Source of the DNA: a virus
Lineage: Duplodnaviria > Heunggongvirae > Uroviricota > Caudoviricetes
Length of the DNA: 64,000 nucleotides
Virus record (IMG/VR): IMGVR_UViG_3300012286_000299
Coordinates: 45,277 to 109,276 of that record
Strand: one strand, 5' to 3'
Shown piece by piece: positions 1 to 64,000 of the stretch. Each line of letters begins with the position of its first letter. Positions within the stretch are counted from its first letter, which is position 1. The notes below the pieces were generated by a model. That model ran no database searches. It was not told the origin of the DNA and saw only the letters and a list, made by a program, of their open reading frames with translations. Both the position numbers and the translations under genes were made by a program.

Positions 1-2
1 AC

Positions 3-941
3 TTAGTAGCAGGTAATATCACTTATTTCTTTACTGCTTCTACTGCTGAGGTAACAACAGCACAATCTGGTTTAACTGTTGTATTATATAGCAAACAAAC
101 TGCTGATAACTCAAGAGGTGATTTTGAGGATGCTTCAAATGCAGGATATCCAAATAATGATTCAAATACAGCAATCGTTATTCCTGAAATTAACGTTCAA
201 ATGAGATCAGAAGCTATTGTTGCTAAAACACGTAAGTTAAAAGCTCAATGGACACCAGAGTTCTCTCAAGATCTTAACGCATTCCACTCACTTGATGCTG
301 AAGCTGAATTAACTTCTATCTTATCAGAGTATATCTCATTAGAGATTGATCTTGAAATTTTAGATATGTTAATCCAAAACGTTCCATCTAACCAAGTTGA
401 AGTATGGTCTGCAAAAGTAGGTAACCAACTTAATGCTGCTAGAACAGGATTTGATTCTAACACATCAGGTGTTTATTACACTCAAATGTCTTGGTTCCAA
501 ACTCTTGGAATTAAATTACAAAAAATCTCTAACATCATTCACCAAAGAACTTTAAGAGGTGGTGCTAACTTTATGGTAGTATCTCCAACAGTTGCTACAG
601 TATTAGAATCAATCCCAGGGTTTGCTGCTGATACAGATGGTGATGTAACTAAAGCTTCATACGCGTTTGGTGTTCAGAAAATTGGTGCTTTAAACTCTAG
701 ATATAAAGTTTACAAAAATCCTTATATGTTAGAAAACACTATCTTGTTAGGATTTAGAGGTAACCAATTCTTAGAATCAGGTGCTGTTTATGCTCCATAT
801 GTTCCACTTATCATGACTCCATTAGTTTACGATCCTAATACTTTCACTCCAAGAAAAGGTATCATGACTCGTTACGCTAAGAAAATGGTAAGACCAGAAT
901 TCTATGGTAAAGTATTAGTAGCTGATACTAATTTAATCTAA
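3..941 (+). CDS. Major capsid protein, T4 gp23-like (5' truncated by window edge)
   Basis: Frame is open from base 3 through the Met at 201; motifs AKTRKLKAQWTPEFSQDLNAFHSLDAEAEL, RGGANF and YAPYVPL...FTPRKGIMTRYAK are typical of gp23-like capsids. Confidence 0.93.
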   Translation, partial: LVAGNITYFFTASTAEVTTAQSGLTVVLYSKQTADNSRGDFEDASNAGYPNNDSNTAIVIPEINVQMRSEAIVAKTRKLKAQWTPEFSQDLNAFHSLDAEAELTSILSEYISLEIDLEILDMLIQNVPSNQVEVWSAKVGNQLNAARTGFDSNTSGVYYTQMSWFQTLGIKLQKISNIIHQRTLRGGANFMVVSPTVATVLESIPGFAADTDGDVTKASYAFGVQKIGALNSRYKVYKNPYMLENTILLGFRGNQFLESGAVYAPYVPLIMTPLVYDPNTFTPRKGIMTRYAKKMVRPEFYGKVLVADTNLI

Positions 942-965
942 GAATAACCAATTCTTAATATAAGG

Positions 966-992
966 AAGCCTAGCGAAAGCTAGGCTTTTTTT
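966..992 (+). terminator. Intrinsic terminator after capsid gene
   Basis: AAGCCTAGC-GAAA-GCTAGGCTT followed by T run. Confidence 0.9.
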
Positions 993-995
993 ATC

Positions 996-1003
996 ATATT
1001 TAT
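996..1003 (+). promoter_or_regulatory. Candidate late promoter motif ATATTTAT
   Basis: Same octamer lies in intergenic DNA at 996, 1713, 8323, 15486, 17625, 18195, 19233, 21582, 23848, 35336, 38116, 43912 and 51159, mostly just upstream of structural/lysis genes. Confidence 0.6.
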
Positions 1004-1024
1004 ATTAAATTAAACGTTTCTAAT

Positions 1025-1711
1025 ATGGCATCAAATCATCACACTGATGAGGTTTTTACTCAAAAGAGAAAACCTAAAAACCCAATTAAGTTCAATCTCC
1101 AACTTAATGAAGAACAAAAACAAGCAAAAGCCCTTATTATTGAAAATCCAGTAGTCGTTTTGAAAGGAATGGCAGGTTCAGGAAAAACTTTAGTAGCAGT
1201 ACAGGCAGCATTAGATATGTTGTTTAGTAGAGAAGTAGAAAAAATTATTATTACAAGACCTACTGTAGCTAAAGAAGAATTAGGATTTTTACCTGGTGAT
1301 CTTAAAGAAAAAATGGATCCTTGGTTAGCACCTATTTATCACAATTTATACATGTTATATGGTAAAGAAAAAGTTGATAAAGAATTAGAATATGGTAATA
1401 TTGAAATTGTACCATTCGCATTTATGAGAGGAAGAACATTTGTTAATTCATTTGTAATTGTAGATGAAGCACAAAACGTTACTCATGATCAAATGGAAAC
1501 AGTTTTAGGTCGTTTGGGTAAAGGATCTAAAATGGTGGTTTGTGGTGATTTAGCACAAATCGATTTAAAAGTAAAAAAAGAAACTGGTTTTTCATTTTTG
1601 ACTAGAATTGAAGAGCAAGTAAAAGGTTTTAAAGTATTTGCATTACAAGCTAATCATAGACATGATATTGTTGCACCTATTTTAAAAGTGTACCAAGACT
1701 TTAGAGATTAA
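1025..1711 (+). CDS. phoH: PhoH-family ATPase
   Basis: GMAGSGKT Walker A, ITRP, LGFLPGDLKEKMDPW, MRGRTF, IVDEAQN, GDLAQID. Confidence 0.95.
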   Translation: MASNHHTDEVFTQKRKPKNPIKFNLQLNEEQKQAKALIIENPVVVLKGMAGSGKTLVAVQAALDMLFSREVEKIIITRPTVAKEELGFLPGDLKEKMDPWLAPIYHNLYMLYGKEKVDKELEYGNIEIVPFAFMRGRTFVNSFVIVDEAQNVTHDQMETVLGRLGKGSKMVVCGDLAQIDLKVKKETGFSFLTRIEEQVKGFKVFALQANHRHDIVAPILKVYQDFRD

Positions 1712-1735
1712 AATATTTATACTAAATAATAAATT

Positions 1736-2902
1736 ATGGCTAATTCACAAGTTTGGACAGGAACTGCTACCTTTATTCAGGGTGCAGCTACTCCATTTGG
1801 ATTTTATGATAATGACTACCAATTTCAAATAGATGCTGTAAAAGTAGCGAAATTTTGTGCACAACGTTTAGGATATCCTTCAATGGATATTGAAATGGAT
1901 AGTGGTTCGTTTTTTGCTTGCTTTGAAGAAGCAGTAACTACTTATGGTAATGAGGTTTACTTATATCAAATTAGAAATAATTTTATATCATTAGAGGCTA
2001 ATCCAAATGATGTCACACTCAATAATTCAGTAATCAATCCTTCATTAGGTAATATAATTAGAATGGCTTCTGATTATGGTAGTGAAGCAGGAGTAGGTGG
2101 TCATATAAATTATTATACAGGCTCAATAGATATGACAGCTGGGCAACAAAATTATGATTTAGCAGCATGGGCTTCATCTTCAGGAGTAATATCAGGGAAT
2201 GATTCAATTGAAATAAAAAATATTTTTTATGAAAATGCACCTGCTATTGTAAGATATTTTGATCCTTATGCTGGTACAGGATATGGCTCACAACAATTAT
2301 TAGATGCATTTGGATTTGGTAACAAATCTCCTGCTATTAATTTTATGTTAATGCCTCTTAATTATGATATTGCAACAATTCAAGCAATTGAATTAAATGA
2401 CCAAATAAGAAGATCAGCATTTTCATTTAACATTGTAAATAATAAGTTAAAAATATTTCCTATCCCAACTTCTAATAAAAAGTTATTTTTTGAATATATC
2501 AAAGTATCAGAAAGGGATAGTGTTGTAGCTACTTCAGGACCAGGTTCAGGAGATAATTTAATTACTGATATTTCTAATGTACCATATGAAAATCCTACTT
2601 ACATGAATATAAATGCTCCTGGTAGATATTGGATATTTGAGTACACTTTAGCATTAGCAGCTGAAACTTTAGCATTTATTAGAGGTAAATATACTCAAGT
2701 ACCAATCCCTGGTGCAGAAGTAACGTTAAATCAGGCAGATTTATTAGGAAAAGCTAAGGATTTACAGATGGCGTTAATTGAAAAATTACGCGCTGATTTA
2801 GACGAAGCTTCACGTAAAATGCAATTAGAAAGAAAGAAAGCTGAAAATGATGCTATGCAATCTACATTGTTAAATATACCAATGAATATTTTTATAGGAT
2901 AA
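1736..2902 (+). CDS. Putative neck/head-completion protein (gp13-like)
   Basis: 388 aa; position after capsid; C-terminal IPGAEVTLNQADLLGKAK resembles neck proteins of T4-like phages. Confidence 0.55.
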   Translation: MANSQVWTGTATFIQGAATPFGFYDNDYQFQIDAVKVAKFCAQRLGYPSMDIEMDSGSFFACFEEAVTTYGNEVYLYQIRNNFISLEANPNDVTLNNSVINPSLGNIIRMASDYGSEAGVGGHINYYTGSIDMTAGQQNYDLAAWASSSGVISGNDSIEIKNIFYENAPAIVRYFDPYAGTGYGSQQLLDAFGFGNKSPAINFMLMPLNYDIATIQAIELNDQIRRSAFSFNIVNNKLKIFPIPTSNKKLFFEYIKVSERDSVVATSGPGSGDNLITDISNVPYENPTYMNINAPGRYWIFEYTLALAAETLAFIRGKYTQVPIPGAEVTLNQADLLGKAKDLQMALIEKLRADLDEASRKMQLERKKAENDAMQSTLLNIPMNIFIG

Positions 2903-2903
2903 T

Positions 2904-3428
2904 ATGGCATATTTTGGACGAAGTCGTGATATAGGAATGTTTTCAAACATTAACAATGAATTGTTAGGTCAAGTAATCGAACAAAAGGTTGGTTATTACC
3001 AAGTTATTTTAGAAGAAACTACACCTAACATATATGGTGAAAGTACAAATAAAAAATATAATGGTCCTGTATTATTAAATTGTTTATTAGAAAGAGGTGA
3101 TACAACTCCAATAACAGATGATTTTGGAATGGATTTTGAAAGAAAATTAGTTGTAAGATTTTTTAAACCTCATCTAATAACAGCAAATGTAGAACCTTCA
3201 GTAGGTGATATAATTTTATGGAATGAAGATTATTACGAGGTAAATAATGTAAATGAAAATCAATTAATAGTTGGTAAAGATCCTGAATATGCTTATACAA
3301 ATCAAGATTATATTCCTGATACAGGAACAAGTTTATCAATAATATTAGAATGCTTCTATACTAGACCTGAAAAAGTTAATATCAGAGAAAATAGATATCC
3401 AGGTGATCCTGGTTCTTTAACAGTTTAA
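2904..3428 (+). CDS. Putative neck/head-tail adaptor (gp14-like)
   Basis: Synteny; PSVGDIILWNEDYYEV beta-rich motif. Confidence 0.45.
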   Translation: MAYFGRSRDIGMFSNINNELLGQVIEQKVGYYQVILEETTPNIYGESTNKKYNGPVLLNCLLERGDTTPITDDFGMDFERKLVVRFFKPHLITANVEPSVGDIILWNEDYYEVNNVNENQLIVGKDPEYAYTNQDYIPDTGTSLSIILECFYTRPEKVNIRENRYPGDPGSLTV

Positions 3429-3437
3429 TAATTAATA

Positions 3438-4313
3438 ATGGAAAGTAAACCACGTCCAATAAATAAAAGAGAATTTTTAACATCTCTTTCGGAACCATAT
3501 CAAGAACCGGAAGTGGCGATACAACCTTATACTAACCCTAACTCTAAGGAATCTTTAAATTCACAACCTGGACAACCTGAATTTAATAGAGCTTCTCAAA
3601 TTTCATTAAAAAGTGAAGAAAATGCTACTATTAATATAGGATTAGAAGATCATGATAATGCTATTTTATATTATTTAAATAATGTTATAAGACCTACGGT
3701 AATTCAAAACGAAAGACAAATAGAAGTTCCAATTATATATGGTTCGCCGGAAAGATGGAAATCGATTCAATACGACGGGTTTTATCGTGATAAAAATGGA
3801 AAAACTATGGTTCCTTTAATTATGTTTAAAAGAGAATCATTTGAAAAAAATAGAACTTTAGGTAATAAGTTAGATGGTAATGTAGTTCATAATGTTCAAT
3901 ATTTTGAAAAACAATACTCACAACGAAATGTGTATGATAATTTTGATATTTTAAATAATCAAAAACCACAAAAGGAATACATTTTAGGAGTAATACCTGA
4001 TTATATTACTTTAACATATAAATTAAGTATTTTTACAGATTACATAGAACAAATGAATCCTATAATAGAAGCACTTGAATTTGCATCAGATTCATATTGG
4101 GGTGATCCACAAAAATATCAATTTAGAGCTATTATAAGTTCATTTCCTACTCCTGTATTATTAGAAAATAGTACTGATAGAGCTAGTAAAAGTGAAATTA
4201 CTTTAACATTACAAGGTTATATTATACCTAATACAATAAACGTTGCAATGGCAGGACCAAATCCTAAATCATACAACATAACTAAAACAATATTTACAGA
4301 AAAAATAATATAA
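3438..4313 (+). CDS. Putative tail terminator/sheath stabiliser (gp15-like)
   Basis: IEVPIIYGSPERW, VPLIMF and ITLTYKLSIFT...QMNPIIE motifs resemble gp15 family. Confidence 0.6.
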   Translation: MESKPRPINKREFLTSLSEPYQEPEVAIQPYTNPNSKESLNSQPGQPEFNRASQISLKSEENATINIGLEDHDNAILYYLNNVIRPTVIQNERQIEVPIIYGSPERWKSIQYDGFYRDKNGKTMVPLIMFKRESFEKNRTLGNKLDGNVVHNVQYFEKQYSQRNVYDNFDILNNQKPQKEYILGVIPDYITLTYKLSIFTDYIEQMNPIIEALEFASDSYWGDPQKYQFRAIISSFPTPVLLENSTDRASKSEITLTLQGYIIPNTINVAMAGPNPKSYNITKTIFTEKII

Positions 4314-4314
4314 A

Positions 4315-4701
4315 ATGGCTGCAGGAATATACAATATTTTATTAGAACAAGGTACCACAGTAGATTTTAAAATTCAATATAAAGATGTAAGTGGTAGTGC
4401 TATAGACTTAACAGGATATGGAGCTGCTATGCAAATTAGAAGTAATTATGCTGATAATAATCCCACAACTTACATTACTTTATCAAGTTCATTAGCAACT
4501 GATGGTACTGGTTTGAATATGTCTTCTGCAAGTTCGGGATATATTGGAATTTATATATCAGCTTGTTCATCTTCAGCTTTAAATTTCCCAAATGCTAGGT
4601 ATGATTTAGAAATATTCTCGGGTAGTGTAGGAACATGTCCTATAACTACACGTATATTAGAAGGGCAAGTTAATTTAAGTAAAGAAACAACAAGACCATA
4701 A
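4315..4701 (+). CDS. Small virion structural protein (Ig-like/BppU-like)
   Basis: YNILLEQGTT, AIDLTGYGAAMQIR, RYDLEI, RILEGQV pattern common upstream of fibre genes. Confidence 0.5.
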   Translation: MAAGIYNILLEQGTTVDFKIQYKDVSGSAIDLTGYGAAMQIRSNYADNNPTTYITLSSSLATDGTGLNMSSASSGYIGIYISACSSSALNFPNARYDLEIFSGSVGTCPITTRILEGQVNLSKETTRP

Positions 4702-4703
4702 TA

Positions 4704-5456
4704 ATGTCTCAAGTAAACATAACATTAAATACTAACACAGTAGATATTAATACAACTAATAATCAAATAGTTGTAACGGATCCTACTAATCCTACTACAG
4801 TCAATGTAGTACAGCCAGTTACTACTGTAGTAGAAGTAATTACAGCAGGGCCACAAGGGCAACAAGGCCTCCCTGGTTCAAGTTCTTTTGTGGATACCGG
4901 TTCTTTTGTAACTACTGCATCATTTAATGCTTTTACAAGTAGTTATAATACAGGAAGTTTTTATGGTTCATTTACAGGTTCATTATTAGGTACTAGTTCA
5001 TGGGCTAATAATGCTATAAGTTCATCTTATTCTGCTACTGCTTCATATGCAATGAATGCAGGTACAACTATTAATACAGGTTCTTTTGTAACTACTGCAT
5101 CATTTAATGCTTTTACTTCTTCATATAGAACAGGAAGTTTTACAGGATCTTTTACAGGATCTTTATTTGGAACTTCATCTTGGGCAGTTTCTTCATCAAG
5201 AGCAGTAACAAGTTCATTTGCTATTAGTGCTTCACAAGCACAAAATGCATTAAGTGCATCTTATTCTACTTTTGCACAAAATTCCGATACAGCAACTAAT
5301 GCTAGTAATTTAACAGGGTTTCAAGCTGCAACTATAGAACAAATTAATGTAGGAGAAACTAATAATGGAACTTATGCTTACATAATAAGAGCACAAGAAT
5401 TAGAACAAAGTAAACATACAACTATAAACATATATAATAATTTAAACTTTACATAA
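4704..5456 (+). CDS. Fibre-associated S/T/G-rich repeat protein
   Basis: Short GPQGQQGLPG collagen-like stretch and two TGSFVTTASFNAFTSSY...GSFTGSL repeats. Confidence 0.55.
   Translation: MSQVNITLNTNTVDINTTNNQIVVTDPTNPTTVNVVQPVTTVVEVITAGPQGQQGLPGSSSFVDTGSFVTTASFNAFTSSYNTGSFYGSFTGSLLGTSSWANNAISSSYSATASYAMNAGTTINTGSFVTTASFNAFTSSYRTGSFTGSFTGSLFGTSSWAVSSSRAVTSSFAISASQAQNALSASYSTFAQNSDTATNASNLTGFQAATIEQINVGETNNGTYAYIIRAQELEQSKHTTINIYNNLNFT
4899..5116 (+). repeat. 38-bp identical direct repeat, 180 bp apart
   Basis: GGTTCTTTTGTAACTACTGCATCATTTAATGCTTTTAC at 4899-4936 and 5079-5116. Confidence 0.9.
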
Positions 5457-5896
5457 TGGCAGGAGCAGTCTTAAATAAACAACCTATATTCACAGCAACA
5501 CCTGTATTAATATCGCAAAAAGTAACTTTAGCAACACCATCTAGTCTACTTAATGTAGATAATGCATTAGTTATATACACCGATGCAACTACTTACGGAA
5601 CCCTAATAAATAAAATAACTGTATCAACAGACGGAATATTAACAGCAAATATACCTAATACAACAATATATTTATATGTATACGATGTTACAAATAATTC
5701 GTTTAATCTATATAAATCCGCAGTAATTAATGCTGTAGCAAGTGTTGGATATCAAGTAGTACCTTATGTTGAATTTACATTTGATGGAGGATTAGTGCTA
5801 GGTCCTAATAATAAATTAGCATTGGGAACAACTAATGGTGGTATTAATTATGCGGTAATAGTAGAAGGAGGAACATACGAATATATACCAGCCTAA
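5456..5896 (+). CDS. Hypothetical virion protein
   Basis: 146 aa beta-rich ORF within fibre block. Confidence 0.6.
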   Translation: MAGAVLNKQPIFTATPVLISQKVTLATPSSLLNVDNALVIYTDATTYGTLINKITVSTDGILTANIPNTTIYLYVYDVTNNSFNLYKSAVINAVASVGYQVVPYVEFTFDGGLVLGPNNKLALGTTNGGINYAVIVEGGTYEYIPA

Positions 5897-5905
5897 TAAC
5901 AAAGT

Positions 5906-7909
5906 ATGAATAACGGATTTTACGAATTTTCTCGAGGTAGACAAGAAACAACTTCTTCAGTATTTCCATATACTGGATCAGCTATTATTACTGGTAGTTT
6001 AGAGGTAATAGGAATCCTTGAAAATGGGTTAAGTGTTACAGCATCAGGAATTTATTCACATGCTGAAGGAGATAGTACTCAAGCATTAGGTGATTTTTCT
6101 CATGCAGAGGGGCAAGGAACTATAGCATTAGCAAGAAGACAACACGTACAAGGTAGTTTTAATCTTCCATCATTAATAGGCTCAGCTTTTATTGTAGGAA
6201 ATGGCTCAGGAGACAGTAATAGATCAAACTTAATCTTTGCAGCAATTAATGCTGTTCAAATAACAGGATCACTTATAGTATCATCTTCAAATGATCCCCA
6301 ATTCCTAGTAGGAAGTCAATCCCTTATAGTAAGTTCCTCAGGAAATGTAGGAATTGGAACACCAACACCAACTGTAAAATTAGATGTAAGTGGAAGTGCT
6401 TTATTCAAAACAAATGGTGTAACTACAGTAACTATTGGAGGTAGTCAAAGTGCTGCATCTAGTCAAGATGGAGTCTTAACACTAGCATCATCTTTAGGGC
6501 AAAATTTAACACTTGACACAAGAAGAGGTAGAGGACCGAGAATTTATTCAACTAATGCAACACACGATTTTGACATATCAGCAGCTGCTGGAAGTAACCT
6601 AATACTAAACTCAACCACAGCAAGTGTAGGTGGGGTATCAATTGGTATTTCGTCAACAACAGGAGTAGCTTCTTTAGCAGGTAAGTTAGATATCTTAGAT
6701 ACAACATTTGCATCAGGATCAGCTAATTCTGGTTCCCTTTTAAATTTAAGACAAACTTGGAATACAACAGGTGCTCCAACTGCACTAAAGCTAAATGTAA
6801 CTGATACAGCTAGTGGTGCTTCCTCATTATTGATGGATATACAAAAAGGAGGAGTAAGTCAAATTGTAGTAGATAAAAGTGGAAATTTAGGAGTAAATGC
6901 AGCAACTTTAAATGCAAAACTACAAGTAAAAGGAACAGGGGTAACTTCTACAACAAATACCTTATTATTGCAAAATAGTGCACTAACAAATATACTTACA
7001 GTAAAAGACGATGGTTCTACTATAATATCGGGTTCTTTAACTACAACTCAAGGAATAACAGGTTCGTTATTTGGAACTTCATCTTGGGCACAAAATGCAG
7101 TAAGTTCATCTAAACTTGAAATAACAAATGATATTGCAACTAATGCAACTCACTATATATTATTTTCACCCTCAACTACAGGAAGTGCTAAGGCAACAAT
7201 TGATAGCAATACATTTACATTTAATCCATCTACAGATACACTAACATCAGGAGATTTAACATTAGCACAATTAGGTTCTAGAACCTTAACAATACAAGCT
7301 TATACCTTTGGGGGTACTGAAATAAAATTAATTCCAAATGTCACAGCGGGGTTTGCTAGAATTAATGTAGGAAATACAAATGCTCCATTAGACTTCCAAA
7401 TGAATAGTGTTGATGTAATGAGAATTGCACAAGACGGTAAGGTAGGAATAGGAACAACCGGAGCAACAGCAAAATTAGAAGTAAAAGGAACAGGATCAAC
7501 TTCATCAACAACTACCTTACTAGTTCAAAATAGTTCATTAGCTCCAATTCTTACAGTAAAAGATGACAGTACTATTTTACTTGGTAACTCCCAAGCACCT
7601 GCTTTTATTACAACTGTTAAGAACACATTAACATCTTCTGGAGCTTTTACAGTATATGCACTACCAACTTCATCGTATGATGGAGTATTTTGTGATTACA
7701 CAGCTCGTTCAGGATCAAATGCAAGAGCAGGACAAATTATGGCAATTTGGTCAGGTTCGTCAGTAAATTATACAGAAACTACAACAACAGATTTTGGAAA
7801 TACTACAGGATTAAACTTAGGAGTATTTATTTCAAGTTCAAATATGGTAATAACAGGATCAGCAGCAACATCAACATGGACTGTTAAAACAATAATAAGA
7901 TCAATATAA
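5906..7909 (+). CDS. Tail fibre/adhesin-like protein
   Basis: Two SHAEG YadA-head-like units, GNVGIGTPTP/GKVGIGTTG fibre motifs, internal repeat LQVKGTG..S.T.TLL.QNS.L..ILTVKDD. Confidence 0.7.
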   Translation: MNNGFYEFSRGRQETTSSVFPYTGSAIITGSLEVIGILENGLSVTASGIYSHAEGDSTQALGDFSHAEGQGTIALARRQHVQGSFNLPSLIGSAFIVGNGSGDSNRSNLIFAAINAVQITGSLIVSSSNDPQFLVGSQSLIVSSSGNVGIGTPTPTVKLDVSGSALFKTNGVTTVTIGGSQSAASSQDGVLTLASSLGQNLTLDTRRGRGPRIYSTNATHDFDISAAAGSNLILNSTTASVGGVSIGISSTTGVASLAGKLDILDTTFASGSANSGSLLNLRQTWNTTGAPTALKLNVTDTASGASSLLMDIQKGGVSQIVVDKSGNLGVNAATLNAKLQVKGTGVTSTTNTLLLQNSALTNILTVKDDGSTIISGSLTTTQGITGSLFGTSSWAQNAVSSSKLEITNDIATNATHYILFSPSTTGSAKATIDSNTFTFNPSTDTLTSGDLTLAQLGSRTLTIQAYTFGGTEIKLIPNVTAGFARINVGNTNAPLDFQMNSVDVMRIAQDGKVGIGTTGATAKLEVKGTGSTSSTTTLLVQNSSLAPILTVKDDSTILLGNSQAPAFITTVKNTLTSSGAFTVYALPTSSYDGVFCDYTARSGSNARAGQIMAIWSGSSVNYTETTTTDFGNTTGLNLGVFISSSNMVITGSAATSTWTVKTIIRSI

Positions 7910-7915
7910 ACAAAT

Positions 7916-8311
7916 ATGATAGCAGTAATTACAAAAACACCAAAGTATTATACACAAAATAATACACACTGTAAATTAAGAACAGTAATAGAGAGTTTTA
8001 GATACGACATAAATTCAGGAATAAACAACATTATAGTTGATCAAGCCGTTGATGATTCAGGAAATGTATTAGAAATTTTAACAGTAAGAAATAGTTCATA
8101 TACTTTTGAGGAAATAAATAACTTGTTCATTTATATGAATACACCTATTACTTTAGAACTTCCTTTTATGGATCAACTTTCAACTTTAATTGCAACAGCA
8201 TTATTAATTGAAACTCAAACTAACCCACGTAGAGGAACACAAGCAGCAGATTGGGAAATGTATGTAGATGTGGCTCCTATTGTTGATACCCCAGTTCCAC
8301 CTGTAGAGTAA
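7916..8311 (+). CDS. Hypothetical protein
   Basis: 131 aa ORF, in-operon spacing. Confidence 0.6.
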   Translation: MIAVITKTPKYYTQNNTHCKLRTVIESFRYDINSGINNIIVDQAVDDSGNVLEILTVRNSSYTFEEINNLFIYMNTPITLELPFMDQLSTLIATALLIETQTNPRRGTQAADWEMYVDVAPIVDTPVPPVE

Positions 8312-8361
8312 TTAATTATACAATATTTATAGTAATATAACCTGGAAGTGAAAGGATAATT

Positions 8362-11300
8362 ATGAATGAATTTAAAATAAAAAATGGTCTTATAGTAGAC
8401 CAAGGAGGAGCTGTAATAACAGGTTCTTTAAATGTTACACAAGGTATTACAGGTTCTTTATTAGGAACTTCGTCTTATGCAACAGTAGCTCAAACTTTAT
8501 TAGGATCAGTTGTTTCAGCATCTTATGCAGCAACAGCTTCTATGTTACTAGGATCTGTAGTATCTGCCTCTTATGCATTAGTAGCACAGAATGTACTAGG
8601 ATCTATTACTTCTGCATCATATTCCGCAACAGCATCTTATGTTACTCCGTTAACACAGACATTGACCCTTACAGGATCTTTTAATGTAAGTGGTTCAACA
8701 ACACAGATAGGAACAAATAATCTTTTAGGACAAACTAACCTATCAGGATCAATCATTGTATCAGGTACAATGCAAGCAAATGCAAATGTTACTATAGGAG
8801 GTACTTTAAGATTAGACCCAGCACAAGATCCCGGGAGTATAAATGCAACAGCATCTTTCTTATTTACATCAGCATCAAATACAGCTCAAGGATATGACCT
8901 ATATTATAGACAAGATGGAAATTTAGTTAAGTTTAAGTGGTTAGAAGGAGGTATTTCAACAGGCCTCTTATATGGAGGAGTAGTATCAGGTTCAGGATCG
9001 ACAATATACGTTGGATCAGGATCGGGAATTATTATGACTTCAAATGCGAATATAAATAGTGAAATCAGCCCTCAATACACATACGTAACTTGGCCAGCTT
9101 ATTCATCATCAGCCACATATCTGACATCTTCTCAAAATACATACATCTATGTAGATAGTTTAGGGGTAGTACATCAACAGCCAAACTACTTTACTGAAAC
9201 ACAATACCAAGAGGCAATTTGTTTAGGAAGAGCAACTCATGCTAACTACACCACAATTACAGGTGTTGGTTCAAATGTACAAACAACATATGATTCTGAT
9301 GCACAGCAAAGTGAGTTTATTAGAGCATTTGGACCATTGAAAATAAATGGACTTACAATAACTGGACAGACTGGTACTTTACGTTTAAATATAGGAGCAG
9401 GACAATCATACAATTTAGGTGGATTTTATCCACAAAATCCTGAACATCCTAGTGGATATTCTTCTGCAGCTTTTCTAACAGCTTCAATAGCTAGAGCAAG
9501 GTTAAGTGGTTCAAATATCATATTAGATAATAATGCAGGAGCATTCTACACAGTAGTAGATCCAACAAAATATGACGATGGATCAGGTGTACTACAAAAT
9601 GTAGGAACTGGAAATTGGACAATTCAAAGAGTATTTGTTAACCCTGTAAGTGGTAGAGTAGTAATATACTATGGACAAACTAGATATACAACTCAACTAA
9701 ATGCATTACAGTACTTAAATACAGATCCATTCACTGAAGGAGAATTTACAGCAAAATCATTAGTATTTGCAGGATATTTAGTACTAAAAGGAAATACAAC
9801 TGATTTAACTGATTCTGAAAATACGATAATCCAATCAGGTATTTTTAGAAATACAGCTGGAGGTTCAAGCACATCAGGTACCGTAACTTTAGCATTAGAT
9901 AACCTTTCTGATGTTACTATAACAACTCCAACAAATGGGCAGGCACTTATTTACAACTCAGGAGTATGGGAGAATGGAACGCCTATAAGTTCATCTTATG
10001 CCGTTACTGCTTCTTATGCTAATAACGGAGTAAAAAATGGAGTTCAATATTCAATCCCTGTTTACACTAATGGTAATACAATTATTACAAGTTCTATATT
10101 TCAATCAGGGTCTTTTACATCTATACGAAATGCAACAGCACCTGAAGATCCAACAAATCCTGATATTTTATATGTAAATGGAGATGGAATTACAACTAAA
10201 AATCTAATCTCAGCACATGGTAGTATTAATGACTATGTTCAAATAAATGTAGAGAATTACGATGCAGGAACATTAGCATCTGCTGACGTAGTAGCAACTA
10301 ATGATTTAGGTAGCTATATCGATATGGGTATTAACTCTTCAGGGTTTAATAATCCAACATTTGTAGGAGCAGCAGGAGACGCTTACATGTATTCAACTGG
10401 TGAAAACTTATACATAGGTAATGCAACAGCTGATAAAGAATTAATACTCTTTAACGGTGGAACTAATGCACAGGATAATGCTAGAATGTGGGTACATAAT
10501 CAAGGAACTGTTGTAATTGGAGGTACAGGGTCTTATGCTTCAGGTAACCCACCAGCATTACAGATTAATCCACTTCCTGGTACTACTACCTATAACATTA
10601 TTCAAGCTCAAGGAAATATAAATGATTATGCCCAAATAGGTGTTATTAACTTAAATACAGGATCAAACTCATCAACAGATATTGTAGCATACAATGGATC
10701 CGACCCTGTATTACAACTATCAGGATTTATTGATATGGGGATTAATTCTCCCAACTATGAATCAAATATAGACTATCCAAACTGGACATCAAGTGATGCT
10801 TATGTGTATACTGATTCTCCTAGAATGTTAATTGGGTCAACAGGAGGTGTCGGTGATACAACAATAAACTTTTTTATAGGAAGTGCAGATGTAGATGCTG
10901 ATAGTAGGTTTAAATTGAGAAGAAGTAATACTCATGAGTTAACTGGATCTTTAGATGCAACTAATGGATTTATTGGTAACTTAACAGGTACAGCTTCCTT
11001 TGCTAATTCAGCATCTTACGCTACAGTTGCACAAAATGTATTAGGATCTATCACTTCAGCATCATATGCAGCAACTGCTTCTATGTTGTTAGGTTCAATA
11101 GAATCAGCTTCATATGCAACTACGGCTTCATATGCAACAGTAGCTCAAACATTACTAGGTTCAGTAGTATCAGCTTCTTACGCAGCTACAGCTTCATATG
11201 TACCAACTGCTTCTTATGCATTAACAGCTCAAACCTTATTAGGATCAGTAGTATCAGCTTCTTACGCTACTACATCTTCATATTCAAATACTTCTGTAAG

Positions 11301-12273
11301 TTCATCTTATGCTTTAACAGCATCATATGCTTTATCAAGCCCAGGAGGAGGAGGTTCACCAGGTGGTACAACAGGTCAATTACAATATAACAATGCAGGT
11401 GCTTTCGCAGGAACTCCAAACTTATTTATAACAGGAGGATTTTTAGCTACAACAGCCTCAACAGATCCTGGAGCACCACCAGCAGGAAGTATTGTAAATT
11501 ATGCTAAATCATTAGCAGGTAGAATTTTACCAAAGTTCAAAGGACCAAGTGGAATAGATTCAGCTTACCAGCCGGCTCTATTTGGTAATACAGTTATTAT
11601 GTGGTTGCCAGGTGGAGCAGCGACAGTCAGTATTGCATTTGGAATGACATACACTGCAAGAAATTTAGGTACTTCAGCTGCTCAATCACATCCAGCATTA
11701 ACTTCTACCAGCGATATAGCAGGGTTAACTAGAGCAAATTTTAGTACGGGTACAACAGCTACAGGAGCTTCTGGAGTACAAACATCAGGTACTGTAGCTT
11801 GGTTAGGTAATGCAACAGGTAGGGGAGGGTTTTTCTTTCAATCTAGATTTGGTGTAGAAACTGTGTCAGGAACTTATAGAGTAGCTGTTGGATTATCAGC
11901 AAATAACGCAGCGTTAGCAGCAGAACCTTCAACTATTAACAACTCAATTTGGCTAGGTAAGGATGAGTTAGATACAACTTGGCAAGTAATAACAAAAGGA
12001 GCAGGTACTGCAAATAAAATTAATACAGGTATAACAATAACAGCAGGACAAGTTCTCGATTTGTATATATTCTCGGCACCTAATAGTCAATCTGTAACAT
12101 TCTACATTAAAGATGCTATAGCAGGAACAGATTTATATGTAGGTACAGCAATTACAACTAATTTACCAGCTAATACAACATTTATGTATATGTCCACACT
12201 CATACAATCTGTAACGGGAACAACTGCAAAATTATTGGCATTAAATAAAATGTATTTAGAAAAAGACTTTTAA
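8362..12273 (+). CDS. Long tail fibre/spike-like protein
   Basis: 1303 aa, S/G/T/A-rich; two blocks of SASYA repeats; GGTTGQLQYNNAGAFAG motif; own ATATTTAT motif upstream. Confidence 0.7.
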   Translation: MNEFKIKNGLIVDQGGAVITGSLNVTQGITGSLLGTSSYATVAQTLLGSVVSASYAATASMLLGSVVSASYALVAQNVLGSITSASYSATASYVTPLTQTLTLTGSFNVSGSTTQIGTNNLLGQTNLSGSIIVSGTMQANANVTIGGTLRLDPAQDPGSINATASFLFTSASNTAQGYDLYYRQDGNLVKFKWLEGGISTGLLYGGVVSGSGSTIYVGSGSGIIMTSNANINSEISPQYTYVTWPAYSSSATYLTSSQNTYIYVDSLGVVHQQPNYFTETQYQEAICLGRATHANYTTITGVGSNVQTTYDSDAQQSEFIRAFGPLKINGLTITGQTGTLRLNIGAGQSYNLGGFYPQNPEHPSGYSSAAFLTASIARARLSGSNIILDNNAGAFYTVVDPTKYDDGSGVLQNVGTGNWTIQRVFVNPVSGRVVIYYGQTRYTTQLNALQYLNTDPFTEGEFTAKSLVFAGYLVLKGNTTDLTDSENTIIQSGIFRNTAGGSSTSGTVTLALDNLSDVTITTPTNGQALIYNSGVWENGTPISSSYAVTASYANNGVKNGVQYSIPVYTNGNTIITSSIFQSGSFTSIRNATAPEDPTNPDILYVNGDGITTKNLISAHGSINDYVQINVENYDAGTLASADVVATNDLGSYIDMGINSSGFNNPTFVGAAGDAYMYSTGENLYIGNATADKELILFNGGTNAQDNARMWVHNQGTVVIGGTGSYASGNPPALQINPLPGTTTYNIIQAQGNINDYAQIGVINLNTGSNSSTDIVAYNGSDPVLQLSGFIDMGINSPNYESNIDYPNWTSSDAYVYTDSPRMLIGSTGGVGDTTINFFIGSADVDADSRFKLRRSNTHELTGSLDATNGFIGNLTGTASFANSASYATVAQNVLGSITSASYAATASMLLGSIESASYATTASYATVAQTLLGSVVSASYAATASYVPTASYALTAQTLLGSVVSASYATTSSYSNTSVSSSYALTASYALSSPGGGGSPGGTTGQLQYNNAGAFAGTPNLFITGGFLATTASTDPGAPPAGSIVNYAKSLAGRILPKFKGPSGIDSAYQPALFGNTVIMWLPGGAATVSIAFGMTYTARNLGTSAAQSHPALTSTSDIAGLTRANFSTGTTATGASGVQTSGTVAWLGNATGRGGFFFQSRFGVETVSGTYRVAVGLSANNAALAAEPSTINNSIWLGKDELDTTWQVITKGAGTANKINTGITITAGQVLDLYIFSAPNSQSVTFYIKDAIAGTDLYVGTAITTNLPANTTFMYMSTLIQSVTGTTAKLLALNKMYLEKDF

Positions 12274-12275
12274 TC

Positions 12276-12482
12276 ATGATAACAAAATATTACTTAATTA
12301 GAAACACCGATAATAACCACTATTATACCGAAGACCACGGAGAACTCACTTCAGATAGGTGGTCATTATCAGTACAAGATGCATATAAGTTTTCAACATA
12401 TGCTGATGCTGAAGCTGAAATAGAAGTAGATGGAAGTCCCTATACAGAATTTATAATCCAAGAAATTTTAATAAAAACGTAA
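12276..12482 (+). CDS. Hypothetical protein
   Basis: 68 aa ORF tightly coupled to neighbours. Confidence 0.55.
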   Translation: MITKYYLIRNTDNNHYYTEDHGELTSDRWSLSVQDAYKFSTYADAEAEIEVDGSPYTEFIIQEILIKT

Positions 12483-12483
12483 A

Positions 12484-12819
12484 ATGGAATTTTTAGGATT
12501 TCTACTATTTATAGCAGCATTCATATTAATACTTCCTTTAACATTACTAAATTTTATTGTAGTAAAAAGTAAAAAAGGATATTTTCTAAGTACAGCTATA
12601 AATTTAGATATTTTTGCAAATAGAGAATTTAGAGCAACTTGGAATAAGTTTTTAAAAACTCCTGAAGGGTATGAATTTGGAAAACAAGGTGAAACAATTT
12701 CATCAGCATTAGGGAAAAACCAAAGAGATAATACATTAACCAAAACAGGTAAAGCATTATGTGCTTTTTTAGATTTTTTGGATAAAAATCACTGTAAAAA
12801 CTCAATTAGAGAATTATGA
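12484..12819 (+). CDS. Membrane-anchored hypothetical protein
   Basis: N-terminal hydrophobic helix; GETISSALGKNQRDNTLTKTGK motif. Confidence 0.6.
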   Translation: MEFLGFLLFIAAFILILPLTLLNFIVVKSKKGYFLSTAINLDIFANREFRATWNKFLKTPEGYEFGKQGETISSALGKNQRDNTLTKTGKALCAFLDFLDKNHCKNSIREL

Positions 12820-13187
12820 AAAATTTTTACATTGAATGTCCAATTTGTCCAATATTAAGAGACAACGTTGTTAGGTATGTAACAAATACCAAAAAAATAT
12901 TTACACCAGATTTTATAAAAGAAAATTACTACAAGCATTTAATATTCTCAGCAGTACTTACTTTCTTTGCAATTTGGTTTTTATTTGTTAATGCCTATTT
13001 AGGAGATACAGGAATCTTATTTCCAATTTTTATAGGAGGGTTTGGAGCTTATGCTGCTAATTTTGCTAGAGAATGGTATTATAGTAAATTCCACGGAGCA
13101 CCTTGGGATGGAGTAGATTTAGATATGGGAAGTTATGGAGGTATAATAGGAGCTAGTTTATTCCTGATCTCTCAATATTTATTATAA
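12816..13187 (+). CDS. Multi-pass membrane hypothetical protein
   Basis: About three hydrophobic segments; ATGA overlap with previous ORF. Confidence 0.55.
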   Translation: MKNFYIECPICPILRDNVVRYVTNTKKIFTPDFIKENYYKHLIFSAVLTFFAIWFLFVNAYLGDTGILFPIFIGGFGAYAANFAREWYYSKFHGAPWDGVDLDMGSYGGIIGASLFLISQYLL

Positions 13188-13201
13188 ATATAATACTATA
13201 A

Positions 13202-15193
13202 ATGGCTACAATAAGTACTTCAGGAATTTCCGCAGGGCAAATAATTCGTTCAGAACATTTACTAAGAGTAATAAACGCTTTAAATGGGGTTACTCCAATT
13301 GATATTATCATAACAGGATCATTATCAGTAACTGGATCTACTTCATTATCAGGTTCAACTTACTTAAAAGGAATACCTAATACTTCGAGAGCCAATGTAA
13401 TAACATATGATCCTACTACAGGACAATTATCATATTTAGATTCAGCTTCTTTAGGAGTTACAATGAGTATATCTCAACCAGGAGGCTCAAATACACAAAT
13501 ACAATATAATAGTGGAAGTGTATTAGCAGGTACTGGTTCTTTTACATTTAATTATAATCTTCAAAGTTTACAAAATGGATTAAATGTTTCTGCTTCTAAT
13601 ACTTATGCTCATGCTCAAGGTAATGCTACTACAGCTTCAGGACAATATTCACACGCTGAAGGAGCAACTACTAATGCTAAAGGTCTAGGTTCACACGCTG
13701 AAGGTACAGGTACTATAGCATCAGGGTCTTATTCACATGCTGAAGGTGCAGGTACTCTGGCATTAGCAGATCATTCTCATGCCGAAGGAAATAATACAAG
13801 AGCTACTCAATTAGGAGCTCATGCTGAAGGAGAAAGAACATTAGCTTCAAATTATTATGCACATGCTGAAGGGTATTATACTACAGCTTCAGGAATTTAT
13901 ACTCATACAGAAGGATACAATACAATAGCATCAGGTTCTTATTCACACGCTGAAGGAGAAAGTACATTAGCGTTAGGAGGTGGCTCACATGCTGAAGGAT
14001 ATAATACAACATCATCTGGAGCTTACTCACATGCCGAAGGTAGAGATACTATAGCTGCAGGAGGTAACTCACATGCTGAAGGAAGTAATACAATTACATA
14101 TGGAAATTTTTCACATGCTGAAGGAGTAGGGACAATAACATCAGGTTCATATCAACATGTTCAAGGGGCTTTCAATATATCATCATCAGCACAAAAAGCA
14201 TTTATTATAGGAAATGGGTATTCGGATGCTTTTAGAAGTAACTTAGTATTTGCATCCGGAAGTACATTTCAAGTAACAGGATCTTTACAAGTATTAGGTT
14301 CAATAACAGGTTCATTATTTGGAACATCATCATGGGCTTTAAATGAATTAGTATCTTCTTCACTTATTGATTCTTATATAGGAACTAGAATATTTCCTTC
14401 AAATACTTCATCTAATGGATTTGCAATTAATAGAAATGTAAATGGAGCTGTAGGATTAACTATTAAAAATTCAGATACAAGTGGTAATGGAGCTTATAGC
14501 GCAGTATCATTAACTCCTTCAGGAAGTTGGTATGATACGGGTTCTGCTTTTATATATTTTAATGGAGGGTATTACGTAAGTTCATTACGAAATACTGGTG
14601 GTATATTTTCATCTGTAAACACTAACATATTATTAACTAGTAATAAAGACTTTTCAGTACAAACTGGAAATGATATATCAACACTTTCAACTAAATTTAG
14701 AGTTAGTGGAATTGGTAATGTTTATATACCTGCAGGAAATTTAGAAATAACTGGTTCTTCAATTATAACAGGTTCTTTAATTATAACTGGTTCCCAATTT
14801 ACAACGGGGAATAGTAGTATAGGTACTACTATGGTTATAGGTTCTACAACTCAAGGACAAATATTAGGAAATTCTGCATTATTACTTTATAGAGGTCAAT
14901 CCAATACTGCATTTACTTTAGGTAACCCTGGAATAGGTCAAACTAATGATATTATTATAGATAACACCTTAGGCTCTTTTATTTCTTCTTCAGGGTTTTT
15001 ATCTTTAAATACTCCAACAGGGAGTTTAACTTTAAATGGGTCAGGTTCAGTTACAATTAATGATATATTAGTACTAACACCTAGAACCACAACTCCTACT
15101 TTACCAACAGCAGGTATGACAATAGTATCGGGTTCAGGAGTAGATCAACATATTTATTGCTATCTAAATAGCACATGGAAACAATTAGATTAA
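13202..15193 (+). CDS. Fibre/adhesin with YadA-head-like beta-roll repeats
   Basis: 14 tandem 14-aa units with S-H-A-E-G core; PGGSNTQIQYNSG motif. Confidence 0.75.
   Translation: MATISTSGISAGQIIRSEHLLRVINALNGVTPIDIIITGSLSVTGSTSLSGSTYLKGIPNTSRANVITYDPTTGQLSYLDSASLGVTMSISQPGGSNTQIQYNSGSVLAGTGSFTFNYNLQSLQNGLNVSASNTYAHAQGNATTASGQYSHAEGATTNAKGLGSHAEGTGTIASGSYSHAEGAGTLALADHSHAEGNNTRATQLGAHAEGERTLASNYYAHAEGYYTTASGIYTHTEGYNTIASGSYSHAEGESTLALGGGSHAEGYNTTSSGAYSHAEGRDTIAAGGNSHAEGSNTITYGNFSHAEGVGTITSGSYQHVQGAFNISSSAQKAFIIGNGYSDAFRSNLVFASGSTFQVTGSLQVLGSITGSLFGTSSWALNELVSSSLIDSYIGTRIFPSNTSSNGFAINRNVNGAVGLTIKNSDTSGNGAYSAVSLTPSGSWYDTGSAFIYFNGGYYVSSLRNTGGIFSSVNTNILLTSNKDFSVQTGNDISTLSTKFRVSGIGNVYIPAGNLEITGSSIITGSLIITGSQFTTGNSSIGTTMVIGSTTQGQILGNSALLLYRGQSNTAFTLGNPGIGQTNDIIIDNTLGSFISSSGFLSLNTPTGSLTLNGSGSVTINDILVLTPRTTTPTLPTAGMTIVSGSGVDQHIYCYLNSTWKQLD
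13594..14168 (+). repeat. Tandem 42-bp coding repeat (14 x HAEG unit)
   Basis: Recurrent TCACATGCTGAAGG/TCACACGCTGAAGG every 42 bp. Confidence 0.85.
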
Positions 15194-15208
15194 AATTAAA
15201 ATAACGTT

Positions 15209-15460
15209 ATGATAAAAGCAACAAAATTAAAAGAAACAGAGTTACAAGAATTACAAGATTTTCAAACACAATCTGAAAATTTAATTGCTCAATTAGGTCA
15301 ATTGGGATTTAAAAAACTTCAAATTGAAAGAGAAGAACAATTTTTAAAACAACAATATACTCAAATAATATCATCTGAAACAGAGTTAAGCAAAAAACTT
15401 AAAGAAACATATGGTGATATTTCAGTAGATTTAAAAACAGGCGAGATAACGTATTCCTAA
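15209..15460 (+). CDS. Small coiled-coil protein (possible fibre chaperone)
   Basis: Heptad-rich 83 aa, ends GDISVDLKTGEI; follows last fibre gene. Confidence 0.5.
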   Translation: MIKATKLKETELQELQDFQTQSENLIAQLGQLGFKKLQIEREEQFLKQQYTQIISSETELSKKLKETYGDISVDLKTGEITYS

Positions 15461-15530
15461 AATACAGGTTTTGAGCCTTTTTTTAATATTTATTATCAAA
15501 TGATTAACAATAAAACAAAAATAACAAAAA

Positions 15531-17609
15531 ATGGCTGAAACTTTATTATCTCCAGGTGTTCTAACTAGAGAAAATGACCAATCACAGATTACTCAAGGCC
15601 CTATCACTGCCGGTGCGGCTATAGTAGGACCTACAGTATCAGGTCCTGTTAGAATTCCAACTTTAGTCACTTCTTATAGTGACTATTTAAATAAGTTCGG
15701 TGGGTCTTTCATCAGTGGTGGGACATCTTACGAATACTTAACATCAATCTCCGCTTATAATTATTTCCAACAAGGTGGGACTACTTTATTAGTACAAAGA
15801 GCAGTAAGTGGTACATTCTTACCTGCAACTTCTAGTGCTACTAATAACATATCTTTAGTAACAGGTTCTGTTGCTTCTGCTTCATTTACTGTATTAAATT
15901 CTAGTACGGCTTCATGGAATCAAATTCAAATTAATGCTACAACAGCTGTAGGTAGTGTTAATTATACAATTTATAATTATCCTTATGCTGCTACTGGATC
16001 TTATTTTGAAGGAACTAATTTTATTTATTTAGGTGTAGGGAACGGAACAAATGATGGTGCTAATGTTGTAACATCAACAGGTAGCTGGGCAGGGTATGTA
16101 GTAAATGCAGTTAATAATGGAACAAGTGGAATATCAAATTATTTCTCAGCTTCATTCTTAGGTGGGAATTTAACTTTTTATACAGATGCTACAGGTACTT
16201 CACAAAATAGTTTTACACTTACTAGTAGTTTTGGTGTAGGAACTCCATTAACACAATCATTTACAGGAGGTACAAATGGTACTCCAAATACAGTATTTGT
16301 ATTAGAAACTTTATCACAAGGTGCTATTAATAATAGTTATAGTACTGAAGGAACCAACAATACTTTATTATCAGGTTCAACTAATAATGTTAGATATGAA
16401 TTATTAAATGTTAGCTCAGGTAGTGGTACATTTGATTTATTAATTAGAAGAGGAGATGATAATATCAATTCTAAAGTAATATTAGAACAATGGACAGGTT
16501 TATCATTAGATCCAAATCAACCAAACTATATTGAAGCAGTAATTGGTAATCAATATACTACTACAGATAACGGATATACTCAAACAACAGGTGATTATAC
16601 TAACAAATCAAGATATGTAAGAGTAAAATCAGTAGCTTACACTACTCCAAACTATTTTGATAATAATGGCACACCAGTATCTTCTTATACATCATCTTTA
16701 CCAACTGCTCAAAGTGGTTCATTTGGTGGAGCTTTAGGAACTAATTGTGCTGTTTATGGTTTATCAAATTCAGATTATACTTCATCAATTACTTTATTAA
16801 GCAATACTGATGAATTTAAATTTAATTTAATTACTACTCCAGGTATTACAGCTACCACAGGAAATGCGATTATTACTTCATTAACTAATATGGCTTCTGA
16901 TAGAGGTGATTGTATAGCAATTGTAGATATGTCAGCTTTTGGAAATAATATTGCTACAGTAATTAACAATGCAACATCAGTTGATAGTTCATATGCTGCA
17001 ACATATTATCCATGGGTACAAATTAGTGCTCCTAATACAGGAAAATTAACATGGGTTCCACCATCAACAATTATCCCAAGTGTTTATGCTTATAATGATA
17101 GAGTAGGTGCTCCATGGTTTGCTCCTGCAGGATTTACAAGAGGTGGATTAAGTGTAATTCAAGCTGAAAGAAAATTAGCTCCATCTGATAGAGATTTATT
17201 ATACGCTGGTAAAGTTAATTCATTAGCTACATTCCCAGGACAAGGTGTAGTAGCATATGGTCAGAAAACATTACAGAAAAAAGCATCAGCTTTAGATAGA
17301 GTAAATGTAAGAAGATTATTAATTGAATTAAAATCATACATTGGTCAAATAGCTAACGGATTAGTATTTGAACAAAATACAGCTGCTACTAGAAATAGAT
17401 TCTTAAGACAAGTAAATCCATATCTTGAATCAATTCAACAAAGACAAGGTGTGTACGCTTATAAAGTAGTGATGGATGAATCAAATAATACTCCTGATGT
17501 AATTGATAGAAATCAATTATTAGGTCAAATTTTCATTCAACCTACTAGAACTGCTGAGTTTATTATACTAGACTTTAATGTTACACCAACAGGTGCAACT
17601 TTTGCATAA
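15531..17609 (+). CDS. Contractile tail sheath protein
   Basis: N-terminal SPGVLTREND; YAATYYPWVQ, WFAPAGFTRG, YGQKTLQ, LDRVNVRRLLI, IQPTRTAEFIILDF. Confidence 0.95.
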   Translation: MAETLLSPGVLTRENDQSQITQGPITAGAAIVGPTVSGPVRIPTLVTSYSDYLNKFGGSFISGGTSYEYLTSISAYNYFQQGGTTLLVQRAVSGTFLPATSSATNNISLVTGSVASASFTVLNSSTASWNQIQINATTAVGSVNYTIYNYPYAATGSYFEGTNFIYLGVGNGTNDGANVVTSTGSWAGYVVNAVNNGTSGISNYFSASFLGGNLTFYTDATGTSQNSFTLTSSFGVGTPLTQSFTGGTNGTPNTVFVLETLSQGAINNSYSTEGTNNTLLSGSTNNVRYELLNVSSGSGTFDLLIRRGDDNINSKVILEQWTGLSLDPNQPNYIEAVIGNQYTTTDNGYTQTTGDYTNKSRYVRVKSVAYTTPNYFDNNGTPVSSYTSSLPTAQSGSFGGALGTNCAVYGLSNSDYTSSITLLSNTDEFKFNLITTPGITATTGNAIITSLTNMASDRGDCIAIVDMSAFGNNIATVINNATSVDSSYAATYYPWVQISAPNTGKLTWVPPSTIIPSVYAYNDRVGAPWFAPAGFTRGGLSVIQAERKLAPSDRDLLYAGKVNSLATFPGQGVVAYGQKTLQKKASALDRVNVRRLLIELKSYIGQIANGLVFEQNTAATRNRFLRQVNPYLESIQQRQGVYAYKVVMDESNNTPDVIDRNQLLGQIFIQPTRTAEFIILDFNVTPTGATFA

Positions 17610-17648
17610 GGATAGATTCGTTTAATATTTATAATAAAATAAAACAAC

Positions 17649-18137
17649 ATGGCAGTATTAAACCCTAACGAAATAATGTTCACTGCATTTGAACCTAAAG
17701 TATCAAATAGATTCATAATGTATATTGATGGGATTCCGGCTTATATGATTAAAAAAGCTTCAGCTCCGGGATTCGATGCAGGTGAAATCACACTAGATCA
17801 CATAAATGTTTACCGTAAAATAAAAGGTAAAGTTAGATGGAACGATGTTCAAATCTCATTATATGACCCAATTGCTCCAGCAGGATCACAAGCAGTAATG
17901 GAATGGATGCGTTTATCTCACGAATCTGTAACAGGTAGAGATGGATATTCAGATTTCTATAAAAAAGACTTAACATTCAATGTTTTAGGTCCTGTAGGTG
18001 ATGTAGTTGGTGAATGGATCATAAAAGGTGCATTTGTTAAAACAGCAACATTCGGAGACTATGATTGGTCACAAGGAGAAGCTGCTATTGAAATCAACTG
18101 TACACTAGCAATGGATTATTGTATCTTAAATTTCTAA
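17649..18137 (+). CDS. Tail tube protein (gp19-like)
   Basis: FEPKVSNRF, LYDPIAP, LGPVGDVVGEW; follows sheath. Confidence 0.9.
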   Translation: MAVLNPNEIMFTAFEPKVSNRFIMYIDGIPAYMIKKASAPGFDAGEITLDHINVYRKIKGKVRWNDVQISLYDPIAPAGSQAVMEWMRLSHESVTGRDGYSDFYKKDLTFNVLGPVGDVVGEWIIKGAFVKTATFGDYDWSQGEAAIEINCTLAMDYCILNF

Positions 18138-18157
18138 TTAAGAAAAATAAAAGTAAA

Positions 18158-18186
18158 AGAGCTCACATTAATTGTGAGCTTTTTTT
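18158..18186 (+). terminator. Intrinsic terminator
   Basis: AGAGCTCAC-ATTAATT-GTGAGCT plus T run. Confidence 0.85.
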
Positions 18187-18223
18187 ATTTCACTATATTT
18201 ATATATAAACACTAAAATAATTT

Positions 18224-18970
18224 ATGGACAATCAAGTTACAAAACCAAAATTTCCTACCGAAATGGTAGAATTACCTTCAAAGGGTCTTTTATATCCTAA
18301 AGATAATCCTCTTTCAAATGGTCAAATCGAAATGAAATATATGACTGCTAGAGAAGAAGATATCTTAACTAACTCAAATTACATCCAACAAGGTACTGTT
18401 TTAGATAAACTATTAGAATCACTTATTATTTCTAAAGTAGATTTAAAAGATATCATTATTGGAGATAAAAATGCGATTTTAATTGCTTCTCGTATTTTAG
18501 GTTACGGGAAAGATTATGAATTTGAATCAGGTGGAAAACATTACAATGTAGACTTAACTACATTAAAAGACAAAGAATTACCTGAAGACGTAGACTATAC
18601 TAAAGGAAATAACTTCTTTTACACATTACCAGCATCAGGTGTAGAAGTTGGATTTAAACTATTAACACATGGTGACGAATCTGCGATAGAGTCTGAGTTA
18701 AAAGGGCTGAAAAAGATATATCCAAATGGTGGTGTACCTGAATTATCTACTCGTTTAAAATACATGATTACTTCAGTTGGTGGTAACACAGATAGAAAAG
18801 TAGTTAGAGAATTTATTGATAATGAATTGTTAGCTAGAGATTCAAGATCATTACGTCAAGAAATTAAACGAATTTCTCCTGATGTAGATTTAACAATTCA
18901 AGGTGATGGTGGGGAGGACATCACACTTCCTATTTCTTTAAACTTTTTTTGGCCTGACATCAACTTATAG
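18224..18970 (+). CDS. Baseplate hub/tail assembly chaperone (gp26-like)
   Basis: VELPSKGLLYP, IEMKYMTAREEDIL, GDKNAILIASRILGYG; between tube and tape measure. Confidence 0.7.
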   Translation: MDNQVTKPKFPTEMVELPSKGLLYPKDNPLSNGQIEMKYMTAREEDILTNSNYIQQGTVLDKLLESLIISKVDLKDIIIGDKNAILIASRILGYGKDYEFESGGKHYNVDLTTLKDKELPEDVDYTKGNNFFYTLPASGVEVGFKLLTHGDESAIESELKGLKKIYPNGGVPELSTRLKYMITSVGGNTDRKVVREFIDNELLARDSRSLRQEIKRISPDVDLTIQGDGGEDITLPISLNFFWPDINL

Positions 18971-18989
18971 AATAAATTTATTCTCCCAA

Positions 18990-19223
18990 ATGAATGAAAT
19001 AGTATTTCATGGTAAGGGAGGATATACTTGGGATACTGTTTATGAAATGCCTATTTGGCTTAGGAATTTTACCTTTAAGAAATTAAAAGAATGGTATGAT
19101 AAAGAGCAAGAACAAATAGAAACACAAAATAACCAGTTAACAAACAAAAATGCAGCCCAAGTAGCTAGACCTAATATCCCACCAACAAGTACATATAATG
19201 CAACAGTGCCTACTAAAAAGTAG
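18990..19223 (+). CDS. Tail chaperone C-terminal extension (probably expressed by +1 frameshift from upstream gene)
   Basis: Frame is open from 18942, overlapping the end of the upstream ORF at a T7 run. Confidence 0.6.
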   Translation: MNEIVFHGKGGYTWDTVYEMPIWLRNFTFKKLKEWYDKEQEQIETQNNQLTNKNAAQVARPNIPPTSTYNATVPTKK

Positions 19224-19232
19224 GCACTTTTT
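19205..19232 (+). terminator. Intrinsic terminator
   Basis: AGTGCCTACT-AAAA-AGTAGGCACT plus T run. Confidence 0.85.
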
Positions 19233-19258
19233 ATATTTATACTATATACTAAGTTATT

Positions 19259-21574
19259 ATGGCTACAACACCTAATCAAAATTCACTAGAACAAGACTTA
19301 ATCGAGTTATTAAATCGTCGTAGAGGAATTGAAGAAGCAAGTCTTGATGATGCTAGGGATTTAGCTAATTTTTTGCAAATCCAAACTAAAGAACTTAAAT
19401 CCCAATTAGTTGAAAAGAATTCTATTCGTTCAGTTTCTAGAGATATAGTTAAAATAGCTACTCAAACCTTTAATATACAAGATAAAGAATTAGGTACACT
19501 TAAAAGTTTAAAAGATCTATCTAAACAAAGATTAGCTTTAGATCAAAATATTTTAACTTTATCATCTTTAAAAAATAAAGTTTATGAAGGTGATGCTAGA
19601 TCACAATTTGAAATAAATCAGGCTATAGAAGAGCAAATTAAATCTGCTACTAAACTAAAACAAGAAATTCAACAAATTGAAGATCTATCAAATTCCGTAT
19701 CTAAAAATTTTGGGGTTAAAACATTTGGAGCTTTATCAGACATAACAAAATCTATTCCTGGATTAAAAAGATTCTCAGAACCCTTTAATAAAGCTGCAGA
19801 AGCTGCTAGAGAAGTTGGAACTCAGAATGTTATTAATAAAAAAGATTTACAAACTTCTTTAGATACTAATGGAAAAGGTCTTACTAAAGAAAAAATTAAA
19901 CAGTTAGGTTTAGAAAAAGAATTAGGTAATTTAACTGGATCTGCTGCTGCTAAAAAAATTAAATCTCTTGGTTTAGAAGCTAAATCTCAAAGTACTCTTT
20001 TAGCTGGTGCAAAATCTTTAGGACCTTCTTTAGCAAAATCTTTTGGCCCTGCTCTTATAATAACTGAATTAGTTCAAGCTTTTATTAAATTAGATAATTT
20101 AGCCGGAGATACTGCTAAATCAATGGGTATATCCTATGATGAAGCCACTCAATTAAATTCAGAATTTAATGCTATAGCTAATGCAAGTGGTAATATTTTT
20201 GTTACTACTCAAGGGATTAATGAGTCTTTTAATCAAATAAATGCTGCTTTAGGTACTAATGCTAATTTAAGTGAAGAATTATTAGTAACCCAAACACAAC
20301 TTACTAAACAAGCCTTTTATAGTGTTGAAGCTGCTACAGAAATTTCTAAGTTATCTTTAGCTACAGGAAAACCTTCTAAGGAAATTGTAACTACATTTTT
20401 AGGTCAAGCTAAAGCTTTAAATTTAGTTAATAAAACTGCTATTAATGAAAAACAATTAATAGAAGGTATATCAAAAACTTCTAAAGGAATTTTAGCAACT
20501 TTTGCAGCACAACCTGGTAAATTAATTGAAGCATCTTATGCAGCTAAAAAAGTAGGTTTAGAATTAAATGAAATAAAAGGAATACAAGATTCTTTACTTA
20601 ATATTGAATCCTCAATAGCAGCAGAATTTGAAGCTGAAGTATTAACTGGCCAACAGTTAAACTTAGAAAGAGCAAGATATTATGCTTTAACTAATAATAT
20701 AGCAGGTCTTTCACAAGAATTAACAAAACAAGGTATAGATCAAACTAAATTTGCAGGAATGAATGTCCTGCAACAAGAATCAGTAGCCCAAGCTATGGGA
20801 CTATCTCGTGACCAATTAGGAGGAATGTTATTAGATCAAGCTGCTTTATCTAAATTAACTAGAGGGGATACTGAAGAAAATAGAAAAAAACTAGCCTTAT
20901 TAAAAGAACAAGGATTTAGTGCTCAAGCTATTGCTGAATTAGGGCAAGAAGAATTTGATAGACAATTAGCTTCAGCTTCAATGCAAGATAGATTTAATGC
21001 TAGTATGGAAAAATTAAGAGAGGTATTTGTTACTGTAGTTCAATCTTTAATGCCTTTAATAGATATATTTGCATCTGTATTTGAATTATTAGGACCTATA
21101 ATGGCTATTTTAGATCCGATGATCCAAGCAACTCTTGTAGGAGTATCATTAATTATAGATTTAGTAAAGATTTTATCTGGTGATTTTAGTAATATAGGTT
21201 CTGCTACTATAAAACAGATAGGAAAAGCTGAAGTAAGTGCTCAAAAGAATTATGGATTTAATTTTGGAACTACTAAAGAAGGAAGAGAATCAAGAGTACA
21301 AGATGGTATTGCTCCTCCAGGAACTGGTCCATTTTCTATTATGGATAGAAATGGTAATACTACTATTACAGCAGCAAATGATGGATTAGCAGTATCTCCT
21401 AATATAAAAACCCAATCAGCTCCACAACAATCACCACCATTAATTGATTATGAAAAGTTAGGAGCTCATATAGCACAAGCTGTATCTAAAGTTACAGTTC
21501 AAACAAATTTAGATGGAGTAAGTGTATCAAGGGAAATGCAAACACCAATGGGAATAACTACACGCAAAATATAA
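19259..21574 (+). CDS. Tape measure protein
   Basis: 771 aa, helical A/L/Q/K-rich; EFEAEVLTGQQLNLERAR; position after chaperone. Confidence 0.8.
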   Translation: MATTPNQNSLEQDLIELLNRRRGIEEASLDDARDLANFLQIQTKELKSQLVEKNSIRSVSRDIVKIATQTFNIQDKELGTLKSLKDLSKQRLALDQNILTLSSLKNKVYEGDARSQFEINQAIEEQIKSATKLKQEIQQIEDLSNSVSKNFGVKTFGALSDITKSIPGLKRFSEPFNKAAEAAREVGTQNVINKKDLQTSLDTNGKGLTKEKIKQLGLEKELGNLTGSAAAKKIKSLGLEAKSQSTLLAGAKSLGPSLAKSFGPALIITELVQAFIKLDNLAGDTAKSMGISYDEATQLNSEFNAIANASGNIFVTTQGINESFNQINAALGTNANLSEELLVTQTQLTKQAFYSVEAATEISKLSLATGKPSKEIVTTFLGQAKALNLVNKTAINEKQLIEGISKTSKGILATFAAQPGKLIEASYAAKKVGLELNEIKGIQDSLLNIESSIAAEFEAEVLTGQQLNLERARYYALTNNIAGLSQELTKQGIDQTKFAGMNVLQQESVAQAMGLSRDQLGGMLLDQAALSKLTRGDTEENRKKLALLKEQGFSAQAIAELGQEEFDRQLASASMQDRFNASMEKLREVFVTVVQSLMPLIDIFASVFELLGPIMAILDPMIQATLVGVSLIIDLVKILSGDFSNIGSATIKQIGKAEVSAQKNYGFNFGTTKEGRESRVQDGIAPPGTGPFSIMDRNGNTTITAANDGLAVSPNIKTQSAPQQSPPLIDYEKLGAHIAQAVSKVTVQTNLDGVSVSREMQTPMGITTRKI

Positions 21575-21613
21575 TTTTACAATATTTATTATAAACAATA
21601 AAACACAAACACA

Positions 21614-21901
21614 ATGGGATTATTAACATTATTAAACTCAGGAGTAAGTAATTTAGGATATGATGGAGCAACTGTTCCTTCAACTGTGAATAATAATCCT
21701 CCAGGATTTACTCGCCACAATTTATTTTCTACTAATGGAACACCTAACGTAGCATCTAATATTATAGTTGGTGGAGTAACAGGATTACAAGCACCTGCAG
21801 TAACTTACATTCCTTCAAGTTTAGAAGAAAAAGATCCACTTAATACTGCTATTTACAGAAGTAATCCAGGACAAGGGTACTTAGATAACTTACCAGGATA
21901 A
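21614..21901 (+). CDS. Hypothetical virion protein
   Basis: 95 aa after ATATTTAT motif. Confidence 0.55.
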   Translation: MGLLTLLNSGVSNLGYDGATVPSTVNNNPPGFTRHNLFSTNGTPNVASNIIVGGVTGLQAPAVTYIPSSLEEKDPLNTAIYRSNPGQGYLDNLPG

Positions 21902-21905
21902 TTAA

Positions 21906-23819
21906 ATGGCTTTAAGAGATCTTCAAACCAACCTAAAGTCTCTCCAGTTCGGTAATGATACTCCTGGAGGTGGCTCTAGTGGTCTTCCATATATTAAAAC
22001 GGGTTTACCTGAAGACTCACCTGCGGGTGAGTACTTAGCAGGAATCGCGCGAGATAGCATGGATTGGCCGCTTAGAGGTGGGGCTTACTCAACTGTAGCA
22101 TCTACTACAGACTCGGTTAGAATATCGCGTTTTTTAACTGATCTTCCTAGGGGATATGTATTTACTTCTAAACAAGTTCAATTACAGAAATCCAATCCTA
22201 AAATTGAGACTGGTGGTTTTGCTTCTAGATTAAATACACAAACTTATAATTTAAATGCTAATTTATTAGCTCAAGTTTTTGAACAAGGAACTGGTGTTCA
22301 TATACCAAGACCTGGTGCTAATGCTAATGAATTAGGACCTGATAATCCACAAGCTAAATACGAATATATTGTATCTCATAAAAATGCTGATCAAAATAGA
22401 TTAGTTACTTTATATAATGTAAAGGTTAACCCTCCTGAAGGGGTTTCATTAGAATCTTTAATTACAAATGTTGATAAATTAGGAATAAATTCTGATAATG
22501 ATAGTATCCTATTTGATTATGAAATGGGGCCTGATTCATTATATGGAGATGGTAATACAACTATATTTAAAGCAACTGATTTTCAAGGAGTTCCTATAAG
22601 TACTGCAACATCTTTTGATACTTTTAAAAAAGGACCATTTGCAGATATCTATTACAAACCAGAATTCACATTTTTTTCAAAAACTGATTTTGAAAGTGTT
22701 AATAAAAGATATTCTAGTCTTACAAAATATATTTTAAATACAAATATTTCTAGTAGTTTATCCCAAAATTTTAATTCTATTTTAGTTACGGGAACTAGAA
22801 ATACTTTAGATCAACAAGGTAATAATAAATTAACATCAGGTGAATATATAAGACCTGAAAAAAATCCATCGGATTTTGATAAATATACTCAAGGGCAACC
22901 TAATTACTTTGGTAATACTATGGCTTATAGTAAATTATTATCTTCTAAAGCTAATTCGGGAATAGATTATAATTTACAAGATTTTAGATCTAAAACTATA
23001 GATGATAATCCTTTAGCTGAAGATTATACAGATTTTTATATTCCAATGATTACTAGAATTGGAATAGGAAGTCCTGGGGCTAGAAAAGATAGAAGTAATC
23101 CATATATTCCTTTTGTAGAGGGGCAAGATAAAGTTAATATGTCTCCTATCTATAGAAGAACTATTGATACACCCGTTGAAGATGATGATCCTGCTGTTAG
23201 AGATTTAATTAAATTTTGTATTGAGTCTATAGATAATGGGTATCCTGACCAAACAAATAGAATGCATTTTAGAGCATTCATCACTAATTTTTCAGATAAT
23301 ATAGGTGCTGAATGGGATTCTAAAAAATATATGGGTAGAGGTGAAAACTTTTATACTTATCAAGGATTTACAAGAGAAGTAGGATTTACTTTTATAGTAG
23401 CTGCTCAATCGGTTGAAGAAATGGAGAAAATTTACCAAAAAGTAAATTATCTTGCATCAACATTACACCCTGACTATCAAGATGGTACAGGTTTTATGAG
23501 AGGTACAATTCATAAATTAACAATAGGAGAGTATTTTTATAGAACATCAGGTATTATTACTACTATGAATATAAGTGTAGATGATAATTATCCTTGGGAA
23601 ATTAAAATGAAACAACCTGAAATGAGAAAACAAAATAACGATCAGGGAGTAAGTAAAGATCAACTTCAAATGGAAGTTCCACAAATATTAAAAATTCAGA
23701 TGAACTTTAAACCTATAATGGATAAATTACCACAAAAAGGTTTAAAAGAACCAATTATAGTATCAGAAAAAATAGCTTATAATTATTTATCAAGAGAAGA
23801 TTTTCAATTTGCAGAATAG
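21906..23819 (+). CDS. Putative baseplate/tail-tube initiator protein
   Basis: FRAFITNFSDN..AEW..KYMGRGENFYTYQGFTREVGFTF tube-like C-terminal domain. Confidence 0.55.
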   Translation: MALRDLQTNLKSLQFGNDTPGGGSSGLPYIKTGLPEDSPAGEYLAGIARDSMDWPLRGGAYSTVASTTDSVRISRFLTDLPRGYVFTSKQVQLQKSNPKIETGGFASRLNTQTYNLNANLLAQVFEQGTGVHIPRPGANANELGPDNPQAKYEYIVSHKNADQNRLVTLYNVKVNPPEGVSLESLITNVDKLGINSDNDSILFDYEMGPDSLYGDGNTTIFKATDFQGVPISTATSFDTFKKGPFADIYYKPEFTFFSKTDFESVNKRYSSLTKYILNTNISSSLSQNFNSILVTGTRNTLDQQGNNKLTSGEYIRPEKNPSDFDKYTQGQPNYFGNTMAYSKLLSSKANSGIDYNLQDFRSKTIDDNPLAEDYTDFYIPMITRIGIGSPGARKDRSNPYIPFVEGQDKVNMSPIYRRTIDTPVEDDDPAVRDLIKFCIESIDNGYPDQTNRMHFRAFITNFSDNIGAEWDSKKYMGRGENFYTYQGFTREVGFTFIVAAQSVEEMEKIYQKVNYLASTLHPDYQDGTGFMRGTIHKLTIGEYFYRTSGIITTMNISVDDNYPWEIKMKQPEMRKQNNDQGVSKDQLQMEVPQILKIQMNFKPIMDKLPQKGLKEPIIVSEKIAYNYLSREDFQFAE

Positions 23820-23840
23820 GTTCCATTAGGAACCTTTTTT
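23818..23840 (+). terminator. Intrinsic terminator
   Basis: AGGTTCC-ATTA-GGAACCT plus T run. Confidence 0.75.
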
Positions 23841-23870
23841 GTTTTACATATTTATATTAAAATATAAAAT

Positions 23871-24191
23871 ATGCCAAGCAGATATCAAACTATATCTACA
23901 ATGAAATCCGATACGGGTATTACTTCAACTTCAGGTAAAACCATGTATAAACCCACTTATTATCCCAATATTGAAGCACAATCCGACGATAATTATATTT
24001 TAACAGGAGTAGCTGATAGATTAGATAATATAGCTTTTGATTTTTATGGAGATGCCACTTTATGGTGGGTTATATCTATGGTTAATGATTTAGAAGGTGA
24101 TTCAATTTACCCTCCATTAGGAATATATTTAAGAATACCTAAAGATTTAGCTAATATTTTAGCCAAATACAATCAATCAAATAATATATAA
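23871..24191 (+). CDS. Baseplate LysM/gp53-like protein
   Basis: DRLDNIAFDFYGDATLWWVISMVN, GIYLRIP. Confidence 0.75.
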   Translation: MPSRYQTISTMKSDTGITSTSGKTMYKPTYYPNIEAQSDDNYILTGVADRLDNIAFDFYGDATLWWVISMVNDLEGDSIYPPLGIYLRIPKDLANILAKYNQSNNI

Positions 24192-24197
24192 TAAGTT

Positions 24198-26339
24198 ATG
24201 GCTAGTTTAGATTATACTAATATAGCAGGTTCACCCTTTCAACCTTATGTTGCTACTCAAATAGAAAAACGTAAAAAATTAGTTAACAGTGATTATAGAT
24301 CATCATCTGAATTAAATTGGTTATCTAATAAGAATGTTTGGATTAGAGTAAGTTCTGGAGCTAATGTTAAAGAGGGTAATATGAATTACCAAAGATTACA
24401 AGGAGATGAACTTTCTAAAAAATACATTTTACAAGGAGGGTTATTAAATCATCTTCCAGGAGCTGATACTTACTTATTACGTTCAGGAATAGGTCCTGAT
24501 GGAGCTTATGGTATAGGTGGAACTGATTTTGGGTTAACACCAATGCCTGGTATTACTAATATTTCTATTAAAACTGGTGGTAAATTAGGTACTTTAAAAG
24601 AAACAACTATTGATTTTGTTTGTCATAATATTGAGCAACTTAATATAATGGAAGCTCTTTATATGAAGTTAGGTTTTGGTTTATTAGTAGAATGGGGGCA
24701 TACTTATTATATTGATAACGATACAGAGAAAATAGAAAATGTTCCTCAACCTCTTCCTTTTTATGGTATTCATACTAAAGAAGAATTAATGGGAGCCATT
24801 ACTACTCATAGGAAAAATCATAGTGGTAATTATGATGCTTCTTGGGGTATTATTAAAAATTTTACTTATACTCTTGAAGGAAATGGATTATTTAAATGCC
24901 AAGTTCAATTAGTAGGAGCAGGAGATATATTAGAATCATTAAAAATTAATGTATCAGGAGATTATACAGGAAGTGTAGAAGTTGGTTTAGATATTTCAGG
25001 TTCAATTTATCCTGTAGTATCTGATGTTAATAAATCTATGTTAAATAAGGCCTTATATTATATATATTCTAAAGATGTAATTAGTGGAGATAATGTTTCT
25101 TTTAAAATTGAAACAACACCTGAATATTTATCTTCTATTGAACCTTTTTTAGGAAATTTAAATTATTGGTTAGGAGATAATTGGATAAATAATACCGAAT
25201 TAGAACGTAAAGGTTATCATTATCGTTTAATAAATGAACCTGGTGTTCCTAACAATACTGGTGGGGATATAGATACTAATGTACCTCCTATTTTATATCC
25301 TTCTTCTTTTTTTGGAAGATTAATTTTAGGATATGAAATTAATGGAGAAGAGGCAAATGAAAATGATCTTACTAAACCCGGATTAGAACAAGTTTATATT
25401 ACTTTAGGTCATTTATTATTATTAATAATGTCTAATGGAATGTTATTTCAAAGAAATGAGGGTGAAGGGCAAGATAAACAACGTCCTTACATTTATATAG
25501 ATGTAAATCCTGAAACTAATAGATGTTATACATTTCAAGGACATTGTTCTCTTGATCCTTCAGTATGTTTAATAGGTTCAGCTCAATTACCTTTTGGAAT
25601 AACTTCTCAAACTTTTGAAGATATTAAAGCTAATTTTAATTGGTTTGATAATGATGGAACTGGAGGTAGATTTATGTATACCATGGTAAATGTAGATTGG
25701 GTAGCTAGTTTATTAAAAAAATGGAGAGCTAATGATACTAAAGGAAATATTTATTTTGTAGATTTAGTTAAAGATATTTTAGATGGAATTTCTAAAGCTA
25801 CTGGTGGGTATAATGAATTTAGAATTGTTCCTGATGATGATTCAAGATGTGTAAGAATATTAGATGATAGAAGAATGACAGGTCCAGGATTATCTATTCC
25901 TGATTATACTGAAATACCTGTAATAGGTAAAAAAAGTATAGCATATAATTTTAATTATACCTCTAAAATATCTCCTAATACAGCAGCTATGATTGTAGTA
26001 GCAGCACAAGCACAACCTTATGGAGTTCAAGGAGCTGAAAATGCTTTAGCTTTTTCTCATTTAAATAAAGGATTATATAATAGATTAGATACAGTAGTAG
26101 TAGATTCGGGAAATGAAAATAATAAAACAACTGGTGCTAATAATGATGCTGAACAAAGATATATTGAATTAAGAACATATATAGAAAATATATATGATGG
26201 TACTGGTGGGGTTAAAACTAAAAAAGAAATAGAAGCTGCTATTTCTGGAGCCCAAACTACTAATTCACAAAATGCAGGAGTTAATGATGAAATTCGTAAT
26301 TCTGATGGAACCGTAACTTTTATAGGATCTAAAATTTAA
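24198..26339 (+). CDS. Putative baseplate hub protein
   Basis: PMPGITNISIK..G.LGTLKETTIDFVCHNIEQL...LYMKLGFGLLVEWG. Confidence 0.5.
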   Translation: MASLDYTNIAGSPFQPYVATQIEKRKKLVNSDYRSSSELNWLSNKNVWIRVSSGANVKEGNMNYQRLQGDELSKKYILQGGLLNHLPGADTYLLRSGIGPDGAYGIGGTDFGLTPMPGITNISIKTGGKLGTLKETTIDFVCHNIEQLNIMEALYMKLGFGLLVEWGHTYYIDNDTEKIENVPQPLPFYGIHTKEELMGAITTHRKNHSGNYDASWGIIKNFTYTLEGNGLFKCQVQLVGAGDILESLKINVSGDYTGSVEVGLDISGSIYPVVSDVNKSMLNKALYYIYSKDVISGDNVSFKIETTPEYLSSIEPFLGNLNYWLGDNWINNTELERKGYHYRLINEPGVPNNTGGDIDTNVPPILYPSSFFGRLILGYEINGEEANENDLTKPGLEQVYITLGHLLLLIMSNGMLFQRNEGEGQDKQRPYIYIDVNPETNRCYTFQGHCSLDPSVCLIGSAQLPFGITSQTFEDIKANFNWFDNDGTGGRFMYTMVNVDWVASLLKKWRANDTKGNIYFVDLVKDILDGISKATGGYNEFRIVPDDDSRCVRILDDRRMTGPGLSIPDYTEIPVIGKKSIAYNFNYTSKISPNTAAMIVVAAQAQPYGVQGAENALAFSHLNKGLYNRLDTVVVDSGNENNKTTGANNDAEQRYIELRTYIENIYDGTGGVKTKKEIEAAISGAQTTNSQNAGVNDEIRNSDGTVTFIGSKI

Positions 26340-26343
26340 TAAT

Positions 26344-27321
26344 ATGGCCTTAATTCTTAATATAGATCAAATTGATTCCTGTTTAAATACATATAGAGAA
26401 GTATTTTCTGACCCTTTAAAATCTGGAGATGATAATGCTTTTAATGCTGGAGTAATTTTACCGTTAGATTTTAGTCTAGAAATGGATGGTTTAAGTGGAA
26501 TAATACCTCATTCAGCTTTTGTAATTCCTTCGGATTCATTACCACAATCATATTTAATTCAATCTGGTTCAGAAGCAGGTAAACAAAAAGTTGCTTTTAT
26601 TCTTCATACAATAGATCAAAATTTCGATAATAATAAATGGACCACTAAAATTACAGGACAAACCCTTAATATTAGATTTGAACCATTAACTGATGCTGAG
26701 AAAAAGGCTATACAAGATGCTAAAGATAAACAACAATCTTTATCACAATATCAAAATTATGGAAGTAGTGGTACACAAACCTCTAGTAAAAATAAAAAAG
26801 CAGCTTATGATAAAATGGAAGCTACATTTCCTGGATTTAAAACTAAATTAAAACAAGTAGCAGCAAATATTGGTGTAACAGAAGATGTTTTAACTACAGT
26901 AATGTATAAAGAATCAGGTATAAGAACCGATATTAGAAATAGTATAGGATGTGTAGGGTTAATTCAATTTTGTCCTGATAAAGGTGGTGGTGGTACTAAA
27001 ACTATAAATGGAAGAAGCTATAGTTTATCTTCAATTCAAAGTATGAATGGTTTAGATCAATTAGATGTAGTTGAAAGATACTTTAAAGCTTTAGGATTTA
27101 ATAGTGGAAAACCTTCTAATGCTGGTGATTTATATGGTGCTACTTTTTATCCTATTTCTAAAGGAAAACCTTCAAATTGGGTTATGGGTAGTGAAAAAAG
27201 TGCTGAATATGCTATTAAAGTTGCTGCACAAAATCCTGGTATTGCTAAATTTAGTACTGCTAAATTAAATGGTCAAACGGTAATTGATAAAGCAGCATTT
27301 GAAAAATATGTTTATTCTTAA
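26344..27321 (+). CDS. Baseplate protein with C-terminal lytic-transglycosylase-like domain
   Basis: VMYKESG...GCVGLIQFCP lysozyme-fold catalytic motif. Confidence 0.7.
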   Translation: MALILNIDQIDSCLNTYREVFSDPLKSGDDNAFNAGVILPLDFSLEMDGLSGIIPHSAFVIPSDSLPQSYLIQSGSEAGKQKVAFILHTIDQNFDNNKWTTKITGQTLNIRFEPLTDAEKKAIQDAKDKQQSLSQYQNYGSSGTQTSSKNKKAAYDKMEATFPGFKTKLKQVAANIGVTEDVLTTVMYKESGIRTDIRNSIGCVGLIQFCPDKGGGGTKTINGRSYSLSSIQSMNGLDQLDVVERYFKALGFNSGKPSNAGDLYGATFYPISKGKPSNWVMGSEKSAEYAIKVAAQNPGIAKFSTAKLNGQTVIDKAAFEKYVYS

Positions 27322-27327
27322 TAAATT

Positions 27328-27924
27328 ATGAAGTATTTCCCAAAATCACGAATAATAACTAACCAAAAATCATCACCAGGACAATTTAAAATGGCTGATG
27401 GAAAAGAATATAGTGGACCATATTATACTACATTTAAAGGAGAATCATTTACTGGAGAAAGTCCTACTAAGGGATTTTCAGCTCCTTTAACTAATACACC
27501 TCCTGTAGCTAGTTTTGATTTTAGTAATCCTACAATTGAAAATTATAAACAATTAAAATCTATTAATGTTAATTTAGTTGATCCTACTCCTTTTACTCCA
27601 CGTCCTACTGAAGAAGATTATAAAATTGGTAAAATAACAAGATATTTTGCTAGACAAAGAAATGGTACTACATTTAGATTAATGGAAATTGATAAAGCAA
27701 CTTACACAGCTTTTACAAGTGGTGTAGGTAATGCTAATACTTCATTATGGAAAGTAGTTTCAATATTTTGGCAAATATCAGGTCCTCTTTATAATGAAAA
27801 GATTAATAATATCACAACTAAAGCTGGTATAGTAGATACTAATAAAAGAATATTAGATAAAACTGAGCCTAATTTTATAGGTTTAAAACAATACTTAACT
27901 GATTTAAAACAATTTTCAAAATAA
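27328..27924 (+). CDS. Hypothetical baseplate-region protein
   Basis: 198 aa; PRPTEEDYKIGKITRYF. Confidence 0.55.
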   Translation: MKYFPKSRIITNQKSSPGQFKMADGKEYSGPYYTTFKGESFTGESPTKGFSAPLTNTPPVASFDFSNPTIENYKQLKSINVNLVDPTPFTPRPTEEDYKIGKITRYFARQRNGTTFRLMEIDKATYTAFTSGVGNANTSLWKVVSIFWQISGPLYNEKINNITTKAGIVDTNKRILDKTEPNFIGLKQYLTDLKQFSK

Positions 27925-28021
27925 TAAAAAATGGCCGAGGGTCTTATGATTGGAATTGCAATATTTGGTTGCATCCTTTTTATAATAGAATTTAACAAAA
28001 AATAATCTTCTTTACTAAAAA

Positions 28022-28053
28022 TTTGGTTTTATAAATAAATCTTCTTATATTTG
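28022..28053 (+). promoter_or_regulatory. Bacteroidota-type sigma70 promoter
   Basis: TTTG-N20-TATATTTG matches the established -33 TTTG / -7 TAnnTTTG consensus. Confidence 0.75.
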
Positions 28054-28079
28054 AAGGAGAAGGGGATAAAAATAAGGTT

Positions 28080-29417
28080 ATGTTTTATATAGTAGAGACG
28101 CAGGAACAGTTAGGACAGTTAAGGGTACAAGAAGGGTGTTATATTAATGTAATCCCACTTTCACCTAATTATCACCCAGTATTAACTGGTATATCATTAA
28201 TTTATTATAAACCAAAAGATGGTAAGGGATTAATATTTACTATAAATCATAATGAAGGGTTTCATTTAAATTTAGAAAAAATAAAAGAATTTATTCTCAG
28301 CCATGAAGTTATTTATGTTTTAGATAAAAAATATACTTCTCATTTAATGGGAGAGGAATTTTTACAAAGTAAAGTACAAGATATAAATTTATTATCACTT
28401 CACACCACGCCCTTCACTCCGTATATACAAAATTGTGAAACAAATATACACACTCATTTCCAAAGACTTTATAAGGATAAATCATATTTAAACTCTATTA
28501 TCCCAATTTGTAAGCATTATGATACACAAGAAAAGATTTATAATATAATACAGCCTTGGGTTGAAAAACAGCACGAAATCAGTTATTATAACGAGGAATA
28601 TATTGAGGTATTCTACCGTATCGAAAAACAAGGTATCGCGTTAAATACTCAAGTTTTTAATGAAAGTTTTACTTTAGAAAACCCTAATTTTAATGTAAAA
28701 GATGGTAAAATTTATACACAATTTAATCTAAATAATTTTACTTCTCGTCCTTCAAATTCATTTAATGGAATTAATTTTGCAGCATTAAATAAACATAACG
28801 GACAACGAGCATCTTTTATACCTCAAAACGATTATTTATTTGAATTTGATTATGATTCTTATCACCCTCGTATTTTAGCTAAATTAATTGGATATGAATT
28901 TAAGGAAGCCTCGGTTCACACCCATTTAGGGCAAATGTATTTCAAGACAGATAATTTAACAGAAGAACAGTATCAACAATCTAAAGAATTAACTTTTAAA
29001 CAATTGTATGGAGGAGTATTTGAACAATACAAAGATATCCCATATTTTAAACTAGTAAAAGAATTAACTGATTTATTATGGGGAAAATTTAATAATGAAG
29101 GATATATAGATTTAATAGGAGGGAGGAAATTATTTGCTAAGGATATTGAAAATGCAACTCCTCAAAAGTTATTAAATTATATAATACAATCAGGAGAAAC
29201 CTATTATAACGTGGCTTCTATTAAGAAAGTATTAAAATATTTGGAGAATAAAAAAAGTAATATTATATTATATACTTACGATTCAATATTAATAGATTAT
29301 AATAGAGAAGACGGAAAAGATACACTTAAAGATATAAAAAACTTATTAGAAGAAAGTTTTGGTTTTAAAGTAAATGCTAGTTATGGAATAAACTACAACA
29401 ATTTAACAAAAATATAA
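28080..29417 (+). CDS. Short, divergent family A DNA polymerase
   Basis: Motif A DYDSYHPRILA, motif B SKELTFKQLYGG, motif C LYTYDSIL; FTSRPSN. Confidence 0.8.
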   Translation: MFYIVETQEQLGQLRVQEGCYINVIPLSPNYHPVLTGISLIYYKPKDGKGLIFTINHNEGFHLNLEKIKEFILSHEVIYVLDKKYTSHLMGEEFLQSKVQDINLLSLHTTPFTPYIQNCETNIHTHFQRLYKDKSYLNSIIPICKHYDTQEKIYNIIQPWVEKQHEISYYNEEYIEVFYRIEKQGIALNTQVFNESFTLENPNFNVKDGKIYTQFNLNNFTSRPSNSFNGINFAALNKHNGQRASFIPQNDYLFEFDYDSYHPRILAKLIGYEFKEASVHTHLGQMYFKTDNLTEEQYQQSKELTFKQLYGGVFEQYKDIPYFKLVKELTDLLWGKFNNEGYIDLIGGRKLFAKDIENATPQKLLNYIIQSGETYYNVASIKKVLKYLENKKSNIILYTYDSILIDYNREDGKDTLKDIKNLLEESFGFKVNASYGINYNNLTKI

Positions 29418-29426
29418 ATAAAAGTT

Positions 29427-29894
29427 ATGATTAATGCACAGGTTATAGATCCTTCATATATTTATTTCAAATACGACATTGATGTCACCTGCCCCGATTT
29501 AAAAGATATGAATAAATTATTTTGCACATTTTCTAGCAAAAATGAATTAGAGGAAACTCTAACAAAAATCCAATCCAATTACAAAATTTTATTTAATAAA
29601 ATATTTGTACTTTATATAGAATCTACAGAAGAATATGTTTGTACTTATAACATAGATCATAATAATATGAGTACAGGTTTATTACACAATACCATTTTAT
29701 TACATAGGAAAAAAGAAAGTAATACTCTTTATACTATTAATGCTTTGAATGATTTAATTAAATCGTTAAATAATGGTGTATTAGATAATAAATTTATGAT
29801 TAATTGGAAGGATTATCAAAATAGTATATTACTTACTCATGCTGGTGATTTGAAGAAATTAGATACTAAAATTTACAAGATAATTGCTTTATGA
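29427..29894 (+). CDS. Conserved hypothetical protein
   Basis: KLFCTF, LLHRKKESNTLYTINALN. Confidence 0.6.
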   Translation: MINAQVIDPSYIYFKYDIDVTCPDLKDMNKLFCTFSSKNELEETLTKIQSNYKILFNKIFVLYIESTEEYVCTYNIDHNNMSTGLLHNTILLHRKKESNTLYTINALNDLIKSLNNGVLDNKFMINWKDYQNSILLTHAGDLKKLDTKIYKIIAL

Positions 29895-30565
29895 TTAAAT
29901 TAAGTAACATATTAAAAGAAATTGAAATTGGTTTACCGCCAGAAGGTAAAATCAGATCAAAAGATATTTTTATTCAAAAAAATGGAGGTAATTTAAAAGC
30001 ATATAAATTTAATAGTGTAAATGGTATTGATATTGAATTAGAAAGAATTTATGATGATTATAATTTTAATTATGATAATTATATTTCTAATTCAGATTAT
30101 GTAAAAACTATTAATCAATATGGAAATCCAGAAGATGTATTTGAAGATATTTATGGGATAAATCCATTATTATTAAAAGATTTTTTTAAAACAAATACTT
30201 TAAAAGAAATTGAAGTAGGAATGGGAGGTGGTCCTAGAGTTTATGCAAATGAATCTAGAAAAGATCTTTTCAAAATAGAAAACTTTCCTGTTTTACAAGA
30301 TAAAGAAAGAATTAAAGTACCAGGATTTACAAATGTAAAAAGAAAAGTAGACCCTCAATTTTGGAAAATAATAGATAAAATACAAGATTATTCACCCAAA
30401 AATAAAAGACCAAACCCTGATATATCATTTTCAGGAGATTTTTCAACACCTGGAACATCATATGTTATGATAGAGGATCCTGGTGTATTTACTGTAATAG
30501 AGACTTTAGAACATTTAGGTAAAGATGAAGATTGGGATTTAAGCCAAGATTGGAAAGAAATTTAA
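29891..30565 (+). CDS. Hypothetical protein, MIKL..IL.E family
   Basis: N-terminus MIKLSNILKEIE; internal echo TLKEIEVGMGG. Confidence 0.6.
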   Translation: MIKLSNILKEIEIGLPPEGKIRSKDIFIQKNGGNLKAYKFNSVNGIDIELERIYDDYNFNYDNYISNSDYVKTINQYGNPEDVFEDIYGINPLLLKDFFKTNTLKEIEVGMGGGPRVYANESRKDLFKIENFPVLQDKERIKVPGFTNVKRKVDPQFWKIIDKIQDYSPKNKRPNPDISFSGDFSTPGTSYVMIEDPGVFTVIETLEHLGKDEDWDLSQDWKEI

Positions 30566-30569
30566 TATT

Positions 30570-30908
30570 ATGATTAAATTATCAAATTTATTAAGTGAAA
30601 TCGAAGTAAGAATGGGAGGGAAATCCTTATTATGGGGGTACAATGATTATGATGAATTTATGGAATTAGTTAAGTTAAATGGGTTTAAAAATTCCCAAGA
30701 AGCTTTAGATGAAATAAATAAACTTTACCCACATGATGATCCATATTATATTGATGGAGATATATTTTCTTCAGATTATCCTTTATATGCTTATTTAATA
30801 GATGATGGGCGAGTAAAATTTGTAGATGATTTATCTGAATTTGGTGATAATTATAATACAGAAGAAAGTTGGGGGATTACTAAATGGTCAGAAGATCCTC
30901 CTTTATAA
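30570..30908 (+). CDS. Hypothetical acidic protein, MIKL..LL.E family
   Basis: N-terminus MIKLSNLLSEIEVRMGG. Confidence 0.6.
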   Translation: MIKLSNLLSEIEVRMGGKSLLWGYNDYDEFMELVKLNGFKNSQEALDEINKLYPHDDPYYIDGDIFSSDYPLYAYLIDDGRVKFVDDLSEFGDNYNTEESWGITKWSEDPPL

Positions 30909-30914
30909 AAAAAT

Positions 30915-30945
30915 TTTGCTTCTTTAAGAAGCTTTATTATATTTA
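30915..30945 (+). promoter_or_regulatory. Promoter with internal inverted repeat
   Basis: TTTG-N19-TATATTTA; spacer holds GCTTC/GAAGC inverted repeat. Confidence 0.7.
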
Positions 30946-30987
30946 CGAATACAAATTAGTTTTAACATTTTAAAAAAACAAAAAGTT

Positions 30988-31830
30988 ATGAATTTAGACT
31001 TGATTCAAAGCAAGCTTTCTGAAATGTCTGCTCCTAAAGGAGGAGGACAAAAAACAAACGATAAAGCACTTAGCTTTTGGAAACCACCTGTTGGAAAAGC
31101 CTTAGTAAGGTTTGTACCTTCAAAATTTAATCCCGAAAACCCTTTTAGAGAGTTATACTTTCACTATGGTATAGGAAAAAGAACAATTATTTCACCTTCA
31201 AACTTTGGTGAAAAAGACCCAATTATCGAATTTTCAAAAGAACTTCGTAAAACTAAAGAACCTGAAAACTGGAAACTAGCTAAAAAACTTGAACCAAAAA
31301 TGAGAGTTTTCGCGCCTGTTATTGTTAGAGGTGAAGAAGAAAAAGGAGTTCGTTTATGGGAATTTGGTAAAGAAATTTATCAATCATTATTATCATTGGC
31401 TGCTGATGAGGATATCGGAGACTTTACAGACGTAATGGAAGGTAGAGATATGAAAGTTGAAACAGTAGGTCCTGAAACTACAGGAACTGAGTACAACAAA
31501 TCACGTATCATGCCTGCTCTTAAAACTTCACAGTTATGTACTGATAACGATGATTTAACTAAGTGGTTAGAAACTCAACCTGACCCAACTTCATTCTCTA
31601 AAAAGTATACTTTTGATGAGATTAAACAATTCCTAGCTGAATGGTTAAATCCTGAAGAAGAAGCTAAAGAAGAAGGAAGTATCATGGATGGTCCTGCAAC
31701 TGAATTTGATTCACCAGGTCCAGTAGAATCTAAATTTGAATTAGATACTAAACCAAAAACCAACAAAGCATTTGCTCCTAAAAAGGAAATTCCAACTGCA
31801 GATGAGTTTGATGACTTATTTAAAGAATAA
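30988..31830 (+). CDS. Single-stranded DNA-binding protein, gp32-like
   Basis: FWKP..GKALVRFVP, KDPIIEF, VRLWEFGKEIY, DFTDVMEGRD; acidic tail DEFDDLF. Confidence 0.8.
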   Translation: MNLDLIQSKLSEMSAPKGGGQKTNDKALSFWKPPVGKALVRFVPSKFNPENPFRELYFHYGIGKRTIISPSNFGEKDPIIEFSKELRKTKEPENWKLAKKLEPKMRVFAPVIVRGEEEKGVRLWEFGKEIYQSLLSLAADEDIGDFTDVMEGRDMKVETVGPETTGTEYNKSRIMPALKTSQLCTDNDDLTKWLETQPDPTSFSKKYTFDEIKQFLAEWLNPEEEAKEEGSIMDGPATEFDSPGPVESKFELDTKPKTNKAFAPKKEIPTADEFDDLFKE

Positions 31831-31837
31831 CTAATTT

Positions 31838-32908
31838 ATGGCCAGTAAAAAAGAAGAAAGCCTTTCCGGCAAAGTCGGAAAGGCAGTTACTGGGACTTTC
31901 TCACTTGATAAGTTCAAAAAAGGTAAAAATTTAGGACAAGGCGCATCAAATTTTAAACCACAAGCGTGGATTAAATTTACTGAACCTGTTGCTGAAACAC
32001 TAGAAATGCCTGGTATTCCTAAAGGGCATATTTCATTAGTTAGAGGTCATAGTAATACAGGTAAAACAACCTTATTAATTGAAGCTGCTATTGAAGCTCA
32101 AAAAACTAATGTACTCCCAGTTATTATTATTACTGAGATGAAACATAGTTGGGAACACTGGTCTGCAATGGGGTTTGATTTAGGTGAAACTACTGATGAA
32201 GATGGTAATAAAGAATATGCTGGATTTTTCCTTTATGCTGATAGAGAACAACTTCAATCAATTGAAGATGTAGCTGCATTTATTGCGGATCTATTAGATG
32301 AACAAAAGAAAGGTAATTTACCTTATGATTTGTTATTCTTATGGGATTCAATTGGTTCTATTCCTTGTCAAATGTCATTAGAGAAAAATTCTAACTCTCC
32401 AATGTGGAATGCTGGAGCAATGTCTCAACAATTTAGTAACTTTATTAACCAAAGAATTGTAATGTCACGTAAGGAATCACAACCTTATACTAATACAATG
32501 TTATGTGTAAATAAAGTATGGGTTGAACCAGCATTAATGCCAATGGCTCAGCCAAAATTACGTAATAAAAACGGTGATAGTATGTTTTTTGATGCCTCAT
32601 TCATTATTACATTTGGTAACGTAACTAGTCCTGGTACTCAAAAGGTTAAAGCTACTAAAAATGGTAAAGAAATTGAGTTTGCATTAAAAACTAAAATATC
32701 TTGTGATAAGAATCACGTAACAGGTGTAACAGCTAAAGGTACTATTGTAAGTACTGCTCACGGGTTTATTAAAAATTCACCTAACGAAATAAATAAGTAT
32801 AAAAAAGAACATTCTAAAAATTGGGCTAGTATTTTAGGTAGTGATGATTTTGATATTGTTGAAGAAGAAAATACAGATTTCGTTGGAATTGATACATCAG
32901 AAATTTAA
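31838..32908 (+). CDS. RecA/UvsX-like recombinase
   Basis: RGHSNTGKTT Walker A; FLWDSIGS Walker B. Confidence 0.85.
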   Translation: MASKKEESLSGKVGKAVTGTFSLDKFKKGKNLGQGASNFKPQAWIKFTEPVAETLEMPGIPKGHISLVRGHSNTGKTTLLIEAAIEAQKTNVLPVIIITEMKHSWEHWSAMGFDLGETTDEDGNKEYAGFFLYADREQLQSIEDVAAFIADLLDEQKKGNLPYDLLFLWDSIGSIPCQMSLEKNSNSPMWNAGAMSQQFSNFINQRIVMSRKESQPYTNTMLCVNKVWVEPALMPMAQPKLRNKNGDSMFFDASFIITFGNVTSPGTQKVKATKNGKEIEFALKTKISCDKNHVTGVTAKGTIVSTAHGFIKNSPNEINKYKKEHSKNWASILGSDDFDIVEEENTDFVGIDTSEI

Positions 32909-32910
32909 AT

Positions 32911-33939
32911 ATGAATTATAAAGATCTTTTAAATAATATAAAAGAAGATTCAACTAGTGAGGCCCTACATTTAAACAGTAGGGTCTTATTGGTCGATAGC
33001 ATGAATACCTTCTTAAGATCGTTTGCTGTTATAAACAGTACAAATACTCAAGGAACTCAAATTGGTGGTATGACAGGATTTTTACGATCCTTGGCTTATG
33101 TAGTAAATTTAGTACAACCAACAAGAGTAATTTGTATTTTTGATGGTGAAGGAAATACTACAAATAGAAAACACTTATACGCTGATTATAAAGCTAATCG
33201 TAAGTTAAAAAGAGTAACAAATTGGTCTTCATTTGATAATTTAGAAGAAGAATCTGCTTCATTATCACAACAAATGTTAAGATTAATTGATTACTTAAAA
33301 ACTTTACCAATTAATATTATAACAAGAGATAAATTAGAGGCAGATGACATAATTGGTTATCTAGCTCCTAAATTTGATACATCTATTATAATGTCAGCCG
33401 ATCAAGATTTTTTACAATTGTGTAGTGATACTGTACAAGTATATTCTCCAATTAAAAAGAAATTTTATGGTCCAAAGGAAGTATTTGATGAATATGGGTT
33501 ATGGCCTCAAAACTTTGTAAATTATAAAGTATTAATGGGTGACTCATCTGATAATGTTCCGGGTGTTAAAGGTTTAGGTCCTAAAAAGTTATATAAGTTA
33601 TTTCCTGAACTTGCAGATGATCGACAAGTACCTTTAAAGGAAATTATTCAAAAAGGGTATGATAATAGTGAAGTAAATGGGATTTATGGTAACGTTTATT
33701 TATTTAGAAAACAGCTAGAAATCAACGAAAAACTAATGTCATTAGAAAATCCTAATATCCCCTATTATGATGTCGAGGTATTAGATAATTTAATTGAAGA
33801 AGAACCTTATGCTTTAAATCAAACAAGATTCTTACAATTACATCAATCAGATTTGTTAGAAATCCAAATTTCTCCTAATATAGAATTTTGGATCTCAAAT
33901 AATTTTTCGTATCTTACAAAGTACAAACACAAAAAATAA
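32911..33939 (+). CDS. 5'-3' exonuclease/flap nuclease (T4 RNase H-like)
   Basis: LLVDSMN, FDGEG, YKANR, LEADDIIG, SADQDFLQL, GDSSDNVPGVKGLGPK. Confidence 0.92.
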   Translation: MNYKDLLNNIKEDSTSEALHLNSRVLLVDSMNTFLRSFAVINSTNTQGTQIGGMTGFLRSLAYVVNLVQPTRVICIFDGEGNTTNRKHLYADYKANRKLKRVTNWSSFDNLEEESASLSQQMLRLIDYLKTLPINIITRDKLEADDIIGYLAPKFDTSIIMSADQDFLQLCSDTVQVYSPIKKKFYGPKEVFDEYGLWPQNFVNYKVLMGDSSDNVPGVKGLGPKKLYKLFPELADDRQVPLKEIIQKGYDNSEVNGIYGNVYLFRKQLEINEKLMSLENPNIPYYDVEVLDNLIEEEPYALNQTRFLQLHQSDLLEIQISPNIEFWISNNFSYLTKYKHKK

Positions 33940-33950
33940 AAGTTATATAA

Positions 33951-35336
33951 ATGGTTGCATTTTCAAGTTTAAAGGACTACGGTCCTACATTTCAAATAAA
34001 AGTTATAAGTTCTTTATTAAAAAATAAAGGATTTTTACTTAATGTTAGAGACATTATTGATGATAACCATTTCGAACATCCTGGTCATAAATGGATTTTA
34101 ACTGAAGCATTAAAATACTTTGATAAATTTCATACCACTCCTACTCTTGATTCATTAAAGATCGAAGTTAAGAAAATTGATAATGATATTTTACAAACAG
34201 CTGTAAAAGAACAATTAAAGTTAATTTATACTACTCAATATGATGATCAAGAATATGTTGAAGAAGAATTTGCAAATTTCTGTAAAAATCAATTATTAAA
34301 AAATGCTTTACTTGATTCAGTAGATCTATTAAAAAATGGTCATTATGATGATATTCGATTATTAATTGATAATGCTTTAAAAGCAGGTGCTGATAAGAAT
34401 TTAGGTCACGAATATAAAAAAGATGTTGAATCTCGTTATAGAGAATCAAGTAGAAAAGTAGTACCTACACCTTGGACTATATTAAATACCTTATTACAAG
34501 GTGGTTTAGGTGGAGGTGATTATGGTTTAATTTATGGTGGTCCTGGTGGTGGTAAATCGTGGGATTTAGTAGCATTAGGTGCATTTGCTGGTTCATTAGG
34601 TTATAAAGTTATTCATTATACTTTAGAATTAGGTGAAGATTATGTTGGTAAAAGATATGATGCATACTATACAGGAATTTCTGTAAGTGATGTTCATAAT
34701 TACCAAGATAAAATTAAAGAAATGTTAGAAGAATATGATGACAACATTATTATTAAAGAATACCCTTCTAAAGGAGCATCTTTAACTACAATTAAATCAC
34801 ATATCCAAAAAACAATGGATTTAGGTTTTACTCCTGATTTAATTTTAATCGATTACGTGGATTTATTAAAACCACCTGCAAGACGTAAAGAGAAAAAAGA
34901 AGAAATTGACGATTTACATTATGGAACTAAAGGTTTAGCCAAAGAATTAAATTTACCTATTTGGTCAGTATCACAAGTAAATAGAGCAGGTGCTAAAGAT
35001 GAAATTGTTGAAGGTGATAAATCAGCAGGTTCATATGAAAAACAAGCTATTGTAGATTTTGGTATGTCTCAATCTAGATTGAAAAAAGATAAAACAGAAG
35101 GTACAGGAAGATGGCACATTCAAAAGAATCGTTATGGTCCTGATGGTATGACTTATAATGTCAATATTGATACATCTTGTGGTCATATTGAGGTACTAGG
35201 TGAATATGATGATACTGAAGATTATAAAAATCAACCACAAGCTCCTGCATCTAAATTTGGAGGAATCACACCTAATGAGAAAAATGCAATAAATGCTTTA
35301 TTTAAAAATTTTACTTTAATCAATGATACTGAATAA
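33951..35336 (+). CDS. Replicative DnaB/gp41-like helicase
   Basis: GGPGGGKS, YTLEL, LIDYVDLL, WSVSQVNR, KNRYGPDG. Confidence 0.9.
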   Translation: MVAFSSLKDYGPTFQIKVISSLLKNKGFLLNVRDIIDDNHFEHPGHKWILTEALKYFDKFHTTPTLDSLKIEVKKIDNDILQTAVKEQLKLIYTTQYDDQEYVEEEFANFCKNQLLKNALLDSVDLLKNGHYDDIRLLIDNALKAGADKNLGHEYKKDVESRYRESSRKVVPTPWTILNTLLQGGLGGGDYGLIYGGPGGGKSWDLVALGAFAGSLGYKVIHYTLELGEDYVGKRYDAYYTGISVSDVHNYQDKIKEMLEEYDDNIIIKEYPSKGASLTTIKSHIQKTMDLGFTPDLILIDYVDLLKPPARRKEKKEEIDDLHYGTKGLAKELNLPIWSVSQVNRAGAKDEIVEGDKSAGSYEKQAIVDFGMSQSRLKKDKTEGTGRWHIQKNRYGPDGMTYNVNIDTSCGHIEVLGEYDDTEDYKNQPQAPASKFGGITPNEKNAINALFKNFTLINDTE

Positions 35337-35372
35337 TATTTATAACCACGTCTTTTAAAATTTAAAAAATTT

Positions 35373-36323
35373 ATGTTAACACAACCTCGCCATTTTTATA
35401 AACCATTTGAATATCAAGAAGCTTTTGATTTTTACTTAAATCAACAAAGAGCACATTGGTTAGCAGATGAAGTTCCATTAGCTTCTGATTTAAATGATTG
35501 GAAATTAAAACTAACGGAAGAAGAAAAAAATCTAATAGGTAATATCTTAAAATCATTTGCTCAAACTGAAGTACACGTAAATGATTATTGGTCATCAAAT
35601 GTATCTAAATGGTTTCCAAAACCCGAAATAGTGGCAATGACTTCTACATTTGGTTCATTTGAAGCTATACATGCTCAAGCATATGCTCGTTTAAATGAAG
35701 AGTTAGGATTAGAGGATTTTGCAGCCTTTTTAGAAGATGAAGCTTCTGCAGCTAAAATTGAAAGATTGTTAAATACTCCTAATGAAACATTGGAAGAAAA
35801 AGCGCAATCTTTAGCTATATTTTCTGCATTCACTGAGGGTGTTAACTTATTTTCTTCATTCGCAATATTAATGTCTTTTCAATTAAGAAATTTAATGAAA
35901 GGTACAGGACAAATTGTAGAATGGAGTGTAAGAGATGAATCATTACATTCAAAAGCAGGTTGTTGGTTATTTAGAACTTTATTAAGTGAAAATCTTGAAT
36001 TAAACACAGATGATTTAAGAAATAAAATAACTGAAGCATGTCACTTATCTGTAAAATTAGAATTTGATTTTATTGATAAGGCTTTTGAAATGGGTGATAT
36101 TGATGGTTTAAATAAAGATCAGTTAAAAAACTTTATTAAAGCTAGAGCAAACGAAAAAATAATTGAATTAGGTTATCACGCTGTTTATAATGATATTGAT
36201 CCCAATCTATTAAAACAAATGGAATGGTTTGGTCATTTAACATCAGGAAAAACACATCAAGATTTCTTCGCAGGTAGAGTAACAAGTTATGCAAAGTCAA
36301 CAGCCGATTGGGACGATTTATAA
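35373..36323 (+). CDS. nrdB: Ribonucleotide reductase class I beta subunit
   Basis: HWLADEVPL, FAQTE, FEAIH, EGVNLFSSF, RDESLH iron ligands. Confidence 0.95.
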   Translation: MLTQPRHFYKPFEYQEAFDFYLNQQRAHWLADEVPLASDLNDWKLKLTEEEKNLIGNILKSFAQTEVHVNDYWSSNVSKWFPKPEIVAMTSTFGSFEAIHAQAYARLNEELGLEDFAAFLEDEASAAKIERLLNTPNETLEEKAQSLAIFSAFTEGVNLFSSFAILMSFQLRNLMKGTGQIVEWSVRDESLHSKAGCWLFRTLLSENLELNTDDLRNKITEACHLSVKLEFDFIDKAFEMGDIDGLNKDQLKNFIKARANEKIIELGYHAVYNDIDPNLLKQMEWFGHLTSGKTHQDFFAGRVTSYAKSTADWDDL

Positions 36324-36337
36324 AATAAATAATTAAA

Positions 36338-38065
36338 ATGAGTATACAAGTAGATACAAGTACATGGGTTAAAGGAAAACAATACCCAGCATGGGCTGAT
36401 GAAATTTCATTGAGCATTATTTCTAAAGGGTATTTACTACCTGAAGAAGATATGTTTAAAGCCTTTACTAGAGTTAGTAGAGCATCAGCAAGAAGGTTAA
36501 AAAGAAAAGACCTACAACCCTTTTTCTATGAAGCAATGGTTAAAAACTGGTTATGTTTAGCATCACCTGTATTTTCAAATATGGGAACTGAAAGAGGTAT
36601 GCCTATTTCATGTTTTGGGATTGATGTAGATGATTCAATTGAAGGAATTGCACATTCTAATTCTGAATTAATGAGATTATCTTCACAAGGTGGTGGAGTA
36701 GGAGTTGGTTTATCTCGTATTAGAGGTAGAGGTAAAGCTATTAAAGATAATGGTGTAAGTGAAGGAGTAGTGCCTTGGGCTAAAATATTTGATTCAACAA
36801 TACTAGCTACAAATCAAGGATCAGTACGTAGAGGAGCAGCATCTGTTAATTTAAGTATTAATCACCCTGATATTGAAGAGTTTATGAGTATTCGTAGACC
36901 AAAAGGTGATGTTAATAGACAATGTTTAAATCTTCATCAATGTGTTGTAATTGATGATGAATTTATGAATAAACTTGAAGAAAGAGATCCTAAAGCTTTA
37001 AAATTGTGGGGTGAAATTCTTAAAACACGTTTAGAAACAGGTGAACCATATATAATGTTTGAAGATAATATTAATAATGCTAATCCTCAACCATACAAAC
37101 AAAATAATCTTAAAGTAACAATGACGAACATTTGTTCTGAAATTGCCCTTTATACAGATGAATTACATTCATTTATTTGTTGTTTATCTTCATTGAATTT
37201 AGCAAGATGGGATGAATGGAAAGATTATAAGTTTGAAAATGGTATGACATTACCTGAATTATCTGTTTGGTTTTTAGAAGGAGCATTACAAGAATTTATT
37301 GATAGAGCAAAACATATTAAATTCTTTGAAAATACAGTACGTTCAGCATCTAAAGGAAGAGCAATTGGTTTAGGAGTATTAGGGTGGCATACATTCTTAC
37401 AATCTAAAAATTTACCATTTATTGGAATACAAGCAGATACTTACACTAGAATGATGTTTGATTATATTGAACAAGAATCTATTAAAGCATCTAAAGCACA
37501 AGCCTTAGAATATGGAGAGCCTGAATGGTGCAAAGGAACAGGATTACGTCATACACATTTAATGGCTATTGCTCCAACAGTATCAAATGCTCATATTTCA
37601 GGTGGTGTTTCACCTTCAATTGAACCTATTCCTGCTAATGTTTTTAATTTAAAAACAGCTAAAGGAGTATTTATTAAGAAAAATCCTATATTAGAAAAAT
37701 TATTAGAAAGTAAAGGATTTAACATTGATAGTGTTTGGGATCAAATTTTAAAAGACCAAGGTTCTGTATTAGGATTACCTGATTATATTCTATCAGATGA
37801 AGAAAAAGAAGTATTCTTAACTTTCAAAGAAATTAATCAGTTAGAAATTGTAAGACAAAATTCTATTAGACAAAAATATGTAGATCAAGCAATTTCATTA
37901 AATTTATCATTTGATCCTAATGATACTCCTAAATGGATAAGTACAGTACATAAGGAAGCACATGCATTAGGAATTAAAACTTTATATTACTTAAGAACTG
38001 AATCAGTACTACGTGGTGATAATTTACAACGAACTGCTGAAAGTTGTGTGAGTTGCGAAGGATAA
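36338..38065 (+). CDS. nrdA: Ribonucleotide reductase class I alpha subunit (short N-terminus, no obvious ATP cone)
   Basis: PISCF, GGGVG, TNICSEI, CCLSSLN, IAPTVS, KTLYYLR, C-terminal CVSCEG. Confidence 0.95.
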   Translation: MSIQVDTSTWVKGKQYPAWADEISLSIISKGYLLPEEDMFKAFTRVSRASARRLKRKDLQPFFYEAMVKNWLCLASPVFSNMGTERGMPISCFGIDVDDSIEGIAHSNSELMRLSSQGGGVGVGLSRIRGRGKAIKDNGVSEGVVPWAKIFDSTILATNQGSVRRGAASVNLSINHPDIEEFMSIRRPKGDVNRQCLNLHQCVVIDDEFMNKLEERDPKALKLWGEILKTRLETGEPYIMFEDNINNANPQPYKQNNLKVTMTNICSEIALYTDELHSFICCLSSLNLARWDEWKDYKFENGMTLPELSVWFLEGALQEFIDRAKHIKFFENTVRSASKGRAIGLGVLGWHTFLQSKNLPFIGIQADTYTRMMFDYIEQESIKASKAQALEYGEPEWCKGTGLRHTHLMAIAPTVSNAHISGGVSPSIEPIPANVFNLKTAKGVFIKKNPILEKLLESKGFNIDSVWDQILKDQGSVLGLPDYILSDEEKEVFLTFKEINQLEIVRQNSIRQKYVDQAISLNLSFDPNDTPKWISTVHKEAHALGIKTLYYLRTESVLRGDNLQRTAESCVSCEG

Positions 38066-38088
38066 TAAAATATGTAAATCTTTGAAAA

Positions 38089-38114
38089 GAAGCCCTGGAT
38101 ACCCCAGGGCTTTC
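38089..38114 (+). terminator. Intrinsic terminator
   Basis: AAGCCCTGG...CCAGGGCTT hairpin, short T run. Confidence 0.75.
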
Positions 38115-38148
38115 TATATTTATTACTATAATATAAAAATAGGTAGGT

Positions 38149-38349
38149 ATGTCGTTATTTCAAAGATTCAAAGCTCCTACTCCAAAAATATGGAGACAAT
38201 TAGGAAATAGTTTATTAGCTGTATCTGCAGCTATTTCGGGTTATACAATTTATGCAGATCAACCCATAATTGCTACTATTACAATGGTAAGTGGGGTGTT
38301 AGGTAAGTTTTTAACTAGCTTCTTTGTAGAAGATAATACACCACAATAA
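38149..38349 (+). CDS. Putative holin (2 TM)
   Basis: 66 aa, two hydrophobic segments, directly upstream of endolysin. Confidence 0.6.
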   Translation: MSLFQRFKAPTPKIWRQLGNSLLAVSAAISGYTIYADQPIIATITMVSGVLGKFLTSFFVEDNTPQ

Positions 38350-38960
38350 TGAGTATTATAGCACTACAAACTAAAATAGGAGTTAAACCTGATGGGGATT
38401 TTGGGCCTACATCATTTAAAACTGCTTGTAAATTTTTTGGGTTTACACCGGAAAGAGGTGCTCACTTCTTTGGACAAACCGAACATGAAACGGGAGGTTA
38501 TAAACTATTTGTGGAAAATCTAAATTATGGTGCTCAAGGGTTAAATACTACATTTAAAAAATATTTTCCTACTTTAGAAAGTGCTAAACTTTATGAAAGA
38601 AATCCTGAAAAGATAGCTAATAAGGTATATGCTTCAAGAATGGGTAATGGAGATGAGAAATCAGGAGATGGTTTCAAATTCAGAGGTAGAGGGGCTTTAC
38701 AAACCACAGGTAAAGATAATTACACATTATTTGCTCAACACATCCAAAAACCAGAAATTATTACCACTCCAGATTTAGTTGCTACTTTATATGCATTTGA
38801 ATCTGCAATATTCTTTTTTGATAAAAATAAACTTTGGAGCATTTGCGATAAAGGAGTTAATGATGATACAATTTTAGCTCTTACATTAAAGATAAATGGA
38901 GGGAAAAACGGATTAGATGATAGAATCTTAAAAACTAAAAAATATTACGGGTACAAATAA
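38349..38960 (+). CDS. Endolysin, glycoside hydrolase family 19
   Basis: AHFFGQTEHETGG, ENLNY, NKVYASRMGNGDEKSGDGFKFRGRGALQTTGKDNY, INGGKNGLDDR. Confidence 0.9.
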   Translation: MSIIALQTKIGVKPDGDFGPTSFKTACKFFGFTPERGAHFFGQTEHETGGYKLFVENLNYGAQGLNTTFKKYFPTLESAKLYERNPEKIANKVYASRMGNGDEKSGDGFKFRGRGALQTTGKDNYTLFAQHIQKPEIITTPDLVATLYAFESAIFFFDKNKLWSICDKGVNDDTILALTLKINGGKNGLDDRILKTKKYYGYK

Positions 38961-38964
38961 AGGT

Positions 38965-39555
38965 ATGGATAATTTTGATATAAAAAAATATTTAATTGAG
39001 AATAAATTGACAACTAATTCACAACAATTAGATGAAATTGATTGGAAAGGATTAACTGCAGGTGTAATATTATCATTAACAGGTTTAACAGGAGCCCAAG
39101 CTCAAACCTCCCAACCTACTTCTACTCAAACTACTCAAACTGTTTCAAAACCTATGTTTGGTACTCCCGAACAAAGAGCAGCTGCAGCTGAAAAAAGAAA
39201 GCAAAATCGTATAACAATTTTTAATAATTTTATAAAAGGAGCTTATAACACTAGAGAATGTGTTGAAGAAATAGACGATGAAGAATATGCTAAGGGTTGT
39301 TCTAATACAGATAATGATGGATCACCTTATATAAATGGGACATCAACCGAGTTACCTGAATTTCTTTATAGAGAATTAGAAAATGGTACAAAAGTAAAAA
39401 TTGATTTAAAAAAATACCAAAGAATTATCAAAAAACGTGGTAAAGCTGAAGATGTAGGTTTAGAGGGAATGCAAGACCCTTCATTTAAACCAACACAATG
39501 TGGTATATCTAGAGCTCATGCCAAACAGGATAAAGAAGAGTTTAAAAAGAAATAA
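38965..39555 (+). CDS. Hypothetical protein
   Basis: Starts MDNFDIKKYLIENKL..LDEID followed by a hydrophobic segment. Confidence 0.55.
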   Translation: MDNFDIKKYLIENKLTTNSQQLDEIDWKGLTAGVILSLTGLTGAQAQTSQPTSTQTTQTVSKPMFGTPEQRAAAAEKRKQNRITIFNNFIKGAYNTRECVEEIDDEEYAKGCSNTDNDGSPYINGTSTELPEFLYRELENGTKVKIDLKKYQRIIKKRGKAEDVGLEGMQDPSFKPTQCGISRAHAKQDKEEFKKK

Positions 39556-39566
39556 TCTAAGTTATC

Positions 39567-39983
39567 ATGAAAACAGGATTAATTATTACCTTATCAATGT
39601 CAACAGTATTGGCCTTTGTAGGCACCTATTTTTTTAACCTAACTGCAGATAACGTCGAGCAATTCCTTGCTGTTGCTGTAGTAGTATTTGCTGATGGGTT
39701 TTTTGGTATTTGGGCAGGAACTAAACAAGAAGGTTTTCAAACGTGTAAAGCTTTAAAAGTACCTAAAACCTTTATATTTTGGGAAATAATGTTAGCTTGT
39801 ATTTTATCAATTGAAAAGGGATTTGCAGGAACAGGATGGTTAAGTGAAACAATAATGGCACCTTTCTTAGTATTCCAACTAGTATCAGTTTTAAAGAATG
39901 CTTCAAGAGCAGGTATAATAAAAAATGAATTACTTACTCAAATTTTGAGTAAATTAGATAAACATAAAGATGTTACAGATTAA
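39567..39983 (+). CDS. Putative holin-like membrane protein
   Basis: 3-4 TM segments; VFADGFFGIWAG; SVLKNA. Confidence 0.55.
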   Translation: MKTGLIITLSMSTVLAFVGTYFFNLTADNVEQFLAVAVVVFADGFFGIWAGTKQEGFQTCKALKVPKTFIFWEIMLACILSIEKGFAGTGWLSETIMAPFLVFQLVSVLKNASRAGIIKNELLTQILSKLDKHKDVTD

Positions 39984-40620
39984 TAAAGCAATACAATACA
40001 TTAAAAAACTAGACCTTAAGACATTATTGATTATAGGTCTTATTGTTGTAATTCTCCTAATGAGAGCATGTAGTGGGGATGGAGATACTACAAAACCAGA
40101 AACCATTAATGTAAATGGACGTAAATACGAAGTTTTAGATAGAAAAGTAGATACAGTATATGTGCCTAAAGATACAATTGTATATCGTCCAGGAAAAACA
40201 ATTTATAAGGATAAACCAATTTATATAGAAATACCTAGTAATATAGATTCTTCTGCAATATTTAGAGATTATTTTTCAACAATTGTTTACAAAGATACCT
40301 TAAAACTTAATGAAGATATGGGATATGTAACAGTTACTGATACTGTTTCAACAAATAAAATTATAGGACGTCTTTGGAGTGCTCAATTAAAACAAAAAAC
40401 TATTCACGAAACAACAATTGTAAAAGAACCAGCTAGAACACAATTATATATTGGTGGTACAGTTGGGTTTGATACTAAAAGTCCAATTAACTTTGTAGGT
40501 CCTACTCTAATGTTAAAGACCAAATCAGATAGAGTTTATACCTTATCGGCAGGATATGGAATAGATCATACTGTAATAGTCCAGGGAGGTCTTCTTTGGA
40601 AAATAAAATTAAGAAAATAA
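39970..40620 (+). CDS. Membrane-anchored/lipoprotein, spanin-like candidate
   Basis: Hydrophobic helix ending LLMRAC; several D-T-hydrophobic sequons; last gene of lysis block. Confidence 0.4.
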   Translation: MLQINKAIQYIKKLDLKTLLIIGLIVVILLMRACSGDGDTTKPETINVNGRKYEVLDRKVDTVYVPKDTIVYRPGKTIYKDKPIYIEIPSNIDSSAIFRDYFSTIVYKDTLKLNEDMGYVTVTDTVSTNKIIGRLWSAQLKQKTIHETTIVKEPARTQLYIGGTVGFDTKSPINFVGPTLMLKTKSDRVYTLSAGYGIDHTVIVQGGLLWKIKLRK

Positions 40621-40627
40621 AAACAAA

Positions 40628-40659
40628 TTTGGCTCTCTTAGAGAGCCTTATTATATTTA
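40628..40659 (+). promoter_or_regulatory. Promoter with internal hairpin
   Basis: TTTG-N20-TATATTTA; GGCTCTC-TTA-GAGAGCC in spacer. Confidence 0.75.
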
Positions 40660-40680
40660 GACATATAAATTATTTAAGTT

Positions 40681-41466
40681 ATGAAAATATCACACGAATT
40701 ACCATTAAATTTATTAGAACACAGTATAGATTGGAACGATTATGAATATTGTTTACCACATCTTTTAGATAAACATTCGGATTATAGACAATATTTTTTA
40801 GATTCAAGAGAAAGAGATAGATTCATTATCATGGATAATGGATTATTTGAGGGAGTAACTCATACTACTCAAGATTTACTTGAAAAAATTGATTTAATTA
40901 AGCCTGATATTTTTATTGTTCCTGATGAATGGAATAATTCAACAATTACGGCTAAAAATGCTAAACATTGGTTACAATACAAGATGCCAATGCGTACTAA
41001 ATTAATGGTAGTATTACAAGGAAAAACCGTGAGTGATATTCATTTATTATATAAACAATGTATAGATTTAGGTTATACACATTTTGCATTTAACCATTCA
41101 TCTATTGTGTATCAAGAATTAGGTGGATCTGAAAATTCATTAGCTAATCAATCTGTAGGAAGAGTATTATTAATACAATATTTACTATCCCAAAATGTAA
41201 TTAAAGAACATCATTATATTCATTTATTAGGAGCATCAACTCCTCAAGAATTTACATTCTATAGAGATGCTTTACCAACATTAATTAATTCAGTTGATAC
41301 TTCAAATCCTATAATTTGTGGAGCTTTAGGTATTAAGTATACTGAATTTGGTTTATTAGAAAAACCTAAAGAAAAAATTGAAGAGTTTATGGAAGAAAAT
41401 TTGGATTCTCAATTAGAAGATATTATATTTAACGTAAAGAAATTTAAAGAGTTTTGTAATAAATGA
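40681..41466 (+). CDS. TGT-fold (tRNA-guanine transglycosylase/DpdA-like) protein
   Basis: IIMDNGLFEG, IVPDEW, VVLQGK, IHLLG, SVDTSNP; adjacent to queC. Confidence 0.55.
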   Translation: MKISHELPLNLLEHSIDWNDYEYCLPHLLDKHSDYRQYFLDSRERDRFIIMDNGLFEGVTHTTQDLLEKIDLIKPDIFIVPDEWNNSTITAKNAKHWLQYKMPMRTKLMVVLQGKTVSDIHLLYKQCIDLGYTHFAFNHSSIVYQELGGSENSLANQSVGRVLLIQYLLSQNVIKEHHYIHLLGASTPQEFTFYRDALPTLINSVDTSNPIICGALGIKYTEFGLLEKPKEKIEEFMEENLDSQLEDIIFNVKKFKEFCNK

Positions 41467-41606
41467 TAAAGTTTTATTTAATACAATTTATAAATTATCC
41501 ACTTAGGTGGTTTGGGTATAGTTATCAAAGAATGGCTGAAATAAATTATGAAACATTTGAAATAACTTATTATCCTTGGAAATTAGAAAAATTAAAACAC
41601 AAATAA
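41463..41606 (+). CDS. Small hypothetical protein (47 aa)
   Basis: ATGA overlap with upstream stop; fills gap before next gene. Confidence 0.4.
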   Translation: MIKFYLIQFINYPLRWFGYSYQRMAEINYETFEITYYPWKLEKLKHK

Positions 41607-41610
41607 AGTT

Positions 41611-41838
41611 ATGGAAGCACAAAAACCTTACATGATGTCTCTTTATGAGTATCTAGGTAGAGCCGCAGGGCCGGAATTAGGAAAAGAAGTAGCAGAAACT
41701 GCTGTTAAATTGAGAGAAACTATTAAAGAGCAGAATGTTTCAAATCCCAAATATACTGGTAAAGTTTTACTTTATCGTAGAGAATTCCTAGATGAATATT
41801 TTGGGAAAAAGATTTACGAAGGAGAAAAAAAAAAGTAA
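41611..41838 (+). CDS. Hypothetical protein
   Basis: MMSLYEYLGRAAGPELGKEVA; AAAGTT-ATG start context. Confidence 0.6.
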   Translation: MEAQKPYMMSLYEYLGRAAGPELGKEVAETAVKLRETIKEQNVSNPKYTGKVLLYRREFLDEYFGKKIYEGEKKK

Positions 41839-41845
41839 TTATAAA

Positions 41846-41877
41846 AGGGTTTGCCTATACCCTACTAATACCTGGCA
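41846..41877 (+). promoter_or_regulatory. Predicted H-type pseudoknot in queC leader
   Basis: AGGGT/ACCCT stem; loop TGCC can pair with downstream GGCA; 17 nt before ATG. Confidence 0.4.
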
Positions 41878-41894
41878 CAAATTAAATTATAATT

Positions 41895-42848
41895 ATGTCT
41901 AAAAAACACGTTGTAGTATCCTTAAGTGGAGGAATGGACTCAAGTACTTTATTACTTAGATGTCTAAAAGAGTATGATAGTGTAACAGCTATCTCATTTG
42001 ACTATGGACAAAAACATAGAGTAGAGCTAGAAAGAGCTCAATCATTGGTAAATTACTTAAATTCTACTTTAACTAAAGTAGAAGGGCTAACTCAAGGACA
42101 TCAAGATTTTTTTAAAGAAAACGGTATAGATGTCGATTCTTTTTTAGAGAGTAAAAAACAAGAACACGGACCTATCAATTATCGTCAAATCCAATTAAAT
42201 GGGTTAGTTGATCTATTAGATTCAGCTTTAGTAACAGGAGGTGAAGAAGTACCAGAAGGTCATTATGCAAAAGATAATATGAAAGCAACTGTTGTTCCTA
42301 ACAGAAACAAAATATTTGCTTCCATTACTCAAGCAGTAGCTTTATCAGTTGCTAATCGTACAGGAGAAACTTGTGACATAGCTTTAGGTATCCACTCAGG
42401 CGATCATTCTATTTATCCTGACTGTAGACAAGAGTTTATAGATGCAGATGATGCTGCTTTTAGAATGGGGAATTGGGATGCTGAAAGAGTAGGTTATTTT
42501 ACACCTTACTTGGAAGGAGATAAATTTACAATTTTACAAGATGGAGAAGTATTATGTAAAGAGTTAGGTTTAGATTTTAATGAAGTTTACAAAAGAACTA
42601 ACACTTCTTATAAGCCAATTTTTATCTTATTCCCTGAAGCTGAGAAGTTAAAAGCATTAAATGTAGATGATTCAAGACTAGGAAACTGGTACTCAGATTA
42701 TAAATCAGCTTCATCAGTTGAAAGAGTAGAAGCATTTATTAAGTTAGGAAGAAAAGATCCGGCTCCTTATGCAGACGAAACAGGGCCAGTAACATGGGAA
42801 CATGTAGTAGAAGAAGTAACAAAAGTGTTAGAAGCACATAAAATATAA
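41895..42848 (+). CDS. queC: 7-cyano-7-deazaguanine synthase
   Basis: SLSGGMDSST, FDYGQKH..E, VVPNRNKIF, YPDCRQEF. Confidence 0.9.
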   Translation: MSKKHVVVSLSGGMDSSTLLLRCLKEYDSVTAISFDYGQKHRVELERAQSLVNYLNSTLTKVEGLTQGHQDFFKENGIDVDSFLESKKQEHGPINYRQIQLNGLVDLLDSALVTGGEEVPEGHYAKDNMKATVVPNRNKIFASITQAVALSVANRTGETCDIALGIHSGDHSIYPDCRQEFIDADDAAFRMGNWDAERVGYFTPYLEGDKFTILQDGEVLCKELGLDFNEVYKRTNTSYKPIFILFPEAEKLKALNVDDSRLGNWYSDYKSASSVERVEAFIKLGRKDPAPYADETGPVTWEHVVEEVTKVLEAHKI

Positions 42849-42931
42849 ATTATGAAAAGAGACGATAAAGAGCAAGATATCACTGCAGATCAAAGTGCAG
42901 GTAATGCAAGTTTAACAAATTTACTAACATT

Positions 42932-43348
42932 ATGAACGATAAAACATCAAATTTTATAGGGTATAGTCAAACTCTAGGAGTACTAACAGGAAATCCATCA
43001 ACAACCCTTACAACAAACTGTAACGGAACAGTTAATATACATGCCGACGGTAATTGGGCAACTCCTCTTAATGGAGGAAGCGGCTTAAGCTATAGTAACG
43101 GAAGCGAATATAATTCATTATCAACATTAATAACAAATCAAAATAACATGGTAAAACAAGTAAAAGTAGCTGTATTTACAGTAGAAAGAAATGACAAGAA
43201 TCAAGTAACATCTACAAAATTCGTAAATGAACTATGGGTAGAAGTTAAAAACGGTACTTCATTAGATTTAGCTGTAGCTAAGCAATTGGATAAAGATTTT
43301 GACCCAAGTAATACAGTAGTAAGAGAAATTACTTCAATTACTTTCTAA
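42932..43348 (+). CDS. Hypothetical protein
   Basis: 138 aa; low-complexity N-half, KVAVFTVER C-half. Confidence 0.55.
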   Translation: MNDKTSNFIGYSQTLGVLTGNPSTTLTTNCNGTVNIHADGNWATPLNGGSGLSYSNGSEYNSLSTLITNQNNMVKQVKVAVFTVERNDKNQVTSTKFVNELWVEVKNGTSLDLAVAKQLDKDFDPSNTVVREITSITF

Positions 43349-43353
43349 AAAAG

Positions 43354-43385
43354 TTTGGAGAATAAAAATTAGTTTCGTATATTAA
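43354..43385 (+). promoter_or_regulatory. Promoter
   Basis: TTTG-N20-TATATTAA preceded by TTCG. Confidence 0.75.
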
Positions 43386-43405
43386 ATCAAATAAAAAAAT
43401 AAAAA

Positions 43406-43612
43406 ATGAAAAAAGTATTTTTAGCATTAGCCATTATTATGGCAATCACAGTAACAAGCTGTAAACAAGGAGAATCAACTGAAGTAACAACTGTAGATAC
43501 AGTTCAAGTAGACACTGCAAAAGTGGATACAACTGCAAAAGCAGACACTACTAAAGTAGATACAGTAAAAGCTAGTTTTACTCCAACTACAGAAGTACAC
43601 GCTGTAAAGTAA
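43406..43612 (+). CDS. Small lipoprotein with repeated DT(V/A/T) sequons
   Basis: MKK + hydrophobic core + VTSC lipobox; five D-T-X motifs. Confidence 0.75.
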   Translation: MKKVFLALAIIMAITVTSCKQGESTEVTTVDTVQVDTAKVDTTAKADTTKVDTVKASFTPTTEVHAVK

Positions 43613-43755
43613 TACTAAAATAACCTGTACCCTTGAGATACTCATTAAGATAGCAGGTTAGCTCGAAATAAAAGGGTAATAGAATAAGAGCAAATTAAAC
43701 TGTTAAGGTAGGATGTCAGTTATAGAGAGGTGAGCCATACCTATTCCTCTCAAAA

Positions 43756-43870
43756 TAGTCAGGTGGCGGAAAGGTAAACGCTCACAGGTTGGTATTGTAA
43801 AAGAGGAATTGACCTCCATCTCCATGTTTTAATGGTTATACCTTACAGGTTCAAATCCTGTCCTGACTAC
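43756..43870 (+). ncRNA. tRNA-like RNA with expanded, anticodon-less central domain
   Basis: AGTCAGG/CCTGACT acceptor, GCG..GGTA..CGC D arm, ACAGG-TTCAAAT-CCTGT T arm, ~60 nt insert. Confidence 0.6.
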
Positions 43871-43935
43871 AAAAGTTTTTGAAAACAAATTGCGGTTTTC
43901 ATCCTTATTATATATTTATAGTCACAAATAATAAA

Positions 43936-44076
43936 ATGATACAAGTTCAAAACATACATCAATTAAATAGCATAGCGCAGAGAGCCATTACAATGTGGTC
44001 GGATTCGTTATGTGGAGATGTTGTTCTTGGCTTTACGTATAATAACGAACCGAAACAAACCAAAACCGGGATATGA
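43936..44076 (+). CDS. Putative leader peptide (46 aa)
   Basis: ATG 17 nt after ATATTTAT motif, AAATAATAAA context; followed by terminator and tRNA cluster. Confidence 0.55.
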   Translation: MIQVQNIHQLNSIAQRAITMWSDSLCGDVVLGFTYNNEPKQTKTGI

Positions 44077-44108
44077 TATAAGTAATTATAACATATAAAT
44101 TCTAATAA

Positions 44109-44144
44109 GAAACCCGGATCAAAAAAAAGATTCGGGTTTTTTTT
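44109..44144 (+). terminator. Intrinsic terminator/attenuator before tRNA cluster
   Basis: AAACCCGGATC-A8-GATTCGGGTTT plus T run. Confidence 0.85.
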
Positions 44145-44152
44145 AAGAAAAA

Positions 44153-44184
44153 TTTGGAAATACAAAAAAAACTTCGTATATTAC
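44153..44184 (+). promoter_or_regulatory. Promoter of tRNA cluster
   Basis: TTTG-N20-TATATTAC. Confidence 0.75.
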
Positions 44185-44231
44185 GAATGTTAAAAAGATA
44201 AAGAGTTCATTGACATATTGGATAAAATTAA

Positions 44232-44319
44232 GGAGAGGTAAGCCAAGTCGGTCTACGGGTCGCGGTCTTGAAAACCGTTGGGTGTAACAGCCGTGTGAGT
44301 TCAAGTCTCACTCTCTCCG
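44232..44319 (+). tRNA. tRNA-Ser(TGA)
   Basis: GCGGT-CTTGAAA-ACCGT, long variable arm, GTGAG-TTCAAGT-CTCAC. Confidence 0.9.
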
Positions 44320-44325
44320 CAATAT

Positions 44326-44397
44326 TGCTTCATAGTGTAATGGTTAGCACAAAACACTTTGACTGTTTTAGTTTGAGTTCGAGTCTCAATGAAGCAT
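44326..44397 (+). tRNA. tRNA-Gln(TTG)
   Basis: AAACA-CTTTGAC-TGTTT; TGCTTCA/TGAAGCA acceptor. Confidence 0.9.
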
Positions 44398-44407
44398 CAA
44401 TTAATTT

Positions 44408-44483
44408 CTGGTAGTAGAGGAGTCCGGTTTATCTCGCTGGCCTTGGACGCTAGAGCACGCAGGTTCGAATCCTGCCTACCAGA
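44408..44483 (+). tRNA. tRNA-Pro(TGG)
   Basis: CTGGC-CTTGGAC-GCTAG; GCAGG-TTCGAAT-CCTGC. Confidence 0.9.
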
Positions 44484-44489
44484 CAACAT

Positions 44490-44562
44490 TCCTTCGAAGC
44501 TCATGTGGACGGGCACCGGGCTTTTAACTCGGGGGTAGTTGGTTCGAGGCCAACCGGGGGAA
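44490..44562 (+). tRNA. tRNA-Lys(TTT)
   Basis: CCGGG-CTTTTAA-CTCGG; GTTGG-TTCGAGG-CCAAC. Confidence 0.85.
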
Positions 44563-44650
44563 CAAAATCAACTAGTCACTGTAAAACCAGTGGGCGTCAG
44601 TAAGTATTCTGAGCGACGTTTAAATCCTGAAAGCAATTGTTGATTTATTT

Positions 44651-44721
44651 GCCTCTGTCGTCTAAAGGTAGGGCCGTTGTTTTACATGCAACAGGTGGTG
44701 GTTCGATTCCATCCAGAGGTA
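44651..44721 (+). tRNA. tRNA-Val(TAC), atypical
   Basis: GCCTCTG/CAGAGGT acceptor; anticodon loop only 6 nt (TTACAT); extra G before T loop. Confidence 0.55.
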
Positions 44722-44729
44722 CAAAAATT

Positions 44730-44810
44730 GGGTAGCAAAAGTCGTTCGGATACGGCAGCCGGTCTGTAAAATCGGTCCTCACGGGGGTGGTTCGAGTCCA
44801 CTGTTGCCCA
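44730..44810 (+). tRNA. tRNA-Tyr(GTA)
   Basis: CCGGT-CTGTAAA-ATCGG; variable arm; GGTGG-TTCGAGT-CCACT. Confidence 0.85.
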
Positions 44811-44874
44811 CAGAATAGTAGAGAAAGGGTAGTCCGTTCCCCTACAACCAGTATACAGGTAAGCGGACGCATAA

Positions 44875-44947
44875 GGAGCTTTGGCAGATCAGGTGATTGC
44901 GCTAGACTGAAAATCTAGAGGAACGGGCTCGATACCCGTAGGCTCCA
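44875..44947 (+). tRNA. tRNA-Phe(GAA)
   Basis: CTAGA-CTGAAAA-TCTAG; T loop CTCGATA atypical. Confidence 0.85.
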
Positions 44948-44956
44948 CAAAAAATT

Positions 44957-45028
44957 GGATTGTTAGCTCAGAGGCAGAGCGGTTGTTTGTTAGGCAACGG
45001 GTCGGGATTTCGAAATTCCCACAATCCT
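44957..45028 (+). tRNA. tRNA-Asn(GTT)
   Basis: GTTGT-TTGTTAG-GCAAC; GGATTGT/ACAATCC. Confidence 0.8.
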
Positions 45029-45034
45029 CAAAAT

Positions 45035-45106
45035 TGCTCTATCGTATAAAGGTTATTACGGTTGACTGTTAATCAATTTATCTAGGTTCGAGTCCTAGTG
45101 GAGCAG
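45035..45106 (+). tRNA. tRNA-Asn(GTT), second copy
   Basis: GTTGA-CTGTTAA-TCAAT; CTAGG-TTCGAGT-CCTAG. Confidence 0.9.
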
Positions 45107-45116
45107 CAAATAAAAA

Positions 45117-45240
45117 TGGGGAAGAAATTCAAAACACTCTCGCGAATTTCTTCAGGAATGATAGTTAAGTAAAGAGTTACATCGGTAAAAACAAGCACTT
45201 GAAATTGTAAGTTAGTTGGTTCGAATCCAACCTTCCCCAC
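45117..45240 (+). ncRNA. tRNA-like RNA with acceptor stem and T arm but non-canonical interior
   Basis: GGGGAAG/CTTCCCC stem stacked on GTTGG-TTCGAAT-CCAAC; ~90 nt interior with GAAGAAATTC/GAATTTCTTC hairpin. Confidence 0.5.
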
Positions 45241-45369
45241 AAAGACTTTTTGTTTGATTAGGAATAATAGGTAGGTCGATAATTATTCCATGGCCCAGAA
45301 ACAATTAGTTAATATCACCAAGGAGGGGTCCATTAGAGGTGATTAATAAATATCTATAAACTCCTGCCA

Positions 45370-45442
45370 CGGTGCGTAGCTCAATCGGTAGAGCGCTGAT
45401 CTGATACGTCAGAGGTAGTGGGATCGTAACCCGCCGTACCGA
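45370..45442 (+). tRNA. tRNA-Ile(GAT)
   Basis: CTGAT-CTGATAC-GTCAG; T loop ATCGTAA atypical. Confidence 0.85.
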
Positions 45443-45510
45443 CAGAAAACCTAGAGTGCTCATTGAATGATGTGGATACAATTCCCGTTCCTTAAGTTCT
45501 AGGTTAAATT

Positions 45511-45597
45511 GGAGAATAGTCTAATATTGGTTTGTAGTGGCATCCTGCTAAGATGTTCCAGGTAAAACTGGTGAGGGTTCGATTCCCTTGTTCTCCG
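45511..45597 (+). tRNA. tRNA-Ser(GCT)
   Basis: GCATC-CTGCTAA-GATGT; CCAG-GTAAAA-CTGG variable arm. Confidence 0.9.
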
Positions 45598-45726
45598 CAA
45601 AAACCTACTCACCGTCCTCATTACGTGTTTAAGGAACACAGGAGTAGAATAGTACGCTCGGTGACTCAGTGGTAAGACACTTTAAAATCTAAAGTACAAC
45701 GATAAGTTAATGGGTTCTTATCAAAT

Positions 45727-45796
45727 ACCGAATGATCTTGGTGATCGAGAATGGCTCATATCCGCTCTCAGATTGGTTCGAAACCAATATTCGGTA
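45727..45796 (+). tRNA. tRNA(CAT), atypical compact
   Basis: ACCGAAT/ATTCGGT acceptor, CTCATAT loop, ATTGG-TTCGAAA-CCAAT; minimal D arm. Confidence 0.55.
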
Positions 45797-45919
45797 CAAG
45801 TAGCCCCGCTCGCGAGGGGATCGTAAAACACAGTAAGCCTCTGACACAAGCTCAAGTAACTGTTCTCATCGTATAGGAGATAGAGTTAACCTTCTCGACG
45901 TCGTGTAAAAAGGTAATAT

Positions 45920-45992
45920 GGTGTTTGTAGCTGAATGGTAAAGCGCTTGATTGTGGTTCAAGAGATTGCGGGTTCGAGTCCCGTCTTACACC
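45920..45992 (+). tRNA. tRNA-His(GTG)
   Basis: CTTGA-TTGTGGT-TCAAG; encoded G-1 opposite C73. Confidence 0.88.
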
Positions 45993-45999
45993 CAAATAT

Positions 46000-46072
46000 G
46001 CCCCTGTGGTGGAATGGAAGACACAACGAGTTTAAGCCTCGTAAACTGCAGGTTCGACTCCTGTCAGGGGTA
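46000..46072 (+). tRNA. tRNA-Leu(TAA), short variable loop
   Basis: ACGAG-TTTAAGC-CTCGT; variable region AAACT only. Confidence 0.85.
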
Positions 46073-46077
46073 CAATT

Positions 46078-46149
46078 GGTCTTATAGTTTAATTGGAAAA
46101 ACTTATCGCTACGAACGATAGAACAAAGGTTCGATCCCTTTTAAGACCT
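46078..46149 (+). tRNA. tRNA-Arg(ACG)
   Basis: TATCG-CTACGAA-CGATA; GGTCTTA/TAAGACC. Confidence 0.88.
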
Positions 46150-46151
46150 CA

Positions 46152-46304
46152 AAACATAATTACAAAGCGTAGATAAGAAGACGTGGAGAGACGTGTCGCA
46201 AGGGTACACAGTTGGGATAAACAGAAATGTTCGGCTCTCGATGGCTGTGTGAAGCACTGAGAAATCAGAAACCAGATTCCTGATAAATCTTATCAATTAT
46301 GTTT
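46152..46304 (+). ncRNA. Unassigned structured RNA between tRNA genes
   Basis: AAACATAATT/AATTATGTTT closing stem, GATAAGA/TCTTATC, ACACAG/CTGTGT, CTGA-GAAA-TCAG. Confidence 0.45.
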
Positions 46305-46308
46305 ATTT

Positions 46309-46381
46309 GCCCTTATAGCATAAATGGAAATGCCACATCCTTCTAAGATGTTCAATACCTGTTCGAATCGGGTTAGGGGTA
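46309..46381 (+). tRNA. tRNA-Arg(TCT)
   Basis: ACATC-CTTCTAA-GATGT. Confidence 0.85.
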
Positions 46382-46387
46382 CAAAAT

Positions 46388-46458
46388 GCGTTCCGCAGAC
46401 AAGGTGTCGGTCAGGTCTCCAAAACCTCGACGGCTGGGTTCGATTCCTAGGGTTCGCG
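46388..46458 (+). tRNA. tRNA-Trp(CCA)
   Basis: AGGT-CTCCAAA-ACCT; two T-T mismatches in acceptor. Confidence 0.75.
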
Positions 46459-46495
46459 CAAATTTAAATAATTGTTTCACTAAAAACCAGAAATC

Positions 46496-47002
46496 ATGAG
46501 TAAGTATCAAAAAACACTCGTAGTGGATTCAAGCTTTATTGCAAGATCAATTATCAGTACTGAAAGAGCATTCGTGATTTCGTACAAGGGTAATGCTGAA
46601 GTAGTAGCTGAACATCCAGAAACTTTCGGATTAGTAAATCCGGAATTAGAAATTTTTAAACCTTCAATTATTAGGGTTTATAAGTATGTAAAGCAAAACA
46701 TTCAAAAAGTTCCTCCAACAAGAGAAAACATCTATAGAAGAGATAACTTTGAATGTGTATATTGTGGAGACAGCAACCAAAGAACATTAACGTTAGATCA
46801 CGTTATTCCTCAATCAAAAGGGGGAAGAAATACATGGGATAACTTAGTAACAGCTTGTAAAAGATGTAATAGTGAAAAAGCCGATTTAACATTAGAAGAA
46901 TTTGGAAAGGAAATACCAGAACCAAAACGTCCTCATTACTTAATGTTGTTAAGACAAATTCACGATATTCCAAAAGAATGGGAACATTTTTTACTTTTTT
47001 AG
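46496..47002 (+). CDS. HNH endonuclease (McrA-like)
   Basis: RRDNFECVYCG, LTLDHVIPQSKGG..TWDNLVTACKRCNSEK. Confidence 0.92.
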   Translation: MSKYQKTLVVDSSFIARSIISTERAFVISYKGNAEVVAEHPETFGLVNPELEIFKPSIIRVYKYVKQNIQKVPPTRENIYRRDNFECVYCGDSNQRTLTLDHVIPQSKGGRNTWDNLVTACKRCNSEKADLTLEEFGKEIPEPKRPHYLMLLRQIHDIPKEWEHFLLF

Positions 47003-47046
47003 TAGGATATTCAAAATAAATTTTGTATATTTAATTATAATAAAAT

Positions 47047-47126
47047 AAATAAACACCTGCTACGTAATCACTGCAGGATAACACGTACAGACAAGGAAGA
47101 AAAGGTCAGTCCAGGTGTTTTTATTT
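47047..47126 (+). ncRNA. Unassigned hairpin-closed element abutting tRNA-Cys
   Basis: AAACACCTG/CAGGTGTTT closing stem. Confidence 0.3.
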
Positions 47127-47198
47127 GGTCCTAAGGCTGATGGTTAAGCTCCACGTCTGCAAAACGTAGGATTTAAAGTTCGAATCTTTATAGGACCT
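47127..47198 (+). tRNA. tRNA-Cys(GCA)
   Basis: ACGT-CTGCAAA-ACGT; GGTCCTA/TAGGACC; T discriminator. Confidence 0.88.
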
Positions 47199-47201
47199 CA
47201 A

Positions 47202-47253
47202 AAAAACTTTTAAAAAAAGTTTGGTTACGCAAAAAATATTTCGTATATTTAAG
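47202..47253 (+). repeat. ~52-bp promoter cassette duplicated at 48854-48906
   Basis: AAAAACTTTT(T)AAAAAAAGTTTGGTTAYGCAAAAAATATTTCGTATATTYAAG; contains TTTG-N20-TATATT. Confidence 0.85.
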
Positions 47254-47273
47254 ATGTAATAAAATAAATAATT

Positions 47274-47347
47274 GCCCGAGTAGCCGAATTGGTATAGGCG
47301 CTAGACTTAGGATCTAGATTTTGCGAGTTCGAGTCTCGCCTTGGGTA
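47274..47347 (+). tRNA. tRNA-Leu(TAG), short variable loop
   Basis: CTAGA-CTTAGGA-TCTAG; variable region ATTTT. Confidence 0.88.
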
Positions 47348-47352
47348 CAAAA

Positions 47353-47421
47353 TTAGAGTTAGCTTATAGTAAAGCAGTAGGATTCGGTTCCTACAGAACG
47401 GATACGAAAACCGACTCTAAT
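47353..47421 (+). pseudogene. Degenerate tRNA-Pro(CGG)-like
   Basis: TTAGAGT/ACTCTAA acceptor, 8-nt anticodon loop ATTCGGTT, degenerate T loop. Confidence 0.45.
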
Positions 47422-47426
47422 TAAAT

Positions 47427-47500
47427 GCTTCTGACGCATAAACGGTGGTGCACTTGATTTGTAACCAAGACTAGAGTCGGTTCGATCCCGATCAGAAGCT
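47427..47500 (+). tRNA. tRNA-Thr(TGT)
   Basis: CTTGA-TTTGTAA-CCAAG; GCTTCTG/CAGAAGC. Confidence 0.85.
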
Positions 47501-47581
47501 CAGGTGTGTCTCGGTACGCTCTGACGAAAGTCAACGACGAGGTCTCGGTAGACAGAACGCGTCTGATTCTACCCATAATTT

Positions 47582-47654
47582 GCGGGTGTCGTATAAAGGC
47601 TAATTATCTTTGACTTCCAATCAAATGATGAGGGTTCGATTCCCTCCATCCGCT
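47582..47654 (+). tRNA. tRNA-Gly(TCC)
   Basis: TTTGA-CTTCCAA-TCAAA; GCGGGTG/CATCCGC; T73. Confidence 0.92.
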
Positions 47655-47661
47655 CAAAACT

Positions 47662-47733
47662 GTTGCGTTAGTGAAGAGGTTAACACGTATCACTTTCTAT
47701 GATAAGGCACGGGTTCGATCCCCGTACGCAATA
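47662..47733 (+). tRNA. tRNA-Glu(TTC)
   Basis: TATCA-CTTTCTA-TGATA; unusual T at position 37. Confidence 0.75.
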
Positions 47734-47738
47734 CAAAA

Positions 47739-47811
47739 GGGTCGGTAGCATAAATGGCAAATGCGCTTGATTTGCAATCAGGAAGATTGGGTTCGAATCC
47801 CACCGTATCCA
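47739..47811 (+). tRNA. tRNA-Ala(TGC)
   Basis: CTTGA-TTTGCAA-TCAGG; G3:T70 pair; two acceptor mismatches. Confidence 0.75.
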
Positions 47812-47879
47812 CTACCCCGACAGGTGAATAGCTTAATCGACTTTACAGATTTGACAACTTGGAATAGACAGGTAATTTT

Positions 47880-47951
47880 GGTCTATTGGTGTAATGGTAA
47901 CAGTACTATCCTGTCACGGTAGTGTAGAGGGTTCGATTCCCTCATAGACCG
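47880..47951 (+). tRNA. tRNA-Asp(GTC)
   Basis: CTATC-CTGTCAC-GGTAG; GGTCTAT/ATAGACC. Confidence 0.9.
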
Positions 47952-47953
47952 CA

Positions 47954-48042
47954 AAATAAGTAGTAAGTAATTGAGATACTTCGAAATCTATTAGCAAAAT
48001 TGAAACTTCAAAAATCTTCTCAATTCAATCATTCTCTTATTT
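47954..48042 (+). ncRNA. TACTTCG-family structured RNA, copy E (no tRNA module)
   Basis: AAATAAG/CTTATTT and AATTGAGA/TCTCAATT stems; arms nearly identical to copy C. Confidence 0.7.
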
Positions 48043-48046
48043 AATT

Positions 48047-48120
48047 CGAGGCATAGTAGAGTTGGTTACAATGTCGCCCTGTCACGGCGAAGGTCACGGG
48101 TTCGAGTCCCGTTGTCTCGG
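48047..48120 (+). tRNA. tRNA-Asp(GTC), second copy
   Basis: TCGCC-CTGTCAC-GGCGA; ACGGG-TTCGAGT-CCCGT. Confidence 0.9.
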
Positions 48121-48132
48121 CAAATATTAAAT

Positions 48133-48207
48133 GGCGGGTGGATCCGGTTGGTATCGGGGATAGTCTCATAAGCTATATTAAACGTGGTTCGATTCCACGA
48201 CGTCGCA
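48133..48207 (+). tRNA. tRNA(CAT), Met or Ile2, imperfect acceptor stem
   Basis: ATAGT-CTCATAA-GCTAT; CGTGG-TTCGATT-CCACG. Confidence 0.6.
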
Positions 48208-48218
48208 ACAAATTAAAC

Positions 48219-48320
48219 GGCAATGCTCTTAGGAGAGGCGGTGTTTCATGAGCACCAAATGAAGGAGTGGAATGTTAATGAGCTCTTAAACATTCTTCGG
48301 TTCGAATCCCCTCATTGCTA
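48219..48320 (+). ncRNA. tRNA-like RNA, CAT loop with very long variable arm
   Basis: GGCAATG/CATTGCT acceptor; GGTGT-TTCATGA-GCACC; GAATGTT/AACATTC extra hairpin; weak T stem. Confidence 0.45.
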
Positions 48321-48334
48321 CAAATAAAATACAT

Positions 48335-48406
48335 AGCGGGATAGAGCAGAGGCAGCTCGTTGGGCTCATAACCCAAAGGTCGGAGGTTCGAATCCTCCTC
48401 CCGCAA
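48335..48406 (+). tRNA. Initiator tRNA-Met(CAT)
   Basis: GGG/CCC at base of anticodon stem; 1:72 mismatch. Confidence 0.88.
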
Positions 48407-48412
48407 CTAATT

Positions 48413-48486
48413 GTCCTTTTAGCTCAGTTGGTTAGAGCAGCTCGCTCATAACGAGAAGGTCACAGGTTCGAGTCCTGTATAGGACA
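48413..48486 (+). tRNA. tRNA(CAT), elongator Met or Ile2
   Basis: CTCG-CTCATAA-CGAG; canonical D and T arms. Confidence 0.88.
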
Positions 48487-48552
48487 CTAAAATTTTATCC
48501 ATTATGAGGTCAATTCCTTCGTCTCCAATGTAAGTTAGCTACTGGCTAATTT

Positions 48553-48786
48553 ATGACTCAAAATTTGAGAATTTGGAGAGTAGTTCCTACCAGTAAGACT
48601 GGTGTTCAGGCTCCCACGTTTTTTGTTGAAACAACAGAGAACGGACGAGAAGAAGCAGTAGCATCTGCAAACCGCCAAGCAAGACAGAGATCAGGTTTGG
48701 GTAAGTTTAACAATTGGAATTTCGAATTAACTAAAATGAATGTCAGAGTTGACAAACATGGAAGATATATTCGTCACCACCAATAA
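48553..48786 (+). CDS. Small basic hypothetical protein
   Basis: 77 aa ORF; phage-like start context. Confidence 0.55.
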   Translation: MTQNLRIWRVVPTSKTGVQAPTFFVETTENGREEAVASANRQARQRSGLGKFNNWNFELTKMNVRVDKHGRYIRHHQ

Positions 48787-48805
48787 GAAAGTATTTGAAG
48801 AAAGG

Positions 48806-48837
48806 TTTGGAAACCTGAGCCTTTCTTCTTATATTGA
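48806..48837 (+). promoter_or_regulatory. Promoter overlapping terminator-like hairpin
   Basis: TTTG-N20-TATATTGA within AAGAAAGG/CCTTTCTT inverted repeat. Confidence 0.6.
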
Positions 48838-48872
48838 ATAAAGAAAAATAAATAAAAACTTTTTAAAAAAAG

Positions 48873-48904
48873 TTTGGTTATGCAAAAAATATTTCGTATA
48901 TTCA
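48873..48904 (+). promoter_or_regulatory. Promoter of structured-RNA/TROVE unit
   Basis: TTTG-N20-TATATTCA. Confidence 0.8.
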
Positions 48905-48943
48905 AGCATAATAAAAAGATTAAAACGTTCATTGAAAAAAATA

Positions 48944-49076
48944 TTGTAAGTGGTAAGTAAGTAAGAGTTACTTCGTTTTTTAGCTCATCTGGTAGAGCAT
49001 AAATTTTTGGTATTTAAGGCAGCAGGTTCAACTCCTGCAAAAACTCACAGACACTCTCTTCACCATTCCCTTACAA
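48944..49076 (+). ncRNA. Y-RNA-like copy A enclosing a normal-order tRNA-Gln(TTG)-like cloverleaf (48975-49044)
   Basis: TTGTAAG/CTTACAA outer stem, GAGTTACTTCG motif, D arm GCTC..GAGC, TAAAT-TTTTGGT-ATTTA, GCAGG-TTCAACT-CCTGC. Confidence 0.7.
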
Positions 49077-49082
49077 CACATA

Positions 49083-49227
49083 TTATAAGTGGTAATAACA
49101 CGTGTTACTTCGCTCTGTTAAAGCCGTGGTCGTGGGTTCGAGCCCCACTCTGAGAAACGTAAATGTCGTCTTAGATAGCTCAGTTGGTAGAGCACGTAAA
49201 TCGACACAGTTAGTCATTCCCTTATAA
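49083..49227 (+). ncRNA. Y-RNA-like copy B with circularly permuted tRNA-Asn(GTT)-like module
   Basis: Order: anticodon hairpin, T arm, acceptor 3' TCTGAGA, loop, acceptor 5' TCTTAGA, D arm; TTATAAG/CTTATAA outer stem. Confidence 0.75.
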
Positions 49228-49235
49228 AAACATAA

Positions 49236-49315
49236 TCAAGTGGTAAGTATTTGAGATACTTCGCAAATTTTTAGGTATAATTTTCACAATCTTCTCAAAT
49301 CAATCATTCCCTTGA
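49236..49315 (+). ncRNA. Y-RNA-like copy C (no tRNA module)
   Basis: TCAAG/CTTGA and TTTGAGA/TCTCAAA stems; GAGATACTTCG motif. Confidence 0.7.
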
Positions 49316-49319
49316 CACA

Positions 49320-49466
49320 TAAAGTAGTAGTAATAGAAAGAGTTACTTCGTATATTGGTTCGATTCCAATATTTTCCGCCAAAACAGGAAAATTAGACAA
49401 ATGGTTAAGTCATCTAACTGCAAATTAGACAAAAATTGTTCACTCTTCTAAATGTTCTCTACTTAT
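49320..49466 (+). ncRNA. Y-RNA-like copy D with circularly permuted tRNA-Cys(GCA)-like module
   Basis: Order: T arm, acceptor 3' ATTTTCC-G-CCA, linker, acceptor 5' GGAAAAT, D arm, TCTAA-CTGCAAA-TTAGA. Confidence 0.78.
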
Positions 49467-49471
49467 TTATC

Positions 49472-49508
49472 AAGGGGATTAGGACGCAAAGCGACTCAAT
49501 CCCCTTTT
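49472..49508 (+). terminator. Hairpin/terminator-like element between RNA array and TROVE gene
   Basis: AAGGGGATT/AATCCCCTT stem plus short T run. Confidence 0.55.
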
Positions 49509-49551
49509 ATTTTGAATTAATACTTATTGTTTAATATAAATTTTTAAAGTT

Positions 49552-51129
49552 ATGGCAAGATACAACACAAAAGCAGTATCAAAAGTACAGACAGTAACTA
49601 ATCACCAAGGTGGTACAGGTTACGCTATCGATCCAAAATTGGAATTAATCGGTATTTTAGCAACAGGGTTAGATAACTCTTATTACGAAAAACTAACAGA
49701 TAAAGAAACTCGTTTCAAAACTCTGATTGTTGATTTAGCTAAGAAAGATCCTGAGTTCGTAGCCAAAGCATTGGTATACGCTAGAACAGTAATGGGACAA
49801 AGAACAGTTACTCACTTCGGTGCAGTAGCACTTACTCCAGCACTTTCTGGTAGAGCAGTTGCTAAAAAATTCTTCTCAAAGAGAGAGAAAAAAGTTAATA
49901 AAGGAGGTATCGTATTCAGATTGGATGATATTCTTGAAATTGTAGCATGTTACCAACACTTCAATCCAGGTAAAGCATTACCAAACTCGATGAAGAAAGG
50001 TTTCAAAACTGCATTAGAATCAGCAGATGCTTACGAATTGGCTAAATATCAAGGTAAAAATAGATCTGTGTCTCTTGTGGATGTTGTGAACTTAGTTCAC
50101 CCTACTCCAAAAGAAACAATGCAAGAAACTTTCAAACAGTTAATGAATGGAAATCTAAAACAATTCAATACTGTTGAGGATAAAAACACAAAAGCTGGAC
50201 AAGAAGTAGCTGCAAAAGTTAAGTCAGGTGAAATTACTAAAGCTCAAGCTGAAGTTGTTTTACAAGAAGCTAAAGAATCTAACTACGCTGAGTTAATCAA
50301 AACTAGAAAGATTGGATACCTAGCATTACTACGTAATTTAAGAAACATCTTAAATACTACAGGAAATGCTGAGTTAATCAAAGCAGCTTGTGAATTGTTA
50401 ACTGATGAGAAATTAATCAGACAGTCATTAGTATTTCCTCACCAAATTGATATCGCATTAGAGGTATTAGTTCTAGAGGTAGGAGCTTCTCAAGCTAGAC
50501 CATTCGTAGCAGCTTTAGATAAAGCATACGAATTAGCTATTCCAAACTTAACTGATTTATTTGCTCACGGTAGAACTGCAGTTGTATTCGATACATCAGG
50601 TTCTATGCACGGAATGGGTCAAGGAGTTAAGATCAATGGGAAAGCAATTAATAAACAATGTATGGAGAAAGCAGCCTTAATTGGTGCAACTCTTGCAAAA
50701 GGTATTGGAGCTGACTTATACCAATTCGGTACAACTTGTGAGGAAGTAAGATACAATCCAAATGATAGCATCAACACTATCAAGAGAATTGGATTATCTC
50801 AAGAAGGTAGAGTAGGTCACGGAACTAGTTTCAACTCAATCTTCGAAACATTAAGTAGATCAGGTAAGTATGATAGAATCTTTATCATCTCCGATTTACA
50901 AGGTGGAGATAGTATTGTAGGTAACAGTAGCTTTAAAAACTACAAATCTAAGTTCGGAGAACCAACAATCTACTCAATTGATATCCAAGGTTACGGGACT
51001 ACAATGTTCAAACCAGGAAACAAATTAGTACAATTGTTCGGATACTCAGCAGATATCTACGAGATGGTTAGACGTGCAGAAATGGACCCTAAAGCAATCT
51101 TAACAGCTATCAACGCTATTGAAATTTAA
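49552..51129 (+). CDS. Ro60/TROVE-domain RNA-binding protein with C-terminal vWA
   Basis: VTNHQGGTGY, DPEFVAKALVYAR, YELAKYQGK, YLALLRNLRNI, LVFPHQ, VFDTSGSM, IFIISDLQ, IDIQGYG. Confidence 0.92.
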   Translation: MARYNTKAVSKVQTVTNHQGGTGYAIDPKLELIGILATGLDNSYYEKLTDKETRFKTLIVDLAKKDPEFVAKALVYARTVMGQRTVTHFGAVALTPALSGRAVAKKFFSKREKKVNKGGIVFRLDDILEIVACYQHFNPGKALPNSMKKGFKTALESADAYELAKYQGKNRSVSLVDVVNLVHPTPKETMQETFKQLMNGNLKQFNTVEDKNTKAGQEVAAKVKSGEITKAQAEVVLQEAKESNYAELIKTRKIGYLALLRNLRNILNTTGNAELIKAACELLTDEKLIRQSLVFPHQIDIALEVLVLEVGASQARPFVAALDKAYELAIPNLTDLFAHGRTAVVFDTSGSMHGMGQGVKINGKAINKQCMEKAALIGATLAKGIGADLYQFGTTCEEVRYNPNDSINTIKRIGLSQEGRVGHGTSFNSIFETLSRSGKYDRIFIISDLQGGDSIVGNSSFKNYKSKFGEPTIYSIDIQGYGTTMFKPGNKLVQLFGYSADIYEMVRRAEMDPKAILTAINAIEI

Positions 51130-51131
51130 AA

Positions 51132-51158
51132 ATAAGGGCGATCTTCGGATCCCCTTAT
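51132..51158 (+). terminator. Hairpin after TROVE gene
   Basis: ATAAGGG-C-GATC-TTCG-GATC-CCCTTAT, UUCG tetraloop. Confidence 0.65.
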
Positions 51159-51194
51159 ATATTTATATGCACACATAAGTTCTTATATATTTTA

Positions 51195-51280
51195 TCGTAG
51201 TAAAAGCTTGGGGTACTTCGCAAATCAAAAACTTCGTGACTTCGCGTCACATACTTTATGACAAGCAATTAACCACCTCG
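51195..51280 (+). ncRNA. Possible degenerate TACTTCG-family copy F
   Basis: GTAGTAAAAGCTTGGGGTACTTCGCAAAT; GCTTG/CAAGC pairing; follows ATATTTAT motif. Confidence 0.35.
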
Positions 51281-51412
51281 TTTTTGTTACCTTGAGGACC
51301 ATTACTGGTGACAGTTTTAGGAGCATAAAAAAGGTAACCCCGCTAGGAGTTAAAGAGCAAAACCCATCTTGGGATTCTCGATTAAAATATATAAGAAATT
51401 TTTTAGAAAAAG

Positions 51413-51444
51413 CTTGCTTCGGCAGGCTTTTTTTCGTATATTTA
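51413..51444 (+). promoter_or_regulatory. Fused terminator-promoter cassette
   Basis: AAGCTTGC-TTCG-GCAGGCTT-T run-CG-TATATTTA; CTTG-N20-TATATTTA. Confidence 0.75.
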
Positions 51445-51468
51445 AGTATAAATAAAAAGATAAAGGTT

Positions 51469-51741
51469 ATGAAAGTAAAGTTATTAAAAAAGATTAGAAA
51501 AAGATATTCTATAATCCATTACCCAAACGGAATTTATTTGGGAGATCAGTTTTGGGAAGGTCCTCTTACATGTTTAGTAGATAATACTAATAAATGGAGA
51601 TTGCAAACTATGTTTGGTCAAAAAGAGGAAGGCTATAAAGCTCTATACAAACATATGATGTATTGGATTGAAAAAGATTATGGTCCACTTAAAAGTAAAA
51701 GTAGAAAAGTAACATCAGAACAACTCTGGTATAAAAAATAA
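51469..51741 (+). CDS. Hypothetical basic protein (90 aa)
   Basis: AAAGGTT-ATG just downstream of promoter; upstream extension to 51292 unlikely. Confidence 0.6.
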   Translation: MKVKLLKKIRKRYSIIHYPNGIYLGDQFWEGPLTCLVDNTNKWRLQTMFGQKEEGYKALYKHMMYWIEKDYGPLKSKSRKVTSEQLWYKK

Positions 51742-51746
51742 AAGTT

Positions 51747-52166
51747 ATGGATTTAGCAAGAGCAATATCAATAGCAGCAGTAGGATTTGAAAAAGTAATG
51801 GATAAAGGTGGACAACCTTATATCTTACATTGTCTTAGAGTAATGAATCAAATGGATACTGAAGAAGAAAAAATAGTAGCGATTTTACATGATACTGTTG
51901 AAGATGGAGTTATCACAATTGAGGAACTAATCAAAGAAAGATTCTCACAAAATGTAATTTATGCTTTGATTTTACTTACTCACGAGAAAGGAAAACCATA
52001 TGACGAATACATTAAAGGAATATCAATAGATACCTTAGCAACTAAAGTAAAATTAGCAGATTTAAAAGATAATTCTGACATTACACGATTAAAAGGTTTA
52101 ACTAAGAAAGACTTTGATAGAATGGAGAAATACCATAGATCATATGTCTATCTTTCAAAAATATAA
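51747..52166 (+). CDS. HD-domain hydrolase (RelA/SpoT-HD-like)
   Basis: DKGGQPYILHCLRV, AILHDTVED, VKLADLKDN. Confidence 0.85.
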   Translation: MDLARAISIAAVGFEKVMDKGGQPYILHCLRVMNQMDTEEEKIVAILHDTVEDGVITIEELIKERFSQNVIYALILLTHEKGKPYDEYIKGISIDTLATKVKLADLKDNSDITRLKGLTKKDFDRMEKYHRSYVYLSKI

Positions 52167-52168
52167 AA

Positions 52169-52822
52169 ATGAAAATAGTACTAGAAAATAACCAAAAACT
52201 ATTCTTTACATCAGATACACATTTTGGTCACTCAAACATTTGTAGTGCAACTACAACATGGACTGATGCCCAAGATATGACTAGAGATTTTCCTTCATTA
52301 GAAGCAATGAATGATGCTTTAGTAAATGGAATTAATAGTAAAGTAGGACAAAATGATATTTTAATTCATTTAGGTGATTGGTCATTTGGTGGGTTTGAAA
52401 ATATCCAAAAATTTAGAGATAGAATAGTTTGTAAAAACATTCACTTGATTTTAGGTAATCATGATCATCATATTATGAATGACAAAGATAATATTGCTGA
52501 CTTATTTTTATCAGTAAATCATTACGGATACATAACAGTAGTACGTCCTAATAAGAAACAAGAAAGACACGATAGATTCCGTTTTATTCTATGTCATTTT
52601 CCAATAGCGTCATGGCATGATATGAACCAAGGTGTAATTCACTTGCATGGTCACGTTCATTTACCACCACATTTAAGATTAGCTGAAGGTAAAGCAATGG
52701 ATGTTGGAGTAGATGGAAACGGTTTAGAGCCTTTATCATTAAACGAGATATTATCTATAATGAAAGATCAACCAATTAAAAAATTAGCATTACCAAAGGA
52801 TCATCATGAAAAAAGAATCTAA
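52169..52822 (+). CDS. Calcineurin-like metallophosphoesterase
   Basis: TSDTHFGH, HLGDW, LGNHD, HLHGHVH, DVGVD. Confidence 0.9.
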   Translation: MKIVLENNQKLFFTSDTHFGHSNICSATTTWTDAQDMTRDFPSLEAMNDALVNGINSKVGQNDILIHLGDWSFGGFENIQKFRDRIVCKNIHLILGNHDHHIMNDKDNIADLFLSVNHYGYITVVRPNKKQERHDRFRFILCHFPIASWHDMNQGVIHLHGHVHLPPHLRLAEGKAMDVGVDGNGLEPLSLNEILSIMKDQPIKKLALPKDHHEKRI

Positions 52823-53657
52823 AAAAATATTACACAAAGGAAGAATCTATCTGAAAGATGGAGTATGGGTAGTGAGATATGAAACTAAAGAGAAAGTTAA
52901 AGGAGGTTCTCCTAAACAACTTGGAAGTTATAATATCAGAACAAAAGCTAATTTTGTACCTATCATAGTAGAAGACACTAAAAATTTAATAGATCCTTAT
53001 AGTCAGGGTAAAGAAACTTGTTTTGAATATATCATAAAAACTGAAATAGAAAACGGTTATAAGAATCAACCACCAGGAACAATAGGGTTTGTAGCGCAAA
53101 CTAAACAAGTATGGTATGCTAAATTATGGCCTGTTTCTGAAATGGCTCAGGAATTGCAGCATTATTTTGAAACAACACCTCAAGAAAAAATTGATGAGGA
53201 TTGGGAGAAAGTAAAGGAATTTGATAACGTAGGACCAACAGTAGAAGAATTTTTAGGAATAAATCAAAATAATATGAAAGAGTTATTTTTATTAAGAGGA
53301 TTGCCTGGAGCAGGTAAATCAACATTAGCAAAGTCAATAGGTGGAATGCATGTCGAAGCTGATATGTACCATATGTACGAAGGAAAATATAACTTTGATG
53401 TTACTAAAATAAAAGAAGCTCATGCTTGGTGTCAAAATGCTGCAAAGGTTTGGATGAATAGTGGACTTCCTAAAGTAATAGTATCAAATACATTCACCCA
53501 AGAATGGGAAATGCAACCATACTTAGATTTAGCTAAAGAACATGGGTATAGAGTTTATTCTTTGATTGTAGAAAATAGACATGGAGGAGTAAATGAGCAT
53601 AATGTCCCACAAGAGGTATTAGAAAAAATGAAAAACCGATTCGAAATTTCATTATGA
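52806..53657 (+). CDS. P-loop kinase (AAA_33/polynucleotide-kinase-like) with unrelated N-terminal extension
   Basis: LRGLPGAGKST, EAD, AHAWCQ, VIVSNTFT, HNVPQEVLEKM; alternative start at 53274. Confidence 0.8.
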   Translation: MKKESKKILHKGRIYLKDGVWVVRYETKEKVKGGSPKQLGSYNIRTKANFVPIIVEDTKNLIDPYSQGKETCFEYIIKTEIENGYKNQPPGTIGFVAQTKQVWYAKLWPVSEMAQELQHYFETTPQEKIDEDWEKVKEFDNVGPTVEEFLGINQNNMKELFLLRGLPGAGKSTLAKSIGGMHVEADMYHMYEGKYNFDVTKIKEAHAWCQNAAKVWMNSGLPKVIVSNTFTQEWEMQPYLDLAKEHGYRVYSLIVENRHGGVNEHNVPQEVLEKMKNRFEISL

Positions 53658-53941
53658 AAGAAACATTTGAACAATACTTACAAAGACTAAAAGACAGACG
53701 TACAGAAGATGATTACAAGTACACTGATGAGGATTTTATCAAATATGAAGAATACATCAGAGATTGTTGTAAAAATGGAATGAGTGTTTACAAATGTTTA
53801 GAGTTTATGTATTTTGCAGAAAAAGATATGGACGATCAATTATTCAATAGAGAACCTAGAGAAGAAATCCAACCAGAACAAATTTGGAATGATGAGAAAA
53901 AAGAAGGAATAAAAAAATTAATACAAGAACATAAAAAATGA
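53654..53941 (+). CDS. Hypothetical protein
   Basis: 95 aa, ATGA overlaps. Confidence 0.55.
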   Translation: MKETFEQYLQRLKDRRTEDDYKYTDEDFIKYEEYIRDCCKNGMSVYKCLEFMYFAEKDMDDQLFNREPREEIQPEQIWNDEKKEGIKKLIQEHKK

Positions 53942-54237
53942 AATCAATCAGATTAGATAATAGTACTTATGTTCATGTATATGTTCATAGAATACCGGTA
54001 TCATTAGAAGAAGCAGTTATTTCAAGTGAAACAGGATCTTTCCCTGACTATGAAGAACTAGCTAATCAATACATTGATGCTTTAGATGATCATTGGTGTG
54101 TAGCATTTTTAGAAGAACTACACAAAGTATGTGCTCAAAGAATTGTAGAGCATTGGGAAGAATGTGCTCCTAATCAATTAGAAGAAGAACATTATAAACA
54201 ATATTTAAAATTTAAAAAGAATAAAGATGGAAAATAA
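53938..54237 (+). CDS. Hypothetical protein
   Basis: 99 aa, overlapping neighbours. Confidence 0.55.
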   Translation: MKSIRLDNSTYVHVYVHRIPVSLEEAVISSETGSFPDYEELANQYIDALDDHWCVAFLEELHKVCAQRIVEHWEECAPNQLEEEHYKQYLKFKKNKDGK

Positions 54238-55351
54238 CAATTCAGTTTGTTTTGTAGCAAAAATAAACGAAGTAAAAGCAATCGAAGGAGCTGATAACAT
54301 CGAACAAGCAGTTATCGGAGGATGGAATACTATTGTAAAAAAAGGAACACATTATGCTGGACAACTAGTAATAGTTGCAACTACTGATGCAGTTATTCCT
54401 GTAGAACTTTCTGACAAATATGGTGTAACCAACTACCTAAGAAAAGGACAAAGAGTAAGAACTGTAAAACTAAGAGGAGTTTACTCTGAATGTTTAGTAA
54501 TACCAATTACTCCAGGACATGAGATTAATTACTCAGAGGGTCAAGATATGATGTCAAAACTTGGCATTGTAAAATACGAACCACCAGTTAAACAAATTCA
54601 ACTTGCTTCAGGTAGAAAAATCAAATGGAGAGACAACCAAAACTTCCATATCTACTACAAATTCCCAAATCTTAAAAACGTAGCAGGAATGTTTACACAA
54701 GAAGATGAGGTTCAAATCACTAGAAAAATTCACGGTACAAATGCTAGATATGGTATTGTAAGAAAATCTAAATTATCATTCTGGGATAAAGTAAAAAAAT
54801 TCTTTAGAATAGCTGATAAGTGGATTGATTATGAGTATGTATACGGATCTCATAACTGTGAGAAAGGAAGTGACTCTCAAGGATTTTATTCAACTGATGT
54901 TTGGAGAACAGTTGCTGAGGGGTATGGTATTAAAGATAGACTTTGGGAAATGGTTAAACAATATAGTGTTGAGGATTTAGGATCTGGAGTAGTTCTTTAC
55001 GGAGAAATCTATGGGGCTGGAATTCAAAAGAATTATGATTATGGATTAACAGATATTAAATTTGTAGCATTTGACATCACAATAAATGGAGAATATTTAG
55101 CACCAGAAATAACTCATATAGTTACTTCTTGTGGGTTGCAACTTTCTCACGTAGAGGTTCTTTATGAAGGAAAATGGGATCAAGAAATTCAAGATGAATA
55201 TACATTCAACAACTTCATTGAAGGAACAAAAATACCACATGAAGGAATTGTAATCAAACATGCATCAGGTGATAGAAAGAAAGTAGCCAAAGTAATTAAT
55301 CCTGACTACTTAATCTACGGAGAGAAAAATGATGTAGGAGATTCTCATTAA
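54227..55351 (+). CDS. ATP-dependent RNA ligase with N-terminal OB-like domain (DRB0094/Rnl2-like)
   Basis: IEGADNIE, LRGVYSECL, motif I TRKIHGTN, YGEIYG..IQK, FDI, EGIVIK, KVINPDYL. Confidence 0.85.
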   Translation: MENNNSVCFVAKINEVKAIEGADNIEQAVIGGWNTIVKKGTHYAGQLVIVATTDAVIPVELSDKYGVTNYLRKGQRVRTVKLRGVYSECLVIPITPGHEINYSEGQDMMSKLGIVKYEPPVKQIQLASGRKIKWRDNQNFHIYYKFPNLKNVAGMFTQEDEVQITRKIHGTNARYGIVRKSKLSFWDKVKKFFRIADKWIDYEYVYGSHNCEKGSDSQGFYSTDVWRTVAEGYGIKDRLWEMVKQYSVEDLGSGVVLYGEIYGAGIQKNYDYGLTDIKFVAFDITINGEYLAPEITHIVTSCGLQLSHVEVLYEGKWDQEIQDEYTFNNFIEGTKIPHEGIVIKHASGDRKKVAKVINPDYLIYGEKNDVGDSH

Positions 55352-55368
55352 AAATAATTAATAGAAAG

Positions 55369-55400
55369 CTTGCTTAGGCAAGCTTTTTTTCGTATATTTA
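55369..55400 (+). promoter_or_regulatory. Fused terminator-promoter cassette
   Basis: AAGCTTGC-TTAG-GCAAGCTT-T run-CG-TATATTTA. Confidence 0.75.
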
Positions 55401-55418
55401 AGTATTAAAATAAAAGTT

Positions 55419-55589
55419 ATGCGAGGTAAAAGAACATGGTGTGAAGATGTTTCACCAACATTAAAATCTATTCGTTCACATAAAAATCATGGTAAAATCA
55501 TGACTATAAACAATAAGCAATATGAGTGTATAGGTGGTGATATATTTTTAAATATTAAAACAAATCGTATAGAGAAAGTAAATGTTTAA
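55419..55589 (+). CDS. Small hypothetical protein (56 aa)
   Basis: AAAAGTT-ATG directly after promoter. Confidence 0.5.
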   Translation: MRGKRTWCEDVSPTLKSIRSHKNHGKIMTINNKQYECIGGDIFLNIKTNRIEKVNV

Positions 55590-55603
55590 TTAAAATAAAG
55601 GTT

Positions 55604-56167
55604 ATGATATTGTATAAATTTGATTCGGATAAGTTAGCTTACAGTAAAATTAATAAACCAATGTACTTGTTGAAATATATTGGAATTACGTTAGGAATTT
55701 GTTTAGCAGTTGGAATTTTTAGTTCAATGCAGTATATTGAAAAAACTAAAGTTCAATTAATTAAATCAGAAGCAGTAGTAAACTTAATTACTAATGAATC
55801 TTTTTCTAAAGAAAAATTCTTTGAAGAAGTAGATAGAAGTAATTTTAAATACCCTGATATTATTAAAGCACAAGCACTAATTGAAAGTCAACATTTTACC
55901 TCTCCAGTTTGGAAAGAAAACAATAATGCTTTAGGAATGAGATTACCAAATACAAGATTCACTGTAGCAACAGGTTCAAATTTAGGACATGCTACTTATA
56001 AGACTTGGAAGGATTGTATTAAGGATAGATTAATTTATGAAGCACTATATTTGAATGATCTTTCAAAGATACAATATTTCAAATACTTAGATAAAGTATA
56101 TGCTCGAGCAGGATCAACTGCTTATTCAGATTTGATTAAAACAATAATTAAACAAAAAAATCTATAG
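55604..56167 (+). CDS. Membrane-anchored glucosaminidase-like (GH73-like) protein
   Basis: N-terminal TM; IIKAQALIESQHF...NNALGMR, YKTWKDCIKD. Confidence 0.7.
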   Translation: MILYKFDSDKLAYSKINKPMYLLKYIGITLGICLAVGIFSSMQYIEKTKVQLIKSEAVVNLITNESFSKEKFFEEVDRSNFKYPDIIKAQALIESQHFTSPVWKENNNALGMRLPNTRFTVATGSNLGHATYKTWKDCIKDRLIYEALYLNDLSKIQYFKYLDKVYARAGSTAYSDLIKTIIKQKNL

Positions 56168-56169
56168 TT

Positions 56170-56787
56170 ATGGAAGATTTTTTCGAAGATTTAAAAAATA
56201 GACCAAGACCAAACCTATTCAGAAGAATACAACTTTGGTGGAACCATGATGGAAAGTATTACCACAAATATGCTAAACAAGGAATAAAAAACTTATGGTA
56301 CTGGTTCCCAATTATCTGGAAAGATAGAGATTGGGATGACCATTACATTTTTGAAGTACTTAAACATAAATTAAAAGCTCAAGCCAATTATATTGGAAGA
56401 AGAGATTTTCATACAAGAGCACAGCTTGATGCTAAGAGAATGAGACTTTGTGTTAAACTAATTCAGTTAGTTCAAGATGAAACCTATGCAATGGAGTATA
56501 TGGATTATGCAAAAGACAGACATTGGTTTACAGATTGTGAAGACAGACCAGGATCTTCTTTATGGAATACAGAAGAGGTATGGGAAAAATATGATGACTT
56601 CTTTAAAAAATATCCTCTTGTTTATAAAAATGTACTAAAAGGAGCAGGTCCATTTACTTTAGATGGTAGAGATGATAGTGAAATGAAAAAAATTATTGCA
56701 ATGAATATTGCACATGTAAATCAAGAAAGAGTACACAAGTTGTTATTTAAAATTTTAGAAGAAAATATTAGAGGATGGTGGGATTAG
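56170..56787 (+). CDS. Conserved hypothetical phage protein
   Basis: WFPIIWKDRDWDDHYIFEVL, C-terminal GWWD. Confidence 0.65.
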   Translation: MEDFFEDLKNRPRPNLFRRIQLWWNHDGKYYHKYAKQGIKNLWYWFPIIWKDRDWDDHYIFEVLKHKLKAQANYIGRRDFHTRAQLDAKRMRLCVKLIQLVQDETYAMEYMDYAKDRHWFTDCEDRPGSSLWNTEEVWEKYDDFFKKYPLVYKNVLKGAGPFTLDGRDDSEMKKIIAMNIAHVNQERVHKLLFKILEENIRGWWD

Positions 56788-56918
56788 CAATAGGAATAAT
56801 ATCAGCTGCAGTTATAATAACAGCAGCATTATGGGTACAAGGGATTACACATATGAAAAAAAATTATCCTGATTATAAAGGAGAGGATTTATTTAACGAA
56901 GAAGATGAACAAAATTAA
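56775..56918 (+). CDS. Small membrane protein (47 aa)
   Basis: Hydrophobic N-half, acidic tail; overlaps both neighbours. Confidence 0.45.
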   Translation: MVGLAIGIISAAVIITAALWVQGITHMKKNYPDYKGEDLFNEEDEQN

Positions 56919-57315
56919 AATATACTTAGACGACGTAAGAACACCAGTTGATCCAACTTGGAAAGTAGTTAGAAATTACGAACAATTTGTAGATCAAGTT
57001 ACTTACTATGGATTAGAAAACATTGAGATAATTTCTCTAGACCATGATTTAGGACCTTCAGCAATGGCTGAGTGGCATTCAAATGTATATCACAATTACG
57101 AATTAAACTATGATAACATTAATGAGAAAACAGGAATGGATTGTACAAAATGGTTGGTTAATCAATGGCTTGATGGACATCCTGTTGTTGATGTTGTAGT
57201 ACATTCTGCAAATGCAGTTGGTAGTGCAAATATGATGGGGTACATAAACAACTACAGACATATTCACAGACTACCTCAAAATTGTGTAAGAGTACAAATA
57301 GAACATACAGTATAG
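56905..57315 (+). CDS. Cyclic-phosphate-processing receiver-like domain protein
   Basis: IYLDDVRTP, ISLDHDLG, KTGMDCTKWL, VHSANAVG. Confidence 0.75.
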   Translation: MNKIKIYLDDVRTPVDPTWKVVRNYEQFVDQVTYYGLENIEIISLDHDLGPSAMAEWHSNVYHNYELNYDNINEKTGMDCTKWLVNQWLDGHPVVDVVVHSANAVGSANMMGYINNYRHIHRLPQNCVRVQIEHTV

Positions 57316-57382
57316 ATATGGAACATAAAGCACAAGAATACTCCCAGAAGATATATGGAATGAAGAAAAAAGTAATGCAATA

Positions 57383-57586
57383 ATGCAGTTTGTTTTAGAA
57401 AAGAGACAAAAAGAACTTGATGAATTTGCTATTGGGTTTGCAGAGTGGTTGTCTGAAAAAGAAAGAACAAAATTGCAATGTAAGTCTTATTGTAAAAAAC
57501 ACACTATGTGGTTTACTGATAAAAAAGGACTTGGTGCTACAACACAAGAACTATTAGAAATCTATAAAAAAGAAAAAGGTTTATGA
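57383..57586 (+). CDS. Hypothetical protein
   Basis: FAIGFAEWL...TTQELLEIYKKEKGL. Confidence 0.55.
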   Translation: MQFVLEKRQKELDEFAIGFAEWLSEKERTKLQCKSYCKKHTMWFTDKKGLGATTQELLEIYKKEKGL

Positions 57587-58170
57587 AAGTAATATTTCTA
57601 GATAATGACGGAGTAATTTGCCTAGCTAATAACTGGGGAGGTAGATTTAAAAAAATGGAGAAATATCATAAAGAAAATCCTGAATGGGATAGAATGATAA
57701 AAACTGTTCCAACCCCTATCCGTTTTGATGACTTTGATAAAAAAGCAGTTAAGATACTTAATTCAATTCTAGAAGAAACAGGAGCAGAAATTGTAGTATC
57801 TTCAGATTGGAAAAAACATGCTTGTTTAAATGAATTAGGAGACTATTACTTGGCACAAGGAATTATAAAAAAGCCAATTGCAATAACTCCTTCTTTTATT
57901 GGTTGCGATAAACCAGAAGGATTTGAATGGAGTAGAAGTCACCAATACGAACAAGAACGTGCTTTAGAAATAATGCAATACCTAAAAGATCATCCACAAG
58001 TTACTCATTGGGTAGCAGTAGATGATTTGAATATGGCTGTTGAAGCAATGGACTATTCAATAACTTATACAAGAGTTTGGGGATTAACCAATTTTGTACT
58101 TACTCCAAAATCAAGTGAAGGAATAAAACAATTAGGAATAAAAGAAAAAATATTAGGATTTTTAAAATAA
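57583..58170 (+). CDS. HAD phosphatase, RNA-repair (Swiss-army-knife) type
   Basis: IFLDNDGVI, IVVSSDWK, R..EI..YL, WVAVDDL. Confidence 0.8.
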   Translation: MKVIFLDNDGVICLANNWGGRFKKMEKYHKENPEWDRMIKTVPTPIRFDDFDKKAVKILNSILEETGAEIVVSSDWKKHACLNELGDYYLAQGIIKKPIAITPSFIGCDKPEGFEWSRSHQYEQERALEIMQYLKDHPQVTHWVAVDDLNMAVEAMDYSITYTRVWGLTNFVLTPKSSEGIKQLGIKEKILGFLK

Positions 58171-58195
58171 TTTTCGTATATTAAAATAAAAAGTT

Positions 58196-58438
58196 ATGAC
58201 AGAGTTACAAAAATGGCAAGCAGTTAATCAATGTGAAACACAATCTCAATTAGCAGATCTAATTTCTAAATTTGCTGATAGTGAAGGAATGATTCAAGGT
58301 AGAGAAAGAAAATTCGAAGCTAGTAAGATGATTATCGGATTAAGCTTCTTTATGACAGACGAGATGCCAGCCAATGTTCTTACAAGAGAATTTGGAATTA
58401 GACAACAAGCAATTTATTTAAGAACTTTTAACAAATAA
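58196..58438 (+). CDS. Hypothetical protein
   Basis: LTREFGIRQQAIY; preceded by TTCGTATATT box at 58173-58182. Confidence 0.6.
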   Translation: MTELQKWQAVNQCETQSQLADLISKFADSEGMIQGRERKFEASKMIIGLSFFMTDEMPANVLTREFGIRQQAIYLRTFNK

Positions 58439-58441
58439 GAT

Positions 58442-58672
58442 ATGATTTGGATTTTATTACTTTACGTATTACCATTAATACTTTCGTTAATAGTTTGTTA
58501 CTGTTTTACAAAACAAGATGGAGGAACTGTAAAAGATTTTACAAAAATACTACCATATCTATTTATACCTTTATTTAATATTATCATACTACTTATAGGT
58601 CTCCATGCAATTATCGAAGATTGGGTAGAAAATGATGAAACAATACAAAACTTTTTAAATAAAAAACTATAA
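58442..58672 (+). CDS. Small 2-TM membrane protein
   Basis: Two hydrophobic helices. Confidence 0.55.
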   Translation: MIWILLLYVLPLILSLIVCYCFTKQDGGTVKDFTKILPYLFIPLFNIIILLIGLHAIIEDWVENDETIQNFLNKKL

Positions 58673-59388
58673 TGAGAATAACAGTAATTTCAGATACACA
58701 TACAAGACATGGATTAATTCCAATGGAAGATCTACCAGGTGGAGATCTATTGTTACATGCAGGAGATATAATGAATTCAGGTTATAATAAAAATGACATT
58801 CATGATTTTTGTACTTGGTTTCATTCACTTGATCAATATCAAGATAAAGTATTTATAGCAGGTAATCATGATAGAATGTTTGAAGATCATCCTATAGAAG
58901 CCAATACTATTGTTAACAATTATGGTAGTGTAATTTATTTACAAGATGATGATTTTGTAATATATGGAGATGGACCTGAAGGGAATTCTCCTGAAGACAA
59001 TATTCGTATTTATGGATCACCTTGGCAACCTTGGTTCTATGATTGGGCCTTTAATTTACCAAGAAACCAATTTGGGTTAGCAAGTAAATGGGAAGCAATC
59101 CCTGACAACACAGACATTCTTATTACTCATGGTCCTGCATTTGGAACTTTAGATACAGTACAAGGAAGAAGACATGATAATTTAGGATGTGAATTATTAG
59201 CAGAAAGAATTGAAGTAATTAAACCAAAAATTCACATTTGTGGTCATATTCATTCAGGATATGGTTATGAATTTAAAAATGGAACTCATTTCTTTAATGC
59301 AGCAGTACTGGATGAGCAATACCAATACACACAAAAACCCATGACGTTTGATTGGGATAAAAAAACAAATACAATAAAATTTTTGTAA
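58672..59388 (+). CDS. Metallophosphoesterase (calcineurin-like)
   Basis: ISDTH, HAGD, AGNHD, YGSPWQP, ITHGP, CGHIH. Confidence 0.9.
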   Translation: MRITVISDTHTRHGLIPMEDLPGGDLLLHAGDIMNSGYNKNDIHDFCTWFHSLDQYQDKVFIAGNHDRMFEDHPIEANTIVNNYGSVIYLQDDDFVIYGDGPEGNSPEDNIRIYGSPWQPWFYDWAFNLPRNQFGLASKWEAIPDNTDILITHGPAFGTLDTVQGRRHDNLGCELLAERIEVIKPKIHICGHIHSGYGYEFKNGTHFFNAAVLDEQYQYTQKPMTFDWDKKTNTIKFL

Positions 59389-59404
59389 AATAATTAATAG
59401 AAAG

Positions 59405-59436
59405 CTTGCATACGCAAGCTTTTCTTCGTATATTTA
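59405..59436 (+). promoter_or_regulatory. Fused terminator-promoter cassette
   Basis: AAGCTTGC-ATAC-GCAAGCTT-TTCTTCG-TATATTTA. Confidence 0.75.
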
Positions 59437-59460
59437 AGTATAATAATTTAAAAAAATAAT

Positions 59461-60357
59461 ATGGCAATATTAGACCTAAGAAAAGGCATTACTAAAAATG
59501 AAGAATATGATGCATTCGTATTTCCGGGAGGTGAAGTTCACTTTAAAATCCATAAACCTACAGTTTTGTATCCATCAAATGGAATTAGAATTATTAGCAG
59601 AATTAATAGTGCAAATGATCTAATGTTATTAATTTTAGCAGTAGAAACTATTAAAAAAGATGGTTACACAGGAATGTTAGAAGTAGTTCTTCCTTACATG
59701 CCTTACCAACAAGCTGATAGAGATTTCTCATTTGGAGAATGTTTCTCACTACAAACTGTTTGTAAAATGTTAAATACCCTAGATGTTGATAGATATTACA
59801 TCTTTGATCCACATTCAGATGTATCACCTGCCTTATTAAAGAAAACAACTACAATTGATAATAGTAAATATATTGAACAAGTACTATTAAATATTCGTCA
59901 AGAACAAAATGAGTCATTAGAAGATACATTATGTATTATTTCTCCTGATGCAGGTGCTTATAAGAAAATAGGAAAATTATGTTCCAAATTAGATTGGCGA
60001 GGCGAATTAGTAGCAGCTAATAAATATAGATCGATTTCTACAGGTAATATCGAATCATTAGAATTATCAAAACAGGATTTTGAAGGAAAGGATGTATTGA
60101 TAATCGATGATATTTGTATTGGTGGTAGAACATTTATTAAATTAGCTGAAAAACTCAAAGAATTAAATGCAGGTAGATTATTTCTAGCTATATCACATGG
60201 AGTATTTTCAAATGGGTTTAGAGAGTTGAACGAATGTTTTGAAACAATATTCTGTACAGATAGTTTTTTCAATATTGAAGATCCAAACTTCTTATTAATT
60301 CATGAGAAATCTTGTCATAAAGTAAAACAAATAAACATCAATTATGATAAATTATAA
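59461..60357 (+). CDS. Ribose-phosphate pyrophosphokinase-like (Prs/Adps-like)
   Basis: FPGGEVH, PYMPYQQADR, DPHSDV, ISPDAGA, IIDDICIGGRTF, SHGVFS. Confidence 0.9.
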   Translation: MAILDLRKGITKNEEYDAFVFPGGEVHFKIHKPTVLYPSNGIRIISRINSANDLMLLILAVETIKKDGYTGMLEVVLPYMPYQQADRDFSFGECFSLQTVCKMLNTLDVDRYYIFDPHSDVSPALLKKTTTIDNSKYIEQVLLNIRQEQNESLEDTLCIISPDAGAYKKIGKLCSKLDWRGELVAANKYRSISTGNIESLELSKQDFEGKDVLIIDDICIGGRTFIKLAEKLKELNAGRLFLAISHGVFSNGFRELNECFETIFCTDSFFNIEDPNFLLIHEKSCHKVKQININYDKL

Positions 60358-60886
60358 CGAAGTAGAAGGAGATTTAATCAAATTAGCTAAAGAAGCAAAA
60401 TTTGATGTAATAGCTCACGGATGTAATTGTCATTCAGCTATGGGTGCTGGAATTGCTCCCCAAATGGCTAGAGCTTTTGGTGCAGATAAATTTTGGATGG
60501 AAAGTTGGGGTTCAACAATTGATAAATTAGGTTGTATTGATTATCAAACCTTTGTTTTAGGTGAAAATGCAATGTGGTCTTTAGATGATGCTGATAATAA
60601 GAAAAATGAACCTGAATTAACAGTTGTAAATGCCTATACACAGTTTAATTATGGTAGAAATCATATTGATGGAACTTTTAAACCTTTAGATTATGAAGCT
60701 CTTACTTTATGTATGAGAAAAATGAACAGAGTATTTAAAGGACAGCACATTGGATTACCTCAAATTGGAGCTGGGTTAGCTGGTGGTAATTGGGAAGTAA
60801 TTAAAAAAATAATTCAAACTGAACTTTTAGATTGTAAAGTTACAGTTGTAATATATAAACCAGAAATTAAAAATGAAAACAACTAA
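60344..60886 (+). CDS. Macrodomain protein
   Basis: GDL, IAHGCNC..AMGAGIA, VVNAYTQ, IGLPQIGAGLAGGNW. Confidence 0.9.
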   Translation: MINYNEVEGDLIKLAKEAKFDVIAHGCNCHSAMGAGIAPQMARAFGADKFWMESWGSTIDKLGCIDYQTFVLGENAMWSLDDADNKKNEPELTVVNAYTQFNYGRNHIDGTFKPLDYEALTLCMRKMNRVFKGQHIGLPQIGAGLAGGNWEVIKKIIQTELLDCKVTVVIYKPEIKNENN

Positions 60887-61346
60887 CAAACACGTTTTCT
60901 TTTGGAGTGGAATTTATTCACAGTGGTTTTTAGCTGATATGGTCATAGACGGAATCACATTTAATAGTTGTGAGCAATATATGATGTATAGAAAAGCTTT
61001 ATTGTTTAACGACAAAGACACAGCAGAAGAAATCTTACTTGAAGAAAATCCAAAAGAACAAAAGAAGTGGGGTAGAAAGATTAAAAACTTTGATAGAGCT
61101 ATTTGGGAACAAAATTGTTTATCAATTGTTTATAAAGGTAATTTGGCTAAATTTACACAAAATCTTAGACTACAAGAAGAGTTACTAAATACTGAAGATA
61201 GGTTTTTAGTAGAAGCATCACCTTTAGATACTATCTGGGGGATTGGAATGGCTGAAAATGATGAAGGAGTAGATAATCCTTTAAATTGGAAAGGTCTTAA
61301 TTTATTAGGACAAGCTATAACATTAGTAAAAAATCAATTAAAATAA
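60873..61346 (+). CDS. NADAR (YbiA-like) protein
   Basis: SQWF, CEQYMMYRKA, GRKIKNFD..W, KFTQN, VEASPLDTIWGIG, GLNLLG. Confidence 0.92.
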   Translation: MKTTNKHVFFWSGIYSQWFLADMVIDGITFNSCEQYMMYRKALLFNDKDTAEEILLEENPKEQKKWGRKIKNFDRAIWEQNCLSIVYKGNLAKFTQNLRLQEELLNTEDRFLVEASPLDTIWGIGMAENDEGVDNPLNWKGLNLLGQAITLVKNQLK

Positions 61347-61347
61347 T

Positions 61348-61743
61348 ATGTGTTTAGAAAGACCATCAACAAAGAAAGTAGCAGAAGAGAATATTTTTTG
61401 CTGGAAACAGTTACAAGGATTTAACGGTAAATCTCTTCTTCAGGAGTACAAATACAAACCCGGAGTAGTTCAACCTCAAGTACAGATTGAAATTTGGGGT
61501 GAAGCTGGTGGAATAATTGAAGCTGGGTACCATTCATGGGTAGATCAAGAACCTAAAAATCGATATGGAAACCCATATAGAGATAAGGTACAATATTTGT
61601 TTGTAATCCCAAAAGGAACAGTATATTACGAAGGTTTAGAAAACGGAGGTGCTACGGGATATGCGTCAGAGACTATTGTGTATTTAGGTCATGTTTGGAA
61701 TCCATTAACATGGTTAAGAAAGTCAAAATACGAGAATAAATAA
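61348..61743 (+). CDS. Hypothetical protein
   Basis: IEAGYHSW, FVIPKGTVYYEG. Confidence 0.6.
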   Translation: MCLERPSTKKVAEENIFCWKQLQGFNGKSLLQEYKYKPGVVQPQVQIEIWGEAGGIIEAGYHSWVDQEPKNRYGNPYRDKVQYLFVIPKGTVYYEGLENGGATGYASETIVYLGHVWNPLTWLRKSKYENK

Positions 61744-61744
61744 T

Positions 61745-62209
61745 ATGATATTTACACCACCACAAAATATTGCAAAAAGAGATTTCGATAGTCCTTCAAT
61801 ATTTTTAGCAGGTTCTATCGAAATGGGTAAAGCAGAAGATTGGCAAACAGAAATGTCATTATTCTTCTCTGGATTAGGGATTAATGTATTTAATCCAAGA
61901 AGAAAGGATTGGGATAGTTCATGGAAACAGGAATATGAAAATCCACAATTCTTTCAACAAGTAACTTGGGAATTAAATGCATTAGAGTTATCTAACATGA
62001 TCTTAATGTATTTTATACCTGAAACACAATCACCAATTAGCCTTTTAGAATTAGGGTTATTTGCACATACTCATAATATTCATGTAGTTTGTCCACAAGG
62101 GTTTTGGAGAAAAGGGAATGTAGAGATTGTTTGTGATAGATACAATATTCCATTTTACGACAATTTAGAAGATTTTAAAACAAGTTTTATTAATAATAAT
62201 TTAGAATAG
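61745..62209 (+). CDS. Nucleoside 2-deoxyribosyltransferase-like protein
   Basis: IFLAGSIEMG, FNPRR, WELNAL, SPISLLELG. Confidence 0.85.
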   Translation: MIFTPPQNIAKRDFDSPSIFLAGSIEMGKAEDWQTEMSLFFSGLGINVFNPRRKDWDSSWKQEYENPQFFQQVTWELNALELSNMILMYFIPETQSPISLLELGLFAHTHNIHVVCPQGFWRKGNVEIVCDRYNIPFYDNLEDFKTSFINNNLE

Positions 62210-62211
62210 TT

Positions 62212-63849
62212 ATGTTTAAACCGAATGCACTTTATTATGTAGATGCTTACAAAGTAGGACACAAAGCAATGTTAGCACCTGGAACAACCAAATTATATGG
62301 AAATTGGATTCCACGTTCTGTAAAATATGCTCCAAAAGGAGTAAGTAAAATTGTTTCCTTTGGACAACAATTAACATGGAAATGGCTTCATGATACTTTC
62401 CAAGAAAATTTCTTCAACTTACCAAAAGAAGAAGCAATGCAGTTTGGAAAAGATATGTCAATGATGTTGATGATTCCTTATGATGATACTCACTTTGGAG
62501 CCTTATATGATTTAGGTTACTTACCAATGAGAGTAAAATCACTACCAGAAGGTATTGAAACTAATCCGAACATTGTTCATATGTCGTTTATCAACACAGT
62601 TGACGGGTTTGCTTGGTTAGTTCTTTACTTAGAAACTATTGTAAGTAGTTTAGCTTGGAAACCAGCAACAGCTGCTACAATTGCTCTTCAGTACAGAAGA
62701 AACTTAACAGAATGGGTAATGAAAACTGACCCTGCAAATGCTTGGTTAATTCCTTACTTAGCACATGACTTTAGTGCTAGAGGATTAAATCCTCACGATA
62801 TGGTAGCTGTTGGATTAGGTCATGCAACTTCATTTAGAGGTTCAGATACAATTATTACAATTCCAGCTGCTAGATATTACTACGGAGAACCAATGAACGA
62901 AGTGGTAATCAATTCAGTAAATGCTTCTGAGCATAGTGTTACTTGTACAGGTATCTTCTACTATGAAGGTAAATTAAGAGCAGGATTAGCAAAAGATGCA
63001 ATTGAAGAATACTATTCATTCGATGCACCTTGTGAAGGTTCAGTAGAAGATCCAGACTACAAAGCTATTGCTGAATGGATGAACTTAAGAGATTGGTTGA
63101 AAAGATTCCCAGTAGGAATTTTATCAGTTGTTTCTGATACATTTGACTTATGGAAATTGATAACTTATATCTTACCAAGATTGAAAGAGCAGATTATGGC
63201 TCGTGAAGGTAAGTTAGTTGTTAGACCTGACTCAGGAGATCCAGTTGACATTATCTGTGGTTTGAATACTAAACCGGGAGCTGTATTTACTCAAGAATTA
63301 AAAACTCCTGAAAACAACCCAGAATACTTTGGAGTTACTGAATTACTTGCTGGTATTTTTGGATACACAACAAATGAACAGGGGTACATGGTATTAGATC
63401 CACATATAGGTTCTATCTACGGTGATTCAATTACCTTAGAACGTCAAATTCAAATCTACGAAAGATTGGCAGTAAAAGGATTTGCTTCAACAAATATCGT
63501 ACTAGGTGTAGGATCATTTACATACCAATTCAATACTCGTGATACAATGGGTTATGCAGCAAAAGGAGCTTGGTTTGAAATCGAAGAAAAGATCACAGGT
63601 CGTGACTTTGAAGATACCTACAGAGAAGGTTTTGATATCTACAAAGATCCAATTACAGATGACGGAACTAAAAAGTCATTAAAAGGTAGATGTGCCGTTC
63701 ATCAAGATGAAAACGGAGAGTATTACGTTAAAGTACAATGTACTGAACAAGAAGAAAACGAAGGGTTACTTCAAGTAATCTACGAAGATGGTAAGTTTTA
63801 CAATCAAATTACTTTAACTGAAGTTAGAGCAAATTTAGAAAAACTTTAA
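62212..63849 (+). CDS. nadV: Nicotinamide phosphoribosyltransferase-like (Nampt/Namat-like)
   Basis: DAYKVGH, HDFSARG, NASEHSV, SVVSDTFD, VRPDSGDP, IYGDSIT, GVGSFTYQ..TRDT, KKSLKG. Confidence 0.9.
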   Translation: MFKPNALYYVDAYKVGHKAMLAPGTTKLYGNWIPRSVKYAPKGVSKIVSFGQQLTWKWLHDTFQENFFNLPKEEAMQFGKDMSMMLMIPYDDTHFGALYDLGYLPMRVKSLPEGIETNPNIVHMSFINTVDGFAWLVLYLETIVSSLAWKPATAATIALQYRRNLTEWVMKTDPANAWLIPYLAHDFSARGLNPHDMVAVGLGHATSFRGSDTIITIPAARYYYGEPMNEVVINSVNASEHSVTCTGIFYYEGKLRAGLAKDAIEEYYSFDAPCEGSVEDPDYKAIAEWMNLRDWLKRFPVGILSVVSDTFDLWKLITYILPRLKEQIMAREGKLVVRPDSGDPVDIICGLNTKPGAVFTQELKTPENNPEYFGVTELLAGIFGYTTNEQGYMVLDPHIGSIYGDSITLERQIQIYERLAVKGFASTNIVLGVGSFTYQFNTRDTMGYAAKGAWFEIEEKITGRDFEDTYREGFDIYKDPITDDGTKKSLKGRCAVHQDENGEYYVKVQCTEQEENEGLLQVIYEDGKFYNQITLTEVRANLEKL

Positions 63850-63865
63850 AAAATTTGAAAGAGAG

Positions 63866-63897
63866 CTTGGGTAACTAAGCTCTTTTTCGTATATTTA
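63866..63897 (+). promoter_or_regulatory. Fused terminator-promoter cassette
   Basis: AGAGCTT..AAGCTCT-T run-CG-TATATTTA. Confidence 0.72.
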
Positions 63898-63911
63898 ATA
63901 AAAATAAAGTT

Positions 63912-64000
63912 ATGGGTCAATATTGTAAATTAGTGATGGTCACTGAGGCCAACAACAACAAGTTTTATATTATGGAGGAGAAAAATGGTCTTATTCATAT
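63912..64000 (+). CDS. N-terminus of a possible WGR-domain (PARP-like) protein, 3' truncated
   Basis: MGQYCKLVMVTEANNNKFYIME resembles the NNNKFY start of WGR domains; only 29 codons visible. Confidence 0.45.
   Translation, partial: MGQYCKLVMVTEANNNKFYIMEEKNGLIH

Follow-up and report, generated by a model that had tools for sequence, protein, structure and literature searches.

A 46-codon leader ORF containing all 20 amino acids precedes the tRNA gene cluster of a myovirus and may form a tRNA-sensing attenuator

Results and discussion

The window analysed here, a stretch of 64,000 nucleotides from a 173,276-bp IMG/VR virus record (30% G+C), contains a leader open reading frame (ORF) of 46 codons in which all 20 amino acids are encoded (43936-44076 on the + strand; ATG at 43936, TGA at 44074-44076), followed by an intrinsic terminator and a large tRNA gene cluster. 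The ORF, the terminator and an alternative pairing between the end of the ORF and the 5' arm of the terminator are conserved in related phages, the composition of the ORF is under selection, and the unit is linked to tRNA clusters. The interpretation favoured here, by a modest margin, is a ribosome-mediated transcription attenuator in which the leader ORF serves to check every part of the decoding system; what is inferred is that the ORF is translated, how ribosome position would act and what effect it would have on read-through.

An initial annotation of the window, made from the sequence alone, had proposed a tRNA-pool-sensing attenuator at this locus. The comparative evidence presented below supports this interpretation, with the mechanism inferred from geometry and folding and without expression data. 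Every sequence feature that the annotation listed is present where it had been placed, including the 46-codon ORF with every amino acid, of which the sequence was checked, and its G/C-ending codons (GCG, GCC, TCG twice, ACG, CCG, GGC, GGG and ACC twice), to which AGC, CAG and two AAC codons can be added. The description of the leader as lying ahead of the tRNA operon held in part, as Rfam identifies a 113-nt tRNA-like gene upstream of the ORF (43757-43869). The check that it had suggested for related phages, namely that composition and complementarity should be kept, was positive on both counts; its expectation that the leader sequence would not be conserved failed, most of the leader being conserved, at the protein as well as the nucleotide level.

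All long ORFs of the window are on the + strand, and matches to PHROG families of tail tube, baseplate and adaptor proteins assign the phage to the myoviruses. The nearest cultured relative is Flavobacterium phage vB_FspM_immuto, with which it shares 79% identity in the QueC protein, and a host among the Bacteroidota is therefore likely. The leader is absent from vB_FspM_immuto, which has just 3 tRNAs. No tblastn hits to the leader peptide were obtained in 50,697 phage records, and no cultured carrier was found.

Conservation of the leader ORF and its association with tRNA clusters

Related loci were collected through the neighbouring QueC gene, independently of the ORF (80 loci), and leader homologues were sought by a nucleotide pattern scan (47 viral loci), a degenerate peptide scan (53 loci), a protein search (90 clusters, all unnamed or hypothetical except for one evidently spurious source label) and an exhaustive profile search (25 representatives at the 50% identity level). 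The unique homologues number 128 peptides of 44 to 51 amino acids. One version (L049) has about 30% identity, and its divergent subfamily has only two database relatives. The leader peptide matches no PHROG or Pfam family, and AlphaFold2 predicts a low-confidence N-terminal helix only, with no confident fold (pLDDT 58.8).

The ORF is intact in more than 100 relatives. Its frame is the sole open frame of the six in all 48 unique regions, and indels among relatives are all multiples of three. The leader ORF is regarded as genuine: its coding frame is conserved and goes together with tRNA clusters, and its translation is inferred. Coding on the antisense strand or in another frame was considered and ruled out, no other frame being open throughout the relatives.

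The conservation of the frame bears on the possibility that the region encodes a structured non-coding RNA, like the stable small RNAs of the T4 tRNA cluster, in which the open frame is incidental. This explanation could account for the unusual conservation of synonymous sites and for the folding of the leader region, which is better than that of shuffled sequences (z -4.9). It is nevertheless very unlikely, considering the single open frame, the in-frame indels and the selection on amino-acid and codon-class content described below. A mid-ORF hairpin is predicted (approximately 44000-44050), which has invariant or merely wobble-compatible pairs and is weakened in some relatives; no compensatory changes in mid-ORF helices were found among the relatives. 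Nor does the region belong to an Rfam family: among Rfam leaders the only hit was to Thr_leader (RF00506) at 44086-44146, with 23 bits against a gathering threshold of 55 (E = 0.62), and this sub-threshold hit covers the terminator alone.

The tRNA gene cluster (44232-49046, + strand) begins with tRNA-Ser(tga) at 44232 and comprises 25 genes according to ARAGORN. A relaxed ARAGORN run adds tRNA-Trp, tRNA-Thr and another tRNA-Met inside the cluster, which therefore serves all 20 amino acids; compared with Rfam, the added tRNA-Thr scores above threshold, tRNA-Trp has a weak tRNA-Sec hit only, and tRNA-Met has no hit. At 14 loci besides the window, a syntenic leader homologue is located 112 to 240 nt before tRNA-Ser(tga). 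The leader unit is present in 15 of 15 QueC-syntenic loci with 18 to 24 tRNAs (or truncated within such a cluster) and in none of approximately 65 related QueC loci without a large cluster (zero to four tRNAs). Four distant homologues, for which the contigs were fetched, keep the order of ORF, terminator, conserved box and tRNA-Ser-Gln-Pro. Among the relatives compared, the leader unit is thus found solely with large tRNA clusters.

Selection on amino-acid and decoding-class content

By chance, all 20 amino acids are present in 0.7% of 46-residue windows of the proteins of this phage and in 1.2% of random 46-mers; the caveat that 46 residues may hold all 20 by chance thus applies at 0.7-1.2% to the window alone, and the comparative data support selection. 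All 20 are found in 118 of the 128 unique homologues, compared to 94.8 ± 2.8 (maximum 103 in 1000 trials) under a null in which residues were shuffled within alignment columns. Among the 25 representatives of 50%-identity clusters, 17 have all 20 (0.8 expected from the pooled composition of the family itself), seven lack one amino acid and one lacks two, and Trp, His, Arg and Cys occur at many different positions.

Rare residues are relocated rather than lost. His is present in 1.02 copies per leader peptide; the canonical His8 has been lost in 18 sequences, of which 16 have His elsewhere, at seven or more positions that include the C-terminal tail, and a second His is found in just 3 of the 104 sequences that keep His8 (Fisher 2e-15). 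Trp has relocated at least twice, with no losses compared to 3.7-3.8 expected. Cys is absent from about 4-8% of members; a match between leaders without Cys and genomes without tRNA-Cys was sought and not found, and L046 has a leader without Cys yet possesses tRNA-Cys. His, Trp, Cys, Tyr, Pro and Arg are each present about once per leader (0.96-1.15 copies), and there are no tandem or clustered regulatory codons.

Codon classes were counted in 52 unique leader coding sequences. Both classes of each of the split families Ser, Leu and Ile are present in 52 of 52, where the null predicts sequences lacking the class as follows: Ser-TCN, 0.5; Ser-AGY, 7.9 ± 2.0; Leu-TTR, 0.9; Leu-CTN, 8.9 ± 2.1; Ile-ATY, 5.9 ± 1.8; and Ile-ATA, 0.7. 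The AGY, CTN and ATY classes have a mean of only 1.6-1.75 copies per sequence, and their single copies float over 5 to 8 alignment columns. After thinning, class absences numbered 3 compared to 17.8 ± 2.5 in 18 representatives, and 2 compared to 10.8 ± 1.9 in 11 representatives. As a control for class compensation, thirty-four 50-codon windows were taken from seven neighbouring genes; for the same 14 genomes the leader has z = -4.69, whereas the neighbouring-gene windows have a mean of +0.26 (sd 1.40, minimum -2.23), and 3 to 8 classes are missing per sequence in the control windows compared to about one in the leader.

Overall, leaders cover 22 to 23 of 24 decoding classes. The leader of the window covers 23 and uses 30 different codons, compared to 17.8 ± 1.9 classes (0.3% reaching 23) and 24.0 ± 2.8 codons in gene windows of the phage. 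The exceptions to class coverage are Arg-CGN, which is present in 5 of the 52 coding sequences, and internal Met, present in 20 of 52; these poorly sampled classes nonetheless have encoded tRNAs, tRNA-Arg(acg) and tRNA-Met. Thus, selection acts on the leader to retain all amino acids and almost all tRNA classes, as judged by a null that is not tree-aware: the shuffling ignores the phylogeny, but the number of positions involved and the control from the same genomes argue against a phylogenetic artefact.

The terminator and its alternative pairing with the ORF tail

The intrinsic terminator (44110-44144, + strand) has an 11-bp stem (44110-44120/44129-44139), a loop of eight A and a T-run to 44144, with a predicted folding energy of -19.5 kcal/mol (z -6.4) and three compensatory base-pair positions across 39 relatives. 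In the tail of the ORF, CCGGG (44066-44070, + strand), 3 nt before the stop codon, is complementary to CCCGG (44113-44117) in the terminator 5' arm. Thus, the strong terminator noted initially between the leader ORF and the tRNA cluster held by sequence, folding and covariation; the complementarity of CCGGG to the left arm also held, as did, for this window, the caveat that the antiterminator is only 5 bp.

In 45 of 47 relatives, no other part of the leader complements the terminator 5' arm as well as the tail of the ORF does; the duplex energy with the arm averages -9.8 kcal/mol for the tail (the last 15 nt or so) and is no better than -4.7 elsewhere. The helix of tail and arm, which spans 5 to 10 bp among relatives, is part of the predicted minimum free energy (MFE) structure of the nascent RNA in 42 of 47 relatives when the whole leader is folded and in 47 of 47 when the local segment is folded. 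In local folds without the 3' arm it closes the structure around one or two small hairpins, and with the 3' arm included the terminator is the favoured fold in 39 of 47. Of the 17 terminator-like hairpins compared across the genome, none has a 5' arm with a stronger complement upstream than this one.

At least seven tail sequences or frames were observed (CCGGG, CCGAG, GGTACC, GATCTGGG, GATTTGGG, GATCGGAGT, UCCGGGU and others). Tails and arms covary in the 8-bp versions, where GATCTGGG occurs with CCCGGATC and GATTTGGG with CCCAAATC, and distant homologues pair with other letters, for example UCCGGGU:ACCCGGA. The association of G/A with C/T at a single position (CCGGG/CCGAG with CCCGG/CTCGG) is weak at the haplotype level (5/5/4/3), and reliance was therefore placed on the 8-bp variants and on whole-duplex energies, which are -9.65 for cognate haplotypes of tail and arm compared to -8.63 ± 0.23 for permuted ones (0 of 2000 permutations as good). 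The C-terminal residues differ freely (TGI, TEV, DLG and more), yet every tail pairs with its own arm. Thus, the tail of the ORF is variable as protein and constrained as RNA.

The RNA preceding completion of the terminator (44056-44128) has a predicted folding energy of -13.7 kcal/mol (z -4.6); in this fold, the CCGGG:CCCGG helix stacks on a small hairpin (44071-44096, + strand) that includes the stop codon. In this predicted hairpin, ATGATAT is invariant and ACATAT nearly invariant in the first 14 relatives, and a comparable inner hairpin is found in most relatives. If untranslated, the leader RNA is predicted to antiterminate. The complementary segment of the tail ends 1 to 6 nt before the stop codon in 47 close relatives and 11 to 14 nt before it in three distant ones, distances at which a ribosome positioned at the stop codon would cover it. 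An exception is L305, where the segment is located 27 to 38 nt before the stop codon, outside the terminating ribosome. In L028/L089 the ORF has been kept although the 3' arm of the terminator is destroyed. No anti-antiterminator or pause hairpin (1:2) with covariation was found. The terminator is 6-12 kcal/mol more stable than the alternative helix, and the 5-bp helix leaves the loop-proximal AUC of the 5' arm free.

Promoter-like sites and the conserved box before the first tRNA

A promoter-like box, TATATATTTATA (43909-43920, + strand), with the core TATTTATA, is located 16 nt before the ATG of the leader ORF and is present in almost all aligned relatives; the motif ATATTTAT, which had been annotated at 43912, was confirmed and lies within it. 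The + strand has 15 copies of the TATTTATA core and the - strand has 5. Ten copies are found 14 to 30 nt before genes (including those for tail tube, baseplate, adaptor, PhoH and RNR), often directly after terminators, and many of these genes are structural. From the strand bias and the placement before genes, the leader ORF appears to own a phage-type promoter.

After the terminator, a consensus scan identified an internal sigma-70-like site (44153-44182, + strand) consisting of TTGGAA, a 17-nt spacer and TATATT (44154-44182), which may also be described as TTTGG, about 20 nt, and TATATT. The initial caveat of a separate promoter at 44153 thus held to the extent of a promoter-like site, without transcript data. 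The site is conserved in most relatives, doubled in L006 and L010, and absent from L003/L107 and L304. In L304, tRNA-Leu begins 10 nt past the T-run of the terminator; the tRNAs of L304 and L003/L107 therefore appear to depend on read-through. Just 5' of the first tRNA is a near-invariant 23-nt box (44204-44226, + strand), unique in the window, which is identical in nearly all close relatives, L011 having a 1-nt insertion, and can still be recognised in distant ones.

Frozen codons and conservation of the peptide

The leader ORF has a GC3 of 0.37 compared to 0.14 genome-wide, which places it in the top 0.6% of windows, and the relative use of eleven of its codons in this genome does not exceed 0.09. 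In the 15 QueC-syntenic genomes, 12 of 14 columns with an invariant residue in the leader use one codon, compared to 0-45% (mostly 20-29%) of such columns in seven neighbouring genes. Many of the frozen codons belong to the rarest of the genome (TCG twice, CCG, GCG, GGC, ACC and AGC; relative use 0.02-0.06). Ascertainment by nucleotide sequence is not the cause of this freezing, because the first set of homologues came from a protein search; it is also excluded because 47 of the 53 loci found by peptide pattern carry the exact nucleotides. The rare codons possibly serve as slow test codons, or they may be needed for RNA structure, and the evidence does not discriminate between the two. Conserved residues of the leader are W21, C26, D28, G32-F33 and Y35-N-N-E-P-K40. 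The Gly29 and Val32 columns exhibit synonymous drift with the residue kept, indicating that the peptide matters as a peptide too.

These observations raise the alternative that the ORF is simply a gene for a small phage protein, equipped with a promoter and terminator of its own and adjacent to an independently transcribed tRNA cluster, and that the full set of amino acids and the complementarity are by-products. In its favour are the protein-type selection at columns such as Gly29 and Val32, the promoter-like site after the terminator, the predicted helicity of the N-terminal half, and the persistence of the ORF in L028/L089 without an intact terminator. However, a protein gene would not explain the relocation rather than loss of His, Trp, AGY, CTN and ATY, for which neighbouring genes of the same genomes show no such compensation; nor would it explain the frozen rare codons, or the freedom of the C-terminal residues, and even of the frame, with RNA complementarity kept. 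The lack of a Pfam or PHROG family and of a confident fold, and the occurrence of the ORF solely with large tRNA clusters, also weigh against this alternative, which is considered unlikely.

Proposed mechanism

In the attenuator interpretation, a phage promoter with the TATTTATA box would start a short RNA that would be translated at once. In smooth translation, the ribosome would read the 46 codons and come to sit on the last codons and the stop codon, where it would cover CCGGG and also melt the stop-codon hairpin, allowing the terminator at 44110-44144 to form and transcription to end. If a ribosome started late, were absent or stalled at an earlier codon, the tail of the ORF would pair with the 5' arm, leaving the terminator incomplete, and RNA polymerase would continue into the tRNA genes. 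Stalling might be caused by scarce, uncharged or cleaved tRNA or by amino-acid starvation. Because no amino acid, and neither class of Ser, Leu or Ile, lacks a codon in the leader, tRNA synthesis would be stepped up when almost any tRNA ran short and reduced when tRNAs were plentiful. Upstream of the tail, the ORF already contains all amino acids and both classes of each split family, and the residues of the tail all occur earlier too, so almost any decoding deficit would be expected to give the same output. With a promoter-like site after the terminator in most members, the tRNAs would have a basal route of expression as well as a conditional one.

Several observations weigh against an attenuator. 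The 5-bp helix is weak compared to the 11-bp terminator in this window, and in most members the downstream promoter-like site can drive the tRNA genes on its own. A single codon per amino acid, without tandem runs, would be expected to make a poor sensor. Unlike classical leader peptides, this one is conserved as protein; Arg-CGN and elongator Met are mostly unsampled, and Cys is sometimes missing. The position of the segment in L305, the ORF without an intact terminator in L028/L089, and the lack of a supported pause or anti-antiterminator helix must also be counted.

A second alternative retains a translated decoding sensor and assigns to it another output: stability or processing of the tRNA precursor, release of a trans-acting small RNA or peptide, or signalling by an arrested or completed peptide. 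The evidence from composition fits this alternative equally well. It could also accommodate the strong nucleotide conservation in the middle of the ORF, which a switch between tail and terminator does not explain, the near-invariant 23-nt box before the first tRNA, to which no role has been assigned, and the YNNEPK motif conserved 6 codons before the stop. Against it, the mutually exclusive helices of tail with 5' arm and of the terminator are the hallmark of attenuation and have been kept in all members. No trans target was found when the window was searched for complements of three conserved mid-ORF blocks, the only matches being the blocks themselves. Another output is therefore considered unlikely, and attenuation remains the preferred reading.

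A bolder version of the attenuator would make it a universal decoding sensor, which measures the whole pool of charged tRNA, including damage by tRNA-cleaving defences of the host, and exerts feedback on the phage's own complete tRNA set, with the frozen rare G/C-ending codons as slow test codons that set its sensitivity. This version is offered tentatively, the evidence at present falling a little short of favouring it.

Comparison with known systems

For decades, codon supply and escape from tRNA-cleaving immunity have been debated as reasons for the presence of tRNAs in phages. Phage tRNAs replace depleted or cleaved host tRNAs, in a context of counter-defence and supply (PMC10264068, PMC11464382); the titles and abstracts of these two papers do not mention a regulatory leader before tRNA genes, and no account of leader-peptide control of tRNA genes was found in the literature searched. 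To our knowledge, the regulation of phage tRNA genes is essentially undescribed. If the attenuator interpretation is correct, tRNA genes would for the first time be known as targets of an attenuator, a leader would for the first time be seen to read global decoding capacity rather than one amino acid, and there would be direct evidence that phages monitor the tRNA pool. The compositional signature, with every decoding class kept and positions free, provides a search rule for such sensors elsewhere.

The locus has most of the defining features of leader attenuators: a short ORF 5' of the genes, an intervening terminator, an alternative helix on the terminator 5' arm, a tail under the terminating ribosome (except in L305), and codons cognate to the tRNAs of the cluster. 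Tandem or clustered regulatory codons are lacking.

T-box riboswitches, which occur mainly in Firmicutes, bind one uncharged tRNA directly, without translation, and regulate aminoacyl-tRNA synthetase and amino-acid genes. They resemble the system proposed here in coupling the state of tRNA to terminator read-through; the T-box covariance model gave no hit at E ≤ 1 in 43000-49500. The leaders mgtL and mgtP of Salmonella mgtCBR respond to translation speed (PMC3641672), and TnaC and SecM are arrest peptides. In these, as proposed here, the progress of a ribosome on a short ORF selects among RNA structures, and a conserved peptide can participate; however, they sense proline, Mg2+, Trp or secretion, and none samples the whole code or controls tRNA genes.

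The closest parallels are leader-peptide attenuators of amino-acid biosynthetic operons (PMC1183508, PMC3082878). Among such attenuators are trpL, hisL, pheL and leuL. Shared with these are a short translated leader (translation being inferred here), a terminator 5' arm with an alternative pairing partner in the last part of the ORF, and a stop codon so placed that the terminating ribosome would cover this partner. Unlike these, the present element belongs to a phage and is under a phage-type promoter, and the genes that it would regulate encode tRNAs rather than enzymes; it has about one codon per amino acid, with the split codon families, in place of tandem runs, its peptide and many of its codons are conserved, and no 1:2 helix was found. 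Multivalent attenuators are also known, the ilvGMEDA leader reporting Ile, Leu and Val and the thr leader reporting Thr and Ile. As in these, one leader would report more than one amino acid, but where they use clustered runs of codons for two or three amino acids, the phage leader has all twenty as single, position-flexible codons.

Conserved sequences of the leader region

The middle of the leader ORF contains conserved blocks, TGGTCGGATTCGTTATGT and GGCTTT..TATAATAACGAACCGAAA (43996-44059), in which third codon positions are conserved far above those of neighbouring genes. No compensatory change was found in a possible pairing of 8-10 bp between these blocks, and the constraint acting on them is therefore unexplained. 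As for the leader terminator in related viral loci, in L304 (1687-1803) a tRNA-Leu(aag) starts 10 nt 3' of it, leaving no space for a promoter, and in L028/L089 (about 12240-12400 of L028) its 3' arm has been replaced by a tRNA-like insertion.

A near-invariant 23-nt box, AGTTCATTGACATATTGGATAAA (44204-44226), is located 5 nt 5' of tRNA-Ser(tga) in nearly all relatives. Two related loci, L006 (about 16378) and L010 (about 16367), have a second, slightly diverged copy of the box ahead of tRNA-Leu(tag), again preceded by the promoter-like site that precedes the first copy. The function of the box is unknown; it could act as a signal for processing or for antitermination, or be bound by a protein.

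The TATTTATA motif, found for example at 997, 1714, 8324, 17626, 18196, 19234, 23849, 35337 and 43913, is strand-biased in the window (15 occurrences on the + strand, 5 on the - strand) and lies 14-30 nt 5' of many genes, often directly after terminators. It probably represents a class of phage promoter that lacks an upstream element.

tRNA genes and flanking genes

Upstream of the leader is a tRNA-like gene (43757-43869) whose acceptor, D and T arms are all intact and which carries an insert of approximately 40-50 nt. It scores 38.5 bits as a tRNA (Rfam), and ARAGORN with relaxed settings calls a Thr(ggt) gene interrupted by an intron of 27 nt. By inference from sequence alone, a tRNA of this Thr(ggt) type would decode both of the ACC codons among the frozen codons of the leader, i.e. 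its rare G/C-ending codons that are conserved across relatives. Another related locus, L007, has two copies resembling this gene (about 12540-12670 and 12800-12930).

On the same side of the cluster, a QueC homologue (Pfam, 1.8e-35) adjoins a 261-aa protein of no clear family (40681-42848). The QueC proteins of the window and of Flavobacterium phage vB_FspM_immuto, which has just 3 tRNAs and no leader, are 79% identical. Beyond the cluster, a sub-threshold Rfam match to YrlA (Y RNA-like; 49124-49199) is present just 5' of the gene for a 525-aa protein (49552-51129) that matches PHROG 850 (RNA-binding protein).

Within the cluster, ARAGORN at a relaxed threshold identified three genes missed at default: tRNA-Trp(cca) (46388-46459), tRNA-Thr(tgt) (47427-47501), which Rfam also scores, and a further tRNA-Met(cat) (45720-45797). 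With these additions, all 20 amino acids are served by the cluster. An HNH endonuclease gene (46496-47002; Pfam HNH_5, 1.7e-18) is also located inside it. Homing endonucleases are likewise embedded in the tRNA regions of other phages.

What the first reader, a model, noticed from the sequence alone, without database searches (positions are those of the whole stretch)
47954..49466. Covariation across five copies supports a conserved two-stem RNA handle around an invariant TACTTCG
Outer stems differ in sequence but keep pairing: A TTGTAAG/CTTACAA, B TTATAAG/CTTATAA, C TCAAG/CTTGA, D AAGTAG/CTACTT, E AAATAAG/CTTATTT. Inner stems do the same: C TTTGAGA/TCTCAAA, E ATTGAGA/TCTCAAT, B GTGTT/GACAC, D TAGAA-GAGT/ACTC-TTCTA. 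TACTTCG just inside the inner stem is invariant. Compensatory changes argue for selection on RNA structure rather than a simple DNA repeat.
Basis: seen in the sequence. Interest (0 to 1): 0.8.

Follow-up and report, generated by a model that had tools for sequence, protein, structure and literature searches.

The report
Phage Y-RNA handle beside Ro60 gene
Five (probably six) small RNA genes next to a phage Ro60/TROVE gene share a conserved, strongly covarying two-helix "handle" with an invariant UACUUCG motif, which marks them as a phage-specific family of Y RNAs that attach very different cargos, including whole tRNA cloverleaves, to one probable protein-binding module.

Summary
Five copies on the + strand (47954-49465) share an outer helix, a bulged U, two more pairs, an internal loop, an inner helix and then UACUUCG. 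In the five copies alone 93.7% of pair cells are paired, and 11 of 16 pairs change on both sides. Across 148 distinct homologues 90.2% are paired, against 61% shuffled and 46-55% slid.

All 158 family hits lie on the strand of a nearby Ro60/TROVE gene. A motif-first scan that did not use TROVE found the handle almost only beside TROVE. Prokaryote genomes gave two confirmed hits, both next to TROVE.

The handle is best read as the terminal stem, and likely Ro60-binding module, of a phage Y-RNA family. Rfam's YrlA model does not recognise it: copy B matches only in its tRNA-like core, at 33.8 bits against a cut-off of 69.

The same handle carries short loops, permuted YrlA-type tRNA-like domains, or complete cloverleaves with canonical anticodon loops. 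A divergent sixth copy follows the TROVE gene.

Ro60 binding, and UACUUCG as the contact site, are inferred, not shown. Phage Y RNAs are already known, so this is a new variant of a known kind. The same scan had already noted the locus in this window.

The parts
47954..48042 (+). Copy E: handle with a short 34-nt loop. It lies just after tRNA-Asp (ARAGORN end 47952) and 4 nt before the second tRNA-Asp (48047). UACUUCG is at 47977-47983.
   Evidence: R1 scores 107.1 bits and R2 82.9 bits. The minimum-energy fold gives both helices.
48944..49076 (+). Copy A: handle joined to the acceptor ends of a complete, normal-order cloverleaf with anticodon UUG (48974-49046). UACUUCG is at 48969-48975, and its G is tRNA position 1.
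   Evidence: Rfam tRNA 54.7 bits; ARAGORN calls tRNA-Gln. R1 32.9 bits, R2 63.8 bits.
49083..49227 (+). Copy B: handle carrying a permuted, YrlA-type tRNA-like domain. The order is a 7-nt-loop hairpin, T arm, loop-closed acceptor stem, then D arm. UACUUCG is at 49106-49112.
   Evidence: Rfam YrlA 33.8 bits, below the cut-off of 69, matching model positions 23-87 only. R1 27.1 bits, R2 49.2 bits.
49236..49315 (+). Copy C: handle with a short 26-nt loop. UACUUCG is at 49257-49263.
   Evidence: R1 98.7 bits, R2 72.2 bits. The fold gives both helices.
49321..49465 (+). Copy D: handle carrying a differently permuted tRNA-like body. The order is T arm, acceptor 3' strand plus G-CCA, a 5-nt linker, acceptor 5' strand, D arm, then an anticodon arm with a CUGCAAA loop. 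UACUUCG is at 49344-49350.
   Evidence: Read. The Rfam tRNA model hits 49387-49442 at 31.1 bits. R1 22.4 bits, R2 50.1 bits.
51182..51397 (+). Divergent sixth member after the TROVE stop codon. It has a long A/U-rich outer stem, a GUAGUAA 5' loop, UACUUCG at 51214-51220 and a 146-nt insert with no tRNA features. A hairpin follows the TROVE gene at 51135-51157, and a terminator-like site lies at 51405-51434.
   Evidence: R2 29.9 bits, E 0.005, at 51191-51385. Fold z-score -2.6. Conserved in L005 and L006, with two compensatory changes in the outer stem. Terminator-like site.
49552..51129 (+). Ro60/TROVE gene (525 aa), the presumed protein partner. Copy D ends 87 nt upstream of it.
   Evidence: Pfam TROVE E 9.3e-14. 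Full-length match to Thermus phage phiLo Ro60, PDB 9KOP/9L5Y, E 1.7e-19, residues 16-516.
51747..55351 (+). Context only: HD domain, metallophosphoesterase, AAA_33 kinase and RNA ligase genes downstream (an RNA end-healing and sealing set).
   Evidence: Pfam hits. The HD_4 hit is below its cut-off; the others are above theirs.

Best explanation
The five elements, and a divergent sixth, are paralogous Y-RNA genes of a phage. [quoted passage not shown]

The stem consists of an outer helix of 5-7 covarying pairs, an invariant bulged U, two conserved pairs (R-Y and G-C), and an internal loop. The loop's 5' strand begins U-N-A and its 3' strand ends UU. An inner helix of 4-7 covarying pairs follows, closing with G-C and U-A, and then a single-stranded UACUUCG.

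This module most likely docks each RNA on the Ro60/TROVE ring encoded directly downstream. UACUUCG sits where the GNCGAA/CGAA Ro60-contact motif sits in known bacterial and phage Y RNAs.

The variable insert is the effector or cargo module. It can be nothing but a short loop (E, C), a permuted tRNA-like body (B, D), or a full cloverleaf (A).

The RNAs are probably cut out of a polycistronic tRNA/Y-RNA transcript. The resulting particles probably act in tRNA surveillance or repair together with the adjacent kinase, phosphatase and ligase genes.

Shown: the structure, its conservation, its strand, and its tight linkage to TROVE. Inferred: Ro60 binding, which nucleotides make contact, how the RNAs are processed, and the biological role.
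For: Structure:
- Five copies: 93.7% paired, 11 of 16 pairs changed on both sides, 0 of 500 shuffles reach the observed values.
- 79 distinct homologues: 92.1% paired against 63.9% shuffled and 41-54% slid. All 16 pairs change on both sides.
- 148 distinct homologues: 90.2% against 61.3%, with 691 against 228 double-change cells.
- Partner-swap null without model fitting: the inner helix averages 4.82 of 5 pairs against 3.95, and the outer helix 8.10 of 9 against 5.90.

Conserved unpaired bases:
- U8, A13, U30, C32, U34 and C35 are present in 148 of 148 sequences.
- No complement of UACUUCG was seen in the copies I read, so in those it is unpaired.

Linkage to Ro60:
- All 102 R1 hits and all 158 R2 hits share the TROVE gene's strand. 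Ninety of the 102 lie upstream, and the last copy typically ends 55-100 nt before the start codon.
- The motif-first scan of IMG/VR gave 19 model-confirmed stretches, 18 from contigs that carry TROVE.
- In 596 Gb of prokaryote genomes, 2 of 59 motif matches were confirmed by the model. Both sit next to a TROVE gene 76-78% identical to this one.
- The model finds nothing credible elsewhere in the 173-kb virus.

Known biology:
- Y RNAs have a terminal stem holding the Ro60 site. YrlA genes lie within 4 kb of Ro60 on the same strand and carry a 5' GNCGAA motif (PMC4201824).
- The closest solved relative of this TROVE protein, phiLo Ro60, binds phage Yrl RNAs through a stem-bulge region that holds a CGAA motif (PMC12135203).
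- Copy B matches the tRNA-like core of Rfam YrlA.
Against:
- UACUUCG shares only its CG with GNCGAA. The next base is A in about a third of members.
- No Rfam Y_RNA match was listed, and YrlA is far below its cut-off and does not cover the handle.
- One contig (L225) has two good handles but only a 24-residue remnant of TROVE. The handle can therefore persist without an adjacent Ro60 gene, or that locus is decaying.
- Most loci were selected through TROVE, so co-occurrence within them is partly circular. The two motif-first scans answer this only in part.
- The pair counts come from model-fitted alignments, which lean towards the structure.
Confidence: 0.75

Rival explanations
1. The handle is a maturation or stability device and not a Ro60 site. 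In this reading a leader-trailer duplex marks each unit of the polycistronic transcript for cutting, by RNase III, RNase E or RNase P/Z, or protects the ends from exonucleases. Its linkage to TROVE would only reflect a shared operon.
For: - Copies sit 5-8 nt apart with similar ACATA-type spacers.
- Copy E is flanked tightly by two tRNAs, so tRNA end-processing would release it.
- L225 keeps its handles without an intact TROVE gene.
- Chen et al. discuss protection from nucleases as a possible role for the tRNA-like fold (PMC4201824).
Against: - A simple processing duplex does not need six or more invariant unpaired bases, an invariant bulged U, and a conserved 3' loop end across TROVE proteins only 27-40% identical to this one.
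- The roughly 25 ordinary tRNAs of the same array have no such handle.
- The handle is essentially never found away from TROVE.
Confidence: 0.12
2. The handle is a splicing-like guide for permuted tRNA genes. In this reading the paired ends are cut and then sealed by the neighbouring kinase/phosphatase and RNA ligase. RNase P and 3' trimming then open the acceptor linker, giving functional tRNAs, as happens with permuted tRNA genes in a red alga.
For: - Copy D holds every tRNA element in permuted order, with an encoded G-CCA and a 5-nt linker (Rfam tRNA 31.1 bits).
- Kinase, phosphoesterase and RNA ligase genes follow within 4 kb.
- Mycobacterium smegmatis YrlA is cut by RNase P and receives CCA (PMC4201824).
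Against: - The largest class (58 of 148) has short loops and no tRNA parts. Another 24 carry normal-order cloverleaves, which need no rejoining.
- Copy B has a loop-closed acceptor stem and only a 3-bp anticodon-like hairpin.
- No endonuclease for such a motif is identified here.
Confidence: 0.05
3. The copies are a DNA-level repeat, such as recombination or homing-endonuclease sites or a small mobile element spreading in the tRNA cluster, with no role as RNA structure.
For: - An HNH endonuclease gene lies in the tRNA array at 46496-47002.
- Copy E is dispersed about 900 bp from the others.
Against: - Stem sequences differ between copies while pairing is kept.
- The strand is always that of TROVE.
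- G-U pairs exceed A-C cells 31 to 16.
- The order of paralogues A, B, C is kept in a phage whose TROVE is 70% identical (L005), with compensatory changes between orthologues.
Confidence: 0.03

Closest known systems
YrlA (Y RNA-like A; Rfam RF02553; Chen et al. 2014, PMC4201824)
   Same: - Encoded next to Ro60 on the same strand.
- Modular: a terminal stem plus a tRNA-like domain.
- Copy B has the YrlA order (T arm, loop-closed acceptor stem, D arm) and matches the model core at E 4e-5.
- A short conserved 5'-strand motif lies just before the tRNA-like domain.
   Different: - The score is 33.8 bits against a cut-off of 69, and the handle itself is not matched.
- The motif is UACUUCG, not GNCGAAN0-1G.
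- Both strands of the handle carry conserved bases, whereas only the 5' strand is recognisable in the Salmonella and Mycobacterium RNAs.
- There are 3-6 paralogues per phage.
- Cargos include canonical anticodon loops and normal-order cloverleaves, whereas YrlA lacks an anticodon loop (bioRxiv 10.1101/312249).
Yrl1 and Yrl2 of Thermus phage phiLo (PMC12135203)
   Same: - Phage-encoded Y-RNA-like RNAs lying directly upstream of a phage Ro60 gene.
- A stem-bulge-stem layout with a short conserved motif in the bulge.
- That Ro60 is the closest solved relative of this window's protein.
   Different: - The family model finds no hit in the phiLo locus.
- The motif there is CGAA.
- The paper reports no tRNA-like cargo and two copies, not five or six.
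Deinococcus radiodurans Yrn1
   Same: A Y RNA whose T and D arm-like elements are in the opposite order to YrlA, with an anticodon-arm-like hairpin between them (PMC4201824). This is the nearest precedent for copy A's normal-order cargo.
   Different: - Yrn1 is only loosely tRNA-like (6-nt loop, no clear D arm).
- Copy A scores 54.7 bits on the tRNA model and has a 7-nt loop with U33 and a purine at 37.
- Yrn1's Ro site resembles the metazoan helix, which is not seen here.
Metazoan Y RNAs (Rfam RF00019)
   Same: A terminal stem with a conserved bulged helix as the Ro60 site, several paralogues per genome, and a variable loop module.
   Different: - No Rfam Y_RNA match was listed for the region at E up to 10.
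- The conserved sequence is different.
- Metazoan Y RNAs have no tRNA-like cargo.

Membership tests
Y RNA (functional class: small RNA bound by Ro60) | Physically bound by the Ro60 protein | not testable with these tools
Y RNA (functional class: small RNA bound by Ro60) | Long stem formed by pairing of the 5' and 3' ends, with a variable loop or module between | tested here: met
   Two covarying helices join the ends in all five copies and in 148 homologues. Inserts give total lengths of 66-204 nt.
Y RNA (functional class: small RNA bound by Ro60) | Encoded close to a Ro60/TROVE gene on the same strand (the bacterial and phage pattern) | tested here: met
   The five copies lie 87-1510 nt upstream of the TROVE gene. 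All 158 family hits are co-oriented with it. The motif-first scans support this.
YrlA (Rfam RF02553) | Score at or above the curated gathering threshold of 69 bits | tested here: not met
   The best hit is 33.8 bits, for copy B, covering model positions 23-87 of 114. The other copies show no handle match.
YrlA (Rfam RF02553) | GNCGAAN0-1G motif near the 5' end | tested here: not met
   The conserved motif is UACUUCG. Only CG is shared, and the base after G is U in 61, A in 55, C in 22 and G in 8 of 148 sequences.
YrlA (Rfam RF02553) | tRNA-like domain in the order T arm, loop-closed acceptor-like stem, D arm, with no anticodon loop | tested here: inconclusive
   - Met by copy B.
- Copy D has T arm first but also CCA and a full anticodon arm.
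- Copy A is in normal order.
- E and C have no tRNA-like domain.
- Family-wide: 52 T-loop-first, 24 full tRNA, 58 short, 14 other.
tRNA (copy A cargo) | Cloverleaf with a 7-bp acceptor stem, D, anticodon and T arms, and a 7-nt anticodon loop with U33 and purine 37 | tested here: met
   Rfam tRNA 54.7 bits; ARAGORN calls Gln-UUG. Acceptor, D and T stems covary among embedded homologues.
tRNA (copy A cargo) | Released as a free, aminoacylated adaptor | not testable with these tools
   - No CCA is encoded.
- The acceptor stem is G-C plus A-U pairs only.
- The body differs greatly from the free tRNA-Gln(UUG) at 44326, and its D arm resembles the YrlA-type D arm.

The most novel reading that the evidence does not exclude
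The handle may be a universal adaptor that loads tRNA-shaped cargos with authentic anticodon loops onto a phage Ro60 ring. The anticodons seen include Gln, Lys, Glu, Pro, Gly, Leu, Cys, Tyr and UCA, and the tRNA body is attached at three different points.

The particles would then act as decoys, sensors or repair platforms for tRNAs attacked by host anticodon nucleases, working with the adjacent kinase, phosphatase and RNA ligase. Alternatively, the embedded cloverleaves are real tRNAs whose precursors are held by Ro60 until they are needed.
Probability: 0.2. Interest if true: 0.8.

Novelty: new variant of a known kind. Interest (0 to 1): 0.6.

Why it matters
What the tRNA-like module of bacterial Y RNAs does is a long-standing open question. 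Here one strictly conserved handle is joined to three kinds of cargo: no tRNA at all, permuted tRNA bodies opened at different points, and complete cloverleaves with canonical anticodon loops. These occur in arrays of up to six per phage, next to Ro60 and an RNA end-healing and ligation gene set.

This gives a natural set of cargo swaps on a constant protein-binding module, and so a direct way to test what Ro60 does with tRNA-shaped RNAs during infection.

There are two practical points:
- The family is invisible to the curated YrlA model.
- In a GenBank phage (csAssE-Sib) two handle-embedded cloverleaves are annotated as ordinary tRNA-Tyr and tRNA-Lys, so phage tRNA counts may include such chimeras.

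Tried and rejected
- Near-identity search of the region against GenBank phages found no match.
- Rfam at gathering thresholds listed only tRNAs.
- An Rfam call on 47350-47420 was mis-aimed. I wanted to see the YrlA consensus of the handle region and never did.
- MAFFT alignment of ten short copies put the inner 3' strand out of register. I used a three-sequence seed and model-based alignment instead.
I replaced it with an 18-base pattern.
- R1 and R2 found no handle in Streptomyces phage BRock, Vibrio phage phiTY18 or Thermus phage phiLo, so the handle is not a general feature of phage Y RNAs.
- I looked for a partner that could pair with UACUUCG in the five copies and found none. In the sixth copy only, RNAalifold pairs UACUU with a conserved AGGUA, but three sequences with no covariation there cannot decide the point.
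- A UUCG tetraloop is rejected, because the would-be closing base after G varies.
- K-turn and sarcin-ricin readings of the internal loop are rejected, because the 3' strand lacks the needed GA or GAA.
It succeeded later.
- Two review articles could not be read.
Full report
**Setting.** The window is part of a 173-kb virus record. A run of about 25 tRNA genes on the + strand (44232-48487) leads into the region of the finding. A 525-aa ORF follows at 49552-51129.
- The ORF carries a Pfam TROVE domain (E 9.3e-14).
- It aligns over its whole length with the Ro60 of Thermus phage phiLo (PDB 9KOP/9L5Y, E 1.7e-19).
- Downstream lie HD, metallophosphoesterase, AAA_33 kinase and RNA ligase genes.

**The observation.** Each has the same layout:
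- an outer helix of 5-7 pairs;
- a bulged U;
- two more pairs (GG/CC in A, B and C; AG/CT in D and E);
- an internal loop;
- an inner helix of 4-7 pairs;
- TACTTCG, then a variable insert, then the two 3' strands.

The quoted stems are right. Two small corrections apply:
- B's inner helix has four Watson-Crick pairs plus a wobble that uses the first T of TACTTCG.
- D's inner helix has a one-base bulge.

TACTTCG occurs 10 times in the window against 3.06 expected, and six of these lie on the + strand around the TROVE gene.

Single-sequence folding recovers both helices, in the minimum-energy or the centroid structure. The energies are not unusual for the composition (z -0.7 to -1.6). The case therefore rests on comparison between sequences, not on thermodynamics.

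**Is it one family, and is the pairing more than chance?** I built covariance model R1 from E, C and one short homologue. It has 16 pairs.
- R1 finds A, B and D end to end at 32.9, 27.1 and 22.4 bits. The next best hit in the window has E = 0.44, and R1 finds nothing else in the whole virus.
- On the five copies alone, 93.7% of pair cells are standard pairs against 67.5% after shuffling. Eleven of 16 pairs change on both sides, no shuffle in 500 reaches any measure, and slid registers give 38-58%.

**Relatives.** The TROVE protein retrieved 19 viral and 54 metagenomic loci, at 27-77% identity.
- R1 finds 102 hits with E up to 1 in 586 kb. All are on the TROVE strand.
- For the 79 distinct sequences, 92.1% of cells are paired against 63.9% shuffled and 41-54% slid. 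All 16 pairs change on both sides, with 340 double-change cells against 109.
- A family model, R2, gives 158 hits at E up to 0.01. All are again co-oriented with TROVE.
- For 148 distinct sequences, 90.2% are paired against 61.3%, with 691 double-change cells against 228.

These alignments are fitted to the structure, so I also ran a partner-swap test with fixed offsets from the sequence anchors. Each 5' arm pairs with its own 3' arm far better than with another copy's: 4.82 of 5 against 3.95 for the inner helix, and 8.10 of 9 against 5.90 for the outer helix. G-U pairs outnumber A-C cells 31 to 16, which fits an RNA read from the + strand.

**Conserved unpaired bases.** In 148 distinct sequences these are invariant: the bulged U, A13 of the 5' loop, and U30, C32, U34 and C35 of the motif. 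A31 holds in 141, U33 in 131 and G37 in 138. Two U residues before the two conserved 3' pairs hold in 144 and 139. I saw no complement of UACUUCG in the copies I read, so there the motif is single-stranded and lies just inside the inner helix.

**Link to Ro60.** Most loci were chosen through TROVE, so I also searched by RNA motif alone.
- An 18-base pattern found 26 stretches in IMG/VR. The model confirmed 19, and 18 of those come from contigs that carry TROVE.
- The exception, L225, has two good handles, then a terminator, and only a 24-residue trace of a TROVE C-terminus.
- In 596 Gb of prokaryote genomes the pattern matched 59 stretches, about what chance predicts. The model confirmed two, and both sit beside a TROVE gene 76-78% identical to this one.

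The handle is thus phage-restricted and tied to TROVE. Ninety of the 102 R1 hits are upstream of the gene, and the last copy usually ends 55-100 nt before the start codon. In some distant clades the array lies downstream.

**What it is.** Y RNAs are defined by a terminal stem that holds the Ro60 site, plus a variable module.
- Bacterial and phage YrlA genes lie within 4 kb of Ro60 on the same strand. They carry a GNCGAAN0-1G motif just 5' of a permuted tRNA-like domain (PMC4201824).
- The Ro60 of phage phiLo, the closest solved relative here, binds two upstream Yrl RNAs through a stem-bulge region holding a CGAA motif. Each CGAA base contributes three- to four-fold to affinity (PMC12135203).

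The handle matches this architecture and position. I therefore read it as the Ro60-binding module of a distinct phage Y-RNA family, with UACUUCG as the positional counterpart of GNCGAA/CGAA.

It is not a member of Rfam YrlA as curated:
- The best score is 33.8 bits against 69.
- Only copy B's tRNA-like core is matched, not the handle.
- The motif differs.
- R2 finds no handle in phages BRock, phiTY18 or phiLo.

**Cargo.** The same handle carries three kinds of insert.
- *Short loops:* E, C, and 58 of 148 family members.
- *T-arm-first, permuted tRNA-like bodies:* B, D, and 52 of 148. B has the YrlA order. D has, in order, the T arm, the acceptor 3' strand with G-CCA, a 5-nt linker, the acceptor 5' strand, the D arm, and a full anticodon arm.
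- *Complete normal-order cloverleaves:* A, and 24 of 148.

The embedded cloverleaves have several consistent features:
- Their acceptor, D and T stems covary.
- Their anticodon loops are 7 nt, with U33 and a purine at position 37.
- ARAGORN reads the anticodons as Gln, Pro, Gly, Leu, Lys, Glu, Cys, Thr, Tyr, Ser and UCA.
- They share one body type that is unlike the phage's free isoacceptor.
- The D arm of this body resembles that of YrlA.
- No CCA is encoded.

They therefore look more like a paralogous family of full tRNA mimics than like ordinary isoacceptors. Whether they are released and charged is open.

In GenBank phage csAssE-Sib, two handle hits enclose the annotated tRNA-Tyr and tRNA-Lys, directly upstream of its 'Ro sixty-related protein'.

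**Sixth copy.** After the TROVE stop codon lies a roughly 215-nt RNA at about 51182-51397.
- It has a long outer stem, a GUAGUAA 5' loop and UACUUCG. R2 scores it at 29.9 bits (E 0.005).
- It is conserved in two relatives, with compensatory changes in the outer stem.
- A terminator-like site follows at 51405-51434.
- The overlapping 149-aa ORF more likely starts at the in-frame ATG at 51469.

**Rivals.**
- *A mere processing or stability duplex* does not explain the invariant unpaired bases or the exclusive association with TROVE.
- *A splicing-like guide for permuted tRNAs* fits copy D and the neighbouring ligase, but not the majority of copies, which have short loops or normal-order cargos.
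- *A DNA-level repeat* is contradicted by the compensatory changes, the strand bias and the excess of G-U pairs.

**Verdict.** Ro60 binding and the role of UACUUCG are inferred. Phage Y RNAs next to Ro60 are already known, so this is a new variant of a known kind. What is new is the conserved two-helix handle, its multiplicity, and the range of cargos it carries.

Noticed in passing
window 51182-51397: A divergent sixth handle RNA lies after the TROVE stop codon. It has a 146-nt insert with no tRNA features. In this copy alone, RNAalifold pairs UACUU with a conserved AGGUA. A terminator-like hairpin follows at 51405-51434.
   Followed up: partly
window 51292-51741: The listed 149-aa ORF starts with TTG inside the sixth RNA. 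An in-frame ATG at 51469, downstream of the terminator-like site, is a more likely start and would give about 90 aa.
   Followed up: partly
L233:3496-3915 (phage csAssE-Sib, OR575929.1): Three handle hits lie directly upstream of the annotated 'Ro sixty-related protein'. Two of them enclose the genes annotated as tRNA-Tyr and tRNA-Lys, so these may be Y-RNA/tRNA chimeras and not plain tRNAs.
   Followed up: partly
L225:1499-1780: Two good handles are followed by a terminator and small ORFs. TROVE is reduced to a 24-residue C-terminal trace, and PhoH and Hsp20 genes lie downstream. This is either a locus that lost Ro60 or one whose Ro60 gene is elsewhere on the contig.
   Followed up: partly
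window 48121-48334: About 210 nt between tRNA-Asp and tRNA-Met hold T-loop-like sequences, but ARAGORN calls nothing there. Rfam gives only a weak tRNA-Sec-like hit at 48134-48206 (23.9 bits, cut-off 47). These may be aberrant or interrupted tRNA genes.
   Followed up: no
window 48553-48786 and 48797-48828: A 77-aa ORF with no Pfam family, followed by a strong terminator-like hairpin, separates the tRNA array and copy E from copies A-D. This suggests that A-D and TROVE form their own transcription unit.
   Followed up: no
window 49076-49082, 49228-49235, 49316-49320: The spacers between tandem copies are 5-8 nt and share an ACATA-like sequence, which is also seen before handles in related loci. 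This may be a processing site.
   Followed up: no
window 46496-47002: An HNH endonuclease gene (Pfam HNH_5, E 1.7e-18) is inserted within the tRNA array.
   Followed up: no
L089:5079-5242 (Streptomyces phage BRock): A manA RNA motif hit just below its cut-off (49.7 against 55.2 bits) lies between two tRNA-Lys genes near that phage's Ro60 gene. Two partial YrlA hits lie upstream of the gene.
   Followed up: no

What the first reader, a model, noticed from the sequence alone, without database searches (positions are those of the whole stretch)
48873..51129. Ro60/TROVE gene preceded by four related RNAs whose tRNA modules sit in different circular permutations
Seen: one promoter (48873-48904) is followed by four 80-150 nt elements (A-D) and then a full TROVE+vWA gene. 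All share a 5' arm (AAGTRGTA...GWGWTACTTCG) and a 3' arm (...CATTCCCTT or similar). Cargo differs: A is a normal-order tRNA-Gln-like cloverleaf, B a tRNA-Asn-like module opened between D and anticodon arms, C has no tRNA, D is a tRNA-Cys-like module opened at the variable loop. Established: bacterial Ro60 (Rsr) binds Y RNAs, YrlA-type Y RNAs carry a tRNA-like domain, and rsr loci are linked to RNA repair and tRNA damage. Inference: this is a phage Ro60 ribonucleoprotein platform in which one handle presents several tRNA mimics with intact anticodon loops, as decoys for host anticodon nucleases, as substrates for ligation into tRNA, or as adaptors. The conserved TACTTCG differs from the GNCGA-type Ro-binding motif I know, so it may be a distinct Y-RNA class. 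I cannot tell whether it has already been catalogued.
Basis: partly seen in the sequence, partly recalled or inferred. Interest (0 to 1): 0.95.

Follow-up and report, generated by a model that had tools for sequence, protein, structure and literature searches.

The report
Phage Ro60 with modular tRNA-carrying Y RNAs
A 173-kb phage encodes a Ro60 RNA-binding ring protein flanked by five or six small RNAs that share one base-paired "handle" and display nothing, a whole tRNA or rearranged tRNAs. This looks like an undescribed branch of the Ro60/Y-RNA particle, placed next to RNA-repair genes.

Summary
Elements A (48946-49074), B (49085-49225), C (49236-49315) and D (49320-49465) precede a TROVE/Ro60 gene (49552-51129). 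I found a fifth copy inside the tRNA array (47956-48040) and a weaker sixth after the gene (51193-51383).

All share a two-helix handle formed by their 5' and 3' ends. Across 92 copies from about 30 phage loci, 93.8% of pair cells are paired, against 64.5% when shuffled, and all 15 pairs show compensatory changes.

In five whole phage genomes with hits, every strong hit lies within about 9 kb of the Ro60 gene. That includes a crAss-like gut phage.

- **A** carries a normal tRNA.
- **B** is YrlA-type (Rfam 33.8 bits, below the cut-off). Its "anticodon" hairpin is weak and best read as the YrlA V arm.
- **C** has no tRNA part.
- **D** is a complete tRNA opened in the variable loop; all four arms and the 15:48 tertiary pair covary.

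In near-identical D copies, variation falls almost only in the anticodon loop.

Best reading: a new Y-RNA subfamily that partners phage Ro60. Binding is not shown, and the decoy or repair-adaptor role is inference. The promoter is unverified, and a terminator separates the array from the gene. Earlier sessions of this scan noted the same handle on other phage DNA.

The parts
47956..48040 (+). Handle-only copy (C') between two tRNA-Asp genes in the tRNA array
   Evidence: R2 covariance model 73.7 bits, E 4.5e-14. Its G7:C to A7:U double change supports stem 1.
48873..48904 (+).
   Evidence: No sigma-70-like hit here. A similar TTTGGTTA box lies at the same relative place in L005. Inference only.
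48946..49074 (+). Element A: handle carrying a normal-order tRNA-Gln(UUG) cloverleaf (48974-49046)
   Evidence: ARAGORN; Rfam tRNA 54.7 bits; R2 57.7 bits.
49085..49225 (+). Element B: handle carrying a YrlA-type module (V-like mini hairpin, T arm, loop-closed acceptor stem, D arm)
   Evidence: Rfam YrlA RF02553 33.8 bits, model positions 23-87, below GA 69; R2 50.8 bits; V region weak and variable.
49236..49315 (+). Element C: handle with a short, non-tRNA loop
   Evidence: R2 73.9 bits; alignments A1 and A2.
49320..49465 (+). Element D: handle carrying a complete tRNA-Cys(GCA)-like module opened in the variable loop (T arm, acceptor stem closed by G-CCA-AAACA, D arm, anticodon arm)
   Evidence: Rfam tRNA partial hit 31.1 bits at 49387-49442; R2 54.7 bits; all arms and the 15:48 pair covary among 10 homologues.
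49472..49514 (+). Intrinsic terminator between the RNA array and the Ro60 gene
   Evidence: Hairpin of -17.2 kcal/mol, z -3.98, followed by a U tract. Conserved after D in L001.
49552..51129 (+). Ro60 (TROVE + vWA) gene, 525 aa
   Evidence: Pfam TROVE 9.3e-14; phmmer to phiLo Ro60 9KOP/9L5Y E 1.7e-19 over residues 16-516; relatives in 65 phage records.
51193..51383 (+). Candidate sixth handle element (F) with a 134-nt non-tRNA cargo, followed by a terminator at 51405-51434
   Evidence: R2 25.9 bits, E 0.0012 with filters off; homologous elements at L005 4602-4791 and L006 1484-1669; terminator z -5.1.
51747..55351 (+). RNA end-healing and sealing genes: HD hydrolase 51747-52166, metallophosphoesterase 52169-52822, P-loop (polynucleotide-kinase-like) protein 52806-53657, RNA ligase with OB domain 54227-55351
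   Evidence: Pfam, PHROGs, NCBIfam TIGR02306 RNA_lig_DRB0094 2.2e-26, below its cut-off.

Best explanation
These are partner RNAs of the phage's own Ro60 protein: a distinct subfamily of bacterial and phage Y RNAs.

**Handle.** Each RNA pairs its two ends into a handle:
- stem 1, written NNAAG-[U]-RG with CYCUUNN, has an invariant bulged U;
- a conserved internal loop follows, UAAG opposite AUU;
- helix 2 is free in sequence but always paired;
- the nearly invariant UAC(U/A)UCG comes next.

By analogy with the bulged terminal helix of known Y RNAs, the handle is the Ro60-binding part (inferred).

**Cargo.** The far end is an exchangeable slot. It holds nothing (C, C'), a normal tRNA joined through its acceptor ends (A), a YrlA-type T/acceptor/D module (B), or a whole tRNA whose chain is opened in the variable loop (D). 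In D the handle projects where class II tRNAs carry their long variable arm, the acceptor end is capped, and the anticodon loop is exposed.

**Function (inferred).** The Ro60 particle presents tRNA-shaped modules to proteins that recognise tRNAs, within the contest over tRNA cleavage and repair. Such proteins could be host tRNA-cutting defence nucleases, host exonucleases such as PNPase, or the phage's adjacent kinase, phosphatase and ligase enzymes.

**Shown:** family, structure, gene linkage and cargo anatomy. **Inferred:** Ro60 binding, processing into separate RNAs, and function.
For: 1. **Handle structure.** In 92 copies, 93.8% of pair cells are standard pairs against 64.5% in shuffles. 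All 15 pairs show double changes, and slid controls give 41-53% (51 copies). G-U pairs occur, and every copy lies on the Ro60 strand, so the pairing acts in RNA.
2. **Linkage from the RNA side.** A 5'-arm pattern scan of IMG/VR gave over 100 mostly chance hits. The nine new loci that also had a 3' arm all lie on contigs with a TROVE gene, eight of them within the fetched flank. TROVE identity to the query is 29-77% across all TROVE-bearing loci in that search.
3. **Control DNA.** 901 kb of such DNA, with no TROVE gene in the fetched flanks, gave 3 hits at E<=0.01. TROVE loci gave 92 hits at E<=0.1 in 298 kb.
4. **Whole genomes.** In the window's own 173-kb genome all 5 strong hits lie within 1.6 kb upstream of Ro60. 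In three relatives (162-434 kb) and the crAss-like csAssE-Sib, all 18 hits lie within about 9 kb of it.
5. **Protein.** It aligns end to end with phiLo Ro60, which binds two phage Y-like RNAs in vitro (PMC12135203).
6. **Known architecture.** B matches the YrlA tRNA-like domain. A stem, internal loop, second stem and tRNA-like module is the published YrlA layout.
7. **Conserved unpaired bases.** Bulged U6 is U in 92/92, A11 in 92/92 and UAC.UC in 88-92/92, as expected for a protein-binding site.
8. **D is under selection as a folded tRNA.** All arms and the 15:48 pair covary. Four near-identical copies have 9 variable columns of 143, while 4-fold sites of the neighbouring gene differ by 21-34%.
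Against: - No binding or expression experiment exists for this RNA family.
- The published Ro-binding motifs (GGUCCGA, GNCGAAN0-1G) are absent as such.
- B is below Rfam's YrlA threshold.
- The model does not find the phiLo Yrl RNAs, the only phage Y-like RNAs with binding data.
- Single-sequence folding energies are not unusual, z -0.45 to -1.26.
- A scores as a perfectly good tRNA and might simply be one.
- The covariation counts come from an alignment fitted to the model's structure, which leans towards it.
Confidence: 0.78

Rival explanations
1. The tRNA-bearing copies are working tRNA genes in unusual packaging. On this reading A is released by RNase P and 3' trimming. D matures as a permuted tRNA: the handle is cut off, the ends are joined by the neighbouring ligase, and the acceptor loop is opened at the encoded CCA. 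The handle is then a processing or chaperoning device.
For: - A is a full cloverleaf at 54.7 bits.
- D has a perfect 7-bp acceptor stem, a discriminator G and an encoded CCA.
- M. smegmatis YrlA is cut by RNase P and receives CCA (PMC4201824).
- A kinase, phosphatases and an RNA ligase lie next door.
- In csAssE-Sib two handle-embedded modules are annotated tRNA-Tyr and tRNA-Lys.
Against: - Handle copies with no tRNA at all are the commonest class, 33 of 92.
- D-type closing loops are only 4-5 nt and lack CCA in L007, L052 and L012, so opening them is not a conserved step.
- One conserved body carries many different anticodons, which fits poorly with correct charging.
- In one cargo class the acceptor 5' strand is the invariant handle motif itself, giving only 4-5 pairs.
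- L004 carries a UUA (stop-reading) anticodon and L012 an 8-nt loop.
- All three anticodons in the window duplicate canonical tRNA genes of the same phage.
- I saw no bulge-helix-bulge splice signal.
Confidence: 0.12
2. The handle is a transcript-processing or stabilising hairpin of phage tRNA operons, such as a nuclease site or spacer structure. It sits near Ro60 only because Ro60 genes lie in tRNA islands, and it does not bind Ro60.
For: - One copy lies between two tRNA-Asp genes.
- Many copies in relatives are interleaved with tRNAs.
- No binding data exist.
Against: - In the window's 25-tRNA array only one copy occurs. The rest cluster at the Ro60 gene.
- Phage DNA with no TROVE gene in the fetched flanks almost never has the handle.
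- In csAssE-Sib the only three copies in 151 kb abut the Ro gene.
- Invariant unpaired bases and a conserved bulge suggest a specific protein partner.
Confidence: 0.07
3. The copies are DNA-level repeats with terminal inverted repeats (a small mobile element that captures tRNA pieces), not functional RNAs.
For: - Copy number and content vary between close relatives.
- A variant lacking B exists as DNA.
- D is truncated next to an HNH-type ORF in L005.
Against: - Pairing is kept by compensatory changes rather than by sequence identity, and includes G-U pairs that would be mismatches in DNA.
- All copies lie on the Ro60 strand.
- The cargo keeps tRNA tertiary covariation.
- Bodies are far more conserved than neutral sites.
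Confidence: 0.03

Closest known systems
YrlA, the tRNA-mimicking Y RNA of bacteria and mycobacteriophages (Rfam RF02553; Chen et al. 2014, PMC4201824)
   Same: - Encoded beside Ro60 on the same strand.
- The ends pair into a stem, internal loop and second stem.
- Element B has the same module order (V hairpin, T arm, capped acceptor stem, D arm), with a D arm identical to the consensus.
- UUAC at the junction fits YrlA's conserved YUAY.
- Several Y RNAs per locus is also known (YrlA/YrlB).
   Different: - No GNCGAAN0-1G; the motif G-U-R-G-U-A-A-G with a bulged U sits at that place.
- An extra invariant UACUUCG.
- Scores are below Rfam's threshold.
- The same handle also carries no cargo, a normal tRNA, or a tRNA opened in the variable loop with a full anticodon arm. 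I found none of these described for YrlA in the papers I could read.
Deinococcus radiodurans Yrn1 (Chen et al. 2014, PMC4201824)
   Same: The tRNA-like part is in normal order (D-like, anticodon-like arm, T arm) with the Ro-binding stem in place of the acceptor stem. Element A and the 'UUCG-as-acceptor' copies in relatives have this arrangement.
   Different: Yrn1 has a 6-nt 'anticodon' loop, a doubtful D arm and the metazoan-like binding helix. Element A is a complete cloverleaf that tRNA finders call a tRNA.
Thermus phage phiLo Ro60 with Yrl1 and Yrl2 (PMC12135203; PDB 9KOP, 9L5Y)
   Same: It is the only PDB sequence matched by phmmer, E 1.7e-19 full length. It is a phage Ro60 with two upstream stem-bulge-stem RNAs that it binds in vitro, and it forms complexes with host PNPase.
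   Different: phiLo RNAs are defined by a CGAA motif and carry no tRNA module in the passages I read. The handle model finds nothing in the phiLo locus.
Permuted tRNA genes of the red alga Cyanidioschyzon merolae (from my own knowledge; not checked in a paper here)
   Same: In D the 3' half precedes the 5' half, the acceptor ends are joined by a short linker, and CCA is encoded.
   Different: Those genes mature through a bulge-helix-bulge cut and circularisation into working tRNAs. Here the ends form a long conserved handle linked to Ro60. The linker is too short or lacks CCA in some homologues, and no splicing endonuclease signal is seen.
Salmonella rsr-yrlBA-rtcBA RNA repair operon (Hughes et al. 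2020, PMC7790460)
   Same: Ro60 and Y RNAs are encoded together with RNA end-healing and ligation enzymes in a system tied to damaged tRNAs.
   Different: The repair enzymes here are of the kinase, phosphoesterase and ATP-dependent ligase type (DRB0094-like), not RtcB/RtcA. The system is phage-borne.

Membership tests
Y RNA (Ro60 partner RNA), general | Encoded next to a Ro60/TROVE gene, same strand | tested here: met
   All 92 model hits are on the TROVE strand. All strong hits in five whole phage genomes lie within about 9 kb of TROVE.
Y RNA (Ro60 partner RNA), general | 5' and 3' ends pair into a long stem with a conserved bulged helix | tested here: met
   15/15 pairs covary and 93.8% of cells are paired. 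The bulged U is invariant, 92/92.
Y RNA (Ro60 partner RNA), general | Conserved Ro-binding sequence (GGUCCGA in animals; GNCGAAN0-1G in YrlA/YrlB) | tested here: not met
   No such motif occurs in A-D. G-U-R-G-U-A-A-G occupies the equivalent place, sharing about 4 of 6 specified positions. Equivalence is inferred.
Y RNA (Ro60 partner RNA), general | Physically bound by Ro60 | not testable with these tools
   Needs pull-down or gel shift.
YrlA (Rfam RF02553) | Score at or above the Rfam gathering threshold (69 bits) | tested here: not met
   B scores 33.8 bits, local match to positions 23-87. Caulobacter phage CcrColossus, cited as one of the phages with Y RNA-like ncRNAs reported by Chen 2014, has a YrlA-like element that also scores only 42.3 bits.
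YrlA (Rfam RF02553) | T arm, loop-closed acceptor-like stem, then D arm, with near-invariant T and D sequences | tested here: met
   Met for B only (alignment). G15:C48 is possible.
tRNA (RF00005) | Cloverleaf in normal order above threshold | tested here: met
   A scores 54.7 bits against GA 29, and ARAGORN calls Gln(UUG). Whether it is released and charged was not testable.
Permuted tRNA gene | All four arms present in circularly permuted order with tRNA tertiary pairs | tested here: met
   D and 9 homologues: T, acceptor, D and anticodon stems all covary. The 15:48 pair switches between A:U and G:C in step, with one exception.
Permuted tRNA gene | Conserved means of opening the acceptor linker and joining the outer ends (bulge-helix-bulge, CCA end) | tested here: not met
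   The linker is 4-5 nt without CCA in L007, L052 and L012. G-CCA is present in 5 of 10. No bulge-helix-bulge is seen; the outer ends form the conserved handle.

The most novel reading that the evidence does not exclude
The Ro60 particle is an anticodon-programmable bait. Variable-loop-permuted (D) and acceptor-joined (A) modules display real anticodon stem-loops on an uncharged tRNA body tethered to Ro60. Phages retune the anticodon to match whichever tRNA their host's defence nucleases cut. The particle then soaks up the nuclease, or hands cut tRNAs to the adjacent healing and sealing enzymes.

Support: five near-identical D copies differ almost only at loop positions 32-36, with anticodons GAA, GUA, CAU, GUA and GAA. 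Neutral sites nearby differ by 21-34% and the rest of the RNA is frozen. The ten aligned D homologues carry eight different anticodons.
Probability: 0.2. Interest if true: 0.88.

Novelty: new variant of a known kind. Interest (0 to 1): 0.66.

Why it matters
Ro60 and Y RNAs are known from animals (as a lupus autoantigen) and a few bacteria, and what the RNA's outer module does is still open.

- **A natural series.** One handle, many cargoes: none, a whole tRNA, and two permutations. Anticodons change quickly between sister phages. That makes the question directly testable: which proteins read the cargo, and does the anticodon matter?
- **Spread.** The handle occurs in phages from aquatic metagenomes, in a human-gut crAss-like phage and in Caulobacter phage CcrColossus.
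- **Annotation.** Some copies are annotated as ordinary tRNAs, so phage tRNA counts and codon-usage arguments may be inflated.
- **Repair context.** Sitting beside kinase, phosphatase and ligase genes ties phage Ro60 to the tRNA cleavage and repair arms race.

Tried and rejected
- **Alternative 5'-arm hairpin.** RNAalifold on a MAFFT alignment of six handle-only copies proposed AAGUG with UACUU, with no covariation. I rejected it because CAGUAG/UACAUCG copies break it while keeping the terminal stem.
- **Single-sequence folding.** MFE z-scores are unremarkable, so they do not help either way.
- **Sequence and Rfam searches.** blastn of the locus against GenBank phages found no match. Rfam at gathering thresholds found only tRNAs.
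- **Pattern scan.** The IMG/VR scan returned mostly chance hits and needed filtering by the 3' arm.
- **Other phages.** The handle model found nothing in the phiLo or Vibrio phage phiKT1024 Ro60 loci.
- **Searches that could not run.** Supplements of Chen 2014 and two Wolin reviews are not held.
- **Bacterial genomes.** The genome-contig search found only two MAG contigs that look like the same phage group, so whether cellular rsr loci use this handle is open.
- **Sequencing runs.** All holders had small shares (at most 0.27) and are Logan contigs.
- **Laid contigs.** Contigs of related variants cover A-D in two RNA libraries. Depth cannot rank regions, DNA carry-over is possible, and uncovered stretches (48861-48947, 49470-49643 in the RNA runs) prove nothing. 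I draw no conclusion on transcription, ends or habitat.
- **B's hairpin.** I read it as the YrlA V arm and not as an anticodon arm. It folds at only -0.4 to -4.9 kcal/mol and is missing in csAssE-Sib.
- **Not used.** Complex prediction and structure prediction, because they cannot address protein-RNA binding.
Full report
**What is there**

The window is part of a 173-kb IMG/VR phage record. A run of at least 25 tRNA genes (43757-48487) is followed by four tandem elements, a terminator and a 525-aa ORF.

The ORF (49552-51129) matches Pfam TROVE at 9e-14. It aligns over residues 16-516 with the crystal and cryo-EM sequence of Thermus phage phiLo Ro60 at E 1.7e-19. The DNA near 50590 encodes the vWA metal-site signature D-T-S-G-S. 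TROVE relatives occur in 65 GenBank phage records.

Downstream lie an HD hydrolase, a metallophosphoesterase, a P-loop kinase-like protein and an OB-fused RNA ligase nearest the DRB0094 type. Together these form an end-healing and sealing set.

**The elements**

- **A (48946-49074)** contains a cloverleaf that ARAGORN calls tRNA-Gln(UUG) and Rfam scores at 54.7 bits.
- **B (49085-49225)** matches the tRNA-like core of Rfam YrlA (T arm, capped acceptor stem, D arm) at 33.8 bits. That is below the 69-bit threshold. CcrColossus, cited among the phages with reported Y RNA-like ncRNAs, has a YrlA-like element that reaches only 42.3 bits.
- **C (49236-49315)** has about 24 nt of non-tRNA loop.
- **D (49320-49465)** runs T arm, 7-bp acceptor stem closed by G-CCA-AAACA, D arm, then an anticodon arm with loop CUGCAAA.
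- **A fifth copy** like C lies between two tRNA-Asp genes (47956-48040).
- **A weak sixth copy** with a long non-tRNA cargo follows the gene (51193-51383, 25.9 bits). It is conserved at the same place in L005 and L006.

An intrinsic terminator (49472-49514, z -3.98) separates D from the gene. Another (51405-51434, z -5.1) follows the sixth copy.

**The handle is a real RNA structure**

I built a covariance model from four handle-only copies with a hand-drawn structure. I searched 31 loci and rebuilt the model from the 51 hits. It then found 92 copies in 298 kb of Ro60 loci, all on the Ro60 strand.

On that alignment:
- 93.8% of pair cells are standard pairs, against 64.5% after shuffling.
- All 15 pairs show changes on both sides.
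- Sliding the partners by 1-3 columns drops pairing to 41-53% (the same picture on 51 copies).

The alignment is fitted to the model, which favours it. Even so, the margin is large, and hand inspection shows the same compensations. G-U pairs and strict strandedness point to RNA, not DNA repeats.

Unpaired positions are the most conserved. The bulged U and an A in the internal loop are invariant in 92/92, and UAC(U/A)UCG is conserved in 73-92 of 92.

**Linkage to Ro60**

Ro60 relatives of 57-77% identity in IMG/VR carry arrays of the same elements. So do relatives of 39%, 36% (a 635-kb megaphage) and about 29% identity.

From the RNA side, a 5'-arm pattern scan gave over 100 mostly chance loci. 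The nine new ones that also have a 3' arm all sit on TROVE contigs. 901 kb of the remaining DNA gave 3 hits.

In whole genomes:
- The window's phage has its 5 strong hits within 1.6 kb upstream of Ro60.
- Three relatives (162-434 kb) and the crAss-like gut phage csAssE-Sib have 18 hits, all within about 9 kb of Ro60.
- In csAssE-Sib, two handle-embedded modules are annotated tRNA-Tyr and tRNA-Lys.
- Caulobacter phage CcrColossus, which has a YrlA-like element, also has a handle-only copie upstream at 24.7 bits.

**Cargo classes**

A rough motif-based sort of the 92 copies gives the following. Some 'T only' calls are misses of my D-arm pattern.

| Class | Copies |
|---|---|
| No tRNA part | 33 |
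| T arm before D arm | 22 |
| D arm before T arm | 21 |
| T arm only | 14 |
| D arm only | 2 |

For D-type copies (10 aligned) every stem covaries. For example, the acceptor stem is AUUUUCC/GGAAAAU, AGUUUCC/GGAAAUU, AUUGUCC/GGACGAU or AUUGGCC/GGCUGAU. The anticodon stem is UCUAA/UUAGA, UCUGA/UCAGA, CAAUU/AAUUG or ACUGU/ACAGU (L009 and L012 read by hand).

The base before the T stem tracks D-loop position 15. It is A15 with U in the window and L008, and G15 with C in the L001 group, L052, L009 and L012, with one exception in L007. This is the tRNA 15:48 tertiary pair. D therefore folds as an L-shaped tRNA whose chain enters and leaves within the variable loop. The handle stands where class II tRNAs have their long arm.

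Closing loops begin with G in 9 of 10 and read G-CCA in 5 of 10. They are only 4-5 nt, without CCA, in L007, L052 and L012.

**Anticodon turnover**

Four D copies come from phages about 90% identical over 3.8 kb. They have 9 variable columns out of 143: five are loop positions 32-36, three are in the acceptor-closing loop and one is elsewhere. The hypergeometric P is 5e-6 for that clustering.

Their loops are AUGAAAA, CAGUAAA, CUCAUAA and CAGUAAA. A fifth copy (L145) has AUGAAAA.

Four-fold sites of the adjacent Ro60 gene differ by 21-34% between the same phages. The body is therefore under strong purifying selection. The anticodon changes at least as fast as neutral sites, and apparently faster: 3-4 of 5 positions differ between copies with different anticodons. 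The sample is small.

Across the ten aligned D-type copies the anticodons are GCA, GAA, GUA, CAU, UGA, UGU, CUU and AAC. A-type copies carry UUG, CUU, UCC, UGG and UUA on one conserved body.

In the window all three cargo anticodons duplicate canonical tRNA genes. The bodies are unrelated to those genes, and only the loops of D and B match.

**Element B**

The hairpin read as an Asn anticodon arm has 3 bp. In relatives the region between UUCG and the T arm folds weakly (-0.4 to -4.9 kcal/mol), varies in shape, or is too short to fold. [quoted passage not shown] UUAC of the handle fits that motif. B is therefore a YrlA-type module on this handle.

**Relation to known motifs**

In the Rfam YrlA consensus, GNCGA closes stem 1 and the motif runs into the internal loop. 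Here G-U-R-G-U-A-A-G sits at the same place, with U bulged. More distant copies read GGUAGCGAA or GGUAGCAAG. I take this as the likely Ro60 contact, by analogy only.

Earlier sessions of this scan reported a 'CAGCAA' handle beside Ro60-like DUF2828 proteins, and the same TACTTCG handle in another freshwater phage. I did not test a link to the CAGCAA family.

**Public reads**

Contigs of related variants of the array are present in two metatranscriptome libraries and in a DNA run. One contig in an RNA library (X5) and one in a DNA run (X1) join A directly to C, so a natural variant lacks B. Nothing firmer can be drawn from contigs.

**Literature**

- YrlA-like RNAs are reported near Ro60 in 254 bacteria and 22 phages. 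M. smegmatis YrlA is cut by RNase P and gains CCA. Yrn1 and YrlA differ in module orientation (PMC4201824).
- phiLo Ro60 binds two Yrl RNAs and host PNPase (PMC12135203).
- Jumbo phages with TROVE proteins are noted in an RNA-repair context (PMC7824862).
- A Ro60-like protein of phage Bas63 counters a defence system, and its authors guess that some of its 'tRNAs' are Y RNAs (PMC11482910).

I found no description of this handle, of variable-loop-permuted cargo, or of anticodon turnover. Rfam 15 has no family for it.

**Verdict**

This is a real, well-supported RNA family and a new variant of the Ro60/Y-RNA system. Binding, processing and function remain to be shown.

Noticed in passing
window 48134-48206 and 48218-48330: Two tRNA-sized structured stretches at the end of the tRNA array are not called by ARAGORN. 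The first has a CAU anticodon loop and an extended D stem (Rfam tRNA-Sec model 23.9 bits, below threshold). The second has a T arm but no clear cloverleaf.
   Followed up: partly
window 43757-43869 and 47427-47500: Rfam calls tRNAs here (38.5 and 43.4 bits) that ARAGORN misses. The first is 113 nt, so it may hold an intron or a long insertion.
   Followed up: no
window 51292-51741: The listed 149-aa ORF (TTG start, no family) overlaps the sixth handle element and a strong terminator (51405-51434). The real protein probably starts at the in-frame ATG at 51469.
   Followed up: partly
window 49081-49235: A natural variant lacks element B. One contig in an RNA library (X5) and one in a DNA run (X1) join 49081 to 49235, so elements behave as cassettes.
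   Followed up: partly
L005 2099-2945: In a 70%-identical relative, the D element is cut off after its 5' arm. It is followed by a hairpin and an ORF with a Cys-rich HNH-like motif, as if a homing endonuclease gene had landed in D. The window has an HNH gene inside its tRNA array (46496-47002).
   Followed up: no
L004 918-992; L012 5333-5406: Handle-embedded tRNAs with a UUA anticodon (reads the UAA stop) and with an 8-nt anticodon loop (ARAGORN 'ttag'). These are odd for working tRNAs.
   Followed up: no
L147 (phage csAssE-Sib OR575929.1) 3498-3913: Three handle elements lie directly upstream of the annotated 'Ro sixty-related protein'. The GenBank tRNA-Tyr and tRNA-Lys features lie inside two of them.
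   Followed up: partly
L024 (Caulobacter phage CcrColossus) 143-221: A GC-rich handle-only copy (GUGG...UUACUUC...AUUCCC, 24.7 bits) lies upstream of two sub-threshold YrlA-like matches at 390-503 and 588-684. Both RNA types therefore coexist at one Ro60 locus.
   Followed up: partly
L101 3540-3661; L007 2647-2767; L144 1949-2077; L016 5085-5218: A further cargo class. Here the invariant CUUCG of the handle pairs with a 3' CGAAG/CGGAA and serves as a short acceptor stem for a normal-order D, anticodon and T module.
   Followed up: partly
window 41895-42848: A QueC-like (7-cyano-7-deazaguanine synthase) gene lies just upstream of the tRNA array.
   Followed up: no
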